A DNA stretch of 64,000 nt from Amphiscolops sp. MND2022 (lineage: Eukaryota). Under the pieces are notes generated by a model that ran no database searches, was not told the DNA's origin, and saw only the letters and a program-made list of their open reading frames with translations. A program made the translations under genes and the position numbers. Below are positions 1 through 64,000 of the stretch, in pieces (positions within the stretch are counted from its first letter, which is position 1; every line of letters begins with the position of its first letter). The stretch is from assembly GCA_964187785.1 (NCBI GenBank), contig OZ076409.1, positions 39,558,001 through 39,622,000 on the forward strand, read 5' to 3'.

Positions 1-3000
1 CTGATATTGATGTAAGTTTTATGCTGTTTGTATGCTTTCAGGGAACAAAAATTCAACCTATTCTATTCAAGATGTTCGGATTTGAATTCTGTCATTTCAA
101 GCAATGCCGTTGCGTTGTTTTAAAACGCTATTGTATTTGGCTCTATCCGCTGTACCTGAGGAAGTATATTTTATGTATGTTGGAACAGTACTATTTTGTT
201 CTGCTTTTAGAGTATTTGTCCACGTGTTTCCTTTCGCATAGAAGGAAATAATGAAAAAGCCTCCCTAGAATCGCATTGTGTATTTTAGAGGACTGTTTAT
301 AACTAGAAGAAAGTTGATTTTAGCGTATGAGAGGGAAACGACATTTTTATAATGTAAAATTTCATCTAATCAACCGAGTTGGTGCGCTATTTCGTTAAGG
401 TCATCCCAATTTGCAGCAAATCAGTCGTTATTGAAGGACACTGTTTAATGGATTCCCCGGTTGGTACGTCATTGACGAACTTGAAAATGATTGATGTTCC
501 CATTTCCTCAGATTTAAAAACGTCATTTCTGTGCCGTGCCGCATGTCTGAAAAAGATAGCACCTTTCATGGACTGATGACGCGGTAAAAGCAGAGATCTA
601 CTGCAGTTTTTATTTGCATCATTTAACCGTGTTTTTCAATAGCTTCCTTTTTTGGAACTTCACTTTGACCCAATTAATGATCAAACAGCGAATCGGTGCT
701 AGTTTAATATTGATGGCACGACGCAAGTGCTCAATATAACCACCGCTTGCTGTAGTCACAAAAAAGCAATTATTGCTAAAGGTTTTGAGAGTTCTCTTGA
801 AATTATTCGTTCGATTTCTTTCACAAGGCTGAATTCAAAGCTTCCTAAACGTTGACTGGTTTAAGTTTAATCCGTTTTTGCTTTCTTTCCTGGGAACTTA
901 CGGTCAACAATATCCATATGAAAACCTTCTGAACTCTTCTAAAGTATTCACTAACTTACGTTCTTTCATTTCTCACCCGCTAGTTTTTTCGGGTCTCATT
1001 AATGCTTCTGAAAGTTGGTTTTTTCTTTTTAGGTTTTCCTTTTTCAGCAATGATAATTTCTGAAAAAAAGTCAAGTAAATGCTTCGGAAGATAGTCCAAG
1101 ATTGACCATAGCTTGTATGAGTAGTTTCAATGTTATCGCGAATATATTCAATTTAAAGTCCTACGCACCCAGTTTTTTTTAACCAGGCGTGTTAATAGGA
1201 TTGAGTGAATTTGAACAAGATTATCAAAATTTTCAATTTTTAATGCTTCTGAAAGGTTGACAACAATAAAATGACAAGATTAAGTAAATACAGTTTAAGT
1301 AGCCGAATTTCTGCTAGTCTTGAAAGTCTAAATTCCTGTCAAATTTTCCAGACTTTGATTTCGAGGGCAAGAGACGGTTTGTTCAATGATCACTCGCTCA
1401 ATCTGTTCTGATGCGTTTTCGAGATGTCTTGTCTGTTGAGTTTTCCATAATTGATTTCCTTTGATAGTCTATAGTTGCCTCTTCACTGAATTGTTGTGGT
1501 TTGTCTTCTAAAGGCCACTTTTGAACCTATACAAAAACATTTGAAATATAATAAATGGTCTTGGAGACATTCTGGAAGTTGTTGTCAGTTTAATTCAATT
1601 AATCATCAAATAGATCAAAAAATAATTTTTCATCGCGAAAATGTGTTTATACCAACTGCATGTTAGATCTGACAAAAATTTTTCCATCCATTTATAGTTC
1701 AATTTAATTCAAACCGTTGTCTTGTCTTAATTGATCCTATATATCACTTGTTAATAACTAAACATCACTTGCGTTTTAAGTCGGCACTTTTTGAGAAGAA
1801 AGACGTGACTAATCCATTGACTAGTTTTTTTTCCAAACAGAATACTGTACTGTATTTTTTGTTCAGTTTCATATTTTCCTTCAAGTGTAAAGTGTATCTA
1901 ATATAAATTTGCAAGGCTAAATACCCAAGGATCACACTTTAGGTTTTTCCAGCACTGTGCGACTTTTAAATTTTTTATTTCATCAAAGGCCCCCTTCAAT
2001 TATGTGTTTTCAAATGAGGTAAAGCCTTGATTAGCGTAATGGGTCCACATTCGTTTTTTTGATATTTTGAAGTTCTTGAGCCCTTGCTTGTTTTCTACGT
2101 CTGTCGCTCGTCATTATGGAATCGAGGCTGAAACTATGATCTACATATTTTTGATGCTAGACGAGAAGTTGAAAATTTAGAAACGGACTTTTAAAATTTT
2201 GATGAGGCAAAATGTTGGCTGGTCTCTGCTCTAATAATTCCAGTCTGAAAAGCAGAGGAGCGTGCAATCTTTCACATGGGGGACTGATTCTGAATAATGC
2301 ATCGTTGCTCTTTGATGTTCATTTCAAAGGTGGCGTTCTGATGTTGGTAAAGCCTGTAAAAAGAAGCTGCCTCCGTTTGAGTTTAATTCTCATTACGTTG
2401 GTTTTGTGAAATCGAACGGTGCAAAAACAAATTATTCTCTCGCCCACGGTTGCTGAAAACACTCTCGTTTCAAACCAATCAAATTGAATCGATGCTTTCG
2501 TCATTCGATACGTTTCAATGAGGATATATTTTATGCATCAGGTTGCGCTCGTGCCACGCTTTCCATAATTAATTGATGAGCTGAATTTTTCATGAGATTT
2601 TTTGGCTGTCCAAGTATGTTGGTTTGCTCATTCAGCCTTCAGTTTCTACATGGGTTCCAATTCTGCAATTTGGAGTTAGTTGATAATGTTGAACAAAAAA
2701 GTTAACTAATCGAGTTGGAGCGAATACGTTTGTTGAAAAACATCAGCTGGTGAATAATTCATTTTTTGTGATACTCATGTGAGTGCTTTTAGGTTTGTCA
2801 ACTGATTCGTTTGGCTGTTAATAAATAGAATGTCATTGATGAAAGTACCGATTGGGTGTTGATATTAAAAATGTAGGTACTTCTCAATGCGAGGGAACGG
2901 AATTGTGAATCCGCATTACTTTCTGAATTTAGAATCGATGTCTCATTCAAGAACAAAACTTGCTATATACATCAAAAATTCAGGTAAAAATACAATTACA

Positions 3001-3984
3001 AATCATTTGGGCTTCTTTTCAAGGAAAAGGTCGTGCATATCCAGAAGTACATATATTATGAACCAATTTTTTTAAAATCTGAGGAAACCCTCTTCTAAAT
3101 ATAGAAATGACAAAATTGGGAAAATGCAAGCTGAGAGAAATAGTATATATGGGAGAAATATGTTCATCGTGAAGTATGGGGGGATTTTGGAAACTGTGTT
3201 TGCTTTATTACCGGTTAAGCTATTCATGTAATCTTAAAGCCTTGACCAGTTTTAATTTAACACTGTCCACGGTGATCTGTGGTTAGTTTCGTTGACCAAC
3301 TCTCCCATAAATTGTCATTTCCAAAAATACGCCATTAAGTGAGTGTTAAACAACTTCACTGGAATTGAAATGAAAATGTAACTACTAATCAAGTAACTTC
3401 TGAGTTTCTGTCAAGTGAACGGATAAATTGATTGGGTACGTTTTGTGCTAGGTCATAGGGCATACCGGCCGGGCTCTGTATCTAAATTCTGATCACTACA
3501 TTCACTCTGCATCAGTATGATCAAACATGGAATTTTTGAGTTGTTTGCTCATGGGAAGATGAAAAGAAGGGTTACTTTCGAAGGCCTTAACCTTTCGCAC
3601 TAGAATCAAACAATTCGCCGCTAATTCTGTTTGTATACTCCTAACACTCTACAACTTTCTTTATCATTTGAAGTTAATCGCATTAACGATTAATGTTAAT
3701 GCAATTTAGCCATTATTATTCACCTTTCAAATCAATGCTGCTTTTCCAGGCTTTTCATGCACGGTATAATGCATATTCGATGGAAGTTTGTGAACCAATT
3801 TATAAATGCAATTTAGTCATTATTATCCAACTTTCAAATCAATGCTGCTTTTCGACTCTTTTCATTCACGGTATAACCGAGAACCAATTTATAAATGAGT
3901 TGATTCAATGGCTTCAAGATTTGTATAAGCTGTTTCGAAAAAAATTGAAAGATACAGTAGTCAGAGGATGCGTGTTTGTTTTAG

Positions 3985-4084
3985 AAACGAGAAAGTTGAG
4001 TCGGAATGGTTTGACGAAGCCACTATATACTTCTCGGATATCGTGGGATTCACAGCCCTTTCCTCTATCAGCTCCGCTAATGAG
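3985..4084 (+). CDS. Receptor-type guanylyl cyclase, internal exon (start of catalytic domain)
   Basis: Acceptor ttttAG ends at 3984 and donor GTaaat starts at 4085. Translates NEKVESEWFDEATIYFSDIVGFTALSSISSANE, containing the class III cyclase motif TIYFSDIVGFT. Joins in phase 0 to the exon at 4694. Confidence 0.93.
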
Positions 4085-4693
4085 GTAAATGCCCCTGGCA
4101 TCAAACTTCTCATTCTTATGCATTACTTTCATGACAATCTTATTCAATTTTATCTTGTTGATTCAAGGTACTTCTTTTCTCTGAGAGAGAAACAAATTGT
4201 CATTTGTTGAATTAGACGTGCTCAAAATTGATACAATATTCGAAATTAGGTCACATGTTACTGGCACTGCACGCAGTTCTTCTAATTGACATGTTTGATT
4301 ACATGTCTTTGAACATGTGTCCCACCAATGCGAACAGATGAAGTCAGGTCAAAAGAAAATGCCGCCGTTTTTTGCTATCACGCGAATCACTGGAAATGAG
4401 AAAAATATACCACCGCAAGGTGTAGTAACTTGGTATAGTAAGAACATCTTTTTTAAAATCTGCGGATTGTCCGATAGAACTTTCATCAACAATTGACAAA
4501 AATCTCCCGTATAGATTATTTTTTTTGGACTGAACAGTCAGTAGTTAATGCTTCACTGCTCTTCACTTTTCGAAATTGATCTGTCGATCAAAAAAATCTA
4601 TTGCAACAAGTAGATTACAGTCAGAATTACTTTCGTTGGAACATACATTTTATTGATGTTATTTGCCATTAATTGCAAGTTGATTATTTTCAG

Positions 4694-5593
4694 GTTGTTG
4701 ACTTGCTGAACAACTTATACACGTTGTTCGACAATATAATAGACGAGTTTGACGTGTACAAAGTGGAGACTATCGGCGACGCCTACATGGTAGTGTCGGG
4801 GATCCCTATCAGGAATGGATCCACTCATTCCTACAACATTGCAGCCATGTCTCTGAAACTTCTGGAAGCTGTCAAAAACGATTTCGTCATTCCTCATCGC
4901 CGACATGAGAAACTGAAACTGAGAATAGGTCTTCACACTGGATCGGCTTGTGCCGGAGTTGTTGGCACAAAAATGCCGAGGTATTGTTTGTTCGGCGACA
5001 CTGTGAACACAGCCTCCAGAATGGAGTCCAACGGAGAACCCCTGAAAATTCACATAAGCGAGCAGTGCAGAACGTCTCTGCTCTCTTTCAATGAGTTCAT
5101 CATGGACTATCGCGGTGAGATAGAGATGAAAGGAAAAGGAAAACAGAGGACTTACTGGCTTAACGGTCGGAAGTCTGACCTGGTGTCCAAAGCGCCCAAA
5201 CTTGCTGGAGGACTAGCGCCCAGTGGACGACACAGTGTTTGTGCCCTGCCTAGTAGCTTCAACGAATTCTCCGTGAATGACTACAATGGCCATTCCAAAG
5301 ACAATGGCACCACTCTGATGAAGTCGGCACCGGCTGCATCTCAAGAACCCCGACATTCTCACGTTGCATGCTCTACTCCTAACGAGCTAATACACAATTC
5401 CACCATGGACGACTCTGTTTTCGGCACGACCCCCACTCCGAGTGTGAATGGAAAGGGGGCTAAAAACTTTTTCAGTTACCCCAAAAGCAAACTCAAACGC
5501 CAACTTAGTTCAGAAATAGTTACGAGTGTCAACTCGGATCCCTCTAACGATGCACATCTATCCCCCCAAGAGATCGAAAGCAGCAATTGCTGA
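4694..5593 (+). CDS. Receptor-type guanylyl cyclase, terminal exon (catalytic domain plus low-complexity tail); upstream exons not found in window
   Basis: Acceptor ttttcAG ends at 4693. VVDLLNNLY...[16 protein letters not shown]...LRIGLHTG...[25 protein letters not shown]...MKGKG. The Glu of KVETIG and Cys of RYCLF are the GTP-specifying residues. Confidence 0.96.
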
Positions 5594-5761
5594 AATAGTT
5601 TGGTCGTTGTTCAAGCATTTTAAAGCAGGACTTATTTTTCGTATGTTCTGACGACGTACCAAATTATCATTAGTTTTTGTAATTCTACTCAGGAGTAATT
5701 CAGCCTCCTCGATGTCGAGTTTGGGTGAAAAGAGGTCATCGAATGTTTCCTTTCTGACGAG

Positions 5762-5767
5762 AATAAA
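5762..5767 (+). promoter_or_regulatory. Candidate polyadenylation signal of the guanylyl cyclase gene
   Basis: AATAAA about 170 nt after the stop codon, followed by a GT/T-rich tract (tgttttgttttagttttggtg). Confidence 0.5.
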
Positions 5768-6515
5768 CATGGCAATGAATTTTCAATGTTTTGTTTTAGT
5801 TTTGGTGCTATTTTGTATAAATATATCTTTTCATGTGAGTAGTCTATAATTTAGTTACTTACATGTTAGCAGCTGTTTTAATTGGCCCAGTTCCAATCGA
5901 GCATTTTGATGACATTATCTGTAGCTTTTTATATCTTCTAATGCTAATGCCATGATGAATAATTTCGATTTAAATTGAATGATTTTTTGAGTATCAGCGA
6001 TTGTTTTTTTTAGTAGTTCACTCAATTCAGAAATCAGCTTCACAACAGCAGACATCAATGAAAAGGGGATTGTTGCAAAAGTGTCATTTTGTTTCATTTC
6101 AAGCAACATTGGAAAAATCAGCGGAAACAGTATTAAGTAAAGAAGGGAATGGCAATAGTCGGCGAACCGCTCAAGACTCCAAAGCCGTACTTCAAGGCCA
6201 AAAAGATCTTCAATGTGTCAAGGGAACGTTTTCAGCAAATTCTCAATCTCACTGCTGAAAAAAGTCGCCGAGTGCCAGAATTAACCCTCCTCAAATTCTT
6301 TTTTTTTAATCTGGATAATGTTAAAATATGGAAAGTAGGATTCTTTCAATCAATTTGGCAATTTGTATAATTTTTTGGCCACTTCTTCGATCGGAATGGA
6401 AAAAACGACGAAAAGCCGCGTTTTATGGTTTCATTTCATGAAGCGCCGGCTAACAAGACAATAACATCTTGAGTCGGCGCCCCGCTCTACGGCTCCAAAA
6501 TCGCTTCTGTTATGC

Positions 6516-7468
6516 CAGAGATTTTCCGCTAATAGCGCCGCTTTAGCGTTAGCGAGGGATTACACTAGCAGAAATTAGTTAGCGTAATACATATTTAGTG
6601 GCCGCTTAGCGATGGCGTTTTCCTTTTGGCCAATTTTCTAAACGCTTTATTTTGCATCAAACATTACATATATATCACAATGTCTCTACATACCATGGTT
6701 GGAACTGCTTGAACTTTGTTTTTGTAGGTTACCAAGCTGATTTTCCATGATTTTATAAAATTCTCAAAGAAAAGTCCATGCATTAAAACTTCACTGATTC
6801 GATTTAATTTATTCAAGCTGCCTACAAAATGCATCTTAAATTTGGCGGAAATTCCGCACCGCAAAGTTTTGCAGGTTTCATTAGGAAGCCGTTCTAATTT
6901 TGAAGGCAGCTGAGACCCTCGTCAATTCTACCGCGATTTCAATGCAAATAAACTTAGTCACATTGCAAGTTTCAAAGCGTCATATTCTGCGTGCTATTTG
7001 ACTAACGGTGATTACATAAAGAATTTACTTATGAAACTTACGCGTAAAAACAAAGTGATCGTGGCGGTGAAGATAGGAAATGTTTTCAGGTTCAATTCAA
7101 ATAATGGAGGCTGCATTGTAATCCTAGAAAATGTTTCCATATATATTCCCTGAATTTTCAATGTTTTTTTGAAGCCTGCATGATTCCATGCAGCATGTAA
7201 AAAGTTCAAGCAATCTCGACTGCTTGAGAGTATACTGACTCCTCCCAAGAACTGTTATATATTATCATGTTTATGTACTTTACTATGTTTTGAACATATT
7301 TTTCTCTGTAAACACTGAGGAATTCTTTTTCACATCGATTTTTAAACATGATGTGAATCACTAAAGATTTTAATTAGCCTTAGCGAATATCAATTAGCGA
7401 AGTTAGCGATTAGCGATATGTAATTAGCGTTAGTTAGCGATTAGCACAAAAATTGCGACTCATCTCTG
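6516..7468. mobile_element. Non-autonomous hAT-like DNA transposon (MITE)
   Basis: Termini CAGAGAT...ATCTCTG. Clusters of TTAGCG/CGCTAA subterminal motifs at both ends. Flanking 8-mers tgttatgc (6508-6515) and atttatgc (7469-7476) match at 6/8, consistent with an aged 8-bp TSD. Confidence 0.65.
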
Positions 7469-7829
7469 ATTTATGCTCAGAGGGTCTTCAGGAAAATTCT
7501 CAAATCTCAGTGCCAAAAATTGAAACGGCTCAAAAATTATCTTTGTGCTCAAAAATGTTGCTTTTTATCTAATTGAAAACGGAGCAAAAACGCTTTTTTT
7601 TCTATCTGAAGACGCCGAAGAAGGTCCCGTCTAGACTTGCAGGTATACTTCGAACACAAACTGCTTGCATAGCACGGATCCTATCCACTAGGTCAAAAGT
7701 GGAAAGTCTCCAAAAATGAAATTTTCAGTGTGTTCTCTCAGAAAAAACGCCCCTGTGAGAGTCGAGCACTTTATCAAGAGTGCCGACTAACAAGAGCTTC
7801 TCTAGGAAATGAGATGAATTGAAACAATA

Positions 7830-8269
7830 CGTGTCCGTTTAAGTTCGCCACATATAAGTTAGCCCGTAAATCTTAGCCATATTTAATTTAGCCACCATAT
7901 ATGTTCGCCACATACAAGTTCGCCACATTTTCGGCCAATCAAATTCGAGCATTCAAAATTACTATAACGTAGTCAGATATGTTCACATACCCCTAGTGCC
8001 CTAAATGCAGGAGCGAAGCGAAGTGGAGCGACGTGCCATATGGCCATGCCTCAATGTTGCTACTTGGCGAAGGGAGCGAAGCGACCGAGCCATACAACAA
8101 GTATGCTAATCGCCACTAAATATAACCAAATGAAAATAATAGCTGATATGGAATTCTTTCATTAGCTGAAATGTGGCGAAAATAAACGTGGCGATCTTAT
8201 ATGGTGGCTAACTTAAACGTGGCTGTTTTACGTGGCGAACTTAAATATGGCGAACTTACAACGGCACCG
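7830..8269. mobile_element. MITE with inverted arrays of ~15-bp subterminal repeats
   Basis: Left end cgtgtccgtttaagttcgcca is inverted against right end tggcgaacttacaacggcaccg. Repeated aagttcgccaca on the left and tggcgaactta on the right. Confidence 0.7.
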
Positions 8270-9989
8270 AAAGAATAACCTGAGAGGGATCTGTATCCTT
8301 TCACGCCTAAATGTAGTCGGCTTCGTCTCGTTGGCGTATACTGATATTTTAGCCTAGGAGCGCTGAATTTCAAACCCAAACCATTTCTTCATTCAGTTTA
8401 CTCGTAAACATTGTTGAGCGTTCCCGGGACTTTTTGGTTCTTGTTCTCTCTCGAGCCCAAAGCCATTGAATCTTTTATGGAATTTTTGCTGTTTTAAAAA
8501 AATCTTTGTGGTTTTGACCTGAAAACGAGCAGAGTACAATGAAAGAAAACAAAAGCTTCTTTGTGTGCTGTGAAGTCACACCTCCACGACGCAAATTGTT
8601 CGTAAGGATGAATTTTGATGTTTGTTGCTTATACTCCGAAAGCAATCAAAAATCTAATGAAAAATGACATTTTTGTTTCTAATTCAGCCTTATGGGACGA
8701 ACTAGAAAGCTTGATGCGCAAATGCATACCCCAAATAAAGACGATCAAAAATGAAAACCTGTGAGATTTCTCAGCAAAATCATTTTGCAAAATTGTACTA
8801 AGCAAAAAAAAATGAAACATTTCCGGTCAATTTTGGTTTCCTGTTTCATTGCCAATGTCTGAGAACGTCATCTTGGAAAATAATTAAATCGAACTCTAGC
8901 AAATCTGCAGAAGAGTAAAATTCTTAGATTTTACCACTTTGATAACTTGAGTGGCAATGTCACGAGTTCGAATTTTTTTAAAATGTCAACTGCTCAAACT
9001 TCAGACGACGTCTGTTTCATTCGACGAGTTTTTATGCATCAATTAGCAACAAAAACATGCAATAATAAATATGCTCGCTCTTGATCAATCGCAGCCATGC
9101 TGCTGGCGCAATTTGTTTCGAGTCAACGGGTAATTTGTTTGATTGTTGTTTCATTTTCATGAATAGATTTTGCGACATTGCACGTTGAATATAACATGCA
9201 AACTCTCAGAGGATGATCCATGTTTCGACCTTTCGCCAAATTTATTCAACAAACGGCCAATTCCGATAAATTTATATCTCTTCATTGCAGAAAATTTAAA
9301 ATATATGTAGCAGATTTCAATCACTTAGTATAGTGAATAGAAATGAGCATTGGATAAAATATATTAGCCGTTTTTTTCCAAAATAAAGCCAGTAGCCTCA
9401 AAAGTCCATCAGCAAAACAATCCTCACGTAGGATATAGTTTAACACCCAGCTTCAGAGCATGGATAGTTGAATACAGAAAAACATTTTTTCCAAAATTGA
9501 CCATCTTTTCAAATAGTCTAATTCACATGATTGATTTTTCTCATTAAAAAAAGAACACCTTGTCAATATTGATGATTTGATCCAAAAGCTACAAATTTCG
9601 GCATTGTGTTAATGAGTTGATGCTCCATCTCTTGCATTAGTCGGGCATTATGCACGCATGGTTCAGCTTGTTCTGTGTTGTATCTCGAACTTCAATGTAA
9701 CGAAATGATGTTGCTTTGAATAATTATAGCTCAAAAAATTCAAATACTAAAACATACCCCATAACAAATTTCTATACGCCAATATACTACTATTCAGCAA
9801 AACTACGTTTTCTCAAGCCGAAATCAGCTATAAAAGCGAGGGTGGTGCCCGTTGTCTAAATGGAAGTTTCGAAAGAGACGCACAGCCGAAAAAAAAACAG
9901 GAAAAAAGGTCTTTTCATCACTCAGTAGGAAAACTCATCAGTTCCATAGTATCAACAAGTTACAAAGAAGTCACCCTGAAGACTTGGGA

Positions 9990-10484
9990 AACAATTTTCC
10001 GTTAAAGGAAACCTAAAAAAACCGAATTTTTAAAAAAATTCCAAAAATTTTTGTAGGATTGTTTTTCAAAAGGGTTTTGCGTCGGTAACCCGCGTAGTGC
10101 GGAAAAAACTAAAAGTAGCCATCCATGCTTGCAAAGCGTTTTGTTTCTGCTAAAAATGAAGTGAATGAGTTTATGTTCAAAAATCTGAAAAAAAAGTCGC
10201 ATAGTGCCAAAAAAATAATGTGGGACCCCTTGGTTTTCCCCCGCTTCTGCAAACACAAAAACTTTTGGTTTAGTGCGATACTCGAACCCACATACCCGCT
10301 TCTCAGACCTCGTCACCAGGACGGGAAACAGGCGTTCACCACTAGGCCAGTTGGCTGTGAGTAGTTACTTGAAAAATTGAACTTTTGCTAAAACTATTTC
10401 ATACAGTTTAGGTGTTGAATGACTATCAAAAAATGACGAAAAGCCATGACTATAGTCGCTCTTTACAAAAGAAAAACGCCGACT
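9990..10484 (-). mobile_element. Partial Helentron/DINE-1-like non-autonomous element containing a tRNA-like cassette (10273-10356)
   Basis: Minus strand starts ttagtcggcgt...gcgactatagt, as in the other copies. A-box TGGCCTAGTGG and B-box GGTTCGAG lie ~130-200 nt inside. The low-coordinate boundary is approximate. Confidence 0.55.
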
Positions 10485-11386
10485 AAAAAGACCATTCTGT
10501 ATGAGGTCTGTGGTCTGACAAAAACCTTGCCACTGAAAGAGTTGGGTACTTTTTGTTACAAAAAGCGCCGAGTATTAAAAGCATTGAGTGAGCAAATGAT
10601 TCAAGTTCTTGAATTTATGAAGTTTCGCAAAAGATATAGCAGCTAGAATCGTGTTTGGGACGTTTGGCTCGGAACCTTGTTCGTGGTTTCGAGAGAATCT
10701 GAGAAACGTAAAAACTCTGGAACTTTTTCCAACAAAACTCCCGTTGAGCAACGGAAAACTGATGTCCCGAACTACTTCAGCTATGACACCGTTTTAGGAC
10801 CTGCACCAGCCCTCGGAAACGTTCGAGAAAAACTGGAAAACATAACTTTCCCGTTCAGCATCCATTTTCCGGAAAAATCCCTTTTCTCTAAAAAGCTTAT
10901 TGTTTTGATGTTGGACAAAAAGTAACTCATACATCCAAAAACCGTTCAATTTCCACAGAAAACGATCAAAAATTGAACAATTTAAAACTTTTGGCTCCTT
11001 TTTAAACTGTGTTTCAAAAAACCTTCGAATTTGGTCTTGCGAGAGCATGATAAGCAGCAAATGGTTTCTCTGTTGAAATCTCTGGTTACTCATGCTCCCA
11101 AAACATCCAAAAACGCAACTCAATTGGGTTAAAGGACCGCTAGTTGGGAACAAAGATGAACAAAGTTCCAGTTCCCTATTCCGTGGGGAAAACGACGAAT
11201 TAACGTATCTGCTTTTCTAAAACAGAGCCTTTTTGAGATGTTTTAATGGCATGGTACGGTACGTATCTATAGCCAAGGGGTAAAAGATAGTGAACTTGAA
11301 GCAGTGAGTTAGAACGAGACTAGTTTTCTCAAACTTCTGACTGCTCGTCGTTGCTTTCTGATTTTTTTTTGGGATCCAACGCGTTT

Positions 11387-11837
11387 TTAGTCGATGCTTC
11401 ATGAAGTGAAGCGCGACTATAGTAGTGACTTTTTTCAATCCACACGAACTGACCAAAATAGCTCTTCAAAGTTCTACGAAATTTTAAGGTGTAAAATTGG
11501 TCCATTTGGCCAGAGAACCATAAAGGTTGTTCCTTTTTTTTCAGCGTAACATACAATACCGAGTGAGACTGAAGGGTCCCCTTTCAGTTTTGTGACATTG
11601 GGAGATCTTTTCCGATAAATTTTTATTGTCTCCTGAAGGTCCCTTCTTCAATTTTTTTATATTTTGCCACAGAATGGATGTTAAAAAATCCGAAAGATCC
11701 TCCCCTTTTAGCGCGCCCGTTCGGTCCAACTTTAGGGTTTTTAGGGTACTGTAAAAGAGAGTTCTTGACACTCTGAAGTCCTTGTGCTGTTTCTGAGCCT
11801 TAGGTATGGTGCCTACATATGTCGTTCCCGGCTTGTT
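11387..11837 (+). mobile_element. Helentron/DINE-1-like non-autonomous element (HINE-like), degenerate copy
   Basis: 5' ttagtcgatgc...gcgactatagt; 3' gagccttaggtatggtgcctac...gtcgttcccggcttgtt. Confidence 0.6.
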
Positions 11838-12398
11838 CGTCATAATCACACCACCAAGCTGAAGGGAAGTAGCTGCCCAAAGCCCAACAAAAATGAGATG
11901 AGGGATGTTTCTGAAAAATTTTGGACATACAATGCGTACAACAATCGAAAAACGAAAAGTTGGAACGCTTTGGTTCATATTATCCAATTTTTTGATAGAA
12001 AAAATGCTTCCATAAAATTGTGTGCTCAGCAGCTGTAGGTTTTATGCCAACTGGCTGTTTTTGGAAAGTTCAAAAGTTTTATGCAGAAAAACTTCGCTTT
12101 CCCTTCTTAAAATGTGCTAAACAGGTCCCTAGTTTGTATTCGAACTGATTTCATTGTAGTATTTCCCAACGTCATTGGACAAAAGCTGCATAAAATTGTT
12201 AAAAATAGAAATAACTATTTTGCTACTTTTAAGACAATTGTGGACTTTTTGGTATGATAAACATCGGATGTGTCTCCTGAAAGCGTGCTAATTTGGTACT
12301 GTTGTTATCTTCGAACTTCATATACAACCCTCCAAAACATCCAATATTTCATTAAAAGTTGCAAAGAGTTGTCGAAGATCCACAAAAAAACTGCCTTT

Positions 12399-12946
12399 TT
12401 AGTCGGCGCCTTTTCCCTTAAGGAAGAAAGTCCTACTATTGCAGTGGGTAGGTTTTTTCAGTTCACTCTGAATGGTCCACTTTTGTGTTCATTTGTTCAA
12501 ACGTTTTTAAAGTTTTCAGCTGTAACATACCGGATGTAACGTTCATTGGGGAATTTTCAAAGCAGCAAAACGTGCTAAGTAGTCCCCTTCAAATATAACT
12601 CAGCCCATGCCGGATTTAGCGTCAACCGGATATAACGAATTCCGGATATAACGTTTCTCGTTTGTGCTTCCGAAAGTAGACGGGAAGCCAAACTGTCCTC
12701 TTTTTGTTTTTTTCCGGCACTATGCGCCTTTTTTGCGAAAATAACGTTTACAAAGTTCGGATGTAATGTTTTCAAAGTTCGGATGTAATGTTTTCAAAGT
12801 TCGGATGTAACGTTTTCAAAAATCGGATATAACGTTTTCAAGCTCGGATAAAACACTTTCTTGACACGTTTTCTTGACACTTTGAAGTCCTTTCCAAATT
12901 TTTCAGCCTTAGACATGGCGCCGACTTGGGCCGTTCCCGGGTTGTT
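12399..12946 (+). mobile_element. HINE-like element with internal 21-bp tandem repeat (~12750-12850)
   Basis: 5' ttAGTCGGCGCC; 3' GGCGCCGACT-tgg-gccg-ttcc-cggg-ttgtt. Internal (aaagttcggatgtaatgttttc)n. Confidence 0.7.
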
Positions 12947-14299
12947 GTTTTAGTTTTTGGCATTTCGAAACTATTTTATACATCGAACCTCAGAATTTTT
13001 GCAAAGTTTTGTTCGTGGATATGTTTTCATATTTGAACTGCTTGTAAAACTCATCAAAACAACCAGAAATTGCACAAATTGCAAAAACTGTCTGAAATTG
13101 GGGAAAATAGCAATTTTGGTTTTCTTTGGTCAATTCGATGCTCTTTATACATAAACCTCGCAAATGTTTTCTTTGAACTTTGTGTACAGCAAAATTAACA
13201 ACAAAAAATGCAACTATAGTTGAAACAAATGTTCAAAATTGAAAAAAAAACGTTGTCTGCAGTTTTCTTCTGGGCCTTTCGAGCTATTAGCCTCCATTTG
13301 TTTGTTTCAAAATTGTGCTGGTAAGTCTGTTTCTCGGGTTTAAACTCTATAGATAGCAAACCGCGAAAACATTTGGAAATTAGATAAAAGATGATGCAAA
13401 AATTGCCTCAGAGTGGAGAGGGATGTGTTTTTTGTAATTTTTTTGTACATTTCCAGGTGTTCGTAAGATTTTTGGTGGTTTTCAGTAGCTTCAACTATTT
13501 GTTGAGAAAAGCTCCACTACAACTTGATTAAACCCGTAGGTACCATGCACGAGACAAAAACTAGTATCTACATAAATTTTTATTAACTTTGAAAGAAAAG
13601 AAGAATCAACTCAATCGAAGACGGTGGGGTAAGTGTGACAAAGAAATCACGCTCTTTCACTACTTTTGTGATCTGTCCCTTTTCCGGGGGTTGTCTTGCT
13701 ACTCTTTAGCTGTTTTAAGGAGTCCCTTCAAGAATGAAAAAAGCAGTTTGAACATCAATTACTACACAAGAAAAATATGAGACGATTAAAAGGCAAAAAC
13801 ACAATTTCACTACCACAGTTAATAGAATGTACTATTTGATAACATCGATAATCACGAAGAATAGTACGAATAGTATTAGAAGCCATATTGCACAAACAAT
13901 CAATCAACAAAGGTTTCAGCAAGGTTTGATTTTGGTTATCCGTGAGGATAGGGTGTGATATCTGCAGTTATCAAAGAATGCAACTCACAGCAAGTCTTCT
14001 CTATTGGCGTAAAAGCAATCAGTGAATTCGAGGGCTACTGAACCCGTATTACTTGTAGAGTCAATACGACATCAGACCACCCTGCTGCCGAGTCAACTTT
14101 CGTGCTCAGGGATTGAAGATCCGCGATCTGGCAGACAACATCTAGAAGAAGGCACGGTCGTCACGGCCAACCAAAGCAAATCTGCAATCTGGATAGTCTG
14201 GTGCCTGATGCGGAACGTATCGACGACGCAAAGTAGCCACCGGTTCTCTAGATTCAAAACTCGCGTTTATACAAGTCAGTAGGCCAACAGACCACCCAG

Positions 14300-17200
14300 G
14301 TCAAGATTCGTGCTAAAGGATGGCGGATCGGCGATCTGACAGGCAACTTCTAGAAGAAGGCACGGGCGACACGGCCAAACAAAGCAAATCTGCAACCTGA
14401 TAATCCAGTGCCTCATGCGGAACGTAAAGACTCCGTAAAAACTGCAAACCGTCTGCAAGAGTTGAACTCACTTTGTATGTCTTCGTAAGGCCACACACTT
14501 CGACCAAAGTTACTTTTTGGACAATTTAGTAACTTAAGTATTCGTCATGTGTCATCATTCCTTTTTTGGACTTGTCTAAGTGTTGAGCATCACAGTTTTT
14601 GCGACTTGAAATTCTTCAGCAGTACATTCTTTCATCATTAGTCAATCCTGGTTCTACCTTTTTGTCATCATGACTAGTTGTTTTACTTTGTGTTCAATAG
14701 AATTAAAAGAAGCAATCACTGACTCAATTTTTCCCACGTTTGTAAACTCGACTTCAACTTCAATAGAATTAAAGGGAGGTATCACTGACTCAATTTTTTC
14801 CACTTTTTCAAACTCGACTTCAACTCGAACTTCAGCGCACTGTTTGTCAGGTCTTTTTTCCATACGACTACTGACAACTCTTCACCAAAATTTGGCCCAA
14901 GGGAATATTTCCCAACAAATTACAGTGACCTAAAAGACATTTTTACTTCACATCACAAAAATTCGACCCTGGAGATACTGTTTCTAAGGGCGAAAATCAA
15001 GTGTTCCGATCATCAAGGGCCAAAATTGAGTACAATATTTGACAAGACATTTAATGTGCTACAAAAACGCCATTCGTCCTTCTCTTTCCATTACGACTTT
15101 TTATTTGTATAAGGAGTTGGGATAATTTCAAAGTGTGCGGCGGCCGGTTTCTTATTAGCTATGCAGACAGCTACTCACAGCGCGTTCAAATTTTCATTCC
15201 TTTGGCTTTCTAACACGTTTTGGTGAGTTGCATATCGTGCTTATTCCGCTCACTGTGGAGTTTTCACTCTCAAACGCATGTGACATTTGCCTACCTTTCT
15301 GTTCACTGTGATAATGGCTTCTTCATCTAATTCCCGCTCCCTAAAGTATAGAACTGAGTACTTAACGCGTGGTCGAGGCGTATGGACAATGTCTTTAAAA
15401 GCTTCATAACTGATGAAACTGTTTCTGATTTTACTGTTTTTCATGAATTTTGACCGCGTTCTCCCTTCTATTTCCCCTGTTAATTTTGATGCAATCTCTT
15501 CCTCGCAGCCTTGCATTCTTGCGCTCAGCTTAGATGCGTCTTAAAACAGTTATACAAAAATTCCTAATTTAACATAACAGATTTCGATAATACTTCCCAA
15601 CATCCACTTATCAATATTATGAAAAGCCCGGATTATTCTGTTAACCGCGAGTTCGAAATTCCAATGCAGGGCATATAGATTTTGGGGACTGTCTCACTTG
15701 ATTTTCATTTGTAGATCAAATTGTAACTAGCTAGCTGCATAGGTTTAATATTACAGTGCCTTTCGTTTTCGTATAAAGATATTGAAGTTGGTGGAGGCGC
15801 TTCTTATGCACTTTTGCATACGAGGATCAAAATTCGGTGTTCCACTACTAACAATAGTTCATCGCGCCTATTAGAACGTTAATAGAATGAGTGTCAAAAT
15901 TTGTCGACCTTTTTCGGAGGGGGCCGCGCGATGAAGAGACGAGTTATTAAAGATTCACAATTCAACGGGCTGGTGATTCAATTTAAATTTTGAATTAGCG
16001 GCCTCATGCTGTGCTCACCGTAGATACAGGTAAGCCTATAATTTTATCGGGTTGGAACGCTTCTACTCATGCGGATTCAACTATCATCACGAGGACGCTA
16101 AACGAATACCATGTGGGGGTAGGACGTGGCACGTGGAGGAAGATATTACTGACACTGGGCAGAGAAGATTTACGACTATGAGTGTTTTCTCCAGCGAAGG
16201 GCCCTCAAGCTTCAAAAATACAGCTTCGCAAGCACTGGATCTGTTTAGAGACTTATTGTCGACATTTTCCAAACTATTTCTCTCTGTAACTTTTTAGTTT
16301 CGTAATTGATACCACACCCGGCTTGTTTATTAAAGCCTTGCTTACTAATAATTTATATAAACTTCAAATTAACAGGTCAGCAAAACTCTGTCAAAAAGCC
16401 TACACTCCCTCCCACTTGGACTACTACTCTCCTAAGCAGTTGGTTATTCAAATTTCACGTCTTAAACTAATGCATTCTGATTCGCTTATTCTTTGTCCCG
16501 TCAAGTTGTTTCATCAACTAGTTTTAATAATTTGTAAACACATGCACGAAATACAACAAAAAAATCACTTCACACTCTCTAAAAAATAACTAGTTTCAAT
16601 GCAAAATTTCTAACTGAAAATACCTGAAATTAATTTGCTTTTATCGAATGTTTCAAACATTCTTCACAGACTTTCCGTTTTTGTTTCATTCCAATCTCAT
16701 GTCGAAGTTTGGGATATGAAATGTGGCATTTACTAAAACAATTTTTTTCTTTATAACTATCTCCTTAAAGACCGGGGTTTCTGGATCATTCTACTAAACC
16801 GGTAATTTGTTTTTTCAATTTCAACTTTTCTGTTCAAGTGAATACAAGTATAGCTTTTGAAACATTTGAATAATTCAAAAAAAACAAATAAAATGTTCAA
16901 ACTGGGTACAAGTTAAAACTAGGAAAACGTTCATCTTACGTGTGGAGTTCCGTCCTAGCATGCAAAGGCGTCTTTCACCTTCCATCCTTCTCTGGATTCG
17001 GCCATGGACATCCGGTTGTCTGGATGGTGAAGGGATCATTTTAGGCAATTTCAAGCTTCATTGTGGTCAGTAGTGGACGACTTCGGTCTTCCTCGTGATC
17101 AACTAGATCTTCGTTCTTTCCACCGGGATAAATAAAAATACCTGTGAAATTACCACAATTACAAAAAAATTGTGATACCAATGAAGAAAAGCATTTTTCT

Positions 17201-17850
17201 GCTGTCTGAATGATAGTCAAAGAGGAGTCACCTTCTTCGCTGAAATTACTTGAGACAGGTTACAGTGTCAGTACAACGGAATAGACATGCATTCTTCCTT
17301 CGCAGATCGTTCAGACAGAAACTTCAGGGGATTGGAACTCAAATATCTCGAAGAAAAGGAGGCAGGCGCTTTTCAGAATCCGCTTCGGATCACGTATCAC
17401 GAATTTATTAAATCATTTTGACATGACTATTCTATGATTTAGCAGTAGCGACAGGTCAACCGCGCAGGTTTTAGGCGGAACATTTCTTACTTTCGCAAGG
17501 TTCCCGAATACATCGACACAACTACAACAAATACTTTAGCTTTCGACTATACTAGCCAGTCGAATAATTCAACAAGAGTTGAAATGTTCTTTTGAAACAC
17601 GAAACACACAATTACATGCGAGTAAAAAACGATCTTAAAGTCGTTTGAATGGATTGTAGAGATGAGGACTACAACTATTTGATTCTAGCGACGAATGCGT
17701 TAGGGTTAAAGCAAAACGGATTAAGGAGAGCCAATAGCGACATTAATGACGTTACTTTTCTTACTCAGCACCTCATGGCGGACTGTCCGAGTTTACGATA
17801 ACTCACTTAGTCATGCTGGCGAACGGCTAAGCAAATCGTGAATTTCACTA
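14300..17850 (-). repeat. Long repeat, copy 1; probable 3' extension of the adjacent Gypsy element, with decayed coding capacity
   Basis: Collinear similarity to 25825-29790 and 30920-31680. For example, cactcacagcgcgttcaa...ggtgagttgcatatcgtgcttattccgctcactgtg is near-identical at ~15175 and ~27425. Confidence 0.75.
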
Positions 17851-18299
17851 CTTAGGATGACTCAACTCACCTGACGAACATCCAAAGACACCACGGTTGT
17901 TTGGGACGGGTACTCGTCTATGCCGTAGCGAAATGGCGGTTGACGATTCCGTGTAGTTTTTATGAATAGTTAGTCCGATCTGCTACTCTCTTCGTCTTCA
18001 TCATGTTTTGGCGGTGAATCATTTCCGCTTTCGAGAATCCCCTCAAAAATGCGAGAGGAAATTACATCTGACAAATCGGGGTTTCTGTATACAATTGGCG
18101 GTTAGTCAGAACCTCCGTCTCGTCTTCTACGGCATTTATTACGCGCGGGACGTCGTGAAACGACACATGCCGCCAATTTCCAGTGGCTTGAATTTCCGCC
18201 GACGTGGGGCAGAATACATAGAAAGGCTGATTTCCGGTCTCTCGGTTGGATGAATCGGATTCATCTTCTATTTTTTGAGAGTTCGGAAGCTTTCAGGAG

Positions 18300-21200
18300 T
18301 GATCCGTCAAAATACGGCTTTAAACGACTGAACAGGCTAATTTGCAAATACTCGGGAGAACCTCGCTTGCAAAGCTGATTATTCATTTTATTCAATTGAT
18401 TTAACGCTTCGTAGGGACCGTGCCAGGGCAGTTAAGAATTCGAGCAACCACACTAAACGTCCTGGGTTATATGGCTTCCCCTGGACTTTTCTCTCGTAAT
18501 ATTCTTTCGGTCGACGTTGTTCTTCACCCATAGTCATCTGCACGTGACTATATACTTCGTACAACATTTCACTCAAATCGGCACCTACCTCACCTAACTC
18601 TAAACGAGGATCACCTTGAGGTTCGGAAAGTTTGAATCGATGGGGTATTGCGCTTTCTTCCGATACAACATTGGAAATGGAGTACTGCCGAGAGTTTTTG
18701 TACAGTAGTAACATACACAAAAGTACCGTTGGATGCAAATCCTATTCCCTTTCTGCGCAGTATTTTGACATAGTGTCGGCAATGACTCGCTTGAAACGTT
18801 CCACTTGGCCAATTATTTAGGGTTGGTACGGAGAAGTTCTGGTCTTTTTCAATCATGGAAACCTTGCAAAGGGCTTTCATCACTTCACCTTTGAAATCTG
18901 TTCCTTGATCAGTATGCAAAGTAACTGGAGCCCCAAATTCAAAATCTACTCTTCGACTAAAATTGTGGCCACGGTTTTAGACGTCGTGTCTTTCAATGGT
19001 ACGGCAACCGCATACTTTGTATTAAGATTTGAAATCAGTAAAAAAGACCGCGCCTGCGACTTTTTCGCTAACGTTACTGGCCCCAAGATGTCTGCTGTCA
19101 CCATGAAAAACGGCGTCTTAGTTTCGATGGACTAGCTTTTCGGCCTCTTCCCTTTTCGGGTCACCAAAATCAAGTCGTGTAACTGGTACAACACTACCGC
19201 TTGAACAATTGTGGGACCTACCGACTGCCATTGTTTACAATCACGATTGCTAGGGTTCCTTTTCCGATAAGGAAGACTTTTTGCCAGTGCAAAAGGTTGC
19301 CATTTACTCCAAAGCTCGAGCGCCTCTAGACAACTCCATCCTAATGGGGTTTCGCAGGAAATGGGATTATGTCGTTAACCTTCTATCGTACCTACCACCT
19401 ATTCAAATTCCATTCCGGACCATTTCGCGAAAAAAATTCCCATGCTTCGATCCATTCGTTGACCATAAGCTGAATCACTGCCTGATCTAGCCCACAAGAT
19501 TTGTCCCCACTTGCTCTGTTACTAGCATTCACTCTCTAGTGGCGACGGAGCATACGGAATCTACACCTGCAGAAATTGAGGTACTACGTCTTTACGAAGC
19601 TGTCGGGTAAATTTGGTCGGTCGGAGTATACGCAGAAAATGTGAAATACTTAACTTGGAATACTACCTTCAGACAAATAGCTATGTTTACCCATTCTAAC
19701 TTACCATCGACGCAACCTATCCTAGACATCGCGAGTTTGGAATTTCTACGTGCACTAGCACGTTCTTTTATTCTCAGTGAACATTCTTTCAGCGTATCGT
19801 ACTTCTGAAGTATTCGTGATGAGTACGTACAAGTAACAGATTGATTTCTCTTCCCTATACACCAGAAACCCTCCACAATGATACACCGACTCCGGAAGAG
19901 GAGAAAAATGGGAATACGATCTAACGAAGGACTTCATGGGTGGTAGTCACTCTCAGGTCTGCAGCGACACACAAAACTAAGGAATCAGACGATTGAAGGA
20001 AATTTCTTTTTCGATAGCGGACTACTTCTTTGGGTGATGAGATATTTGCATTGTTAAAAGGCGAGATACGTCGTCGGACGGTTCGTTCTTTCCCGAGTTT
20101 TGATTCGGGTGGACTGCAGATTACGTTTAGTTTCAAACAAGGCACTCTCGATCTCCGTAAATTCGGGGACTGCACCTTTGGATGCTTTTCTTCGCCTGGA
20201 AGCCATTGTGATATGTCATTTGGTCTTCGGCGAAAACCACCCGTCTTTCAATGCCTGTCTCCTTGTCGGGGTCATACCTATCTGATAGTCACACTCTTGC
20301 AGTTTTTGAACCATTGAGAACGTCTTCCGTCTGCGTTCTGCCTAAACAGCCATTGTGGACTTGCATGATCAGTGAGGGAAATGCACTTCAATCCGTAAAT
20401 GTATGGTCAAAACCACTGGACAACTTGGATTACTCCCAGCGCTTCTCATTTTGTCATAGCGTAGTTACTTCGGTTTTTGTTAGAACTCGAGACTCAAAAG
20501 ATCAGACACTCGATTTCATCGGTTTCTTGGGACAATACTGCTCCGAGCGCGGTATCACTAGCATCGGTATCAATTCTGAATGGGATTTCAATGTTCGGGA
20601 ATGCCAAAACATAGCTTCTAACAACTTGTTCTTCAGCGTTTGAATTGCTTTGTCATGTTATCCGTTCTATGTGAACTTTAGACCTTTGCTCGTCAACAAG
20701 TAATGTGGTTGGGCTACTTCTGCAAAATTTTGGACGAATTTCCGATAATAGTTACAGGAGGCAACAACTGAGCGAACTCCTGTGACGTCAACAGGTCGTT
20801 CCCATTCGCTTACTGTCGCTAACTTTTTGGGATCTGGCTGGATTCTTTTCTTGTTAACCACATGACCTACGTAGTGTACCTCAGTGCAGAACAAAATACA
20901 TTTCTTCAGCTTAAGGCACAAACCGGGCCTGCGTTGTACTCTAAACACCTTCACTCTTAACATCATCCAGGAATATCAGCAGGTGTTTTTGGAGGTCGTC
21001 TTTGAAAATGTTGTTCATAATCCGTTGAAATGTAGGAGGGGCATTAGTTAAACCAAACGGCAACTTAAACTTTCATATAGACTTTCATCCGGAGTAAAAA
21101 CTGCGGTTTTATGCCGACCTTCGGCCGCAGTTGGAATCTGCCAAAAACCGCTGGGCAAATTGAGGGACCAAAATACTCCCGCCCCTGCAGTGCGTCAATC

Positions 21201-23300
21201 GTTCGACCAATTTGGGGTAAGGGATGTGCATCCTTTATCGTGAGGTTGTTTATTTTTCAGAAATCAATACGCAATCGGTTAGAGTCGTCTTTCTTAGGCA
21301 CCATAACTATGTGGCTGCTGAAAAGACCCTCACTTGGCACGATCACTCCCTTATCAAGCATCTCGTGAATCTCTTGACGAATTGCTTCGAGCTTGTGGGG
21401 GCGATATTTTGAATGCTTTGGTATCGCCTATATCAATGTGAGCTTCTACTCCTACCGCAGTTCCTAGAGGGTCTGATGGTAAGGAGAAAACATCTCGGAA
21501 TTAACGAATTCAAACACGCATTATTTCGCCTTTTTTTCGTTGCTTCCAAGTCCAGGGGTGGCTGAATTTAAAGTTTCGTCAATATCCCGCCCGAGTGTTT
21601 GTTAATTTCAGAGGCTGCTGACTTTGTGTCAGGACCAGGTACTGTGTCAAAGACGAAAGCGTCATCTTCCGGAGGAAGGAAATGCTTGCCTATGATTTGT
21701 ATCTGTTCTTTGACGATAGAGCTATCATCATTGGAAATATTCAGTTTTCATTCGACGATGTCGGCCGTACATCGGTGGTCCATGAGGAACTTCAATCGTA
21801 TCAGAATTTCAGGGTGCAGACCCTATACTATGACGGATTCGTCGTTGGCCAAAAAATTTCCGATTTTTATTTCCGCTTCAATGGCCAGTTAGACGACTGG
21901 TGTCAGGAGACATCGTGTTACCGATCGCTCGGGCTAAGTCCAAACTCAATAAACTCCGACTCGCTCCTCTGACTGTTACCGCTCAACATCGACAGTCTTC
22001 CACTTCGTACGGAATTGAAAGCGTTGATCGTGGAACGTACTTACTATGAGCAATCTGACTCGGGTTTTTTTCTCGTCAGGCAAAGCCTGATTCGGAACGT
22101 CTGCATTGATTTTAGAACAAATTTTTACCGAGCCGTCTGCTAGTTTATCTTCAAATATATTTTGTTCAGGAAAACAATTACCAACAGTGGGACTTCGTTT
22201 CTTCGGATAAAAAACTCCGAAACTAAAATTTTTGCACATTTGTAGCCAAAGTTCCCGGTCGATACGTCTACTTCGGTTTTGCTGTCCCAGACTTCGTAGG
22301 TTACTCTTAGACCTATGGCGAACTAACGAGTGAGTTTTGGGGAAGTTTGTAGCAGACCCGGGATGAGAAGGATCCCTCGCGCGAGTAGAGCCTGCTAATG
22401 TATACTCGGATGATGGTAGTTTAAAGATTGTTGCTTGAATCGGTCCGGGAGGTCATTATCGTAATATCCTACAAAACGGCAACTGGAACACTCCGCTTTT
22501 TCGGTCGCGGGATACGTGTTGTTCACATGTCCGGACGAACCTACCCTATTCTATGCTGCATGAGGTTAGGCGTCAAAGGAACTTGAGAACGAGGAGGCTG
22601 CCGGATTTGGGGCTGCCCACTAACTGGCCGTTGTGAACTTCCCAACGCTCCTATAATCGCAATTGACAGGTCATTTATACTTTGTACAATGGTTTCACTT
22701 TGTCTAGTCGCTGCTTCGAATTGTTCCAATTTTTATTTAGTTTGCCGGGACAATTGTTCCGTTTGTTTGGAGATTTGCTGACATATGGAATTTTCAAAAC
22801 GATCAAAACGACTGGCTATAGTAAGTAACCAATTAAGTTTTTAGAGATGCAAATTTTTCTTCAATTAGATAGTTCTAATTACATCTAGAATGTTCGAGTT
22901 CGTTTTGGGAGTAGCGAAGTTTCTGTTGACGGTCTCCTTTTGATTCTTGAGACTTTTGGACAATTCCGAGTTCCTGTGCTCTTTGCAACGTTTCCTCAAA
23001 ATCACAGTCACGCGCGTCTTCATACAATTTAGATTGTATTCTTGAATCGAAAAGTCCCTCGATAAACCGGTCTCTCATATTGCGTTGTTTTTTATGGACT
23101 GGTATCTCAGGATTGGCGATATCTGCGAGATGTCGTACTCTTCTTCAAATTCTCTTAGGTCTTTCTTTTCCCATTGTTTAACGGCTTTAAGTTTGGACCG
23201 CGTAGCTCCTTTGACTGCAACTTTGTTGCATTTCCGAGTTAGGGATTTCAAGGTGTTTGTGAAACCCTGAGGGATAACCATCCGGTTCATTTTAGTCGGG
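18300..23300 (-). mobile_element. Decayed Ty3/Gypsy LTR retrotransposon gag-pol (many stops and frameshifts)
   Basis: gag RDRFIEGL..SRIQ.KL (~23070); [16 protein letters not shown] and IFLDDV (~21070-20960), then LKLKKC...VHYVGHVV...IQPDP; RNase H DTDASDTALGAVLSQ (~20570); integrase ADILGP and LHTDQGTDF (~19090-18890). Order PR-RT-RH-INT. Confidence 0.92.
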
Positions 23301-23444
23301 GCGTTTCGTACAAAATGCAAAGACTATAGCATTGACTTTTTTTTGTTTTTGAAAAGACCAACGAAGCAAAAGACTAAAAAGTGTTAGTGCAAGTCAGTCT
23401 ATGAAACTTAAAAAAGCTTTAGAGGCTGACTTGCACTAACACTA

Positions 23445-25825
23445 ACTGCCACACTCCTTCTACTGGCACTTGGCATAGGTTTTTTTCCTGTTTTTGCAAA
23501 TGAGTGGATGTTCAAACACTCCCAAAGGACCTCTCTTTTACGTTTTTCGGTAAGATGCGACTTACCGGAGACCAAAAAATTTCGAACAAAATTAGAATTT
23601 TTATTTAAACATTTTTCCTCATGCGGGTTTCGTAGAAGAGAGTACTTGACACTTTGAAGTCCTTTTGCTATTTTTGAGCCTAAGATATGGCGCCGACTTG
23701 GGGCGTTCCCGCTTGTTATACTATTTCAAGTTATCTTTTGACTTTGCATATCAGCTGACCCTATTCAAAAGAGTCTTTCACCCTAATCGACATTTGATTG
23801 GTTGTGACGTCTCAGGTTTTGAGGGCGCAAACTCGAGCAATTTTAGTAGTCGTCGGTTGATGAAAGTATGCCCGACTAATATATTGACTTTTTGTAACTT
23901 TTTTTCAAATCGGTTGAAGTGACAAAAAATTTCTGTAAAACTCAAGTTATAAAGATTGCCAAAATGATTCAAAAAGACCTCCCATTCTTTTATCGTCGGC
24001 GGTTTCGTAGAAAGAGCAGACTATAGTGGTGACTTTTTCCAAGACCGAAGAACTGACATTTTTACAAGTTTCATAAGCTGTTACTTAGTATTTTGTAATT
24101 TTTACGGCCACTTGGCACAGAGGTTAATCACAATTTCGTGAAGTTTGAGAAGCAGAAGGACTTAGGTTCGAGACTCGCACCTTATCAAACCCTTTCACGC
24201 TCGTTATTTTGGCTTCGTAAAACTTTTTTGATAACTCTTTGATGTTTCCAATTGGTTCTTCGTTCAATTTTGCAGTACATTGGACTTTCAAAACGCCCAA
24301 AGGCTCCCCCTTTCTCATCTTTTTTTGGCATAGTGAATCTTTCCAGAATGAACGTTCTTGTAAAATTTCAATGATCTTTCTGCATATTTGAAGAATTTAC
24401 TCTTCTGAACCTTGAGCCGGACGCCAACGTGGGCCGTTGCTGGTTTGTTCAAAATATCTAGGAATGACAAATTCAAGTTCTGCAATAGCTGAAGTTGATA
24501 AACAAGTAGGTAATGCTGCAGTTTTTTTTACTAGTTTTCAACCCTTTGGCTTTAGTATCTGCCGTGAAAAGTTTTATCTGAATTTTCCAACGGTTATAGT
24601 TTTTACTGGGAAATTTTTCGTGTTTTTGGGAATTTTTTCATGGAGGGGTTTTTGCTTTCGACTAGATTCATTTTCGGGAGCCAGGGAATCATCCAAATCT
24701 AGATCCTCTTCAATTTTTATTTGCATTGACAATAACTGCCACACTACTTCCACTTGCACTTGGCGTAGATGTTAATTAGGATTTTTGAGGTCTGCCAAGC
24801 AGAAGGACGTGAGTTCTAGTTCCGCCCTTGACAAAGTATTTTCTGTGCAGGTTGTTTCCGCAAAATTTTAAAAACACCTTGAAGGGTCCCCCTCCATTTT
24901 TTCTTGTTTTTGCAAATGAATGAATTTTCAAAAACTCCCAAAGGACCTTTTTTTACGTTTTTTGGTAAAATGCGACTTACTGGAGACCAAAACTTTTCAA
25001 AAAAAAAGAATTTTTTCAAAAAATTTTTTCTCATGCGAGTACTGTAGAAGAGAATACTTGACACTTTGAAGTTTTTTGCTATATTTGAGCCTAGGAAAAG
25101 GCGCCGGCTTGGGCCGTTCCCTGTTTGTTATAATTTTACAAGTTATCCTTTGAATTTGCATATCAACTGACCATATCAAAAAATGATTTTCACACTAATC
25201 GAAATTTGATTGGTTGTGACGTCTCACGTTTTGAGGGCGCAACCTCGAGCAATTTTAGTAGTCAGCGTTTTATGGAATGTTGCGCGACTATTACACTAGC
25301 TTTTCGTAGAGTTTTTTAATCCGGTCGAAGTTACCAAAGCAATTCTCTAAAACTCAAGCTACAAAAATGGCCAAATTGATTCAAAACACCTCCCTTTCAT
25401 ATATAGTCGGCGCTTTCGTAGAAAGAGCAGACTATAGTACTGACTTTTTTCCAGCCCGACGAACTGAGTTTTTCATATTTTTAAAATGCTGTTGCTTAGT
25501 AACTTGCACCTTTTACTGCAACTTGGCACAGACGTTAATCAGAATTTTCTGAGGTCTGAGACACAGAAGGCTTGGGTTCGAGTCTCTCTCCATAACAAAC
25601 TTTTTCAAACTTGTTATTTCGGCTTCGTAAAACGATATTCCTTTGATGTCTCCAAATGGTCCTCTTTTAAATTTTGTAATAAAATAGAGTATTAAAAAGC
25701 CCAAAAGGTGCCCCTTTTCACATTTTCGTGAACTTTTGGTGATGGTGAACTTTTAAACTTTTGTTTTTTTAAATTAGTATTTTTGCATATTCGAAGACTT
25801 TACTCTTCTGAAACTTGAGCCGGGC
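23445..25825. repeat. Diverged tandem duplication (~23445-24420 vs ~24735-25825) made of HINE-like pieces and spacer
   Basis: Shared collinear blocks, e.g. gattggttgtgacgtctca.gttttgagggcgcaa.ctcgagcaattttagtagtc at ~23797 and ~25208, and gtcggcg.tttcgtagaaagagcagactatagt at ~23996 and ~25406. Confidence 0.8.
23992..24448 (+). mobile_element. HINE-like element with internal tRNA-like A/B boxes (~24105-24180)
   Basis: 5' gtcggcg...gactatagt; internal TGGCACAGAGG...GGTTCGAGAC; 3' acgccaacgtgggccgttgctggtttgtt. Confidence 0.6.
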
Positions 25826-28800
25826 AAATCTGCAATCTTGACAATCCGGTGCCTGATGCGGAACGTAAAGCTTCCTTAAAATGTCTTCAAAATGAGGCAC
25901 TCATTTTGTCTGTATTCGTAAGGGCGCACACTTCGGCCAAAGGTACGTTTTCGACAGTTTAGTCAATTGAGTCTTCAATATTTGTCATCAATCTTTTTTT
26001 CGGGACCTGACTAAGTGTTGAGTACTACAATTTTCCCTACTTCGGTACTGAAAGCTCATCTAAAGAACATTCTCTCATCATTAGTCAGTCCTGGTTCTAC
26101 CTTCCTGTCAATCATGACCAGTGGTTTTATTTCGTGTTCAAAATATATTAAGGCGAGGTATCACTGACTCATTTTTTCTCACTTTTGCAGACAGAACTTT
26201 TACTTCGGTCTAGTGATTGACATTTGCATTTTTGTTCATTTTCCTACTCGAGTCCAGACACTTCTTGTCAGCAAAAGATGGCTGAAGGAAAAAGTTCCCC
26301 ACTCTTTACGGTGACCTAGAAAGCAATTTTATTTCAAATCCCGAAAATCAACTTTTGAGTTACACATTTCAAGTGCTACAACTAAATGTTCTAACCATCG
26401 CGGGCTAAAACCAAGTGACTTATCCAAGACAGCTACAAAAACGCTCTGTATCATTAGCTTTGTATTTTGACTCCTTCACGTTGAAATACGCCCTTAAAGT
26501 AAAGTTGTCAAACATCAGGTTTCGACGATGGCAAAACTCATAACTTTGGGGGCGTGTACTCTTCTAATTTGAAAAGTACAGCTTCTATACATCGCTAGCC
26601 TAAGCTATTGCGAGTATTTTTCACTTTAGATGAGGTCTCTATCTTAGTTCAACAAAATTTGGTAGCACTTTTTCCGCAAACAGTCATTTTTCAAATTTTG
26701 GTGACCTGACCTTCAACTTCAGTGGTCAATATCTCAAATCCAGGTCATTTTTTGGAAAACCGCTCCTTCTAAAAGCTGTGCGTCATACTCTTGTACTCTT
26801 GTGAAAGTAGTCGATCTTAGATCTTACTGTTATCAAATTGTAATCACAACTTTCATTTCTTGCAGCGCACTGTTTACTAATTTATTCACACATCCATTTC
26901 AATTCTCAAGTACGCTGCAACGGGAGCGGCTATTGTGAGCTTGTACGCAGAGTACTAGGGAGTAACATTCGAAAAACAGTCAATTTGCCTTTTTTGGGCT
27001 TTTTTTAACGTTTACCGGCTCAAATCTCAAAGACTACTGATTGTTGTCTCTTTCTGATTGACACAAGTTAGACAAATGATGTATCTTATAATTTAGGCTA
27101 TATCCGAACTTTTTTGACAAGTTGGGTCCACAGGAAATTTTTAAAGGAAAGATATTTTCAGAAATTCGTCCTAAGTTCAAAAATCGGAATAAAATTTTTT
27201 CAAACCTACTTTTAAAGTCTCCCGCGGTCAAGTTCTCGTTGTTGCACAGAGTTCATATGTTCAACTTAGGCTTTCTTTTGGACAGGCTAACGAATGCTGA
27301 AGACCGTTTCTTGATATCTTTCTTCATTCTTGAGAAATCACGTTTTGATTTTTAAAGTTGTACAAAGAGTTGGGATAATTCCAAAGTGTGCGGCGGCCGT
27401 TTTCGTATTAGCAATGCGGGCAGCCACTCACAGCGCGTTCAACTTTTCATTCCTTTGGCTTTCTAACACGTTTTGGTGAGTTGCATATCGTGCTTATTCC
27501 GCTCACTGTGAAGCTTTCACTCCCAAGCACATGTGACATTTGGCTACTTTTCAGTTCACTGTGAATATGGCTTCTTCATCTAATTCCCGATCCCTAAAGT
27601 ATAGAACTGAGTACTTAACATGTGGTCAAGACGTGGGGTTGAGCGTATGGACAATGTATTCAAAAGCTTCATCACTGATAATACTGTTTTTGACTTTACT
27701 GTATTTCATGAATTTAGGCCGCGTTCTCCCAACTGTTTCCTGTGTTAATTTTGATTCATTCTCTACACCGCAGCCTTTCAACCTTGATTCCCTTAGAAGC
27801 GTTTTGGAACAACTATCCAATATTTTTAAACTAACATGGGCCGATTTTGATAACGTTTCCGCTTATCCACATATCATTATTATGAAAAACCCGGATTATT
27901 CTGGTACTCGCGAGTTCAATATTTCAATGCAAGGGGATATGGATTTTGGGGACCGTCTCACTTCTGCGATTGTAACTAGCTAGCTGCAAAGGGTTTTTAG
28001 TACAGGGTGGTTGGTTTTCGTATGCGCATATTGAAATTGGTGGAGGCGCTTCTTCTGCACATCTGCATACGGGGATGAGGATTTGGTGTTCTACTACTAC
28101 CAATAGTCAATCGCGCTTATTAAAACGTTGCTGTAATGATGTTAATAATTGTATCGACGTAATTCGGAGAGAGTCGCGCGACGGAGAGGCGAGTTATTTA
28201 AGATTCACAGTTCAATAGCCGGGTGATTTCTATTATATTCTACGTTTGCGGCAACATGCTGTTCTCACTGTAGATACAGATAAGCCTACAGTTGATCGGG
28301 TTGGGTTGCTTCTATTATTGCGGACTCAACGATCATCACAATGACGCTAGACGAATACAATGTGGGTACGACGTGGAGGAAGACTTTACGGACTCAGGGC
28401 AGAAGGGAATTTCGACTATGGGTGCTTTATCCAGCAGAGGGTCCTCAAGCTTCAAAAAACAGCTTCGCAACTACTAGATTTTTGAGGGACATGTTGTCCA
28501 CATATTCTTAACAATTTATCTCTGTGACTCTTTCAATTAAAAATTGATATCACTTCCGGTTTGTTTAATAAAGCCTTGCTGATTAACAATTTGAAAAAAT
28601 TTCAGAATACAAATTCAGAAAAATTTTGTCAAAAAACCTACATCCCCCACCCCCCACATGGACTACTATTCTCCTGAGTAGTTGGTTTTTACATATTTTA
28701 ATTCTAATCCTAATGCGTTCTGTTTCGCTAATTGTTTTTAAATCGTTTCTACCTACTCAAAATTACAGAAAACATTTTGCGTTTATCAAAATTTTCAAGC

Positions 28801-29790
28801 TTCATTCAATCAACTTCCATTTTTGTTTTTATTTTCTCAATCTCAGGTCGAATTTTGGAAAATGAATTTTGGCATATACTAAAACAATTTCTTTTCCATT
28901 ATAGCTAAATTCGAATTCGTTCTGACCGGGGTTTCTAGTTCATTCTACTACTCATTTTCAAGTTTAATTTGCCTTTTTCAACTTTTTTGGTCACGCGGAG
29001 AAAAGTGTAGTTTTCGAACTATATAATAGAGCCTCTAAAATGTTATGGGTAATGTATATAACGGGTTTAGACTGGGTAGACGTTGATGCTAAGAAAAATA
29101 TCATCTCACCTGTGCAGTCCGTATTAGAGCGCAAAGGCTTCTTGCAATTTCCATACTTGTCTGAAGTCAGCCTTGGACATCCTGTCGTCTGGATGTTGAA
29201 GGGATCAATATAGGCCATCTCAAGCTCCCTTGTGGTCAGTGGTGGACGTCCCTCTCTAGGGGACCGGAACTCATACACCTTCACGAAGGAGAGATGGTCT
29301 TTTTTTCTCCAGATCACGTATCAAGATTTTCGTGAGCGATATCTTTTTGACCTGTCGTTTCTACGATTTAGTAGTTGCGACAGGTCACCCGCGCAGGCTC
29401 TAGGCGGAACAACTCCCAACACTGGTTTCAAACGATTTTTTACTCTTGCAAGGTACCGGATTACATCGACGAAACTACTACATATACTTTATCTTTCGAC
29501 TATACTAGCGAGTCGAACAATTTAACAAAAGACTGAAAATTGTTTTCTTGACAACAAAACACAGAATTACATTTGGGTTAAATACGAGACTAAAGTAGTT
29601 CGAATCTTTTGTAGGGAAGAAGAGTGCAATTGTTTGATTCTAGCAACGGATGCTTTAAGGTTAAAGCGGAACGAATGAAAGAGATCCAACAGAGATACCG
29701 ACCGATGACGCTACTTCTCTGACTCAGCACCTCATGACGGACAGTCCGAGTTTACGATACCTTGCTTAGTCATGCTCGGAAACGGTTAAG
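25825..29790 (-). repeat. Long repeat, copy 2 (interrupted by ~0.9 kb of unrelated sequence at ~26450-27350)
   Basis: Collinear with 14380-17830. Ends ...gacagtccgagtttacgata...cttagtcatgct, matching ~17780-17820. Confidence 0.78.
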
Positions 29791-30850
29791 CACCGAAAGA
29801 AAGGCGAAATTGCGTGTTGTATTCAGTATTTTCAATTTTTCCTTCATTCCGGTGCTTTTAAGACCAGGAGTGGCTAAATTTAAGATTTCGTTAACATCCC
29901 GCTCGAGTTGTTTTTTTACTTTCGGACAAAAAGTCCGCTGACACTGTGTCAGGACCAGGTACCGTTTCAAAGGCAAAAGCGTCATCTTCTGGGGAAAAGA
30001 AAGGCTTGCCTAGGATTTGAATCGTTCTTTGACCACTGATCCATTGTAATTGGGATTTGTCAGATTTTGTTCAATCATGTCGGCCGTTCATTGTAGTTCC
30101 ATTAGGAATTTCAATTCTATCAGAGTTTCAGGGTTTAGACCCTCTACTACGACGAACTCGTCGTTGGCCACAAGAGTTCCGATTTTCGCTTCCGCTACTA
30201 TAACACCCTTCGTTGTTATTTCATTGGCTAGAATGCCTGTGAGGAGATATCGTGTACCGATTGCTCGGAATAATTCCAAACTCATTAAACTGCGACTCGC
30301 TCCAGTGTCTGTTACTGCTCAACGTCGACAGTCTTCCACTTCGTATGGAATCGAAAGCGTTGCTCGTGGAACGTATTCACTATGAGCAATCTGACTCGTT
30401 TTTTTTCTTGTCAGGCAAAACCTGGTTCAGAACTTCTGCATTGTTTTTAGAACAAATCTTTACAGAGGCAGGCTCTGCTTGTTATCGTCAAAGATATTTT
30501 GTTCCGGGAAACTATTTACATTAGGGAGATTTGGTTCTCTAAGATAGAATACTCCGGGACTAAACTCTTCGCACATTTGTCGCCAAACATCCCGATCGAT
30601 ACTTCGTTCGTTACTCCTAGACATAGGGCGAACATACGATTGAGTTTTGGGAAAGTTTGTAGCGACAGGGGAGGGACAGGATCCTGCGCGAGTAGAGCAT
30701 GCTTATGCATACTCTGCTGATGGTGGTTTACAGGATGTTGCTTGAGTCGGTCCGAACAGTCTTTGACCTAATGTCTTATCAAACCGCAACAGAAACACTC
30801 CGCTTTTTTCTGGCGGGGGATTCGTGATGTTCGCATTTCCGGACAAACCT
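29790..30850 (-). mobile_element. Second, internally deleted copy of the Gypsy gag/protease region
   Basis: Collinear with ~21520-22540. tgtgtcaggaccaggtac occurs at ~21626 and ~29945; cgacagtcttccacttcgta.ggaat.gaaagcgttg at ~21990 and ~30327. Confidence 0.85.
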
Positions 30851-30919
30851 ACCTGAGATTTATTTTCAAAGTTTCTCCCGGTCAAGTTCTCGTTGTTCTC
30901 GTTTTGGCTGCGTTTCCCT

Positions 30920-31680
30920 TCTGTTTTCTCCGTTATTTTGGTTTATTCTCCCCTCGCAGCAAGGCAGTCTTGCCGGCGTGAATTCTCAGCCTGGAAGCGT
31001 TTTAAATCAGTTATACAATACTTCTTATTTAACATTGGCCGATTTTGATACTTTTTCTGATCATCCACTTATCAATATTACAAAAAGCCCAAATTATTCT
31101 GTGACTAGCGAGTGCATTGATTCAATGCAGGGGAATATGGATTTTAGGGGACTATCTAACTTCATTTTCCGTTATAGATCAAATTGTAACTAGATGGTAA
31201 CGTTACTGTAATCATGTTAATAATTTTATTGATTTAATTCAGAGCGGGCCTCGGGATAAAATGGCGAGTTATTAAGGATTCACAATTCAACGGCCGGATG
31301 ATTTATATTATATTCTAAGTTTGCGGCCACATGCTGTTCTCACCGTAGATACAGGTAAGCCTGCAGTTTTATCGGGTTGGGATGCTTCTATTATTGCGGA
31401 TTCCATGATCATGACAAGTACGCTAGACGAATGCAATGTGGGTACGACGTGGAGGAAGATATTACAGACTCAGGGCAGAGGGGAATTTCGACTATGGGTG
31501 TTTTCTCCAGCGGAGGGTCCTCAAGCTTCAAAAAACAGCTTCGCAACTACTGGATTTTTTGAGAGACATTTTGTCCACATTTTCCTAACAATTTATCTCT
31601 TTAACTCTTTTGTTTAGTGATTGATATCACACTCGGTTTCACATTAACAGGTCAGCAAAAATTTGTCAAAAATCCTACAA
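30920..31680 (-). repeat. Long repeat, third partial copy
   Basis: Matches ~15490-16410 and ~27740-28640, e.g. gtggaggaagatattac.gac...gggcagag and cctcaagcttcaaaaa.acagcttcgcaa. Confidence 0.8.
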
Positions 31681-33019
31681 TGTTTTTATATTCTGTCTTC
31701 TCGTCTTGTAATATGTAGTCAGGTATTTTTTGCCTTCGAACAATTTGTATAGTATTTCCTGCTTTTTTGGCGTTTCGAGGTTTTTGTAAATAACAAACTT
31801 CAAATTTCACTCCTAAAAAGTTTGCTAATCAAGGTCTTAGCCTGTCTGAGTGTGTGAATTTTGAGACCCACCAAAACATCAAGAAAGGAAAAAGAAATCC
31901 ATAAAGACGTCCAAAACTGAAAAAAAATACGATTCATGCTTTTTATTGACTTTTTCATTTTTGAACTTACAAATTCCTCCAAAAAAGTATCCATAATACG
32001 TATTTTTTAAGCTCTGTATTTGTTCATATCTGCGCAAAACGTCCAAAAATTGTACTGAAAAGGCTTCAAGGTGTCAAATTCTGAATGTAAGTTCATTCTC
32101 TCGACTTAATATTCAAATTCAATTTTGAAAGTTGAATTCTGGTTTCTGCTTGAATTTTGTGGAACAATTGTATAATTTGGGTATGAAATTCGAACACGGC
32201 AAACTTTGGAAACAAAGGCAACTGATTGGGTAATTTTTTTCTCATTGCGATTTGTGGGCAGAATATAACAAAATCCGAAGTCATCGAAAAGATGAAGAGG
32301 AGAACATAGCTGAAAAGGTGTCAAAAAAGCCCAGGAGGACGGTTTCTTGTTCGAAATTTGAATGCAGACTTTCACAGAGCTCACAATGTTTTTGGTGAAC
32401 ATTTCTTACAAAATGCGTTGCCTCACAATATTATGCCTTCCGTTTTCAGTAGATGACATTGTGCTCAGACTTGAAGGTTTGTAGGCGGAGGTCGAGGTTC
32501 CAACTTGATATTAAAGTGTGTCCAACTTCCATGAAAACATCTTGTAACATTATCGCGAAAATATCCCAAGACAACTCGACCTCCTAAGCACCGAAAACAA
32601 GTTTAGCACTGGAGTTTCCTAGAATCACTTTTCCTCCACAATTCTGTCGAAATCCAGGCTTCCTTTGCACGTGGCCCCTTTCTCTTAGCCTAGGAGCTAA
32701 CATTAGTTTCACCATCTCTTTCTCACCGATAGCCGCCATCTTTTAGAGGCGAACCAGATATGAAAGTATTTATAAAATGCGGGGAGAAAATATTCATCGT
32801 ATAATTTTGAACTATTTTTTGAACTCATTTTTCTGAAGCAATGACTCATCGATTCCAAATGAAATTGCATTCATAACATAACACCGCCTGCCTTGATTTC
32901 ACAGAAATGAAAATAACAAGAGCGTTAAACACGCAAGAGCAATGGAATAAAACACAGTAAGAGAAAAAAAGATTGGGTGAAACAAAGTCATATGAAATCA
33001 ACATTGAAATTAGCATCGA

Positions 33020-36000
33020 ATATTTTCGTCAATTCCTGCATCGGTCGATTGTAGATTTTTGTAGCGGTTTTTATTTTTTCAATTTTCACAAACTTGTCTG
33101 GGCCGGTGTAGACATGTTGAATTTTAGCCAATGGCCACTGCAGTGGGAGAACATCATCGTCAATTACAAAAACAATGTAACAATGTCATCAACTTTTATT
33201 ATAGAAGTTTCTAGTCTTCTTTTATTTCTCTCTTGTAGGGAGAGTACATACTCTTTGACCCATCTTTTCCAAAAATGAGAGACCATATTTTGGATTTGTG
33301 CCCATCCTCTTGTCGGTGATTGTGTACTGTCAAGATTTTTGGTACATTAGTAGTCTGTCTCTAAAGGTAAATTCTCCAACTTTCCACCCAAGCAGAAATG
33401 AGCAGGAGATAAGAAAAACTCGTCATTGGAACCTTTTGATAATAGGCAGATTGGTCTTCAAATCAAAATCAATTCAATTCGACAAAGTAGCATACATAAT
33501 TTTTTTAGGAGAGAATTTTGATTCCCATAACTTTTCGGAGATATATCTTTGCACATTTGATTGCTGATTCCCATAGGCCACCATTTGAGGAGCTCTTGGA
33601 GGGATGAAGAACCACTTGATGTGCAAGCCTGCAGCAAGGAGTCAGAGTATTCAACTATTAATATCTTTTGCAGGTCTGCTTTTTCTTTCTACGAACCAAC
33701 AAAGTTTTCCCATTGTAATTATGAAAAAGTTAGTTCAACCTCTGCGAGAGACGAATCTTCTAATGGCTGCAATACATGCTGCTGTACTAAGATCAGATAC
33801 TACTTCCAGGTGAACTGCTTTATTGGCAAAGCACACAAAAGTGCTAAGTACAATTTTCCAGGAGAACTTGGAGTATTCCTACAAAAAAGGACCTGCATAC
33901 TCTGGGCCTACATCCTCAAAAGCTTTCAGAGGAGTGTCAACTCTTGCTTTTGTAAGATTTCCCATCAAAACGAAAACTGGCTTCAAGTTGAAGCGATTTC
34001 AATTGACACAATTCATTATCAATTTCCGAACTAATTTTATACAACTGGGAATCCAAACACGATTTCTAAAATGGGCAATTGTTTAATTAGTCCCACCATG
34101 GAATGTCGGCTGCTGGAAATTCTATACAACTAGGCCTGCGAGAAGACTGTCTTGAGGAAATAGTCGTTGAAACTTCGTTTCTTTGGGTACCATTGCATGT
34201 ACTAAACTTCTTCCAGCACAAAGAATACCATTATCGAAAGGGGGTAATCTGCATATTTGACTATTGGGCTCCACTTGTTGCGCAATTCTTAGAGTTTGGA
34301 TTTCTACCGAACATCGTTTCTACCGTTCCTGGTGAATCAAAACTATGACGGACTCCGTTAACTCTGGGGAGTAATGTATCTCGGTGAAACAACCACGTTC
34401 TTCTGTAGTTGATTGGTAAAACTTCTAGCATAAGCCAGTATTGGGGGTACTTTGTTTAAAGAGTTGAATTTCGACAAATCGATGACAGCTTTTTTGATAT
34501 CCCTGAGAGCCATAGAGGTATGATGATTGGTATTTTCTGATGTTTGAGTCATTTTTTCCAGCTCTTCAGGCGTTTCACCAAATGAAAACTATTATCGAAA
34601 CTCTTCTGTTATTAACCACTTCGGACTATTCCACAATTATTCATGCCACTTTTATTTGTCAGTGTTTTTTCCTCGAAACGCAGGATCCACAGGAATCTCC
34701 TCGGAACACGCATGTTTCCATTTCAATTTTTTAAACTTTGAATTTCACTAATTTTGTTTGAACTAAAAGTTGACCAGCGAAATGGTTTATTAGACAACCG
34801 ACAGAGAACTATTTTCGATTTATTCCACGCGAAGGTTTCTTCAAAAACAACTGGCGTTTGACAAAGTGACTTGATAACAGGCTGAAATAACCTAGTGCCT
34901 AGCAGAGCAGCATATAATTCCGATGTTGGAACAGATTGTGATTTCACGGGGGCTACCTTGGTTTTGGAAACAAGCAATGATGACTTCCACCTGCCATGAG
35001 AATCAGTGGCAACAATATGAATGCTGGCGGCGTAAGCTTTTTCTGATGCATCGCAGAAGAGATGCAACACAATTTTGTCTGAGAATCCATGAAGTAATAC
35101 GATTCGTTGCAATTCCACGTCCTTTAAAGAGATCAATTTCGATCTCCAATTCAAATGATGGTCGGCATGTTCGAAAGGAAGGTGAGCATTCCATGAAAAA
35201 CTTGCTGCCCAAGACCTTTGCATTAATTGTTTCAAGAAAATGGTAACTGGTGATAACCAACCCAATGGGTCAAAGATTTTTGAAATGTCACTGAGCACAT
35301 GCTTTTTGGTCAAAACTTTTCCTTGAAAATTTTCATCTTCGATGTGGGGAACCTTAAAAACGAAGCGATCTTCGCTGTGTTGTCAAACAATACCGAGCGT
35401 TTTCATTGTATGGTCTTTGTCTAAAACCTCTTTGCCAATTGCTTCGCGGAACTCAGGCAAAAAGTCTAGAGTATTGCTTGATTCGTTCGAATTCCACTTG
35501 CGGACATCAAATAGTCCTCATTCAAGAGATTCTACTAATTTCTTTTGGAGTATCCGAGCTTCATCAATCAAATTGGTTCCAGTGTGAATGTCATCAGCTT
35601 AACAACGTCTCAATATAGCTCTTTGCACCTCAGTGGGTACTACCGAAAAATTGGCGCATCCTCGAAAAGACAGGATTGAATGATACGATGAGGACGCTAT
35701 GGCATATGTAACTCGGGTCATGCGTAATGCTGCAATCTAACCATTAGCTGTGAATCTCCAAAGAACCTGATGGAATTCTAATTGGATTTATCCAGCTCAA
35801 CTTGCCAGTACTTTTTCGCTACTTCAGCTGATAAAGCAACCTTGAAGAAACGCAATCGTAAAAAAATATTAAAGAAATCACCTTGAAGTTTGGGGCCAAC
35901 TAGAAAAAAATCATTTGGTGAAAAACCAGTAGTCGATTTAGCACTAGCGTCAAATACAACACGCAACTTGGTGGTCGTACTAATTCCTTTCAACAGGCAA

Positions 36001-36780
36001 TGATGAGGCAAGTAGCAGTTTGTAGAATTATTAGTCTCCACGGGTTGGACCTTCTCCAAGTGTCCAAGGTTGGTGAATTCTTGAATGAAAGATGAATACT
36101 TTCGGTAAAGGTCGACATTGTGGCGCCAAGTGTCTTCAAGACGGACGAAACGCTTCATTGCGTTCGCTTTCGAAAGACCTAAATTGTGGGGTCCCTCTTT
36201 AAATGGCATCTGTACTACAAAACAACCGTCGTCACTGCGTCTTGTAGTGCTATCGAAGTGCTCTTCACAACGACGCTCTTCGAAAGTTAAGTGCCTAGTT
36301 TCACGCACCTTTTTTGTTTCCCAAACTTTCAAAAGGAGTTTGTCAGAGTCACAATTTGGAGTTTTAGTCATATGGGACAAAACGTTGTTACTGCCAGACG
36401 TGTAGACAGGACCAGACACAACCCAATCGAGCATGTAATCCCGAATGCACAAGCCGTTATCCTTTATTTTGTTATCAAGCAAAATATCATCTACAAATGA
36501 ATTCATACTTGAATAAGTTTTTTTAGTTGTGTGTTGATCAAGGAGCAGTTTTTGAGGTCGATGAATCAATGTGTGGTGTTTCATTTTGCACTCACGGCAA
36601 GTGAACTTAGATGGGCACGCATTTGATGAGTGTCCTGATTGGAAGCAGCTAAAACAGAGTTTTTTGTCTTTACCGAACTTTTGTCTATGAGAATGACACA
36701 TTCCTTTGGGTTGTGAAGAAGTGTAAAGGCGATAATCCTGCTATATAGATTCACACGATGAGCCTTGAACTGCATAATTC
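33020..36780 (-). mobile_element. Decayed BEL/Pao LTR retrotransposon polyprotein
   Basis: Gag knuckles CFSCFQSGH...CPSKFTCREC..KHHTLIH; RT YLPHH...STTTKLRVVFDASAK...VGPKLQ; Pao region TKKHVLSDISKIFDPLGWLSPV and LHLFCDASEKAYAA...LLVSKTKVAP. Fragmented integrase lies at lower coordinates. Confidence 0.93.
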
Positions 36781-36862
36781 TGAAACCTTCTCGCGTATTT
36801 TATCGCGCAAGAAATGCAGCTTGATAGCAAAATGCTTAGCTTTGTGAGAACTGACACCGTTT

Positions 36863-37454
36863 TTAGTCGGCGCATTTTAGAAGAAAATGAGCCCGACTAT
36901 TACAGTGGCAAGTTTTTTTTATTTCTTTTTTTTCGTCAGACCACAGAATGTATGCGTAGTGGACACTTTTTACAGAACTACTAAAAGTACTGAACCGGCA
37001 GGCGGAACGACATCTGAGTTACTGCAAAGGGTCCCCCCTTTCGTGTACTCAATTTTTAACGTAAGATACAAAACCGGACGGGACTACAGGGTCCCCCCTT
37101 TGAATTTTTTTCGGCACTGTGCGACTTTTTTTTCGAATTTTCTTTTGTGGCCAAACGGTCCCTCCTTCAAATTTTTTTGATATTTTGCAGCAAACCGAAG
37201 TTTCAAAAAGCCCAAAGGGTCCCCCCTCTCTAGTTTTCGGCACTGTGAGACTGTTTCGAAATTCTCATTTTTCATTTTTTCGAAAGTTTTTTCAAAAAAA
37301 ATTCCGGATTTTTTTATTGTCCAATTTTTTTGATATTTTGCAACAGACTGGATTTTCAAAAAGCTGAAAGGGCCCCCCCCTTTTACAAGTTTAAAAACTT
37401 AGCGCTTTTTTGAGCCTTAGATATAGCGCCGACTTTAGACGTTCCCGTCTTGTT
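36863..37454 (+). mobile_element. HINE-like element, full-length; abuts the truncated 5' side of the BEL/Pao copy
   Basis: 5' ttAGTCGGCGC; 3' GCGCCGACT-tt-AGACG-ttcc-CGTCT-tgtt; internal G/C- and A/T-run minisatellite. Confidence 0.78.
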
Positions 37455-38595
37455 AGTCCTTGCCTGATTGTCAACAAAGACAGAACTCAGTAATGATTTG
37501 TTCATACCAAGCTGTACACCTAACTCTCTCAGAACTATATAAATTATAGGTTTCCAAACAATTTTGTTGTTTTTAGTCCTTTTTTCTCCTAGAGTTTTGG
37601 CAGCAGTTGACATACGAAAGCAAGAGAATTGAATGGTTCAAGCAATTCAACCTGTGGAATTTCCATTGAACTTTGGTTGGGTTTTCATTGCAAACATTTT
37701 AGTTCAAAACACTTGCCAACTGTGAAAAAGGTAATGTGTGAAGTTGTTTCTAGAAAAAACTTTTGAAGGTGTTTGTTTGATCAAGTTGTATGATTGGTAA
37801 CAACTCTTGAGTATTTAAAGGTTTTTTTATGAAAAATCACAAAAACTTATCCATCTTGATTATTATACTTTTGATGATGACAATAGCGTAAAGTAAATGT
37901 TAGGTTATTAGAAGGCATTCAGGAATAAGATGCAATAACTTCTCAAAAATTAGGTTTCGAAGGTCTTAGAGTGGTAAGAGAATTAACGATTAGGGTTTAA
38001 TTCAAAAGTTCAGTGACTGTGCAAAAACGTTTTTTGGTCGAAGAGTTCAGATTGCTGTGGGGGGGGGGGGCATGTTGAAATTGTAGTTGAGTAGCTGATT
38101 GAATTTTCTCAAAGTTTGAGTAAACAAATATTTGCAAATACTTGTTTACTCACATTTTGAGAAATTGAATTTTTCAAGTTTTCGGATAACGTCTTTAAAA
38201 TACTTGAACCAAATGATATAAAATTACAACTATATTTTTCATGGTGCATTGGGACTTATGAAAACTATAGTCGTTTTCTATAATTCTAAATAATTTCGTT
38301 CAATAATTTTAAATTCGTTATCCGAAAACTTGGAATAATTCAATTTAGAAACTCAAAACAATACTTGATCCTGAATCCACACATTGCTAAAAACCCAGAG
38401 GTGGAGCCGTTTTGTCTCATGGTTTTGGGAAAACTTGTACATTTATCAAAGAGGGATTCTTTGGATGCATTCCAGATGTTATACTGGGTCTCTTCAAAAA
38501 GTAAACCAATCAGTGCGAGGTCTGTCGTGTGGTAAAATTAGGGAAAATTTGCCAATCTGAGAGTCGGGCAGATTTTCTTACAGATAATACTTACT

Positions 38596-39083
38596 AACAA
38601 GACGGGAACGTCTAAAGTCGGCGCTAAATCTAACGCTCAAAAAGCGCAGTTTTAAAAATATGCGTACATTTTCATGAAAAACTCCTGTTTTCGAGCCTCC
38701 GCCTCCTCCTTAGTAAAACGCAATAAAGTTCGGATACAGCGTCAGAAATTCGGATGTAGCGCTTTACTCCGGATATTACGTCAAAATTTCGGAGAAATTT
38801 AGAAAAAAATGATTTGTGGGTATATATTGAAAGAACACAATTTCAGACTAAAAACGAGAAACAGTACCATAGTGCCGAAAGTTTTAAAAGGGAGACCCTT
38901 TGTGCTTTCTGAAACTCCAAGTTGCAGTAAAATATCAAAAAAATTTGAAGGCGGACCTTTTGTAGACAAAAAAATTTCGAAAAATAATCGCACAGTGCCG
39001 AAAAAATTCAAAGAGAGGACCCTATAGTCTCGTCCGGTTTTGTTATCTTACGGCGCGCCGACTTAAGGAAAATGCGCCGACTG
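38596..39083 (-). mobile_element. HINE-like element
   Basis: Plus strand begins aacaagacgggaacgtctaaagtcggcgc and ends gcgccgacttaagg...tgcgccgactga. Confidence 0.72.
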
Positions 39084-39560
39084 ATAAAAAAGAGCCTTAA
39101 CAAGATTCGTACCGATGGCCATCATTCTGGTAGCTTATGCAACCAAGCAATTGGTTGTCAATACCTGAGTTTCAAAAACGAAATTGAATTTCATTGGAAA
39201 AGTTGAAAAGGCAAATTCATATAATTTAGTTTTGAAAATAAAGTCGGATACGATGATTTGTGACTATTTACAAGGGGAGTTTTGGTCTGGAACAAGACGT
39301 CCGTTGACCACCGGAATTTTTACGGCCCCAAACTGTTCCACTACGACATGAGTTTGAGGCTGAAAAGTAGCCAATGCACTATGAAAGTGCATAAGAGTTG
39401 AATGAAAAGTTTGGAGCGTTTTTGATTCATCTTATCCCATTTCTAGAGCAAACACTTGATTTTAAAAACGCTAAAAATTGAGTTTTTGAACTAAGTGGAT
39501 ACCAGTATTTAATTTACCAAATTTTGCTGTTTATATACACTAAAAGCCACTATAAATTTC

Positions 39561-40266
39561 AACAAGCCGGGACCGGCCCAAGTCGGCAACATCCAAGGCT
39601 CAAAAATAGCAAAAGAATTTCCAAGAGTCAATTTACAGTACTCGAAAATCGAAAAAGCAACAAAATGGACTGAGTGGCGCACCGGGCCCGCTAGCGCGAG
39701 CCCCTGGTGTGCTAAAAGAGGGACACTTCCGAAATTGTCAACATTTTTGTCGCACTTGAAGGGGGGACCCTTTTGAAAAAAAAATTCAAAAAAATCTCAC
39801 AATGCCGAAAAACTGAAAGTGTGACCATTTGAGATTTTTAAATACCCAATCTGTTGTAAAATATCAAAGAAAGTGAAGGGGACCCTTTGGAGAGGAAAAA
39901 ATTTTCGAAAAAAATCTCGCAATGCCGAAGAACTGAAAGGGGGGCCATTTGGGAATTTCCAAAATCCATTCTGACGCAAAACAGCAGCAAAAAAATTGAA
40001 GGGGGGACCCTTTGGGGAAAAAAGTCCGAAAAAAAAGCCTCGCAGTGCCGAAAAACATTAAAGGATGGACCCTTTGGGTCGCCTTTTATGGTATGTTACG
40101 CGGAAAAACAGGAAAAACTTTTTTGGTTCAGTTCACTAGGCCAAATGGTGCAATTTGGTGCAATAATATTTTGTAGAACTTTCAAGAACTCTTTTGGTAA
40201 GTTTGTGTGGATAGGAAAAAAGAGTCGCTATAATAGTCGCGTTTCACTCCATGAAGCGCCGACTTA
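39561..40266 (-). mobile_element. HINE-like element
   Basis: Plus strand begins aacaagccgggaccggcccaagtcggca and ends atgaagcgccgactta. Confidence 0.72.
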
Positions 40267-42789
40267 AAAGTGGAATTACTTGAAATTTTTTAATACTTGA
40301 TGTCCTTTTGATGCGCATCTCGAACACGAAACTGCACATATCTCTTTCCCACAATGCATGCCGGATACGAATTCAGTCGATGGTGAATGTTTACACAAAT
40401 CTGACCAACGAAACAGCAAAAAAACTTTACGAAAAGTGCTTGAAAGCGTCAAACACTTTTTAATTTTTAGAAGAATTTTTGATTCTTTTCTCTACCTTGA
40501 AATAGAAAAGTTTTATTATAAAAGGCGCACAGCATAGATAGTTATTTCGTTTGAAAGCTAATGAAGAAAAAATTCAAAAAAAAATCGGAAAAAAATTTTT
40601 TTATATTTTTGGTGACTTTCTCTTTCTTTTTCGCAGCAGTGCAATTACTTTTCGGAACCTGTACTGGTAGCAACAAGTTTTGACGCTGGGCCTATGTACT
40701 TTCTAATTTAGAAAAGCATTCGATAGTTGTCCAATTGAGGAGTATCTGGTCGATAAAGAAGAAACTTCGGAATTTTTGACTCTTTGTTCTCACCATCTGG
40801 CTCGTTGGAAGTTTTATTCAGCAAGGAATTACTGTAAAATAACTAAAATCGTCTCTAATCTGTCGAAAATGAGGTCTTTTCAAATCATTTTCCGAAATTG
40901 GTGTGTTTTTCAGGCCAACTTTAACAAGTTTTAGTTTTCATTTCCTGAAAAACGATTCTTGGATACCGGGTGTAGTCGTTGGTGAGGTTTTGAAGAAGTG
41001 TCGTTCACGAAATTGCTCAAAGTTTTTAGGAAAAGCTGCAAAAAAGTCAAAAACTTGTATTATATTGAAAAGTTTTGGTCATTCGGAGATGGTTTTCTTC
41101 GAAAAAAAACTAAAGTTCTCTCTTTTGAAAGCGTGCTGCGGAAATAGTTGTATCGTCTGAATCTTTTCGCAGATTTTTAATTGCCAACCTTTTGAGTATA
41201 AAACTACAAAAAATCGCGAAAACTGAAAAGGTTCATTTTGAGGCACTTTTTCCTATCAGAATTTTGCAACGAGCCCACTTGATACCGCGTCTTTTCGTTG
41301 TTGAATGTTTTTATTATTCTAACGCACGAGCACTTTTGACAACTTCACGAAATTGGTAAACAAAAAAGGTCGAAATTTGGAAACTTTTGGGCTTTTGACT
41401 GTTTTGGTCTATCAGTATTGTTTTTCCTCAAAAACTGCCACTTTTCGTTGAAAGGCGTACTGCTTGGCTAGATGTTTCGTTTGAAGCCTAATAATATTTT
41501 CAATTCACGAAACTTCACCCAAAAATATACAAAAGTGCTCTAAAAGTGTCAACACTGATAATGTCGACAAGTGGCGGGTCAATTTAAAGGATTTTCTCGC
41601 ATAAGCATGCGGATCTTTCTTCAAAAATTCTACTTGAGAACAATTTTGATCACTTTTGAACGTTTTGAACAATCTCATTACGAAATTTTGTATACAATTC
41701 ACAAAAATTGAATTAAAAAAGATGAAAAAAATTGAAATTGTCATATTTTTGTCTCTTTTGGAGTCATGCTCGAGTTCGTTTCAAGGAAACCACTGCAGCG
41801 GTCTCCTCAAAAAATTGTACTGCATACCTTGTTCTTTCGTCTTCGCTTGCTCGTTTCAACCCTCTAGTTCAAGAAAACCCTCAGAACTTAGACACGAATG
41901 ATACGAAAAACTACAAAAACTGGAAAGTTTTGATATTTTCAGAACTTCGGGGTAAATTTGAGGCTTTCTTCTTTCGAAAATTGCATTTATTTCTTCAAAA
42001 GAGCTTCCTAGACTACAATTTCTTTCCTTATTGACTGTTTTTACAATCTAAGCCACGGAGTCTTTTTTATTGGAAAACTGCTTTTATTTGTTTCAAAAAG
42101 CATCCTGGACAAGAAATTTTTCCTTGTTGAGCATTTTTTTCCTTTCTAAGCCACGAAGGGTATCGAAACTTTAACAAAAATTTCAGTAAAATGTTAAAAT
42201 GCCTGTACTTTTGGATTGTTCGTCAATTTCAGTCTCAATTTGCCGCAATTTTCTAATAATCTGCGTTCGTTTATTTCTCCAAAAAAACCTCCTCTGCTGG
42301 ATATCTTTTTTTTTCCTTTACGATATTTTTTCAACATTTCAAACCACGCAGCGATTATAAAATTTGACAAAAATTGCATAAAAACGGTAAAAATTGGAAA
42401 GTGGTGATTTTAGGGAAATTCTGGGGGTTTAGAAATAATACCAATTCGCCTGTTTTGGGCCAAAGAACCTTTTTGTGTTCCGATTTATCTGCAAAAACAT
42501 CAACACGCGGTACAAAGGACTTCCGGCAAGTATATTTGGTCATTAAATCCAACTGCTGATAAAAACTACGTTAGAAGTATTCCGTTGACTGGGCGTCATT
42601 TTGTTGTTTCATCAAGAACTGTGGGATTGTCTTGCATCAAAATTTTCCAGGCGTTTCTGAGGACATTCTGAACACTGTGAAATTCGGGCAGCTGATAGCA
42701 GTATCTAGACTTTTGAGCTATCTGCTAGTTCCTCCAGTCGTTTGATACCTTTTGAACAAATTTTATTGAACTTATGGAGAAAATAAAAA

Positions 42790-43045
42790 GGGATTGTCTA
42801 ATGTCATTTTGCCTAGGGAGGTTATTTTCATAAGCGAAACTAGCATACTGATTTCCAAAGTGCTCATTCGACTCTACATCTCCCTGTACCGATGATTGTT
42901 CAATAGCATCAGCTAATTCTCTTTCTATGGGGTTGTTACTCCCATTTCCTAGCATCACGTCCATATTTTCTATATCGGACAGCATGTCCACCTCTCTAGA
43001 TTTTCTAGCTTTTGCTATCTGGCGTCTGGTAGAAGGCACAAGATT
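42790..43045 (-). pseudogene. Truncated protein-like ORF fragment, possibly the N-terminus of a retroelement gag
   Basis: PSTRRQIAKARKSREVDMLSDIENMDVMLG...IERELADAIEQS has a basic-then-acidic natural protein composition and stops abruptly. No diagnostic motif. Confidence 0.35.
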
Positions 43046-43880
43046 ATTGCAAGAGTAAAGAATTTGAATTGGAATCTTTAGGCTTGCAAACAAAATTTTA
43101 TTCGGTTATTTAACAACGAACTGACTGTGACTTCTTGTAGGAAAATTTTCTCCCCGGGACCACGAGTCCCGGTTATTTATAATCAACCTAGCATGACGTA
43201 CATAAAATTGGATGTCATCAGTCTAATTTTAGCAACAAATATTCTAAAAATAGACACGAGGGACAACGTGTCTTTACAAATATAATAGCGTAATCCTAAT
43301 AATAGTAACTGCCATGACGTAATTGATTTACACACGTTCATACATATGTAGCAACTACGATCATGATTGTTCATGTGGCCCTTCAGGCCGTTCAATTGAG
43401 TTTCATTAGCAACCTTACATGTAGAGCAATTCATGTTGAATTACATGTAACAGATACGTATAAGGATGGTACATAGACATATCATTACAGTGCACAGGCA
43501 AGCCTTATTTGCTGAAAGCGCAGCATAGTGCGTTCAATATCGTGGATTCCAAGACCATACCTTTAACCGTGCAAAATTGGCAAATTACGTCATTTGTCCC
43601 GGATTCCACGGATTTAGTCCTGGATTCCAGTAACATATGCTTAGCTGTACGAACTGTCGGCATGCAGCGGTGTCCCGGATTCCACAAAAACGTAAGTTTT
43701 CCGAAATGAACCAATCAGATTGCAGAAATCGTAAATTTCCTGGATTCCACGACTTTATGCTGGACGCGATACGCGGCATTTCTTGTTTGAATTAAATTCA
43801 AGTGGATGACTGAACAAACATGATATTATGCACTACTTTTCGTATATTAATTCAAAATGATTCAGACAATCACACCAATA

Positions 43881-44515
43881 TCACACAAAATTTTTGTATT
43901 TTTCAGTTTATTACCAGTTTTGAAAAAACTGCAAGATCATCACAATCTGCCATTATTTGATGACTTGCTTCATTTTTGGTACCAGTCACGAGTATCTCTA
44001 TTCGTACTTCTTGGATTTTTTGTGTCAATCAAAACAATTTCCTTTGATATAAAATTGAATTAATTCAAGTTCTTCTGCCTTTCTAATAATGATCATGCAA
44101 AATGAATATTATATTACACAAATATTCGTATTTTCAAGTTTAGTACCAGTTTTGAACAAACTGCCAGATCATCACAATCTGCCATTATTTGATGACTTGC
44201 TTCATTTTTGGTACCAGTCACGAGTATCTCTATTCGTACTTCTTGGATTTTTTGTGTCAATCAAAACAATTTCCTTTGATATAAAATTGAATTAATTCAA
44301 GTTCTTCTGCCTTTCTAATAATGATCATGCAAAATGAATATTATATTACACAAATATTCGTATTTTCGAGTTTAGTACCAGTTTTGAACAAACTGCCAGA
44401 TCATCACAATCTGCCATTATTTGATGACTTGCTTCATTTTTGGTACCAGTCACGAGTATCTCTATTCATACTTCTTGGATTTTTCGTGTCAATCAAAACA
44501 AGTTCCATTGATATG
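43881..44515. repeat. Tandem repeat, 232-bp unit, ~2.7 copies, near-identical
   Basis: gatcatcacaatctgccattatttgatgacttgcttcatttttggtaccagtcacgag recurs at a spacing of about 232 bp; the ORF track repeats at 43857/44089/44321. Confidence 0.95.
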
Positions 44516-44669
44516 TAATTTTTTTTTAAATTGATGAAAATAAAAAAAGTGCCAAGTATATTAAGTTTTGTCAGTATTTGCAATTTCCAACTTTTATAAT
44601 TTTTGTCACAGAAATTTCAAACAAACATTTTTGTAAACTGGATAAAATTCTGACTCATTTCCAGGTCTA

Positions 44670-44840
44670 GACAGCTGAACGAGAACTGCGCAGGGGAGAG
44701 AGCTAAACCGCACAAAAACGGACTTCTTCGGGCAAAATGTGATGATCACAAAAAGTAACGGGCCACAACCCACAGGAAGCGAAGGCAAAGGAAGCGAAAA
44801 CGAATACTGATAAAAGGCGAAACATACAAACACTCCCAGT
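44670..44840 (+). mobile_element. Short Gypsy 3'-region fragment
   Basis: Translates RTKTDFFGQNVMIT, matching RPKTDFFGNNIMVS near the end of the Gypsy ORF at 62673-63407. Confidence 0.65.
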
Positions 44841-45017
44841 TGCTACTTAATACTCGTGGTACTACCTATATTAAACGATACGCAATTGAGTTTTGATAAT
44901 AGTAGTATGTACAAGGATGATACTTTATTAATAGTATGTACAATTTCGAGAAAGCAAAGTTCGATTACCAAAATATAATTTTTCTAGTATGTATTTTTTC
45001 GAAGGATTCCAAGATTT

Positions 45018-45090
45018 TGCGGTCGGAGAGATTCGAACTCGATACTTTATAATTAGGAAGCCAACGCTCTAACCATTCGGCCATAGCGCC
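45018..45090 (-). pseudogene. tRNA-derived sequence (Arg-CCT-like loop); SINE head or tRNA pseudogene
   Basis: GGCGCTATGGCCGAATGGTTAGAGCG...TTCCTAA...GAGTTCGAATCTC has good A and B boxes at tRNA spacing, but the acceptor and anticodon stems do not pair. Confidence 0.7.
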
Positions 45091-45324
45091 TCTGATTGGA
45101 CGATTTGTTATTTGCTATATAACATTTCCTCTTTTATAAATTGAGAAAATAGGCATACTGAGAGGCCTCTTTTTCGTCCTCACGAAAGATGTTTTGGACA
45201 TATTTTAAATGTCTGACTTCCAATAGCAACAAAGTTTGGCTTTAAAAAGTCTTTGTCTCACGAAAACCATGAAAACAATTTTGCAAGCATTTTATTAAAA
45301 AATGGCATTTATTTATAACTGTCT

Positions 45325-46195
45325 TGTCATCAAAATATAGCAGATTTTTATCAACTGCCATTTTTCCATAAACATTCAACGAATGAGTTCGTTCTTGAAT
45401 GGTCCTAAAACGATTGTGGAAAGTAAGACCATGTCTTTATACATGTGTCGTGGAAACCATATACATATCTTAAACTGTAAGAAAACAACTACCAAAGGGG
45501 GTAGTACGTCAATATTAAAATCTGACTGTATTGTCCTTGTTTCCATCAAAATAGCATTCACTGTTCGATGGCCACGAAAGCGACTGTGGGAAGTAAGACC
45601 ATATCATTATACATGTGTCGCGGAAACCGCATACATATCTTAAACTGTAAGAAAACAACTACCGAAGGGGGTAGTACGTTAATATTTAATTCTGACTGTA
45701 TTATTGTACGTCAACAATGAAATTTTGATATACCGTATTAGTGTCATGGAAAAATTGCTCAAAATTCAATGACGTTTTAGAATATTCTGATATTTATTCA
45801 TATCTGGCTCACTATTGAAAACTGGCAGAATTTAATGAAATGGTACATTAAATGTACCATTTCATTAAATCTACATTTTCGATTGGTTACCAATTTTAGA
45901 GGCCGGCTTTTGTTCGCTCGAAAGGTATTATGGACATGATTTGTCTCTCTAACTTCTAATAGCAACGAATTTTGGCTAAAAATGCAATTCAAAAGTGAAA
46001 TTAATCATGACTAATTTTGGTCCCAATCGTGAGTAATTTTTTTACTCACGATTGGGACCAAAACATCACAAAATCTTTTTTCATTTTAGTATACTGAAAG
46101 GCCTCCTTTTTGTCCTCACGAAAGATATTAGGGATATATTTTAACTGTTTGACTTCTAATAACAACGAAATTTGGCTTAAAATGCAATTCAAAAG
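45325..46195 (+). repeat. Left arm of ~870-bp inverted repeat (199-bp-family units plus palindrome 46015-46063)
   Basis: Reverse complement of ~58865-59738, e.g. ccataaacattcaacgaatgagttcgttcttgaatggtcctaaaacgattgtggaaag versus 59640-59697. Confidence 0.92.
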
Positions 46196-46349
46196 TTCAG
46201 TTGAATGTTGACACTAATGTCTTCGGGTCCTTCCACATGGCGCTGCGATACACGTCTGCAGGCGGGGAAGTGCCAACACCAGGGGGATTGTCAGCTGTGT
46301 CAGGATTGCCAGCTTTCTGAAATTCGCCGGACACAGCACCTAAAACAGA

Positions 46350-47180
46350 ACGGGAATTTCTAACCACCTTTGAACAAAACTATTCAATAAAAGAATTAGA
46401 ACTCCTGGCGGTAGTTTGGGCAATAGAGAATTTTCGAAACTATGTGTATATCTGCCCCTCAAGAATATGTCATTATTATGTCACGTTGGCTATTTCCGCA
46501 TAAACTATTTTGTAACGTTGGATATTTTGGCATTGGCTAATATGGCATTGGTTATTATGATAATGATTTGATGCATTTGACGCTCCGACGCTCTCATTAG
46601 CACGCGTCTCAATACTGTGTTCTTTAGTACAATCAATTATTTGCATCCAAAAATAAATAATTGTAATTGCTACCTCCTAAAAATAAAAAATTGTGTTTAT
46701 TTTATTGCTAATCATTTTTCGACCAATTATTTTTTTAACACCCTTGCAAGTAGAGAGATAGGTAGATATCTACCCGCTGGGTAGATAGGTTATTACCGTT
46801 CCAATTCACAGTAACGCACTCACCAGGCAGAACGATAGGAATGGCTGACTATTTTCCCAGGTATCCCTCGCCAAGTCACCAAAATAACCAAATAAAAGAA
46901 CTATGGAATAACTGGTTTACAGTAAACAAAATTGATAATGAGAAAATTGTTTTAGATCAGCAGAAACGGCAAGAAGTAACAAAGCAACCAATCAGAGAAA
47001 AGATGACAGGTGAGGAAAAAGTGGCAGGAGAGAGCGAACGGACGGCCGGCGGCGAAAGCGAACGCGAGAACGAATTATGCGAACAAGAAAGAAAAACACT
47101 TAAAGGCATAATTGCGTCAATTTGTAATCAAGACAGCAGCGGAACGATGAACGACGAATAACTGTAATAAAAACTAAAAC
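46350..47180 (+). mobile_element. Gypsy RNase H/linker fragment, interrupted at ~46451-46770
   Basis: FLTTFEQNYSIKELELLAVVWAIENFRNYVY (to ~46449), resuming as TRWVDRLLPFQFTVTHSPGRTIGMADY (from ~46772). Confidence 0.85.
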
Positions 47181-47293
47181 CACTGGTGTTTCTACAACAC
47201 ACTTAGCACTGTATACTGGGGAGAACTAAAAGTTTATGTATGGTGGGGTCGTTTAGCACTAGGAATGGTTAGTACTAGAAGTCTAAATGACAA

Positions 47294-47533
47294 TCAGCGC
47301 ATCCTAAATCCGAAAAACGGATCGATTCTTACACTTCCACTGGGCCCGTTCCTTAAGACACAGTTCTTCCTGCAAAGGGGGCACGCAACTTCTAATCTCG
47401 CCTGGGCCCACCCTCTGCGCTCGTTGTCGCGATCCTTCACCTCAATCCAACGATTGCGGCATCCCTCACAGAGGAAGTGTTGGTCGTGGAGGCTCGTTCG
47501 TGTTTCTTCATGGCAGACCATGCACTGAGGCAT
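47294..47533 (-). CDS. Small RING-finger protein (79 aa), putative E3 ubiquitin ligase
   Basis: ATG in aaaATG context. Pattern C-x2-C...H-x2-H-x2-C-x2-C-x3-W...C-P-L-C-R, including the Trp and CPxCR typical of E2-binding RINGs. Confidence 0.78.
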   Translation of the reverse strand: MPQCMVCHEETRTSLHDQHFLCEGCRNRWIEVKDRDNERRGWAQARLEVACPLCRKNCVLRNGPSGSVRIDPFFGFRMR

Positions 47534-47979
47534 TTTGCGATATAATATGAAGGTATCAAAATTATGGTTAGAAAATTTTTTTCGAAATTATGGACGTTTT
47601 TGCTAGGCAGTATTCCAAATGAATGATAACCAGACTGGTTAAACCAGTAACCGAAATTTCAGCAAACATTGAAAGATTTCAACTAAAGGGAACGTCCCTT
47701 TTGTTCACGGTACCTTGGCGTTTTTTCACACTGAAAGTGGCTTTAATGCATTACTCGCTTTCTTTAATGAACACGCGGACACTGATAAATAACCTTTTTG
47801 GGCTAACAATTATTTAGAATCCTAATTACGGACAAGTGAGATCAACAATTTCTCTTTGTTCAGCTATTGCTATTGAACCGTGAATCAGAACAATTTGAAG
47901 CTGAATATGAACATTGTAAACGCGACCAGGCCGCCCATATTTTGTCCCCGGTGTCCCAACCATCATGACATGTAATAGC

Positions 47980-48620
47980 AACGAATACTTTTCTCCTTGA
48001 CTTGTAATAAACACAAAATTTGTCTCAAAAGTCCTAGTCTCACGAAAACACCTATCAATTTTGCATGGCATTTTTTGAAAACATGGCATTTATTCATAAC
48101 TGTCTTGTCATCAAAATATGGCAGATTTTGATCAATTGCCATTTTTTCATTAGCACTCAACGAATGAGCTCGTTTTTGAATGGTCCCAAAACGACTATAG
48201 AAAGTAAGACCATATCTTTATACATGTGTCGTGGAAACCGCATACTAATCTTAAACTGTAAGAAAACAACTACCAAAGGGGGTAGTACGTCAATATTTAA
48301 ATCTGACTGTATTGTCCTGGTTTCCACCATTTTGAGCATATTGTCTTGGATTCCACCAAAATAGCATTCACTGTTCGATGGCCACGAAAGCGAATGTGGA
48401 AAGTAAGACCATATTTTTATACGTGTCGTGGAAACCGCATACATATCTTAAACTGTAAGAAAACAACTACCGAAGGTAGTAGTATTTCAATATGTAAATT
48501 TTAAAGAACCGTATTAGTGTCATGGAACTATTGTTCAATTTTGGATGGCGTTTCATAATTTTCTGGCATTTTTCCTCGTTTTGCTTTTAAATAAAATCTG
48601 GCAGATTTTGTTTAACTCCA
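47980..48620 (+). repeat. 199-bp-family repeat block (same orientation as left arm)
   Basis: aaagtaagaccatat...gtgtcgtggaaaccgcatac...aaactgtaagaaaacaactacc recurs at ~48201 and ~48399. Confidence 0.9.
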
Positions 48621-48897
48621 ACTTTTCGATTGGTTTACCATGGTTTATCATAACCTCTACTTCTCGCGACGTAACGGGGTACGATGTGTTGGTTTCTCTT
48701 CACTGTATTTGATCTTCAGCAGAGTATGAAAAATCTTTCACAACTTGAAATTGGAGTTATGTTTATCACAGAGATACGCAAATTCAAGAACAGAATTCTA
48801 ATAGTATTATTTTGAAATAGTAATGTATCGCTAGATATGAACACAAATATCAACACAACATAATTACGGTGTCCCATTTTTTGTTGAACTCTGGGGT

Positions 48898-49511
48898 CTA
48901 CAAAGTGATCTGAGAACATTCTTCATCTAAGTCGTCGTCGTCATCATCAATGTTGTCAATTTCTCCGGCGAAAGTGTCATCATCATTCTCGAAAAAGAGT
49001 TTTGGTAATCTCGTTTGTCCATTTCTGTATCGTTTGAGATAAGCCACAGCCGATATATTCTCGTTTGATTTTTTCCCTGATATTTGATCAAGGAAGAGTG
49101 GTCTCATATCATTTACTCTGGCTCGACGAAAATTACTTCCGGGGGCGATGGTGTAATCTTTGGGGTCTAACAACGTAACTACTTTTTTGACATCCATGAT
49201 AAAATTCTTCTTCAAAAAAGTTAGACCTCCTTGGGCAAATTTCTGAGCAATTTGTGAGTATTGAGCAGTTTCTTTTTTCTGTTTTGCTGTGAGTTGCGAT
49301 GATGGGTATTGACTGTCCGAATCTGAAGACTGGGACGTGGAAAGTCTTAGTTTTTTCGCCGGCGGCATCTTCTTTTTCAGTTCTTCAATTTCTTGCACAG
49401 ATCCTGTGGCGATTACTAGGTCTTCTTCGTCTTTGACCAGAACGAAGCAATTAGGCAGTCGTGAATGTGTCTTCATGAGGGCGTCTGCTTGATCGTGTTC
49501 AATGAATATGC
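48898..49511 (-). CDS. C-terminal part of the transposase gene (second half of BRCT-like domain plus acidic tail), separated by a 1-nt frameshift
   Basis: One extra G in the run at 49511-49515 gives LIKLINEMGGIFIEHDQADALMKTHSRLPNCFVLVK...TFLKKNFIMDVKKVVTLLDPKDYTI, a BRCT-like pattern. Contains NLS-like PPAKKLR. Confidence 0.72.
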
Positions 49512-52277
49512 CCCCATTTCGTTGATAAGTTTAATCAGAACATCCTTCGTTAACGAAATCCCATCGACTACCCCTAATCTTCCAATTGAAGTGAACCTCA
49601 TACCACTTAAAAGTTGGGAATCGGGATGCGATTTCCCGATTGCAAGAGAAGTCGAGGAAATTGGGGTCTTGCAAATTTCGAGGTATGTTGGTCCGGGGTA
49701 TTTTGCTTCCAAATCATCAACAAGTTTCTTAAGTATTTCAGATATTTCCAAGCCATCATGCTTCATTGTTTCCAATTCAATCGATGCACGGAGGAATTTT
49801 CCAAATGAAGATGACAATTCCAGGAAAAGAGGATCTTTATGGTAAATATTACCGCCACCACGCATGGTTTTTGTCTGGAAATAGCGATTTGCGTGATGAT
49901 TGGATTTTTCAAGCCCTTCGCACATGTGGTCAAAAGGTCTTTCCACAAACCCTCCTTCTACAATCTGCGGCATCATTGCGAGCTTCAACTTATATGGTGT
50001 CAATGAGCATTCACCAAATAACAAAATGCTTGTCTGATAATATATTTCAGCCCATTTCTTGTAGCATTGGGCGTCAAACTGCTCAGATCTCAAGAGAATT
50101 GCACAGCGGTTCAGGCTGGAGCGCAGCAATTCACATGCATCTGTCTTCGAGATGTATGGATTGGCGGATGTCTTGTCACTAGGGTGAGGCTTATCGAAAA
50201 GTTCTGGGAGAAATTGTTTTAGTATTTGATCACTAGCAGCTGATTCACTCCCAATAACAACATCGTTTGTGGGATCCCAAACATCTTCAAAAAGATTCCC
50301 TATTGAACAATCATTTGCGCCAGCCAATTCTTCTTTTTCTGCTATAATAGATAGGGCATTACTTCCGGCTAATGACACACTGTTCACAGTACCAACACCA
50401 GAACCTAGTTTTGTGTTCACATTGAACTGGAAATATGGCCTTTTTGCATCACGTCGTGTAAGATTTTCTTCAAAGGCTTTGAGTGAGGGGCCATAATCGG
50501 GATACTTGTCAGTGATTATTTTCTGCGCCACTCTCCTCAAGTCGTTTTCAACACATCTGGTGATCATGTGCGTCGGGTCAGGGCATATACATCGCACGTC
50601 TTGGAAATAAACAAGGGATGTTTTTGGCAGTTCCTCTCGGAAAGGTATCTTAAGATCGGTTCTCAGACCTGTTTCAGGATGGCAATTTGTTGGCAAAAAG
50701 CTATTATCAGGAACATGAAGTGGCATTTTTGATTCGAAATTCGTTTCACAGGAAATTCCAAGTATCAAGCGTAGCAAAAATGGTGTATCTCCACTGTAGG
50801 TTAGTTTAACACCACGATCTGACAACTCCGACGTTTTCTGGTAGAGCCAACCCGAACTTTGATCACCAGCTATAGTTGGTCCAAGGTTCTGTTCCATCGC
50901 GAATCGGCTGTCTTTTCCTCGATACGATGCAAAACAGAACACTGAACTTGATGACTGGCAACTAATTTTTTCCGATAACACTCGAAAGGCAAAACGGGTT
51001 GTTTCCAGGCCTCCAATTTCACAAGCGTCGCCCCAGATATCAATTCTCAAACCACATAAATCATACATTCCGAGCAAGTATGCGGCCAGCTCAACACATT
51101 TTATCAGATCGCATCGGAAACCGGAGAACGTTCTTTCGGGATGGCATAGTGAAACAAAATAGGTCTGGATTTGAGCTGTTGATTTCTTGATCAAGCGTAT
51201 ACAAGGTACTACGTTGTATCCCAAGCCAACTACCGAAAGTTTCGATCTGATAAGTTTTATGACTGCCTCTGTATTTCCAGTTTGAGCAGTAAGTGATAAA
51301 ATGTCACTGAATTCCTTGGTCGATCCTCGATTCTCAAAAAGTCGGTCGATTAGAATTTTCACCACATTCACGTCTTCCTTCTTTGTGAATCCCTGGTATT
51401 TCCGTTCAACAATGTTGTCTTTCACTTGTTCTACAAACTCAGTGAACCCAATTTCTTTATTATCGTTGGCCTCATCGATGACCTTTTTCCAGAAACAAGT
51501 GGCTGCTTCTTTGTTCAATTTTTTTGTTCTCCTCTTTTGGGGGTATGGGCTTGTCGCTGCATCAAGGTACATTGTTGGTGGTGCATGCGAATCCATTGTT
51601 TCAAGGTCCATTGTTGGTGGTGCATGCGAATCCATGGTTCCAGGGTCCATTGTTGGTGGTGCATGCGAATCCATGGTTCCAGGGTCCATTGTTGGTGGTG
51701 CATGCGAATCCATGGTTCCAGGATCCATTGCTGGTGGTGCATGCGAATCCATGGTTCCAGGGTCCATTGTTGGTGGTGCATGCGAATCCATGGTTCCAGG
51801 GTCCATTGTTGGTGGTGCACGCGAATCCATGGTTCCAGGGTCCATTGTTGGTGGTGCATGCGAATCCATGGTTCCAGGGTCCATTGTTGGTGGTGCATGC
51901 GAATCCATGGTTTCAAGGTCCATTGTTGGTGGTGCATGCGAATCCATGGTTTCAAGGTTCATTCTTGGTGTTGCAAGCGAATTCATTGTTTCAAGGTCCA
52001 TTCTTGGTGTTGCAAGCGAATTCATTGTTTCAAGGTCCATTCTTGGTGTTGCAAGCGAATTCATTGTTTCAAGCACCATTGTTGGTGGTGGTGAAAACAG
52101 ATCCGAGGTACGTATTGCAAGGGGATTCAAGGTTGGTGTTACAAGAAGAGGAAAATTGAAAGTATCTTCGTAAGGAATCAAATATCGAGGGACGAAGCAT
52201 TCCACAAATCTCTTCCTTGCGTCGGTCCATTGGAAATCCTTGAACCCTCGGAAGATTAAAAACATCGCAATTTTTCC
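49473..52277 (-). CDS. RAG1/Transib-like DDE transposase, exon 2
   Basis: Acceptor ttcttttcAG ends at 52278. Ordered motifs IDIWGDA (D at 51027-51029), TYSGDTPFL (D at 50787-50789), CPDPTHMITR, VSLAG, LTPYK and CEGLEKSNH (E at 49908-49910) parallel RAG1 ESCDG / GYDEK / DALHCD / ITNY / SEGNESGNK. Confidence 0.8.
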   Translation of the reverse strand, partial: GKIAMFLIFRGFKDFQWTDARKRFVECFVPRYLIPYEDTFNFPLLVTPTLNPLAIRTSDLFSPPPTMVLETMNSLATPRMDLETMNSLATPRMDLETMNSLATPRMNLETMDSHAPPTMDLETMDSHAPPTMDPGTMDSHAPPTMDPGTMDSRAPPTMDPGTMDSHAPPTMDPGTMDSHAPPAMDPGTMDSHAPPTMDPGTMDSHAPPTMDPGTMDSHAPPTMDLETMDSHAPPTMYLDAATSPYPQKRRTKKLNKEAATCFWKKVIDEANDNKEIGFTEFVEQVKDNIVERKYQGFTKKEDVNVVKILIDRLFENRGSTKEFSDILSLTAQTGNTEAVIKLIRSKLSVVGLGYNVVPCIRLIKKSTAQIQTYFVSLCHPERTFSGFRCDLIKCVELAAYLLGMYDLCGLRIDIWGDACEIGGLETTRFAFRVLSEKISCQSSSSVFCFASYRGKDSRFAMEQNLGPTIAGDQSSGWLYQKTSELSDRGVKLTYSGDTPFLLRLILGISCETNFESKMPLHVPDNSFLPTNCHPETGLRTDLKIPFREELPKTSLVYFQDVRCICPDPTHMITRCVENDLRRVAQKIITDKYPDYGPSLKAFEENLTRRDAKRPYFQFNVNTKLGSGVGTVNSVSLAGSNALSIIAEKEELAGANDCSIGNLFEDVWDPTNDVVIGSESAASDQILKQFLPELFDKPHPSDKTSANPYISKTDACELLRSSLNRCAILLRSEQFDAQCYKKWAEIYYQTSILLFGECSLTPYKLKLAMMPQIVEGGFVERPFDHMCEGLEKSNHHANRYFQTKTMRGGGNIYHKDPLFLELSSSFGKFLRASIELETMKHDGLEISEILKKLVDDLEAKYPGPTYLEICKTPISSTSLAIGKSHPDSQLLSGMRFTSIGRLGVVDGISLTKDVLIKLINEMGAYSLNTIKQTPS
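51570..52090 (-). repeat. Coding minisatellite: 13 x 39 bp (MDPGTMDSHAPPT / MDLETMNSLATPR)
   Basis: Directly visible in the DNA and in the 978-aa ORF translation. Confidence 0.97.
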
Positions 52278-52679
52278 CTGAAAAGAATATTTTTTCGAAA
52301 ACGGTTTTTGTGGTGGATATGTAAATGTTTCAGTTATGTATTTAGTAAAGGTATTTTTAGTTTTTGGGGATGAGGGCAAAAAACAAAGATGAAGAGAAAA
52401 AAGTTTCAAAATGAATTTCCAAACTTATTTTCATATCGTGGTTCGTAGTTTTTTCCAAAATGAATGCATTGATTTCGAATGCGAGCGACCACTAAATTGC
52501 AAGAACGTGGCGTGTAGCCAATTGGTGGTGGACAAGAGAAAACGCGCGGTTTGCACAATTATATCAATTTAAATGAACATTCACAAATCTCCAAAAGCAT
52601 CCAAAACGCCAGCGAAGTACGACTTTTACGAAAAAGATAGACACTTGCAAAAATGGTAATTAGAAAAAAAGTTACTTAC

Positions 52680-52907
52680 TGCTATACACACAGTCGGTTT
52701 GCTTTGTCCTTTCATGGGAATTCTCCGGAGTAAGTCTTTGTTATTTAACCCACACCCGGCGAATGCATCGTCAATGATCTTTTCGAATTTTCTGTATTTG
52801 TTCGTGAATCGTTTCTCGGCCATGACTTCGAACATTTTGCTGTCGATAAACAGCAAATTTTCATCGATTTGTACAGAATGGGCATTCCAAAGTGCTAAGG
52901 GGTCCAT
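52680..52907 (-). CDS. Transposase gene, exon 1 (76 aa)
   Basis: ATG at 52907 (MDPLALWN...KPTVCIA). Donor GTAAGT begins at 52679, phase 0, matching the phase-0 acceptor before 52277 (GKIAMFLIFRGF). Confidence 0.72.
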
Positions 52908-53239
52908 TAAAAGAGCGTTGATATGAGATTTCAACAACGTTGTGTTCAACTCAACTAGTGATGAAGATGTATGAAGGTCACAGTGACTATCTGAAATATA
53001 TTTGCTAAATGACACTTTGATTCAGAAGTTGAGATTGGGAGTTAAGATGAACCGACACGTTCACAAAAACAGGGACTTTCAATACCATAATGAAAAGAAG
53101 CTCTTGAACAACTTTCTCTTTACGTGACGTGGAAACCCTATTTTCGTGACTAATAAATTTTAAAACCAAGCCAATACAAACTGATATGATTATGGACGTA
53201 ACACGAAGCTCATTCGTTAAAGTAAAGTAGTCAAAAAAC

Positions 53240-53720
53240 TGCAGTTTAAAAAAATTTGCCAGATTTTGCTGGCAAGCCAGATTTTTTTAAATGCCAGATT
53301 TTTCTAAAACGTCATTCAAAATTGAGCAATATTTCCATGACAATAATAGGGTATATTAGATTTTAAATATTGACGTACTACCCCCTTTGGTAGTTGTTTT
53401 CTCACAGTTTAAGATATGTATATGGTTTCCACGACACATTTATAAAGATATGGTCCTACTTTCCACAGTCGCTTTCGTGGCCATCGAACAGTGAATGCTA
53501 TTTTGGTGGAATCCAGGACAATATGCTCAAATTGGTGGAAACCAGGACAATACAGTCAGATTTAAATATTGACGTACTACCCCCTTTGGTAGTTGTTTTC
53601 TTACAGTTTAAGATATGTAAGCGGTTTCCACGACACATTTATAAAGATATGGTCCTACTTTCCACAGTCGCTTTCGTGGCCATCGAACAGTGAATGCTAT
53701 TTTGGTGGAATCCAGGACAA
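53240..53720 (-). repeat. 199-bp-family repeat block (orientation of right arm)
   Basis: tttaaatattgacgtactaccccctttggtagttgtttt at ~53362 and ~53561. Confidence 0.9.
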
Positions 53721-53901
53721 AGGTGGTATGGATAATTGACTGAACTTAATCTGACCATCTGGTTGAAAATCTGGTTCATATATATCGGATAATTATTCGA
53801 AAAGTGAACAAAACGAGTATTTTTAAAAAACCAAAAAAAAGTGTTCAGAATAAACAGACTCTTGAAAAAGCACATGAAGATATTTGTCAGCAAGTCGCTT
53901 T

Positions 53902-56900
53902 TCACGAAAAAAGGGACCGCGCTGTTGGGTCCTCGTAATCGAATTTCAATTCTTCGAAAGGGCTTATATCTCTGATAGCCCTGAAGCAGCAAACTCGGGA
54001 CTGGTCATAAAGCAAAATGTCAGTTTGCTTTATGTTTGCATCTTTGGAACAGTGGTTAATGAGGCGTCCCAAACATAGAATATTTGGGTGACTTTCACAT
54101 ATCTCGGAGGAAGCGTTGATCAGTCTCCGTCCGGGACCTTTCACCTGGAACAAAGAAGTTTCAAGAATACCTTACAAAAGCCCACAATTTTCAACAGATT
54201 TTGGAATGAAATGATCCAAAAATGAATTAGTTACTAGCTGTCGTGTGAGCATATTGAAAATTATGTATGTGGTACACAATTTGGAGTCGTATCTGATCAC
54301 AAGGCTTTACAAGTTCCAGATGTTCTTGATGGTGTGCTAGATGATCTAGATAGATCTTGTTGCAACGATGACTTTTGTGTTGTAGGTCTTACTGCGATGA
54401 AAGGAAGCGAAGTTGAGTAATTGTAAATTCAGGCAATGTTTGTGTAAAAGTCACTATTCACTAAAATAGCAAATCAGATAAAAATGGCAGTACTTTTGGT
54501 TAGTCCCTAACCAATAGTAATGCCATTTTTAACTGATTTGCCATTCTACTGAATAGTGACATTCGCACGTACATTGCCTGAATTTACAATTACTCAACTT
54601 CGCTTCCTTTCATCGCAGTAAGACCTACAACACAACAGCATACTAAAAAATCCTGTTTTGAAAAGCAAAAAAGTTTCGTGTACTTTCATTTAGCTAGGTC
54701 CTAGTGAACTAATAATTTTTTTCTTCTTCACTTTTAGCTCTCTAGGTCCAAAATTGATAAAAGAACAAATACTCATACTTTTTAGACTTTTTAGATTTTT
54801 TATGTGTCTTCACTCACTTGGTATGTATCTAACAAATAAACTTTAGATTACGTACCTCCATCAGATATTCAGACTGTACGCCTTCCATCGCCAGGGCTTG
54901 TGTCAATGTCATTTTCTCAAGTATTTGACCGTGGTAGTCAAGCACAATCTCGTTTTTAAAAAACTTCTGTGTGCTGACCACTCCGCGTCCATAAGATTTG
55001 AAATTGGCTGGACAAACGCCTGGCCAGCTCTGCGTGTCACATCGTTCGAATAGTAAGGTCTGACACTCGAAATCCATGTTATGTGCCATCCCTTTATACA
55101 TTATTTTGACAGAACCATCACTGCCCATTCGTCTCGAATCTGGATTTTGTAGCATAGGTAAAACCAACAGAAACACTTTTCTAATATCCTGTTTGACGTC
55201 TTCTGGGGTTGTCCATTTCTGCCTCTGGAAAAATCCTTCGATTCTTTTCTCCAAGATGTTCAAGTCACATTTCCCGTTCATGTATTTGAAGAACGTTGTG
55301 GCTCGAGCTGACTGTCGTGCGTATCGTTGAGCATCTTGATGTTTTCTCACGCATGTTTTGATGGTATCCTGGTCAAATTCATTGCCAAATTTTCCTTGCA
55401 CTTCCCTGATTTGATTTTTCAATTTTGGCAATCGTGCTTCAGGGTCGTCAACAATTGGATAGATGAGTTCCAATTTGAACTTCAGCTGATTGGCTGGTTT
55501 TTCACATTGTTGAAGTATCTGAAATACATGCTTTCGATTAAATATATGATCTGTTACACTAGAACTACAATGGTTTAGTAGATGTAGGTTTTTCAATCGA
55601 AGTTGTTTTGAAAACTCCGAAATATATAAAAATTTAAATGTCAAAAAAAAACAAACGTACAGGAATCAAATACTGGTCGACAACATGGCTTGGTCTAAAA
55701 CAAGACTTCCCAACAGAATTGACGAACAGGAGCTCTGTCACGACTGGTCGGTCATCACTTTTGGAGACACATCGTTGGAATTTCACACCTTGGGTTTTGT
55801 TGAGAAAATCAGGTCTCGTGTGGCTGGCATACTCAACCAAACCTTCGATTAACCAGCGTGGTGTCTTGTAATGTATTCGAGAAACAGAATCTGCAAAAAA
55901 GACATTTATTGAACATGTAAATTAGTTTCGAGTTTTCAGTTTTTTTTAAAATTTCATTTGTCAGAAAGACAAAATAGGCCCAAAATATTTTCGCCTTTAA
56001 GAACTCTAATCAATCGGAAATCTGACACCAAAACAAAATTTATTGAAAAAACAAACAAAGTTATTTCACAACGCCATTCAACACTGAACAATATTTCCAT
56101 GACAATAGGACGGTTTATAAGGTTTTAAATTTTGACGTACTACCCCCTTTGGTAGTTGTTTTCTTACAGTTTAAGATATGTATATGGTTTCCACGACACA
56201 TGTATAATGATATGGTCTTACTTTCCACAGTCGCTTTCGTGGCCATCGAACAGTGAATGCTATTTTGGTGGAATCCAAGACAATATGCTCAAAATTGTTG
56301 TTTTCTTACAGTTTAAGATATTTTAAAACGCAATTCGAACATTGAGCAATGTTTCTAATATTTCTGTTGTAGAGAAAAGAATAGTGCGAACTGTGTATTA
56401 TGGCAAAGTAAGGTCAACTGACCCTTTCATCTATTTTGCCATTTTCCTTCAGAATGGCAATTATTGGTTGTTTACCAACAATCTAGATATCGCCACTTAC
56501 AACTTTCTCACGCTCTGCCATATTCCCTTCTTTGTAAATGAAAGGGCAAAGTAATTATTATCAACTAGGAATGTTAATTTTCGGCACAGCCGAGAATTGC
56601 CAAAAACGCCGAAACCCAATAAATTTAGAGTGAAGGTGCCGAAATCCAACTTGGAAAAACATTCGGAGCAGGCTATTTTTTTACCAATGCGCCATCGAAC
56701 AGTGAATGCTATTTTGGTGGAATCCAGGACATTATGCTCAAAACGGTGGTGGAAACCAGGACAATATATCCAATTGTTGTTTGGATCATTCAAAATTGAT
56801 AGCTACTTTGATTTTCATCATATGTTTGAAAAAGTCAATAAAAGTTTAAGAGGTTAAGGGTTTAGGTTATGCATAAATACTTACTTTCATTTGGCTCGAT

Positions 56901-57629
56901 GGAAAGTGGTATGTCTTCATCATCCGGGTAGTCTCTCATATGCACCACGGCTTGAGCCAACTCGTGGACAGTGATATTGCTGATTTCTTTGTCCAACAGG
57001 CCAGCAACGCCAACAAACAAAAACAGGTATGCCACCAGACTTCTGAAAAAGTTTATCTGGGTCTTCTTCGGGGCGCTAACATTCTTTTTGTAACGGCTCG
57101 TTGTGGCAACTATAAAGGATTTCAGCCATTCTTTGGCTTCATCCGTCTTCAAGTCGGGTTTGCTTTTTTTTGCAGGGGGAGTTGTTTTGACTACATTGTA
57201 GACTCTTTCTTCAAACGAGTCAACAGGTTGTTTCTGACTCGAGGTCGGAACTGTGGCGCTGGTTAAACCCACGGCATTGGAAATGTCAAGATTAGGAGAA
57301 GGAGTTACCGCGTGATCTTCGACCGGCTGATTTGGCTCGTGATGCTCTTCTTGCATAATCCCATCTGCATTGTAAGCAATCGAGCTCTGCGAGCTCTGCG
57401 AGATCTGCGTGAAAAATGTCTGCGAGCTCTGCGGGTAGACTGTTGCATCGAATGAGGGTGTCGAATTTGTCAAAGAAGCTTCAGAACTTCCGCTGAGCAA
57501 AGGAGTTGAGGATTCGAGCAACCATGGGGTCAAGTTTGTCAATGGAGTCGAGAACTGGCTTAAAACAGATGAGTAGGACAATGGTAGATCTTGAGCAGGA
57601 GTTTGATTTTGGGGATTTGAATTATCCAT
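53902..57629 (-). CDS. Four-exon gene (57629-56885, 55890-55661, 55518-54856, 54144-53902; 626 aa): Ser/Thr-rich N-terminus, degenerate tyrosine-recombinase-like region, C-terminal SETD8-type SET lysine methyltransferase
   Basis: All three introns are GT-AG with matching phases (1,0,0); total 1881 nt with no internal stop. SET motifs YGRGVVSTQKF...VLDYHG, GRLINHCSKDAN and FRAIRDISPFEELKFDY. Confidence 0.85.
54222..54312 (+). mobile_element. Tiny degenerate Gypsy RNase H fragment in intron 3 of the SET gene
   Basis: Reads LLAVV...ENYVCGTQFGVVSDHKALQ (with disruptions). Confidence 0.6.
54375..54635. repeat. 261-bp foldback palindrome (MITE-like) in intron 3 of the SET gene
   Basis: ttgtgttgtaggtcttactgcgatgaaaggaagcgaagttgagtaattgtaaattcaggcaatgt is perfectly inverted at the right end. 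Inner arms are imperfect; centre ggttagtccctaacc. Confidence 0.92.
56090..56770 (-). repeat. 199-bp-family repeat pieces in intron 1 of the SET gene (~56090-56330 and ~56690-56765)
   Basis: gccatcgaacagtgaatgctattttggtggaatcca.gaca.tatgctcaaaa is present at both sites. Confidence 0.88.
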
Positions 57630-58189
57630 TAGTTATTCAGTTGCAACCAAGCGATTCAAAAACTTGGAAGGAACTGTGATGTATATTCGAGAAGACTGGA
57701 AGCTACTGATTGTGAAAATGGTTTGAAAGAAACAGCAAATCTTTATCAAACAATCGCTATCAACCAAAATCGAGCGTCATCTTTTTTAATTATAGGCGGC
57801 GTTGAAATGCCCCAAAGATCTCCTAATTAATTTCAAAGGTGAGTATTAATTGAACCTTAGGATAAACAGTAAGCATCGTCCCTACTTCAATCCTAAGCGG
57901 TTTCAACTTGCCGCCTCATCATAAGCGGTGTCGACTTGACGCCCCAATTGAATATGCCATCAATTGCCAGGCACTACTTTACTTTGCCAGTGGGTGTTCA
58001 TTGGATCTGAGCAGCAACAGTAATTAAGCATCACCTCTGCTTCAATTATAAGCGGCGTCATTTTGCCCCAGCTTTGAAATTGACGCAGGAAATGGAATTT
58101 CTCTTTATTTCCCCAGTGGACGTTAATTGAACTATTGATAAGGTGACTATTCCAGTCAGTCTCAAACTATTCAACCTTTAAACGCAGTA

Positions 58190-60923
58190 ATGCTTCTTCA
58201 AAAGTTCGAAACGAACGAAGTTGTCCATATCCTGGACCCTCTAACATTTATTTGGGAGCTTGCAAAAATCACTGCAATCATGAGTGACTGGAGTGTCAGA
58301 ATCAAATGGATGGAGTGGTCTACGAGAAAAGCAGTTGACATAACAGTGCCAGAAGTCGACAGGGAAGATGAGGTTGCTATAACATTTCAATACTTTTTTT
58401 CGAAATATTTTCCACAATTCTCTCATTTCTTAGGCCATAGTTCCGATGAAACACTAAACAGGTTTTGAGGACAAAAAATACACAAATCGAACTTTAAAAT
58501 TGAATACCTTGCTAAGCTCATACGTCGGAGTGAACAAACTAGAACCGGAAGTTTAACAAAGTTTGCCAAACTTGGACGACAAGCCAGATATTCGAAAATG
58601 CCAAATCAGTAGAAAATGCCAAACAAGAAAATCATAAATTTCCCGAGGGCAAAACCGAAAATTGAGATTTAAACCTTGACATACTACTTATAAATAGGGC
58701 TAGCATTTAAAATCAAAAATTGAGAAGTCCTACTTCCAGCATGGAAATTCAAAAAATGAAAGTTAAATCATGGTTCCAATTTAAAAGATTTCGTGATATT
58801 TGTGTCCCAATCGTGAGTAAGAAACTTACTCACGATTGGGACCAAAATTAATCATGACTAATTTCCCCTTTGAACTACTTTTTTAGCCGAAATTCGTTGC
58901 TATTAGAAGTTAGAGAGACAAAACATGTCCTCAATATCTTTCGTGAGGACAAAAAGGAGGCCTTTTAGTATACTAAATTGAAAAAAGATTTTGTGATATT
59001 TTGGTCCCAATCGTGAGTAAAAAAATTACTCACGATTGGGACCAAAATTATTCGTGATTAGTTTCACCTTTGAATTGCTTTTTCAGGCAAAATTGGTTGC
59101 TACTAGAAGTCAGAGAGACAAATCATGTCCATAATATCTTTCGAGCGATTAAAAGCCGGCCTCTAAAAATGCTAACCAATCAAAAATGTACCACTTCATC
59201 AAAATCTGCCAGTTTTCAATTTTTAGCCAGAGATAAACAAACGTCAGAATATTCTAAAACGTCATTGAATTTTGAGCAAATTTTCCATGACACTAATACG
59301 GTATATCAAAATTTCATTATTGACGTACAATAATACAGTCAGAATTATATATTGACGTACTACCCCCTTTGGTAGTTGTTTTCGTACAGTTTAAGATATG
59401 TATATGGTTTCCACGACACATGTATAATGATATGGTCCTACTTTCCACAGTCGCTTTCGTGGCCATCGAACAGTGAATGCTATTTTGGTGGAATCCAAGA
59501 CAATATGCTCAAAATGGTGGAAACCAGGACATTACAGTCAGATTTAAATATTGACGTACTACCCCCTTTGGTAGTTGTTTTCTTACAGTTTAAGATTAGT
59601 ATGCGGTTTCCACGACACATGTATAACGATATGGTCTTACTTTCCACAATCGTTTTAGGACCATTCAAGAACGAACTCATTCGTTGAATGTTTATGGAAA
59701 AATGGCAGTTTAGCAAAATCTGCCAGATTTCAATGACAATCCACGTGTTGATATCCTCCACATAATTTTTTTTCAAAGAAACCCATGATTGAAGTTGATA
59801 GAAATTTGAAAATCGAGAAGTAATTTTCAAATTTTTTCAGCGACGTTGGAATATTAGAAAAGCCCAAAAACTGGATGAATCTCTGAGAAAGAAACGGGGT
59901 AGAAGCTTGCCTTTCAATCCAAGGAAGTTAATGCGCAATGACGAAGTTTTCTTTTGGCAATCAAATGACGAAGATTGTGACTGTATCGGCGACTTCGAAA
60001 ATTGCGAGGTTACTTGCTGCGGGTCAGTTGTTACTGCGACAGTGATGATCAACGATCCGTTCCTGCGACAGTGCTTGGTCGTTGATGACGAAGGAAAACA
60101 ATTTTTTGTCTCTTATCGACAATTACGGGCAAGCTTGCCTGATGAGACTGCTCCAGATGACACCAACGAAGAACCTGAATCACCTCCGACCATAATCGAT
60201 TCCAGGCCTCCCGTACCAAAAAAGCGATGCCCCCCAAAAACAATACCTTTTGTGGATGCAGTATCTTTGATACCACACAGTGACGAGAATGTTGAGTTGA
60301 AGTATGCGCCATGCTATAACAACATCCTGAAAGTTGGTTCTCTCACCAACTATGCAAACGCGGCGTTTGAAGTAAAAGAACTGTTCTTTGATTGCAGCAA
60401 ACGAAAAGCGTTTGTTAAAATGATAGGAAAAACAAACCCCGATATTGAAGTACGCATGCCCGCACTAGAAGTTCAAGTTATCGAAGACGAAATAGAAGAA
60501 TTCAATATCCACATGCTAGTTCATCCTATTAACCAAGCATTCGCGGTGTTTTCAGCAGTCAAAAAGATGGTTGGATTCGCCCAGAAAAAACATTCAATGA
60601 CAAAATCATTGATTCCAGCGACGCCATTGACCCGTAAAATGTGTGGTTTTGAAACGACGTCCTCGAAAGAAACAGTGAAATTTTCTGGGGATATCAGCAG
60701 TGACTTCAAAGGGTCTAATCAGTCATGGGACAGTGTGCTTGGGAAACGATGGGACGTGATCGCAAGTAACAAAGAAGGTGAAGATGCTTTCATCAAAATA
60801 TTGAGGTTCACTGAACATCGTGAATTCGGATTTTTCATGATTCGATGTAGCTTCGTAGCATGTCGTGGTCACTTCAAGTGTTCAGATAGTTATCGATCCT
60901 TATATCAAACCAGTTTACAATGA
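58190..60923 (+). CDS. Two-exon gene (58190-58372, 59841-60923; ~421 aa) with Tudor/Agenet-like beta-barrel domain(s) and an unassigned C-terminal domain
   Basis: Exon 1 KFETNEVVHILDPLTFIWELAKITAIMSDWSVRIKWMEW fits F-x3-E-x-V...D...W-x2-A-K-I...V-x-I-x-W-x2-W. Phase-0 donor (weak GTtgct) joins strong acceptor ttttttcAG, giving ...EDE/RRWNIRK. Exon 2 is open for 360 codons. Confidence 0.65.
58790..59738 (-). repeat. Right arm of the long inverted repeat, with two palindromes (58804-58842, 58998-59048); lies inside the predicted intron of the Tudor-like gene
   Basis: Reverse complement of 45325-46195. attttggtcccaatcgtgagtaa-aaaaa-ttactcacgattgggaccaaaat. Confidence 0.92.
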
Positions 60924-61701
60924 AGGAGAATCTAATGACAAACCCAACGTCCTGTACCTCTACAAACTCGATTTCATTGTGTGTTATAGAGTAAGGAATA
61001 TGTGACTCAAAGCATGTATTGTTTACTGTACTTAATGCTATCCTCAATTGAAACCTTCTGCTCAACTTCTTTTGAATCTTTAGGCGGGTTGTTTAACATG
61101 TTACTGTTTTTCTCACAGGTTTGTGTTAAAGGTATTTTAGACCCTTCGCAGATAGATATTTACGCCTTTGTGAGTTGCATATCAGTAGGCGTCGAACGTC
61201 TTATTTCTACACTGAACGCATTCGAGGCTGATCTGCCTAACATGACGGAAAACACTCTGAACAAAATTTTTCTATAGTTATCAACGCTATTTTCAAGTCT
61301 GGCAAACCTAAATAATATGGCAAATGAATTGACAGATCATCATGTTATGGCGTGAATGATTATTTTATCTTTTTCTTATTATTATGATCAAAGATCAGGG
61401 GTTACAATCTGTGGGTTTATTCAATGTCAATGTCACTCAATTTACATTACAATTTACGAAAATCGTAACACAAACTAAAATGCTAGTTGGCTTACCAATT
61501 AGCTACATAAATAATGACGTAACAATTGTTTAGGTTTTTACAGGGTACTCAGTTTTTAATTTCGGCTTCTTCTGTTTATTCAATTCGATTCAATCCACGC
61601 TGTCTGCGTTTTCGTCAAACTTGAAGCTTTTGTCTGTTTTGGCATTTTGAAGCGAACTGCCGTTTTGCTCTGATACGGTAAATACTCGTTCTCGCTTCTG
61701 A

Positions 61702-63543
61702 TTGGCTAATCGGTCAGTAATTAAAACGCAGTCTTCCACAAGCAAAAGCGAGCGACAAGTCGAATCTGATAATCACGCAGAAATGAACGATGATATAATT
61801 CAAGCGGCAATTATGCCACCAATAAAAAGCCCTATTTGTTACTCCATAAATCAAATTGAAGTACTACAGCAACTGGGAAATCACACGTTTGCAGCACAGT
61901 ATGAATCAGACGAATTCATGCAAAAAATTATCGGATTGCTCAAAAGACCAGACAGCACGAAAATCAACCGCCTCCCCACACCATGGAGAGAGAAGTACAA
62001 GTGCCTCAGCTTAGATGCCAACGACTTCGTCTACATGGACGAAAGATTAGTAATCCCCAAGACGCTAAGACCAATCATCATGAGATCACTGCACTACGGG
62101 CACCCGGGGCGAGATGCCATGTTGGCAACAATTTCTAATGTGTGGTGGCCAAGACTGCATCGAGAGGTAGTCACAATCGCCAGAGAATGCCCCCAATGCA
62201 AAGAATCTGGTTAGAACATAAAAACAATACTTAGCCAAAAACAAATAGGGAAATTGCCTGAAAGTAAAGAATGTAATCAAGAGATAGCAATTGACTTCGC
62301 CGGCCCATTCCAAAACGCCATAAACGCAAAAAAGTACCTTTTAGTATCAGTATATCACTTTTCGGGATTGCCGGAAGCAAAGTTTTTAAGAAAGCCAACC
62401 ACAGAAAAGGTAATAGAAGTTTTAAAGAACTATATTACAAGGCACGGAATTCCACAGACCATAAGAACGGACCCGGCGACAAATTTCCGAAGTAGGCGAT
62501 TTAGGAATTTTGCCAAAAACGACTAATCCGCCACATAGAATGTCCAGAAAGGGACCACCGCGGAAATGGCAAAATAGAGAGACTAAATTCGTTTCGGAAT
62601 ATTTCAGATCAACCACAGCCAGCCATCCAACTCAGCGACACAGACTTCGAGTCGGGACAGGACTCAACTATCATGGTACGCGAGAAGACAAGAGGCACAA
62701 AGCTTGAGAGGGCCTACAAGAAAAAGAAGGGGGTACTGCTCGAGCAATCGAATCATACCATAAACTTCCTGCCAGCAGGCAGAAATCAGCCAACGATCAT
62801 CTCCAAACGCGACGTGGCGAACAACACCAACCAACCATGCTGCTCCCGCGAAGCAACAAAGCAACTAGCGTCACAAAATACAGGCACAGCATTGGCGGGA
62901 AACAAGCCATTCACAAGGGAGGACGACAGCAGCTCAGAAGTGGCAACAAGAGATGACCTGCCAATCACCATGAACTTGCCAGAAACATCACGCCCGCTAA
63001 CTCCAACAACAGAACAGCGACGAAAAAAGAAATCAGCACTAGAACAACTAAAGCAAAAAGTAAAGAAAACAAAGGAGGGGAAGAAGATGAAAAGAGCAAA
63101 ACAAAATCAAAAACCAGAACAAATCACAGAAATCGGAAGCGAATCAGAAGAAGAGATGTGGCCACAACAAGAAGCCGAACCCAATATCAAAGAAAAAAAG
63201 CAAGACAATGAAGAAGAAGACAACAGAAGCGAGCAAAACCCAGCAACCATGATAGACACTACCAATCAAAACGAAGTACAACAACTGCCGAACCCACCAC
63301 GCCGAGGAAACAGAAACCGGCCCAAAACCGACTTCTTTGGCAACAACATAATGGTTTCACAAATAACCAAAAGCCCGAGAAGAGAAGAAGAAAACGATGA
63401 AAACTAAACCTACAAACTACTCTGTAAAATCTACAAACTACTCTTAGGAGAAGAAAAATTTTCAGTTTCGTAAATTGGCAATTGTACAATTTATATTATT
63501 ACACGCCTGTACAATAAATACAAATTTGTGTTAAATCGGGGGA
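61702..63543 (+). mobile_element. Decayed Ty3/Gypsy 3' half: integrase (stop at 62212, frameshift, deletion), charged C-terminal extension, candidate polypurine tract
   Basis: LHYGHPGRDAM...WWPRL...CPQC zinc finger; IAIDFAGP; IRTDPA; GKIERL. ggggga-TGTG at ~63538-63547 could mark the start of the 3' LTR. Confidence 0.88.
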
Positions 63544-64000
63544 TGTGAGAGAGGCTAAGCTATACTCTCGAAACTGACCTCATTCAAATAAGAAAAGTGT
63601 CTAGTTGTTGACAAACATAAATGACAAACACGGTACAGCATCTAGACTTAGGACTTAGTAGAAGTCATCGTCAACAGTAACAGATAGATTGCTTGTTTCT
63701 TATTTTTGTCTCATACAGAATTGAAAAATGTGGTAATTTGTGAATCCAATGGTTTCACATTTCGTTTTCTAATTTGCAATTTTTTTTATTTAAAATTTCA
63801 AGAAGGAAAAGAAACTAGAAACTCTGTTGAATGACAACCTTGAAAACAAATAGAATAATGGTGAATAAAAACAGTCAACATATATCAAAGAGTTCATCCT
63901 CTTTAGGGATAGTTCTAATGCCTTTTAGTGAAGCCATAATCGGTAGTGCATGAGGTCGAAATTTGTTTTCGCAAAACTTTGGAGTTTGCGAATTCTCCCT

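Follow-up and report, generated by a model that had tools for sequence, protein, structure and literature searches.

Among DNA transposons, the CMCT clade comprises EnSpm/CACTA, Mirage, Chapaev, Transib, Plavaka and ESTA, along with Lanisha, and, in the extracts of the source available, the C(2)C motif and the H(3-4)H motif are given as common to all of its lineages (PMC12730594). Autonomous Transib elements are usually present in one to a few copies (extracts of PMC4411706), and DNA transposition is said to lose efficiency when the cargo reaches a few kilobases (extracts of PMC6431247). There are precedents for transposon-borne anti-silencing (PMC5735166, PMC12730594, both in extract): in Arabidopsis, the targets of VANC are tandem repeats that lie in non-coding portions of the VANDAL element encoding it (PMC5735166).

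Here, we describe a unit lying partly within a 64,000-nt stretch of genomic DNA (the window). It is bounded by 21-bp terminal inverted repeats (TIRs) and 2-bp target site duplications (TSDs) and codes for a DDE transposase of RAG1 fold to which a BRCT domain is fused. The family to which it belongs (family A) is best explained as a cut-and-paste DNA transposon that is autonomous and has moved recently.

Extent, copies and internal repeats

The element is 47,092 bp long (G000:C1:39601483-39648574) and runs from window position 43483 to extended position 90574, its right end lying 26.6 kb past the window end. The original prediction had the unit start at 43500 and end at 60923; neither boundary held. 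The features seen within the window are as follows.

43483..64000, no strand: left 20.5 kb of the 47,092-bp DNA transposon, with a 2-bp AT duplication at its flanks
43483..43503, plus strand: left TIR, 21 bp, starting CATTACAGTG
43544..43750, minus strand: subterminal GGAATCC / GTGGAATCC motifs, recurring at the right end and within the internal repeat
43888..44583, plus strand: 232-bp tandem repeat, three copies
45324..46196, minus strand: internal repeat cluster repA/repB, units of ~200 bp
47297..47533, minus strand: RING-like gene, 79 aa, with a C-C-H-H-C-C-C-C ligand pattern
48105..48499, minus strand: repA cluster in the RING–transposase interval
48898..52907, minus strand: DDE transposase gene, two exons (52907-52680, 52277-48898)
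53362..53720, plus strand: repA cluster in the transposase–SET interval
53902..57629, minus strand: SET gene, four exons (57629-56885, 55890-55661, 55518-54856, 54144-53902), 626 aa
58190..60923, plus strand: multi-barrel (Tudor/SH3-like) gene, two exons (58190-58372, 59841-60923), 421 aa
61702..63407, plus strand: broken Gypsy-type integrase relic, one of several inside the element
63875..64000, minus strand: 3' end of a C2H2 zinc finger (ZnF) and JmjC histone-demethylase-like gene that extends over 68152-63875

The right TIR (extended 90554-90574) is a perfect inverted copy of the left, and the termini are CATTA...TAATG. There are three sister families (B, C and D) with transposases about 52-62% identical, and ends in families A, B and D read CATTACAGTG. 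A 2-bp TSD of varied sequence flanks all 13 family-A and eight of the 10 family-B paired ends (21/23), being absent from the other two family-B pairs, and no target preference was seen among the mixed TSD sequences of these 23 pairs. The 13 family-A pairs omit an alternative right end, C1:39667329, which was rejected as it has no TSD and is the left end of another subfamily.

The genome holds at least 66 copies of the family-A transposase (matches at 86-100%), and the nearest copy is more than 99% identical in DNA at 27 of 30 loci. Around the 66 transposases the SET gene is found in 63 cases, the Tudor-like gene in 60 and both, in fixed order, in 59; their orientation does not vary, and such linkage would be expected by chance at ~0.3% per locus. 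This linkage of cargo to transposase was established in one genome; no cargo was seen at the five metagenome loci, which at 2-6 kb are too short. Copies occur on many contigs with sharp common boundaries and unrelated flanks, and the proposal that the genes form one mobile unit is borne out by their number, constant gene order and differing surroundings. Elements of the lineage range from 17 to 53 kb, and short non-autonomous derivatives (139-1,245 bp) share their ends. A tRNA scan found none.

Might the copies reflect an assembly artefact, or a cluster of host genes that was segmentally duplicated? The two family-B pairs without TSD fit such an origin, as do the single-base deletions of the window copy, which fall in homopolymers (in the transposase and JmjC genes) and resemble long-read errors. 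Against this stand the shared boundaries on many contigs, the TIRs and TSDs and the short derivatives with the same ends; we give the idea practically no credence, and TIR-bounded copies with TSDs in families A and B refute it.

The internal repeat is found at 16 places within the element and at none in window positions 1-43482, in agreement with the prediction of a repeat family that ties the genes together and is otherwise missing from the window. Related repeats are present in families B and C. A role as an oriented promoter was rejected, the orientation of the repeat relative to the genes being inconsistent. Partial copies of the 232-bp tandem repeat also lie near the right end, and the GGAATCC / GTGGAATCC motifs are likely candidates for protein-binding sites. 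The Gypsy relic at 61702..63407 is common to most copies checked: the 'decayed' DNA that had been taken for the surroundings of the genes belongs to the element itself.

The transposase and its accessory genes

All four genes predicted within the window are present, with modelled introns that are without exception GT-AG and spliced frames that are open. Intact transposase copies encode about 1,200 aa, and a 39-nt tandem repeat lies inside the gene (51446-52168). The predicted fold (pLDDT 93) matches the structure of RAG1 with Z 17.6 over 400 residues (rmsd 3.7), followed by BbRAGL (Z 17.1), HzTransib (12.1) and P (11.0). Foldseek (E 3.6e-7 to RAG1-like folds) and the ESM Atlas (RAG1 clusters at 0.94) likewise support the RAG1/Transib-like fold that was originally proposed, at a sequence identity to RAG1/Transib-type structures of only 10-13%. 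The catalytic D, D and E are conserved in 61/62, 81/82 and 84/86 aligned relatives, respectively. A PDB sequence search with the transposase or its profile returned nothing credible, and Pfam searches of the family found BRCT only, no transposase family being matched by 31 proteins at E<=0.05 or by 36 at E<=0.01, although distant members can escape profiles. A viral origin was rejected, as viral contigs contained no relatives; none were found in prokaryote genomes either.

The C-terminal domain matches the MDC1 BRCT domain (Z 11.2). The BRCT of the original prediction is therefore present, not as a separate gene but as part of the transposase, to which it is fused across distant relatives. In the window copy it is severed by a 1-nt frameshift near 49512, where a G-run has lost one of the bases it has in copy L003; the frameshift, noted previously, is real in the assembly and occurs in two of 30 fetched copies. 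In 26 of the 30, the frame stays open beyond the catalytic E as far as the usual C-terminus.

The SET gene contains repA in intron 1 and a palindrome with 132-bp arms in intron 3 (54372-54638); an apparent frameshift near 55650 proved to be an intron. The SET domain (PF00856) scores above the Pfam cut-off, and the NHS and terminal Y motifs are present. The best 14 PDB rows for the family-B SET exon are all SETD8, a weak match (E 1.6e-4) that nevertheless agrees with the predicted resemblance, and the product is a putative SETD8/KMT5A-like methyltransferase, nearest to SETD8. In alignments it has F where SETD8 carries the Y of LYDY, a position at which a Y-to-F change bears on di-methylation.

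Divergently oriented to SET is the Tudor-like gene, whose intron contains repB/repA. Its protein is modelled at pLDDT 62. Foldseek returned Tudor rows only at E>0.001, including weak 53BP1 and UHRF1 rows, the ESM Atlas gave no usable match, and for the best-modelled barrel (residues 212-280) BAH, PWWP, KOW and Tudor domains are nearly tied (Z 7.7-9.4). An SH3-like barrel is thus what remains of the predicted Tudor reader: the models point to a generically SH3-like protein, with identity as a Tudor reader weakly supported.

The RING-like protein has eight potential ligands, but with H at position 3, and its best Pfam score (RING_XB3-XBAT31, E 4.6e-4) is, like all its RING scores, below cut-off. 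The gene lies downstream of 55 of the 66 family-A transposases and was seen in family A only, none being found in the sister-family stretches examined; relatives with 55-68% identity occur at other loci. An analogy with the RING of RAG1 had been drawn, and it is not supported on these points, the RING here being a separate 79-aa gene.

A fifth gene, absent from the original prediction and lying mostly beyond the window, encodes the ZnF-JmjC protein. Its JmjC domain matches PHF8 best (E 3.6e-12) and contains the HxD...H iron triad, and families A, B and C all conserve WHQD and LHFV; single exons of the gene gave no match to the Pfam JmjC family. On this similarity the product is a putative PHF8/KDM7-like demethylase. 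The window copy has a 1-nt deletion at a site intact in 3/3 other copies, and is thus broken in both transposase and JmjC.

The SET–Tudor pair is kept in all three sister families. Families B and C also carry JmjC, which adjoins 25/26 and 29/32 transposases, respectively, whilst family D has the pair together with a CATTACAGTGC end. Between families, the cargo exons show 34-86% protein identity, and synonymous sites are saturated in 15 of 17 comparisons, with dS of 1.4-1.6 in the other two. These coding comparisons establish that, while several families diverged, the SET, Tudor-like and ZnF-JmjC genes stayed in the company of the transposase and were held under purifying selection. The comparisons bear directly on the idea that the genes are host fragments picked up passively (Pack-type cargo) that contribute nothing to transposition. 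The element does accumulate passive DNA, several Gypsy relics riding along, and relatives of the RING-like gene exist elsewhere; passive capture may apply to that gene and to a small triplicated ORF. For the other three genes, which are open and spliceable in three to four families and whose synonymous sites are saturated or nearly so, it is already largely refuted, and as a general account of the cargo we consider it highly improbable.

What the accessory genes may do

The transposase would bind the TIRs and the GGAATCC subterminal motifs, excise the element and integrate it with a 2-nt stagger, whilst its BRCT domain may engage host break repair. With less assurance, we infer that the cargo serves as a chromatin kit directed at the element itself. 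PHF8/KDM7 enzymes remove marks of the H3K9me2/H3K27me2 class and, by analogy, the JmjC protein could remove such repressive methyl marks, perhaps guided by zinc fingers whose speculative target is the ~200-bp repeat found at places within the genes and next to them. The SETD8-like enzyme might write, and the barrel protein read, a mark under which the element stays open to transcription. The kit would resemble VANC in its action on VANDAL tandem repeats. We think it probable that this is an autonomous transposon whose cargo modifies the chromatin of the element and so averts silencing, with the internal repeat as guide. Since a motif is common to the repeat and the subterminal region, the binder may be the transposase itself. 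PHF8 also removes H4K20me1, the SETD8 mark, an activity that is hard to square with simple cooperation between the two enzymes.

The cargo had previously been envisaged as acting at transposition: SET would mark H4K20 in the vicinity of breaks or of target sites, the Tudor-like protein and BRCT would read the mark and RING would ubiquitinate, steering insertion or the repair of gaps left by excision. The persistent fusion of BRCT to the transposase, the SETD8-like SET with its F for Y and the weak 53BP1/UHRF1 rows are all in keeping with this. Yet the 23 paired ends show no target preference, no RING was found in those stretches of the sister families that were examined, and the scheme has no role for a DNA-binding demethylase or for repeats across the element. 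It is in our view unlikely; finding the JmjC demethylase is what moves the likeliest function from steering insertion or repair to anti-silencing. Less likely again is an effect in trans, whereby the cargo would alter the chromatin state of the host, perhaps in its germ-line or stem cells, and either element or host would profit. A complete writer, eraser and reader set under purifying selection, borne by dozens of intact copies that could yield much protein, would suit this, but a repeat restricted to the element (in the comparison within the window) suggests a target in cis.

The fullest form of the anti-silencing reading, a superfamily-level undescribed lineage of giant elements with a zinc-free RAG1-fold BRCT transposase, 2-bp TSDs and a conserved histone write-read-erase kit that recognises its own repeat and keeps it unsilenced, is tentative, its chances falling a little short of even. 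If true, animals would have in it an equivalent of VANC made up of histone enzymes, and it would be a case of natural cut-and-paste transposition of about 50 kb. The element offers a testable case of a transposon with both a predicted histone methyltransferase and a predicted demethylase, together with a candidate cis target, and the recent mobility of TIR elements of 40-53 kb, well in excess of the few kilobases at which efficiency is said to fall, marks out the transposase as a candidate tool for large cargoes.

Comparison with known systems

The element resembles Transib, RAGL (ProtoRAG, TransibSU) and RAG1 in its RAG1-like DDE core, for which these provide the closest solved folds (Z 17.6-12.1), in the D..H motif after the second D and in EGxExxN at the catalytic E. 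The original suggestion of a Transib-related unit stands as far as this fold. The ends and duplications could be defined, but are not of the Transib type expected: the element ends in CAT rather than the RSS-like CAC and has a 2-bp TSD where Transib typically has 5 bp (extracts of PMC4411706). It is also 17-53 kb long and present in high copy number, its transposase has a fused BRCT and lacks C(2)C and H(3-4)H, and no RAG2-like gene was recognised among the ORFs of the full 47 kb (some of them folded). TSD, termini and motifs rule out membership of Transib.

The 5'-CA..TG-3' termini and a TSD within 2-5 bp are shared with the CMCT clade more widely. CACTA elements carry subterminal repeats, as does this one. 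PlavakaB has TSDs of 2-3 bp and termini one base away, CATCA..TGATG, from the CATTA..TAATG seen here, a difference on which identity with PlavakaB termini was rejected (extracts of PMC12730594). Unlike the CMCT clade, the lineage conserves neither zinc motif between the second D and E (C(2)C in 1/49 and H(3-4)H in 5/49 sequences), TPYKxK preceding the E region where they would be expected, and has no transposase Pfam match. The Chapa zinc finger that is fused, sometimes with a RING, to Chapaev transposases at the N-terminus has no counterpart either: the spliced N-terminus contains no Cys/His cluster, and RING is a separate gene. Since no solved structure of EnSpm, Mirage, Plavaka, ESTA, Lanisha or Chapaev was among the matches, the RAG1 match does not discriminate against these. 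The best reading is a putative undescribed RAG1-fold lineage; as predicted, the published literature that was searched yielded no description of it. A distant branch beside Transib/RAG without zinc motifs thought to be clade-wide helps in understanding how the RAG fold evolved.

Teratorn, Polinton/Maverick and Helitron elements also reach tens of kilobases with several accessory genes (extracts of PMC6431247). They differ from the present element, which has a plain TIR/TSD cut-and-paste anatomy and in whose ORFs neither genes for viral replication nor capsid genes were recognised. Chromatin modifiers are likewise transposon-borne in the SET-bearing HarbingerS and MuDR elements of oomycetes, in the TET/JBP fungal transposons and in VANDAL with VANC, all of transposase lineages other than the present one. 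Each of these, as far as the extracts of their descriptions go, carries one modifier, whereas the element described here is predicted to carry a histone writer, a zinc-finger eraser and a barrel protein together.

Ends, copies and sister families

The element is a 47,092-bp DNA transposon whose right end lies ~26.6 kb past the window (C1:39558001-39622000); positions above 64000 are extended window coordinates, which continue the numbering into the adjacent genomic DNA. Searching the genome (1.07 Gb in 1,929 contigs) with the left-end query 43300-43900 identified 39 other loci among the 40 scored of 1,804 candidates. Homology begins at query 166-185, mostly 183-184 (window 43483), and the flanks beyond this common boundary are unrelated between loci. 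Opposed end pairs on the window's contig with the transposase inside span, among the matches listed, 39,994, 47,092 (window copy), 47,304, 48,107, 48,258 and 53,291 bp, and much shorter derivatives measure 139-1,245 bp. Each of the 13 pairs fetched from the element's own family, A (six long, seven short, one alternative pairing omitted), possesses 21-bp terminal inverted repeats (TIRs) and a target-site duplication (TSD) of 2 bp (AT, GT, TT, CA, GA, TA or CG), rather than the 5-bp Transib-type TSD predicted; in sister family B, whose TIR differs at 2/21 bases, eight of ten pairs have the 2-bp TSD. The exact left-end 16-mer of family A occurs at 892 places (control, one) and the exact terminal motif of family B at 207, far above the number of full-length copies, the surplus being many MITE-like and deleted derivatives. 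Nearest-copy identity exceeds 99% over 5 kb in 27/30 loci, so mobility is recent, and a copy on contig C9 is collinear with the window copy at ~99.6% identity over the right 30 kb. At another locus (L039, C2:80789300-80794300), a truncated left end lies within a LINE-like reverse-transcriptase stretch and is itself tandemly duplicated at 4,560 bp.

The original prediction of a single mobile unit is borne out at several loci, and the conditions that would have refuted it, genes in single copy or occurring independently of one another, do not hold. Of 1,342 candidates, 66 transposase matches were scored. SET lies upstream of 63 of these in the same orientation and the Tudor-like gene upstream of 60 on the other strand, with 59 having both; 55 have RING downstream (counting matches at ≥75% identity, 116 of the best 150); chance expectation is ~0.3% per locus. 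That the unit is an artefact is scarcely credible.

Families B, C and D reside in the same genome, with transposases ~62% (B) and ~52% (D) identical to that of A. Family B elements are 17-19 kb, ordered TIR-SET-Tudor-transposase-JmjC-TIR; SET, Tudor and JmjC are all seen in family C. Within the best 150 rows, JmjC adjoins 25/26 family-B and 29/32 family-C transposases. In family D, among the best SET candidates scored, SET lies downstream of 12/35 transposase rows and 13/15 SET rows have a transposase; the single 4.5-kb stretch fetched holds a divergent Tudor-SET pair, with a stop within SET, and a CATTACAGTGC end. Between families, cargo exons retain 34-86% protein identity despite saturated synonymous sites in 15/17 comparisons, indicating long purifying selection; a passive cargo is correspondingly very improbable.

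Transposase and cargo genes

The four genes reported earlier are present, as spliced GT-AG models plus a 79-aa RING-like ORF. The SET (626 aa) and barrel (421 aa) models are open; that of the window-copy transposase stops early at a 1-nt deletion found in 2/30 fetched loci, with later shifts in two more. The frame runs from the catalytic glutamate through the normal C-terminus in 26/30 loci, 21 of which have an open frame of at least 1,149 aa.

Sequence searches of PDB and Pfam matched the transposase to no transposase family; 566 relatives were found at E≤0.001 in a 50% representative library. An AlphaFold2 model of another family-A copy, L003 (134 sequences; pLDDT 93, pTM 0.90), gave 47 Foldseek matches at E≤0.001, those listed all being RAG1, HzTransib or BbRAGL. 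VIA-align placed RAG1 first (Z 17.6; 400 residues superposed at an rmsd of 3.7, with 10% identity), ahead of BbRAGL (17.1), HzTransib (12.1), the P element (11.0) and Hermes (8.2), confirming a RAG1/Transib-like fold, and matched BRCT domains to residues 619-789 (up to Z 11.2). ESM Atlas features of a relative matched (0.94) RAG1 clusters and mostly cnidarian clusters without names. Conservation extends to D158, D238 and E531 (numbered as in the L003 fragment) and to a D-x-x-H motif; E528 is conserved to the same degree as E531, and it is by analogy with RAG1 that we take E531 to be catalytic. A 39-nt tandem repeat (13 copies, window 51446-52168) encodes a Met/Pro/Thr-rich linker differing in length among copies, and the N-terminal exon (window 52680-52907, minus strand) encodes a domain kept in distant relatives, lacking a Pfam match and possibly DNA-binding.

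The first analysis overlooked a multi-exon gene encoding C2H2 fingers and a JmjC domain, found downstream of sister-family transposases and also here:

Extended 68152-63875: ZnF-JmjC gene, the same gene as in the sister families

Among solved structures it is closest to PHF8 (E 3.6e-12), KDM7 and KDM2A. In the window copy a single nucleotide is deleted immediately ahead of the HxD motif; 3/3 other copies lack this deletion. The C9 copy yields an open spliced model containing six introns, all GT-AG. SETD8 is indeed nearest to the SET protein (E 1.6e-4; Pfam SET above cut-off), and one named relative is annotated 'set-1-like'. The predicted Tudor-like reader exists as a gene whose low-confidence model (pLDDT 62) shows beta-barrels in three regions, followed at the C-terminus by an alpha/beta domain; its Tudor identity is tentative, the Tudor matches being weak and the best-modelled barrel generic SH3-like. 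Likewise, the RING ORF stands, with a Pfam score below cut-off and one atypical ligand making a ligase tentative. Barrel and SET relatives (32-59% identity) occur in other datasets, and no cargo was seen at five metagenome transposase loci of 2-6 kb. RING was not found in the family B and C stretches examined (B bar ~2-4 kb, and the interior of C) and has relatives at unrelated loci, so is probably a later addition. Those relatives (55-71% identity) cluster at C2:51.8-52.0 Mb, C1107 and C424 with no listed transposase nearby, a possible host family or other element as donor.

Repeats within and beside the element

The internal repeat was mapped to 16 positions within the element and is absent from window 1-43482; of the motif GTGGAATCC, 21 occurrences fall inside and 0 outside. 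Diverged relatives (70-85% identity) in families B and C are as expected of a co-evolving binding site, but the transposase could be what binds it, since the repeat also carries the subterminal motif. Three family-A introns, in SET, Tudor-like and JmjC genes uninterrupted there in family B (window 54856-54144, 58372-59841; extended 66267-64540), contain the repeat or a palindrome, and two are bounded on each side by AG|GT, as when introns arise through insertion.

Broken Gypsy-type pol relics (extended 46.3-47.2, 61.7-63.4, 71.7-75.4, 78.1-80.4 and 82.7-87.7 kb) explain much of the difference in length from 17-kb family B; the start of the 61.7-kb relic is common to 33/39 other scored loci, and the C9 copy shares the relics right of 60.9 kb. 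A 1.6-kb module in three copies, one inverted (extended 69920-70147 and 76.6-77.1 kb, minus; 81.6-82.0 kb, plus), has a 76-aa ORF with a CYYC motif and no clear Pfam match. ARAGORN called no tRNA at window 45020-45090 (minus), tRNA-like by eye.

Left of the element lie a 306-aa ORF (window 4673-5590, plus) whose motif by eye resembles that of a guanylate/adenylate cyclase catalytic domain, ORFs that by eye look like a BEL/Pao retrotransposon gag-pol relic (34726-36740, minus), and further dispersed repeat families with no relation to the element (15098-16324, 27351-28562, 30994-31639; 23645-25715).

Mechanism and relation to known systems

The transposase would likely act on the TIRs by cut-and-paste with BRCT-linked repair. 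A cargo serving targeting or repair is possible but unlikely, and one acting on host chromatin in trans less likely still.

No description of such an element was found in the literature searched, a search that Repbase and Dfam lay outside. SET- or TET-bearing transposons are already known (PMC12730594, available part); the available text of a review of giant elements (PMC6431247) does not mention Transib, CMC or Chapaev, and that of 10.1101/2021.09.26.461848 offers nothing further on placement. Fold-search matches included no EnSpm, Mirage, Plavaka, ESTA or Lanisha structure, so the RAG1 match does not establish RAG1 as the nearest lineage.

In the available parts of the sources, CMCT lineages have CA..TG ends and 2-5 bp TSDs and all share C(2)C and H(3-4)H motifs with RAG1 (PMC12730594), and the Transib TSD is 5 bp (PMC4411706). 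The element works like such a transposon, with ends and TSD of CMCT type, but its TSD is 2 bp rather than Transib's five, and the zinc motifs of the clade are largely missing (C(2)C in 1/49 and H(3-4)H in 5/49 transposase sequences); it may represent a superfamily-level new lineage. For the cargo, the reading we favour, with some reserve, is that it would counter silencing, aimed at the internal repeat, by analogy with VANC, whose targets are tandem repeats within its own elements (PMC5735166, available part).

Follow-up and report, generated by a model that had tools for sequence, protein, structure and literature searches.

We conclude, with a probability of roughly 0.85, that the locus is a copy of a DNA transposon which is young, carries several genes, and exists in many copies in a eukaryotic host, probably an animal; that its transposase joins a DDE core of the RAG1/Transib fold to a BRCT domain; and that this copy is broken by one base. 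The locus was studied within a 64,000-nt stretch of DNA, here called the window. The normal transposase would be a spliced protein of ~1,200 aa, arranged as an N-terminal domain, a repeat linker, the DDE core, the BRCT domain, a basic helix, and an acidic tail. The frameshift in the window copy is ordinary; the interest rests in the family.

One transposase gene interrupted at a G run

The long open reading frame (ORF) of the transposase (49473-52409, minus strand) has a C-terminal part reading LLSGMRFTSIGRLG...LIKLINEMG, followed by a brief out-of-frame tail. A second minus-strand frame, open from 49530 to 48898, contains GGIFIEH...FLKKNFIMDVKKVVTLLDPKDYTI. The frameshift site is a G5 run (49511-49515, minus strand), which has one base more in sister copies. 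Against a 130-position family profile, the read-through (with X at the break) scored 108.7 bits over positions 2 to 129, while the end of the first ORF by itself scored 23.6 bits (positions 2 to 41) and the second frame by itself 82.2 bits (positions 39 to 129). The best of 200 shuffles reached 3.2 bits against the tail-region profile, which was built from 49 relatives with the three closest left out; the joint match of the two frames is therefore not due to chance.

The original prediction, that adding one G would make the two ORFs one gene, was borne out by comparison with other copies. Among 45 close sister proteins examined, all 33 that reach the site keep the frame across it, and the nearest, P0177, is intact and 99.5% identical on either side of the break. 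These sisters are proteins lacking genomic context and may include alleles or re-assemblies of a single locus. The downstream frame was matched by 39 of 176 relatives, every one of which carries the core on the same polypeptide. At the G run, contigs of a ~93% relative have one extra base in 4/4 runs; these represent one variant of another locus, and X3 and X4 among them appear to be a single data set. We conclude that both ORFs are one gene lacking one base of the G run in the window copy and that the 192-aa ORF is not a separate gene.

Upstream, a 76-aa exon 1 (52680-52907, minus strand; GT donor and AG acceptor), which, like the RAG1/Transib fold and the multi-gene element, had escaped the original prediction, starts the conserved N-terminal domain. 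It is followed by a 402-nt GT..AG intron (52278-52679, minus strand), predicted by homology, that contains the TTG of the 978-aa ORF; this start is thus most likely intronic. The spliced junction aligns gaplessly with unspliced relatives (P0011 match). With this exon and intron, the intact product is predicted at about 1,202 aa. The N-terminal domain resembled KilA-N when judged by eye, a reading that no search supported; the N-terminal half gave nothing significant in a PDB sequence-profile search. A 39-bp tandem array (51563-52090, minus strand) encodes the 13-aa repeat linker, the length of which differs among copies. At the other end, FLKKNFIMDVKKVVTLLDPKDYTI had been taken to close the protein, whereas ~85 residues follow it: the model and conservation place conserved post-BRCT helices, one of them basic (49024-49050), an acidic tail, and the stop at 48898-49134 (minus strand).

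As for the cause of the break, we give about even odds to a real and recent deletion. A homopolymer consensus error, with the locus itself intact, is a serious contender at slightly short of even odds: the change amounts to one base dropped from a G run, no other frame break was seen across ~6.8 kb of the element's coding sequence, alignments of the checked pieces to sister proteins are free of gaps, and the copy is 99.5% identical to an intact one. Certain breaks in sisters also resemble A-run slips in our own reading of the alignments. Against such an error, the other 24 of the gene's 25 runs of at least 5 bases preserve the frame, ORF X (described below) is letter-identical to a protein present on 4 contigs, and breaks seem to occur more often in the subfamily that has diverged further than in the young one, as real decay predicts. 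Silent and replacing substitutions numbered 12 and 14 (26 of 40 displayed substitutions counted), too few to use. Programmed -1 ribosomal frameshifting or transcriptional slippage, also raised originally, would yield short and long forms, and the downstream frame is indeed open over the G run and the core complete before it. We nevertheless hold it very improbable: the break is found in none of the 33 sisters, the window copy's out-of-frame tail is absent from the protein collection searched, no X XXY YYZ heptamer occurs in 49440-49600, and downstream RNA folding is at shuffle level (z, -0.46). Splicing around the break could use two frame-restoring GT..AG introns only, each of which removes the first half of the BRCT domain. 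As written, the window copy would yield an intact core and a cut-off BRCT domain, the missing base falling inside the BRCT GG turn.

The DDE core and the BRCT tail

The intact sister P0003 was modeled (pLDDT, 82.7). Its residues 162 to 670, in the predicted model, matched RAG1 with a Z score of 19.1 (rmsd, 3.5; 399 residues aligned), ahead of HzTransib (Z, 17.4), BbRAG1L (16.8), the P element (11.7), and Hermes (7.8). On the strength of this fold and of conservation, we place the RAG1/Transib-fold core at 49755-51275 (minus strand). The catalytic residues, assigned by conservation, are a first D near 51029, a second D near 50789, and a candidate E at 49910, kept in 29/29, 46/47, and 59/59 of the rows that have any residue at the position. 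The second D and the E are 293 aa apart and enclose a C/DxxH motif (DxxH at 50579; D in 52/53 and H in 54/54 rows), and conserved His residues stand just before (57/59) and just after (59/59) the E. The model thus supports a DDE transposase with an RNase H fold, and intact sister proteins, the conserved D-D-E, and the fold matches together agree with the DDE transposase-BRCT fusion first proposed.

Sequence-level searches gave no such assignment. Neither the PDB profile search nor Pfam matched the transposase to RAG1 or Transib; the former returned nothing significant (best E value, 0.56, for a ligase IV BRCT stretch), and no transposase Pfam family matched any of 61 members. An Atlas feature search returned RAG1 families with scores of 0.82 to 0.85, which we treat as a lead only. 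CxxC or C(2)C after the second D was found in 0/47 rows, and H(3-4)H in 0/59 rows within the 37 columns searched ahead of the HxxE motif. The family probably works like RAG1/Transib, yet we do not file it there, because the zinc motifs that define Transib and the CMCT clade are absent and no element ends were found. Structures have been solved for few transposase superfamilies, and RAG1 may therefore rank first partly by default.

The tail of the P0003 model contains a single BRCT domain whose halves straddle the window copy's break: β1, α1, and the GG turn lie at 49512-49625 in the first frame, and β2, β3, a loop, α2, β4, and α3 at 49135-49509 in the second (both minus strand). P0003 residues 713 to 878 matched the BRCT domains of MDC1 (Z, 10.8; rmsd, 2.3; 93 aligned) and Rev1 (Z, 10.6; rmsd, 2.3; 90 aligned), with many BRCT entries next. 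The BRCT-region family profile was matched by 50/50 long relatives (those in which the catalytic-E motif is present and followed by 230 aa or more), with both halves covered in 49; as 49 family rows went into the profile, this count shows a common tail and not BRCT identity. A check with BRCT profile HMMs, as originally suggested, was split: Pfam BRCT matched neither the pieces of the window nor the three nearest sisters, while three other members (P0033, P0041, and P0121) passed the curated cutoff and 20/61 members matched BRCT or BRCT_2 at E values up to 0.05. Folded alone without an alignment, the BRCT part gave no confident fold (pLDDT, 34.6). Overall, the model supports a single BRCT domain as the identity of the tail, and the tail is family-wide.

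The long loop insertion that had been foreseen in this domain was found between β3 and α2, where it measures 58 to 60 aa in the window copy and 12 to 85 aa across 51 relatives. In the window it is a basic, serine-rich segment of low pLDDT (49258-49431, minus strand; 58 aa) with a patch near 49351-49362 that looks like a nuclear localization signal (NLS) on inspection. The NLS label itself is only plausible, K[KR]x[KR] occurring in 11/51 loops.

BRCT domains that bind phosphopeptides have a tandem pair and a Ser/Thr-Gly after β1. Here, the model has one domain, and the column before the Gly after β1 is hydrophobic where Ser/Thr is expected (I16, V13, L12, and C3 commonest; n = 56). Since the phosphate-binding Ser/Thr is absent, we read the domain as a docking module. 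Its partners may possibly be end-joining repair proteins, a role we favor tentatively; DNA ends are a rather doubtful candidate, as is the domain itself or an element protein, and phosphopeptide binding is improbable.

A multi-copy unit of several genes

The transposase has neighbors on both sides. Downstream lies a small RING-like gene (47294-47533, minus strand; 79 aa; Pfam RING E value, 4.6e-4, below the cutoff), which in sister P0309 is joined to the transposase in one protein; a RING gene also adjoins the transposase in L014. Upstream lies a spliced SET-domain gene (53902-55665, minus strand; coding ~55521-54856 and 54145-53902), identified from splice sites and Pfam SET (E value, 2.3e-7); its relative P0342, in a cluster of 62 members, is nearest to SETD8/KMT5A (E value, 2.6e-5). 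Two genes belong to no family: the multi-copy ORF X (56862-57629, minus strand; 255 aa) and gene Y (58190-60923, plus strand; exons 58190-58372 and 59841-60923; 422 aa), a conserved neighbor of the transposase. Gene Y returned nothing significant in the PDB sequence-profile search and no usable Atlas match; its start, which we took by eye to be Tudor-like, gained no support from searches. Copies of the neighbor genes and of the transposase occur on contigs of matching size. The unit is multi-copy, at least 13.6 kb long, and comprises the transposase, the SETD8-like and RING-like genes, and the two genes without a family.

Repeat modules are scattered through the unit: a left group (45155-46196), a module between the RING-like gene and the transposase (47998-48638), one upstream of the transposase and inverted relative to the left group (53222-53720), partial modules (56070-56298 and 56691-56766), and one in the gene Y intron (58783-59739). 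We considered and rejected these as terminal inverted repeats, since the module inside the intron cannot be the outer end of any unit that includes gene Y. For the whole unit, neither terminal inverted repeats nor a target-site duplication were found; exact inverted matches of 44601-45400 to 59741-64000 reach 11 nt at most, retrotransposon pieces lie on both sides, and words resembling the RSS heptamer are scattered across the window without any pairing as ends. Rfam had no match in 43000-64000, and the window contains no tRNA.

In this situation we infer mobility from copy number. Subfamilies contain copies that are 98 to 99.8% identical, and near-identical intact copies suggest recent activity. 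The transposase family comprises 338 clusters at 50% identity. Clusters of 93, 17, and 12 members lie on contigs of at least 39 different sizes, and many of the members are broken. One copy is internally duplicated, and another was fused to the RING gene by deletion. Candidate relatives were confirmed in 0/8 prokaryote genome stretches.

These observations bear on what else the element might be. That it is a domesticated host gene family would fit its introns and the joining of a repair-type domain to a RAG-like nuclease; the large clusters, the many contigs and broken members, and the duplicated and RING-fused copies make this highly improbable. An endogenous DNA virus or virus-transposon hybrid, with the enzyme serving as integrase, is scarcely more credible. 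Large DNA viruses also have RING and SET genes and repeats between genes, and the ends of the unit are undefined. Relatives, however, were confirmed in 0/12 and 0/11 candidate stretches of viral contigs and in no phage records, the only viral fold match under an E value of 0.001 is a hAT-like protein, the genes are spliced, and capsid, polymerase, and ATPase families are absent from the scanned ORFs. A stronger challenge, which we still consider unlikely, would place the transposase in an already described superfamily that lacks a solved structure (Academ, Kolobok, Zisupton/KDZ, Lanisha, ESTA, or an unclassified Repbase family), with RAG1 only the nearest solved fold, as the missing CMCT zinc motifs would allow. 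The RAG1/Transib scores (Z, 17 to 19) are clearly above those of P and Hermes, the ~400 aligned residues lie partly outside the RNase H fold, transposase Pfam families and the Atlas lead give such a superfamily no support, and the scanned ORFs of the element yielded neither a helicase nor a nuclease family. A literature search by title and abstract returned no transposase-BRCT fusion; Repbase, subscription journals, and supplements were outside its scope and may include the family.

Returning to a transposon with a RAG1/Transib-fold DDE-BRCT transposase, we propose that a dimer would move the element by cut and paste and would probably leave hairpins on flanking DNA, by analogy with RAG and Transib, with the SET, RING, and Y genes as probable chromatin helpers. 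A further reading, tentative and on balance doubtful, is that these large multi-gene DNA transposons form a lineage at the superfamily level, as yet undescribed and sister to RAG1/Transib. Their transposase would have lost its zinc site and acquired a BRCT domain that recruits host end-joining to its own breaks, and the element would bring its own H4K20-type methyltransferase, ubiquitin ligase, and conserved partner Y. If so, the element would be a self-contained cut, mark, and repair kit. Breaks made by RAG and Transib need host end-joining for mending, and how a transposase hands its breaks over to repair is poorly known. A BRCT domain fused to a RAG1-fold enzyme in a deep family opens this handover to testing through deletion or exchange of one domain. 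The family also shows that the RAG1 fold can endure when the zinc site is gone, and it adds relatives for tracing RAG origins.

Comparison with known systems

The BRCT domain shares its topology with those of MDC1, Rev1, XRCC1, ligase IV, and 53BP1 (Z, 7 to 10.8; best rmsd, 2.2 to 2.6), and the LxGxRF, GG, and LDP-x-x-Y positions are conserved. It differs from known BRCT domains in being single, in its variable β3-α2 loop, and in its fusion to a transposase. Where phosphopeptide-binding BRCT domains have a Ser/Thr, the family has a hydrophobic residue, and at the position of the usual BRCT Trp it has Tyr/Phe.

RAG1 and RAG1-like transposases (PDB 6xnx and 4wwx; BbRAG1L, 6b40) are 10 to 14% identical to the family, which they do not match by sequence. 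The four zinc-binding ZnC2/ZnH2 residues of RAG1 are absent from the family, and the BRCT domain stands where RAG1 has its C-terminal CTT. RAGL transposons carry a convergent RAG2-like (kelch) gene, according to PMC7204232; in the window, by contrast, the downstream gene is the RING-like ORF on the same strand, and the scanned ORFs include no kelch family. Transib (HzTransib, PDB 6pqx) resembles the family in fold (rmsd, 4.3; 385 aligned) and in its DDE triad. As described in PMC1131882 and PMC7204232, Transib elements have one gene, a conserved CxxC, D-E spacing of 206 to 214 aa, RSS-like ends, and 5-bp duplications; against that description, the family is without CxxC, has a spacing of 293 aa and at least five genes, and showed no RSS-like ends.

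The CMCT clade, which is characterized by C(2)C and H(3-4)H in the interval from the second D to the E (PMC12730594), has the RAG1-like fold in common with the family, and some of its members bear chromatin-enzyme cargo (TET/JBP); both motifs are missing from the family in the rows given above. Conversely, the C/DxxH motif of the hAT/P/MuDR/Kolobok/Dada group (PMC10045372) is present, whereas the fold matches to P and Hermes are weaker than that to RAG1. In its gene content, the unit resembles HarbingerS, by the title of a reference in PMC12730594 a DNA transposon that likewise carries a SET methyltransferase. HarbingerS belongs to another transposase superfamily.

The frame break and its cause

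The 978-aa ORF (ORF1; 49473-52409, minus strand) stops right after LIKLINEMG, and a second minus-strand frame (ORF2), open from 49530 to 48898, resumes with GGIFIEH; the G run at 49511-49515 consists of five G. The original prediction held that these ORFs are one gene split at the G run, and comparison with other copies supports it. A homologue search returned 36 proteins, with top identities of 98%, 93%, and 92%. We examined 45 close proteins (15 listed from a 93-member cluster, 15 of a set of 17, all 12 of another, and three others), and each of the 33 that reach the break site reads through it in frame. The out-of-frame tail of this copy occurs in none of the stored proteins, and the sister protein P0177, seen on four contigs, shows 99.5% identity on either side of the break. 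From 49 relatives, excluding the three closest, we derived a 130-position profile of this part of the protein. Against it, the joined sequence, with X in place of the break, scored 108.7 bits (positions 2-129), the end of ORF1 alone 23.6 bits (2-41), the ORF2 frame alone 82.2 bits (39-129), and the top of 200 shuffled controls 3.2 bits. ORF1 and ORF2 therefore each contain a part of a single domain.

Contigs from four of four public runs carry one extra base at the G run, although they represent a single ∼93% variant, not this locus, and count as about one independent copy; runs X3 and X4 look like a single data set. Six further inserted bases, common to all four runs, lie in the loop of the BRCT domain and total two codons. 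We conclude that the frameshift is a flaw peculiar to this copy or to the way it was assembled. Programmed slippage, one of three causes originally offered, failed every test run (sister frames, slippery site, and downstream RNA) and is not supported. The other two still stand: we give a real deletion a probability of about 0.5, and a consensus error falls a little short of even odds. No other break was seen across about 6.8 kb of coding sequence, and the affected run is one among 25 in the transposase gene that are at least five bases long, so these two causes are inseparable.

A product of ∼1,200 aa had been predicted from the two ORFs. The size holds, and the gene model adds a predicted upstream exon: the intact product would be 1,202 aa. 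An ORF at 52626-53021 matches the N termini of distant relatives, and splicing from a GT donor at 52679 to an AG acceptor at 52278 would connect it with the main exon, gap-free in the alignment. On this gene model, the TTG start of ORF1 would lie within the intron. In the region of 51029, Ala directly follows the first catalytic Asp, where sisters have Gly; Ala is also found in distant relatives.

Predicted folds and the fused form in relatives

The intact sister P0003 was modeled with AlphaFold2 from 61 aligned sequences (pLDDT 82.7, pTM 0.80). The top Foldseek matches were RAG1 (E 5e-7), Transib, and BbRAG1L. Residues 162 to 670 aligned with RAG1 over 399 residues (Z 19.1, rmsd 3.5) and also matched HzTransib (Z 17.4), BbRAG1L (16.8), the P element (11.7), and Hermes (7.8); a PDB sequence-profile search found no RAG1 match. 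The acidic triad hardly varies across family rows, and neither does a DxxH motif. Residues 713 to 878 matched the MDC1 BRCT domain (Z 10.8, rmsd 2.3, 93 residues), and most of the other top 50 structure matches were BRCT entries. Intact sisters thus carry both parts of the proposed DDE transposase-BRCT fusion, and the hidden C-terminal BRCT domain is borne out by the sister model and the read-through score. The profile check was mixed: with E values of up to 0.05 accepted, Pfam BRCT matched 20 of the 61 members, three of them exceeding the cutoff, but no piece from the window.

Phosphopeptide-binding BRCT domains canonically have Ser/Thr before the β1 glycine, and BRCT domains usually carry Trp at a particular site. 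Here the domain is single, lacks Ser/Thr before that glycine, and has Tyr or Phe for Trp in 47 of 50 rows; judged from these residues, phosphopeptide binding is therefore unlikely. The predicted long loop, between β3 and α2, is present (58 aa here, 12 to 85 aa in the family), but its nuclear localization signal is no more than plausible: this copy has an NLS-like patch, and a motif of this kind occurs in just 11 of the 51 loops compared.

In the family, the fused form is the usual one. The downstream frame is matched by 39 of 176 relatives, all with the core. Among 75 relatives with the catalytic-E motif, 50 extend at least 230 aa beyond it. The family tail profile matches every one of these 50, a partly circular test in that the profile derives from family rows. 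Intact copies group into subfamilies of 98 to 99.8% identity. The family as a whole runs deep: clustering at 50% identity splits it into 338 groups, and a fast, unrefined tree of 51 rows shows long branches. No confirmed member was found in the viral contigs, prokaryote genomes, or phages searched. Two sister copies are rearranged: in P0309 a deletion joins the transposase to the RING ORF, and in P0310 the core is internally duplicated.

Neighboring genes, repeats, and surroundings

The neighbors of the transposase are a RING-like ORF (47294-47533); a spliced SET gene, a relative of which has SETD8/KMT5A as its nearest solved structure; ORF X; and gene Y (58190-60923, plus strand; two exons, no known family). 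On visual inspection, the first 60 residues of Y resemble a Tudor domain or a chromo barrel. SET, X, and Y form clusters of 62, 30, and 93 members. Taking same-sized contigs as a proxy for the same contig, and with partial lists, the sizes shared with the 39 sizes of transposase-bearing contigs were 7 of 19 for Y, 4 of 15 for X, 3 of 9 for SET, and 4 of 14 for an ORF just upstream of RING that overlaps a repeat module. Among distant elements, P0007 and P0242 both come from contigs of 14,243 bases. Gene Y adjoins the transposase in distant elements too: at locus L007 a Y relative (E 5e-20) and the transposase are arranged head to head. At locus L014 the transposase is followed by a RING gene. 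Neither SET nor X turned up in the 19 related loci, which are mostly short. An N terminus weakly resembling that of Y (E 4e-4) lies near the L014 transposase, and a PLAC8-family ORF (5886-6887, minus strand) lies tail to tail with that of L007.

Six repeat modules in two orientations are confined to 45155-59739. One sits within an intron of Y, so the modules were rejected as outer ends; no whole-unit terminal repeats or duplications were found in the window, and retrotransposon pieces lie at both sides. Short element-specific repeats occur in introns and between genes (45155-59739; loci L004, L005, L006, and L014), with both orientations represented in the window and at L014; they may serve as internal binding sites for the transposase or be nested nonautonomous pieces. 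Palindromes of 40 to 50 nt lie within the modules (45830-45870, 46014-46063, 58798-58848, and 58998-59048), and a SET intron holds a MITE-like 267-nt near-perfect hairpin (54372-54638; about 90% complementary).

Retrotransposon-like fragments interrupt or flank the element (46300-47160, 61702-63407, and 42725-43093), recognized by eye except for an Integrase_H2C2 match (61702-62214). A 232-bp tandem repeat of 2.7 copies (43878-44514) lies immediately left of the element. Elsewhere are a decayed Pao/BEL retrotransposon with Peptidase_A17 (34723-36740), a host adenylate/guanylate cyclase catalytic exon (4673-5593, plus strand), and three diverged copies of a further dispersed repeat family (15098-16324, 27351-28562, and 30994-31639).

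Proposed mechanism and comparison with known transposons

With the fusion, predicted folds, triad, and copy number shown, we suggest that the element would move by cut-and-paste transposition, using the nick-and-hairpin chemistry described for RAG, BbRAG1L, and HzTransib (PMC10462144). The most likely role of the BRCT domain, offered tentatively, would be to dock end-joining proteins at the break; DNA-end binding and binding of an element protein are both less likely. SET, RING, and Y would probably adjust chromatin.

The transposase would work like RAG1/Transib, yet falls outside that group in the tests of membership. The CMCT clade is defined by two motifs, C(2)C and H(3-4)H (PMC12730594); in this family, none of 47 rows has the first and none of 59 the second. 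D-E spacing is 293, against 206 to 214 in Transib and 253 in RAG1 (PMC1131882), and unlike RAGL elements (PMC7204232), this one has no RAG2-like partner at their usual RAG2 position. The DxxH motif also links the family to the hAT/P/MuDR group (PMC10045372). A literature search, with Repbase and the AcademH description outside its scope, found no transposase-BRCT fusion. We conclude that the family is a variant of RAG1/Transib-fold transposons that is new relative to the literature searched, and possibly a lineage of its own.

Follow-up and report, generated by a model that had tools for sequence, protein, structure and literature searches.

A predicted fusion gene that ends in a SET domain

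The window, a 64,000-nucleotide stretch of contig OZ076409.1 of Amphiscolops sp. MND2022, carries on its minus strand (57629-53902) a predicted four-exon gene that is intact and encodes 626 amino acids. Joining 57629-56885, 55890-55661, 55518-54856 and 54144-53902 gives 626 codons with zero internal stops; the splice sites have GT-AG dinucleotides, and the exon 1 donor reads GTAAGT. This splicing model is a prediction, and its junctions are supported because an intronless paralogous family of this genome has the whole protein in one 680-aa frame, and because three further paralogous families lack intron 1 and have the position of intron 2 in common.

Exon 1 (56885-57629, minus strand), set by its frame and donor, encodes a low-complexity N-terminus (aa 1-160, 46% S/T/P/Q, variable between families) and then the first half of a recombinase-like module. 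The module spans aa about 165-325 (55661-57137, minus strand, spliced across intron 1), as placed by the fold of a paralogue and an hhalign register. Its second half is encoded by exon 2 (55661-55890, minus strand; frame and paralogue comparison), and its last helix extends a few residues into exon 3. Exon 3 (54856-55518, minus strand), drawn from homology and the model, encodes a helical middle domain (aa 326-490) that matches no known family, followed from 55023 by the start of the SET domain. Exon 4 (53902-54144, minus strand) supplies the end of that domain, with RLINH and FDY motifs, and the stop codon. A first-pass annotation of this DNA had placed a recombinase-like module upstream of a SET domain, and this arrangement holds: both lie in one frame, and a Pfam SET match (E 2.5e-7) closes the protein. 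The recombinase-like peptides that it quoted are all present on the minus strand, FRSLVAY...ITVHELAQA at the end of exon 1 and WLIEGLVEYASHTRP and LLFVNSVGK in exon 2 (55890-55661); the stretch that it had marked corresponds to aa about 167-325.

We rejected an alternative exon 3 start at 55614, which would add a peptide resembling a decayed recombinase box II/III: in families B and D the splice falls at the position of 55518, and the extra peptide would not fit into the frame of the intronless family. The similar-looking KQLRLKNLHLLNHCSSSVTDHIF, just downstream of exon 2, is by homology part of intron 2. A T-run in the same intron has a one-base difference that divides the 20 copies examined. 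Intron 3 contains a palindrome (54372-54638) with 132-nt arms that are 91% complementary and separated by a 3-nt gap.

The SET fold is SET8/KMT5A-like, with SAM-binding and catalytic motifs intact. It is about 25% identical to that of KMT5A/SET8, from which the protein differs at its N-terminus and at Y334, the product-specificity switch, where the window has Phe (FDY); homologues have F or W at this position in 8 of the 9 rows that reach it. We infer that the domain methylates a histone lysine, with H4K20 as the nearest guess.

Fold of the recombinase-like module

The fold of the module was read from the predicted model of a paralogue (477 residues, pTM 0.88); single-sequence structure prediction gave a pLDDT of 33. 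Structural matching of the paralogue model aligned the module with XerH 172-303 and XerD 111-237. The top 50 structural matches included five chains of four recombinases, all on the same model range, and no non-SET fold other than recombinases; identity in the recombinase matches was 8-15% and rmsd 3.6-5.1. The model contains the fold of the N-terminal part of the catalytic domain, that is, a helix, a beta-hairpin sheet and the groove helix. The tyrosine-recombinase fold proposed by the first-pass annotation is thus supported by the predicted structure of the paralogue, which matches XerH, XerD and XerA chains and does resemble the integrase fold. The recombinase domain itself is present as its N-terminal catalytic half and is not whole, the C-terminal half having been swapped for another helical domain.

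Comparison by hhalign of the module profile with XerD gave a probability of 2-3% and a score of 21.0, and 30 column shuffles scored at most 17.2; with that template the SET region reached 18.3, near the value for the module. Patches of the module are colinear with L-x-x-Y...R-P and LF-x-x-x-x-G of XerD, and a conserved insertion (R-F...V-T-E) is without counterpart there. Foldseek searches of the PDB and viral models, and VIA, returned only SET matches among the significant rows listed; because the SET domain fills these lists, they are no evidence against a recombinase fold. PF12012 and PF00589 matched 0 of 10 members (all eight families listed) and were absent among 25 of the 94 Pfam families listed for 149 members; a Crypton-type positive control (L105) matched at 1e-23. 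A PDB sequence search with the module profile gave 0 matches, an Atlas search with the module gave scores that were all < 0.8 and tblastn against phages gave nothing significant. The likeness to recombinases exceeds chance at the level of the modelled fold and is weak at the level of sequence, and we consider descent of the module from a tyrosine recombinase very probable.

Loss of the catalytic residues

Profile alignment to XerD places Leu212 (56994-56996, minus strand) at the catalytic box I Arg (XerD R148), the substitution that the first-pass annotation had read; homologues have Leu in 35, Met in 9 and Arg in 2 of 73 rows. At the catalytic Lys of the beta2-beta3 turn (columns 87-92), Lys occurs in at most 9 of 69 rows and is absent from the turn of the window. 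Box I and strict HxxR...GH...Y motifs were found in none of the 150 homologues listed, and the two hits to a loose box motif among them both lie inside the first helix. The structural match ends at XerD 237 and XerH 303, short of HxxR, His/Trp and Tyr. Neither an HxxR nor an H...Y box follows the module, and the earlier description of it as catalytically dead stands, with the box I Arg, Lys, HxxR, His/Trp and Tyr all missing. Homologues retaining the full R-K-H-R-H-Y set, for which it had suggested a search, numbered zero among 150 sequences. In each of the 17 junction-spanning chains the groove helix is followed, at the same truncation point and without HxxR, by the new helical domain. The catalytic loss is thus old and shared.

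The peptide L-K-R-Q-V-A after the groove helix might be a worn LRH-x-F-A, but it is a weak lead, as neither the structural range nor hhalign aligns it. No counterpart of the core-binding domain is evident in the N-terminus, which is of low complexity. An intact recombinase-SET fusion was absent from five of the seven PF00589 loci in the genome, the other two being tandem repeats of one read, and no donor YR element for the module was found.

The module is conserved across a large family

A profile built on the module plus the middle domain retrieved 160 clusters at E <= 0.001, 150 of them listed; none of the 20 looked up carried an informative name, and one comprised 31 members on many contigs. 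Pfam models in this family were limited to SET. Five families of the present genome keep the fusion module. Six chains contain both module and SET. In 34 rows that cover the module, median identity is 29%, and despite this there are near-invariant non-catalytic columns; profile conservation is 90% at H64, 91% at R116, 90% at N147 and 90% at T141. Comparison of the window with 10 diverged copies gave dN/dS of 0.29-0.56 for the module (< 0.6 in 10/10), and for SET 0.15-0.22 in eight copies, the other two, which are broken, giving 0.43 and 1.35; an eleventh locus yielded no match, and the window was the reference throughout, which means that the comparisons are not independent. By these ratios the module is under purifying selection. 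Among six near-identical copies, the fusion frame is whole in three and has small frame-breaking indels in three. The idea that the module is a decaying relic of a YR element did not survive its presence in five families and 160 clusters at these ratios. Word-based homologue searches returned 0 matches for exon 3 among longer proteins, and other searches 3 and 31 close matches. Chordate SET proteins 613 and 662 aa long also turned up as Atlas clusters (scores 0.88 and 0.85) and are leads only.

The fusion gene is cargo of a young transposon

The gene lies in a transposon of which the window copy measures 47,092 bp, with 21-bp inverted ends. Copy comparison places the left terminal inverted repeat at 43483-43503 (plus strand); the right end is beyond the window, at G000:C1:39648574. 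A 2-bp target duplication accompanies 12 of 13 end pairs, six of the pairs being short non-autonomous elements. The terminal 20-mer occurs 868 times in the genome and a control 20-mer 0 times, all six copies examined are 99.1-99.6% identical to the window from 43483 onward, and exon 3 matches the genome at least 151 times (with 150 of 721 candidates scored), the top 33 matches being 97-100% identical. The carrier is a young, multi-copy, recently spreading element; with inverted ends and 2-bp duplications it is of the cut-and-paste kind, in line with the DDE element of the earlier reading. Repeats at 45.3-59.7 kb, considered as the inverted ends of the element, proved on copy comparison to be internal. 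Elements of 0.8-1.3 kb with the same ends and 2-bp duplications (L096-L101) are non-autonomous and would be useful transposition reporters.

A putative DDE transposase gene (48901-53021, minus strand; frames 52629-53021, 49476-52424 and 48901-49530) was delimited by copy comparison. Its frame is 983 aa in the window and 1175 aa in four of six other copies, and the window transposase is therefore frameshifted near its C-terminus, or contains a sequencing error. Neither Pfam nor the PDB gave a sequence match for the protein. Candidate D, D and E residues (WGD, SGD, CEG) are conserved in three of three transposases, and C(2)C and H(3-4)H motifs were not seen by eye in an alignment of the three. 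The lineage is possibly one without a name. The available text of PMC12730594 defines a CMCT clade that comprises EnSpm/CACTA, Mirage, Chapaev, Transib and Plavaka. Like members of that clade, the element has 5'-CA...TG-3' termini, a 2-bp target duplication and D-D-E candidates (PMC12730594, in the same text); unlike them, it lacks C(2)C, H(3-4)H and a Pfam or PDB match, and it measures 40-53 kb and carries chromatin cargo. Because the zinc motifs and the Pfam/PDB match are missing, we describe the element, as judged from its sequence, as CMCT-like rather than a CMCT member. A 39-bp tandem array within the transposase gene (51563-52090) is missing from families B and C.

In families B and C the same transposase accompanies the fusion gene and a partner gene. 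The partner (58142-60920, plus strand) lies head to head with the fusion gene, encodes about 430-450 aa, is found at an unchanged position in families A-D and matches nothing in Pfam or the PDB; the N-terminus of its product has what we take to be a Tudor-like look. Just beyond the window (L071:2535-4200, minus strand), the same element contains C2H2 zinc-finger exons and then a JmjC-like piece, the latter a weak match (Cupin_8 E 0.088). It also holds a small RING-like ORF (47297-47587, minus strand; Pfam RING_XB3 E 8e-4, below cut-off), fixed fragments of a Gypsy-like integrase and RT/RNase H (61702-63404; also L071, L072 and L085) and 1.6-kb internal direct and inverted duplications which, like the Gypsy-like fragments, are common to all six copies compared.

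Candidate DNA-binding features

Arg314 and the start of the helix matching the XerH major-groove helix alphaK are placed by the aligned ranges at 55661-55696 (minus strand). Of 61 rows, 55 have R or K at the Arg314 position, and five more basic columns are kept at 76-93%; the middle domain of the protein is also basic. The 9-bp box GYGGAAWCC occurs 61 times in the 47-kb element (shuffle mean 0.9) and 0 times in 43 kb of flank, and is also enriched in families B-E. Some boxes sit in a 199-bp internal repeat, others within intron 1 and close to either end of the element. A repeat scan placed the 199-bp repeat at 53362-53720, with boxes at 53424, 53506, 53535, 53623 and 53705, and more repeat pieces in intron 1 at 56125-56760, with boxes at 56186, 56268, 56717 and 56749. 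The idea that the helix sequence tracks each family's own box found no support, as all families have the box in common. The boxes could belong to the transposase.

Possible role of the module

We lean towards reading the module as a grip on DNA by which the methyltransferase stays on chromatin, probably that of the element itself. Half of a recombinase catalytic domain, without its cutting residues, would bind DNA through the retained major-groove helix and the conserved basic residues and so tether the SET8-like enzyme, which would methylate a histone lysine and may thereby keep the element expressed or mobile. Binding of DNA or nucleosomes by the module is fairly probable, and specific reading of GYGGAAWCC is doubtful. 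The case for specific targeting is weakened because XerH makes most of its base-specific contacts through an N-terminal domain (PMC5241119, in the text available) of which no counterpart is evident here, because the boxes may be those of the transposase and because the middle domain is basic as well. A bolder and rather unlikely version is that the halved recombinase reads GYGGAAWCC and delivers the SET8-like enzyme so that the whole 47-kb element receives a protective histone mark, beside a JmjC-like eraser and the partner. If true, this would parallel in an animal the VANDAL anti-silencing of plants, with the recombinase of another mobile-element class as its building material. H4K20me3 has been linked to transposon silencing (PMC9406493, in the text available), and the mark could therefore be self-restraint as well as escape.

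The main competitor to a DNA grip, less probable and still a serious one, is that the recombinase-derived module is a protein-interaction or folding scaffold that packs against the other two domains (middle and SET) or binds a partner, with targeting left to the transposase, the middle domain or the zinc-finger protein of the element. The high pTM (0.88) of the 477-residue model points to fixed domain packing, the conserved R-F...V-T-E insertion is foreign to XerD, the head-to-head partner gene travels with the fusion gene, a core-binding domain is not evident, and protein-protein binding is offered as an alternative for DUF3504 in the available text of PMC3212892. Against a scaffold, the part that was kept ends with a DNA-groove helix and the part that was lost includes the subunit-swapping helices of XerH; the position of Arg314, which opens the groove helix, is basic (R/K) in 55 of 61 rows. 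Convergence, in which a common helix and beta-hairpin arrangement of other origin merely resembles a recombinase, would suit the 8-15% identity, the rmsd of 3.6-5.1, the hhalign probability of 2-3%, a SET score (18.3) near that of the module (21.0) and the lack of a listed Pfam match for the module. It is improbable given five chains of four recombinases with no other non-SET fold in the top 50, and patches colinear with XerD L-x-x-Y...R-P and LF-x-x-x-x-G.

Residual catalysis is harder still to credit: the half-domain would have to cut or bend DNA for transposition, completed in trans or by new residues, for which the invariant-looking H64, R116, N147 and T141 could be put forward. However, the inverted ends and 2-bp duplications (12 of 13 pairs) mark a DDE enzyme, the long frames of the element contain no second recombinase half, and the seven PF00589 matches in the genome are located elsewhere. 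The reading given least weight, and largely refuted, is that of a captured YR element left without function and decaying within the SET gene. Every catalytic residue is lost and three of six near-identical copies have frame-breaking indels, yet dN/dS is < 0.6 in 10/10 comparisons, near-invariant non-catalytic columns persist at a median identity of 29% and the truncation point is identical in 17 of 17 junction-spanning chains.

Relation to known systems

The module has in common with XerH, XerD and XerA (PDB 5jjv, 1a0p, 5dcf, 5hxy) the predicted fold of the first 120-130 catalytic-domain residues, through the major-groove helix. It differs from them in lacking the Arg, Lys, HxxR, His/Trp and Tyr, in the replacement of the C-terminal third of the domain and in its fusion to SET. 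In Cryptons the recombinase mobilises the element, which is not known to have long inverted ends; the present element, in contrast, has 21-bp inverted ends, 2-bp duplications and a separate transposase-like gene. PANTHER family PTHR33480 presumably comprises animal proteins with integrase-like and SET domains in the same order, with a whole recombinase domain.

Dead recombinases in host genes include DUF3504 proteins (ZMYM2-4, WOC, KCTD1, QRICH1, KIAA1958), Cbf2/Ndc10 and Gcr1, for which the available text of PMC3212892 proposes DNA or protein binding and states the function as open. These likewise place a non-catalytic recombinase domain in chromatin or transcription proteins (PMC3212892, same text); unlike the DUF3504 host genes, the fusion is cargo of an active transposon, truncated, joined to an enzyme and without a DUF3504 match. 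DNA transposons with their own chromatin modifier are also on record, as SET-carrying HarbingerS and MuDR of Phytophthora and as VANDAL anti-silencing proteins (as cited in PMC12730594, available text). They belong to another superfamily and host group, and a recombinase-derived module is not mentioned in that text of PMC12730594. Dead recombinases in host genes and SET cargo in other transposons are thus already known; a truncated recombinase-SET fusion as transposon cargo was not found in the literature searched, a scope that left aside Repbase Reports, subscription papers and supplements.

Such a fusion would show one mobile-element class re-using half of another's enzyme to manage host chromatin, and would give a compact 626-aa DNA-tethered methyltransferase. 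Here the dead recombinase is joined to an enzyme whose product can be assayed, and the element that carries it is young, present in many copies and furnished with a candidate box, so that the function of such a domain becomes directly testable.

Other features of the window and genome

Elsewhere in the genome, L105 (G000:C3:2081591-2084773) consists of tandem 993-bp repeats that form an in-frame chain of Crypton-type DUF3504 domains in a 1055-aa frame. L104 and L108 have recombinase matches on small, ORF-rich, apparently high-GC contigs that are possibly not host genome. Next to two unrelated insertions lie ORFs that belong to a further multi-copy family and match nothing in Pfam (L021:451-903 and L053:131-1141). 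In the window, a host guanylate-cyclase-like exon (4673-5593, plus strand) and decayed pieces of a BEL/Pao-like retrotransposon (34723-36740, minus strand) were recognised by eye.
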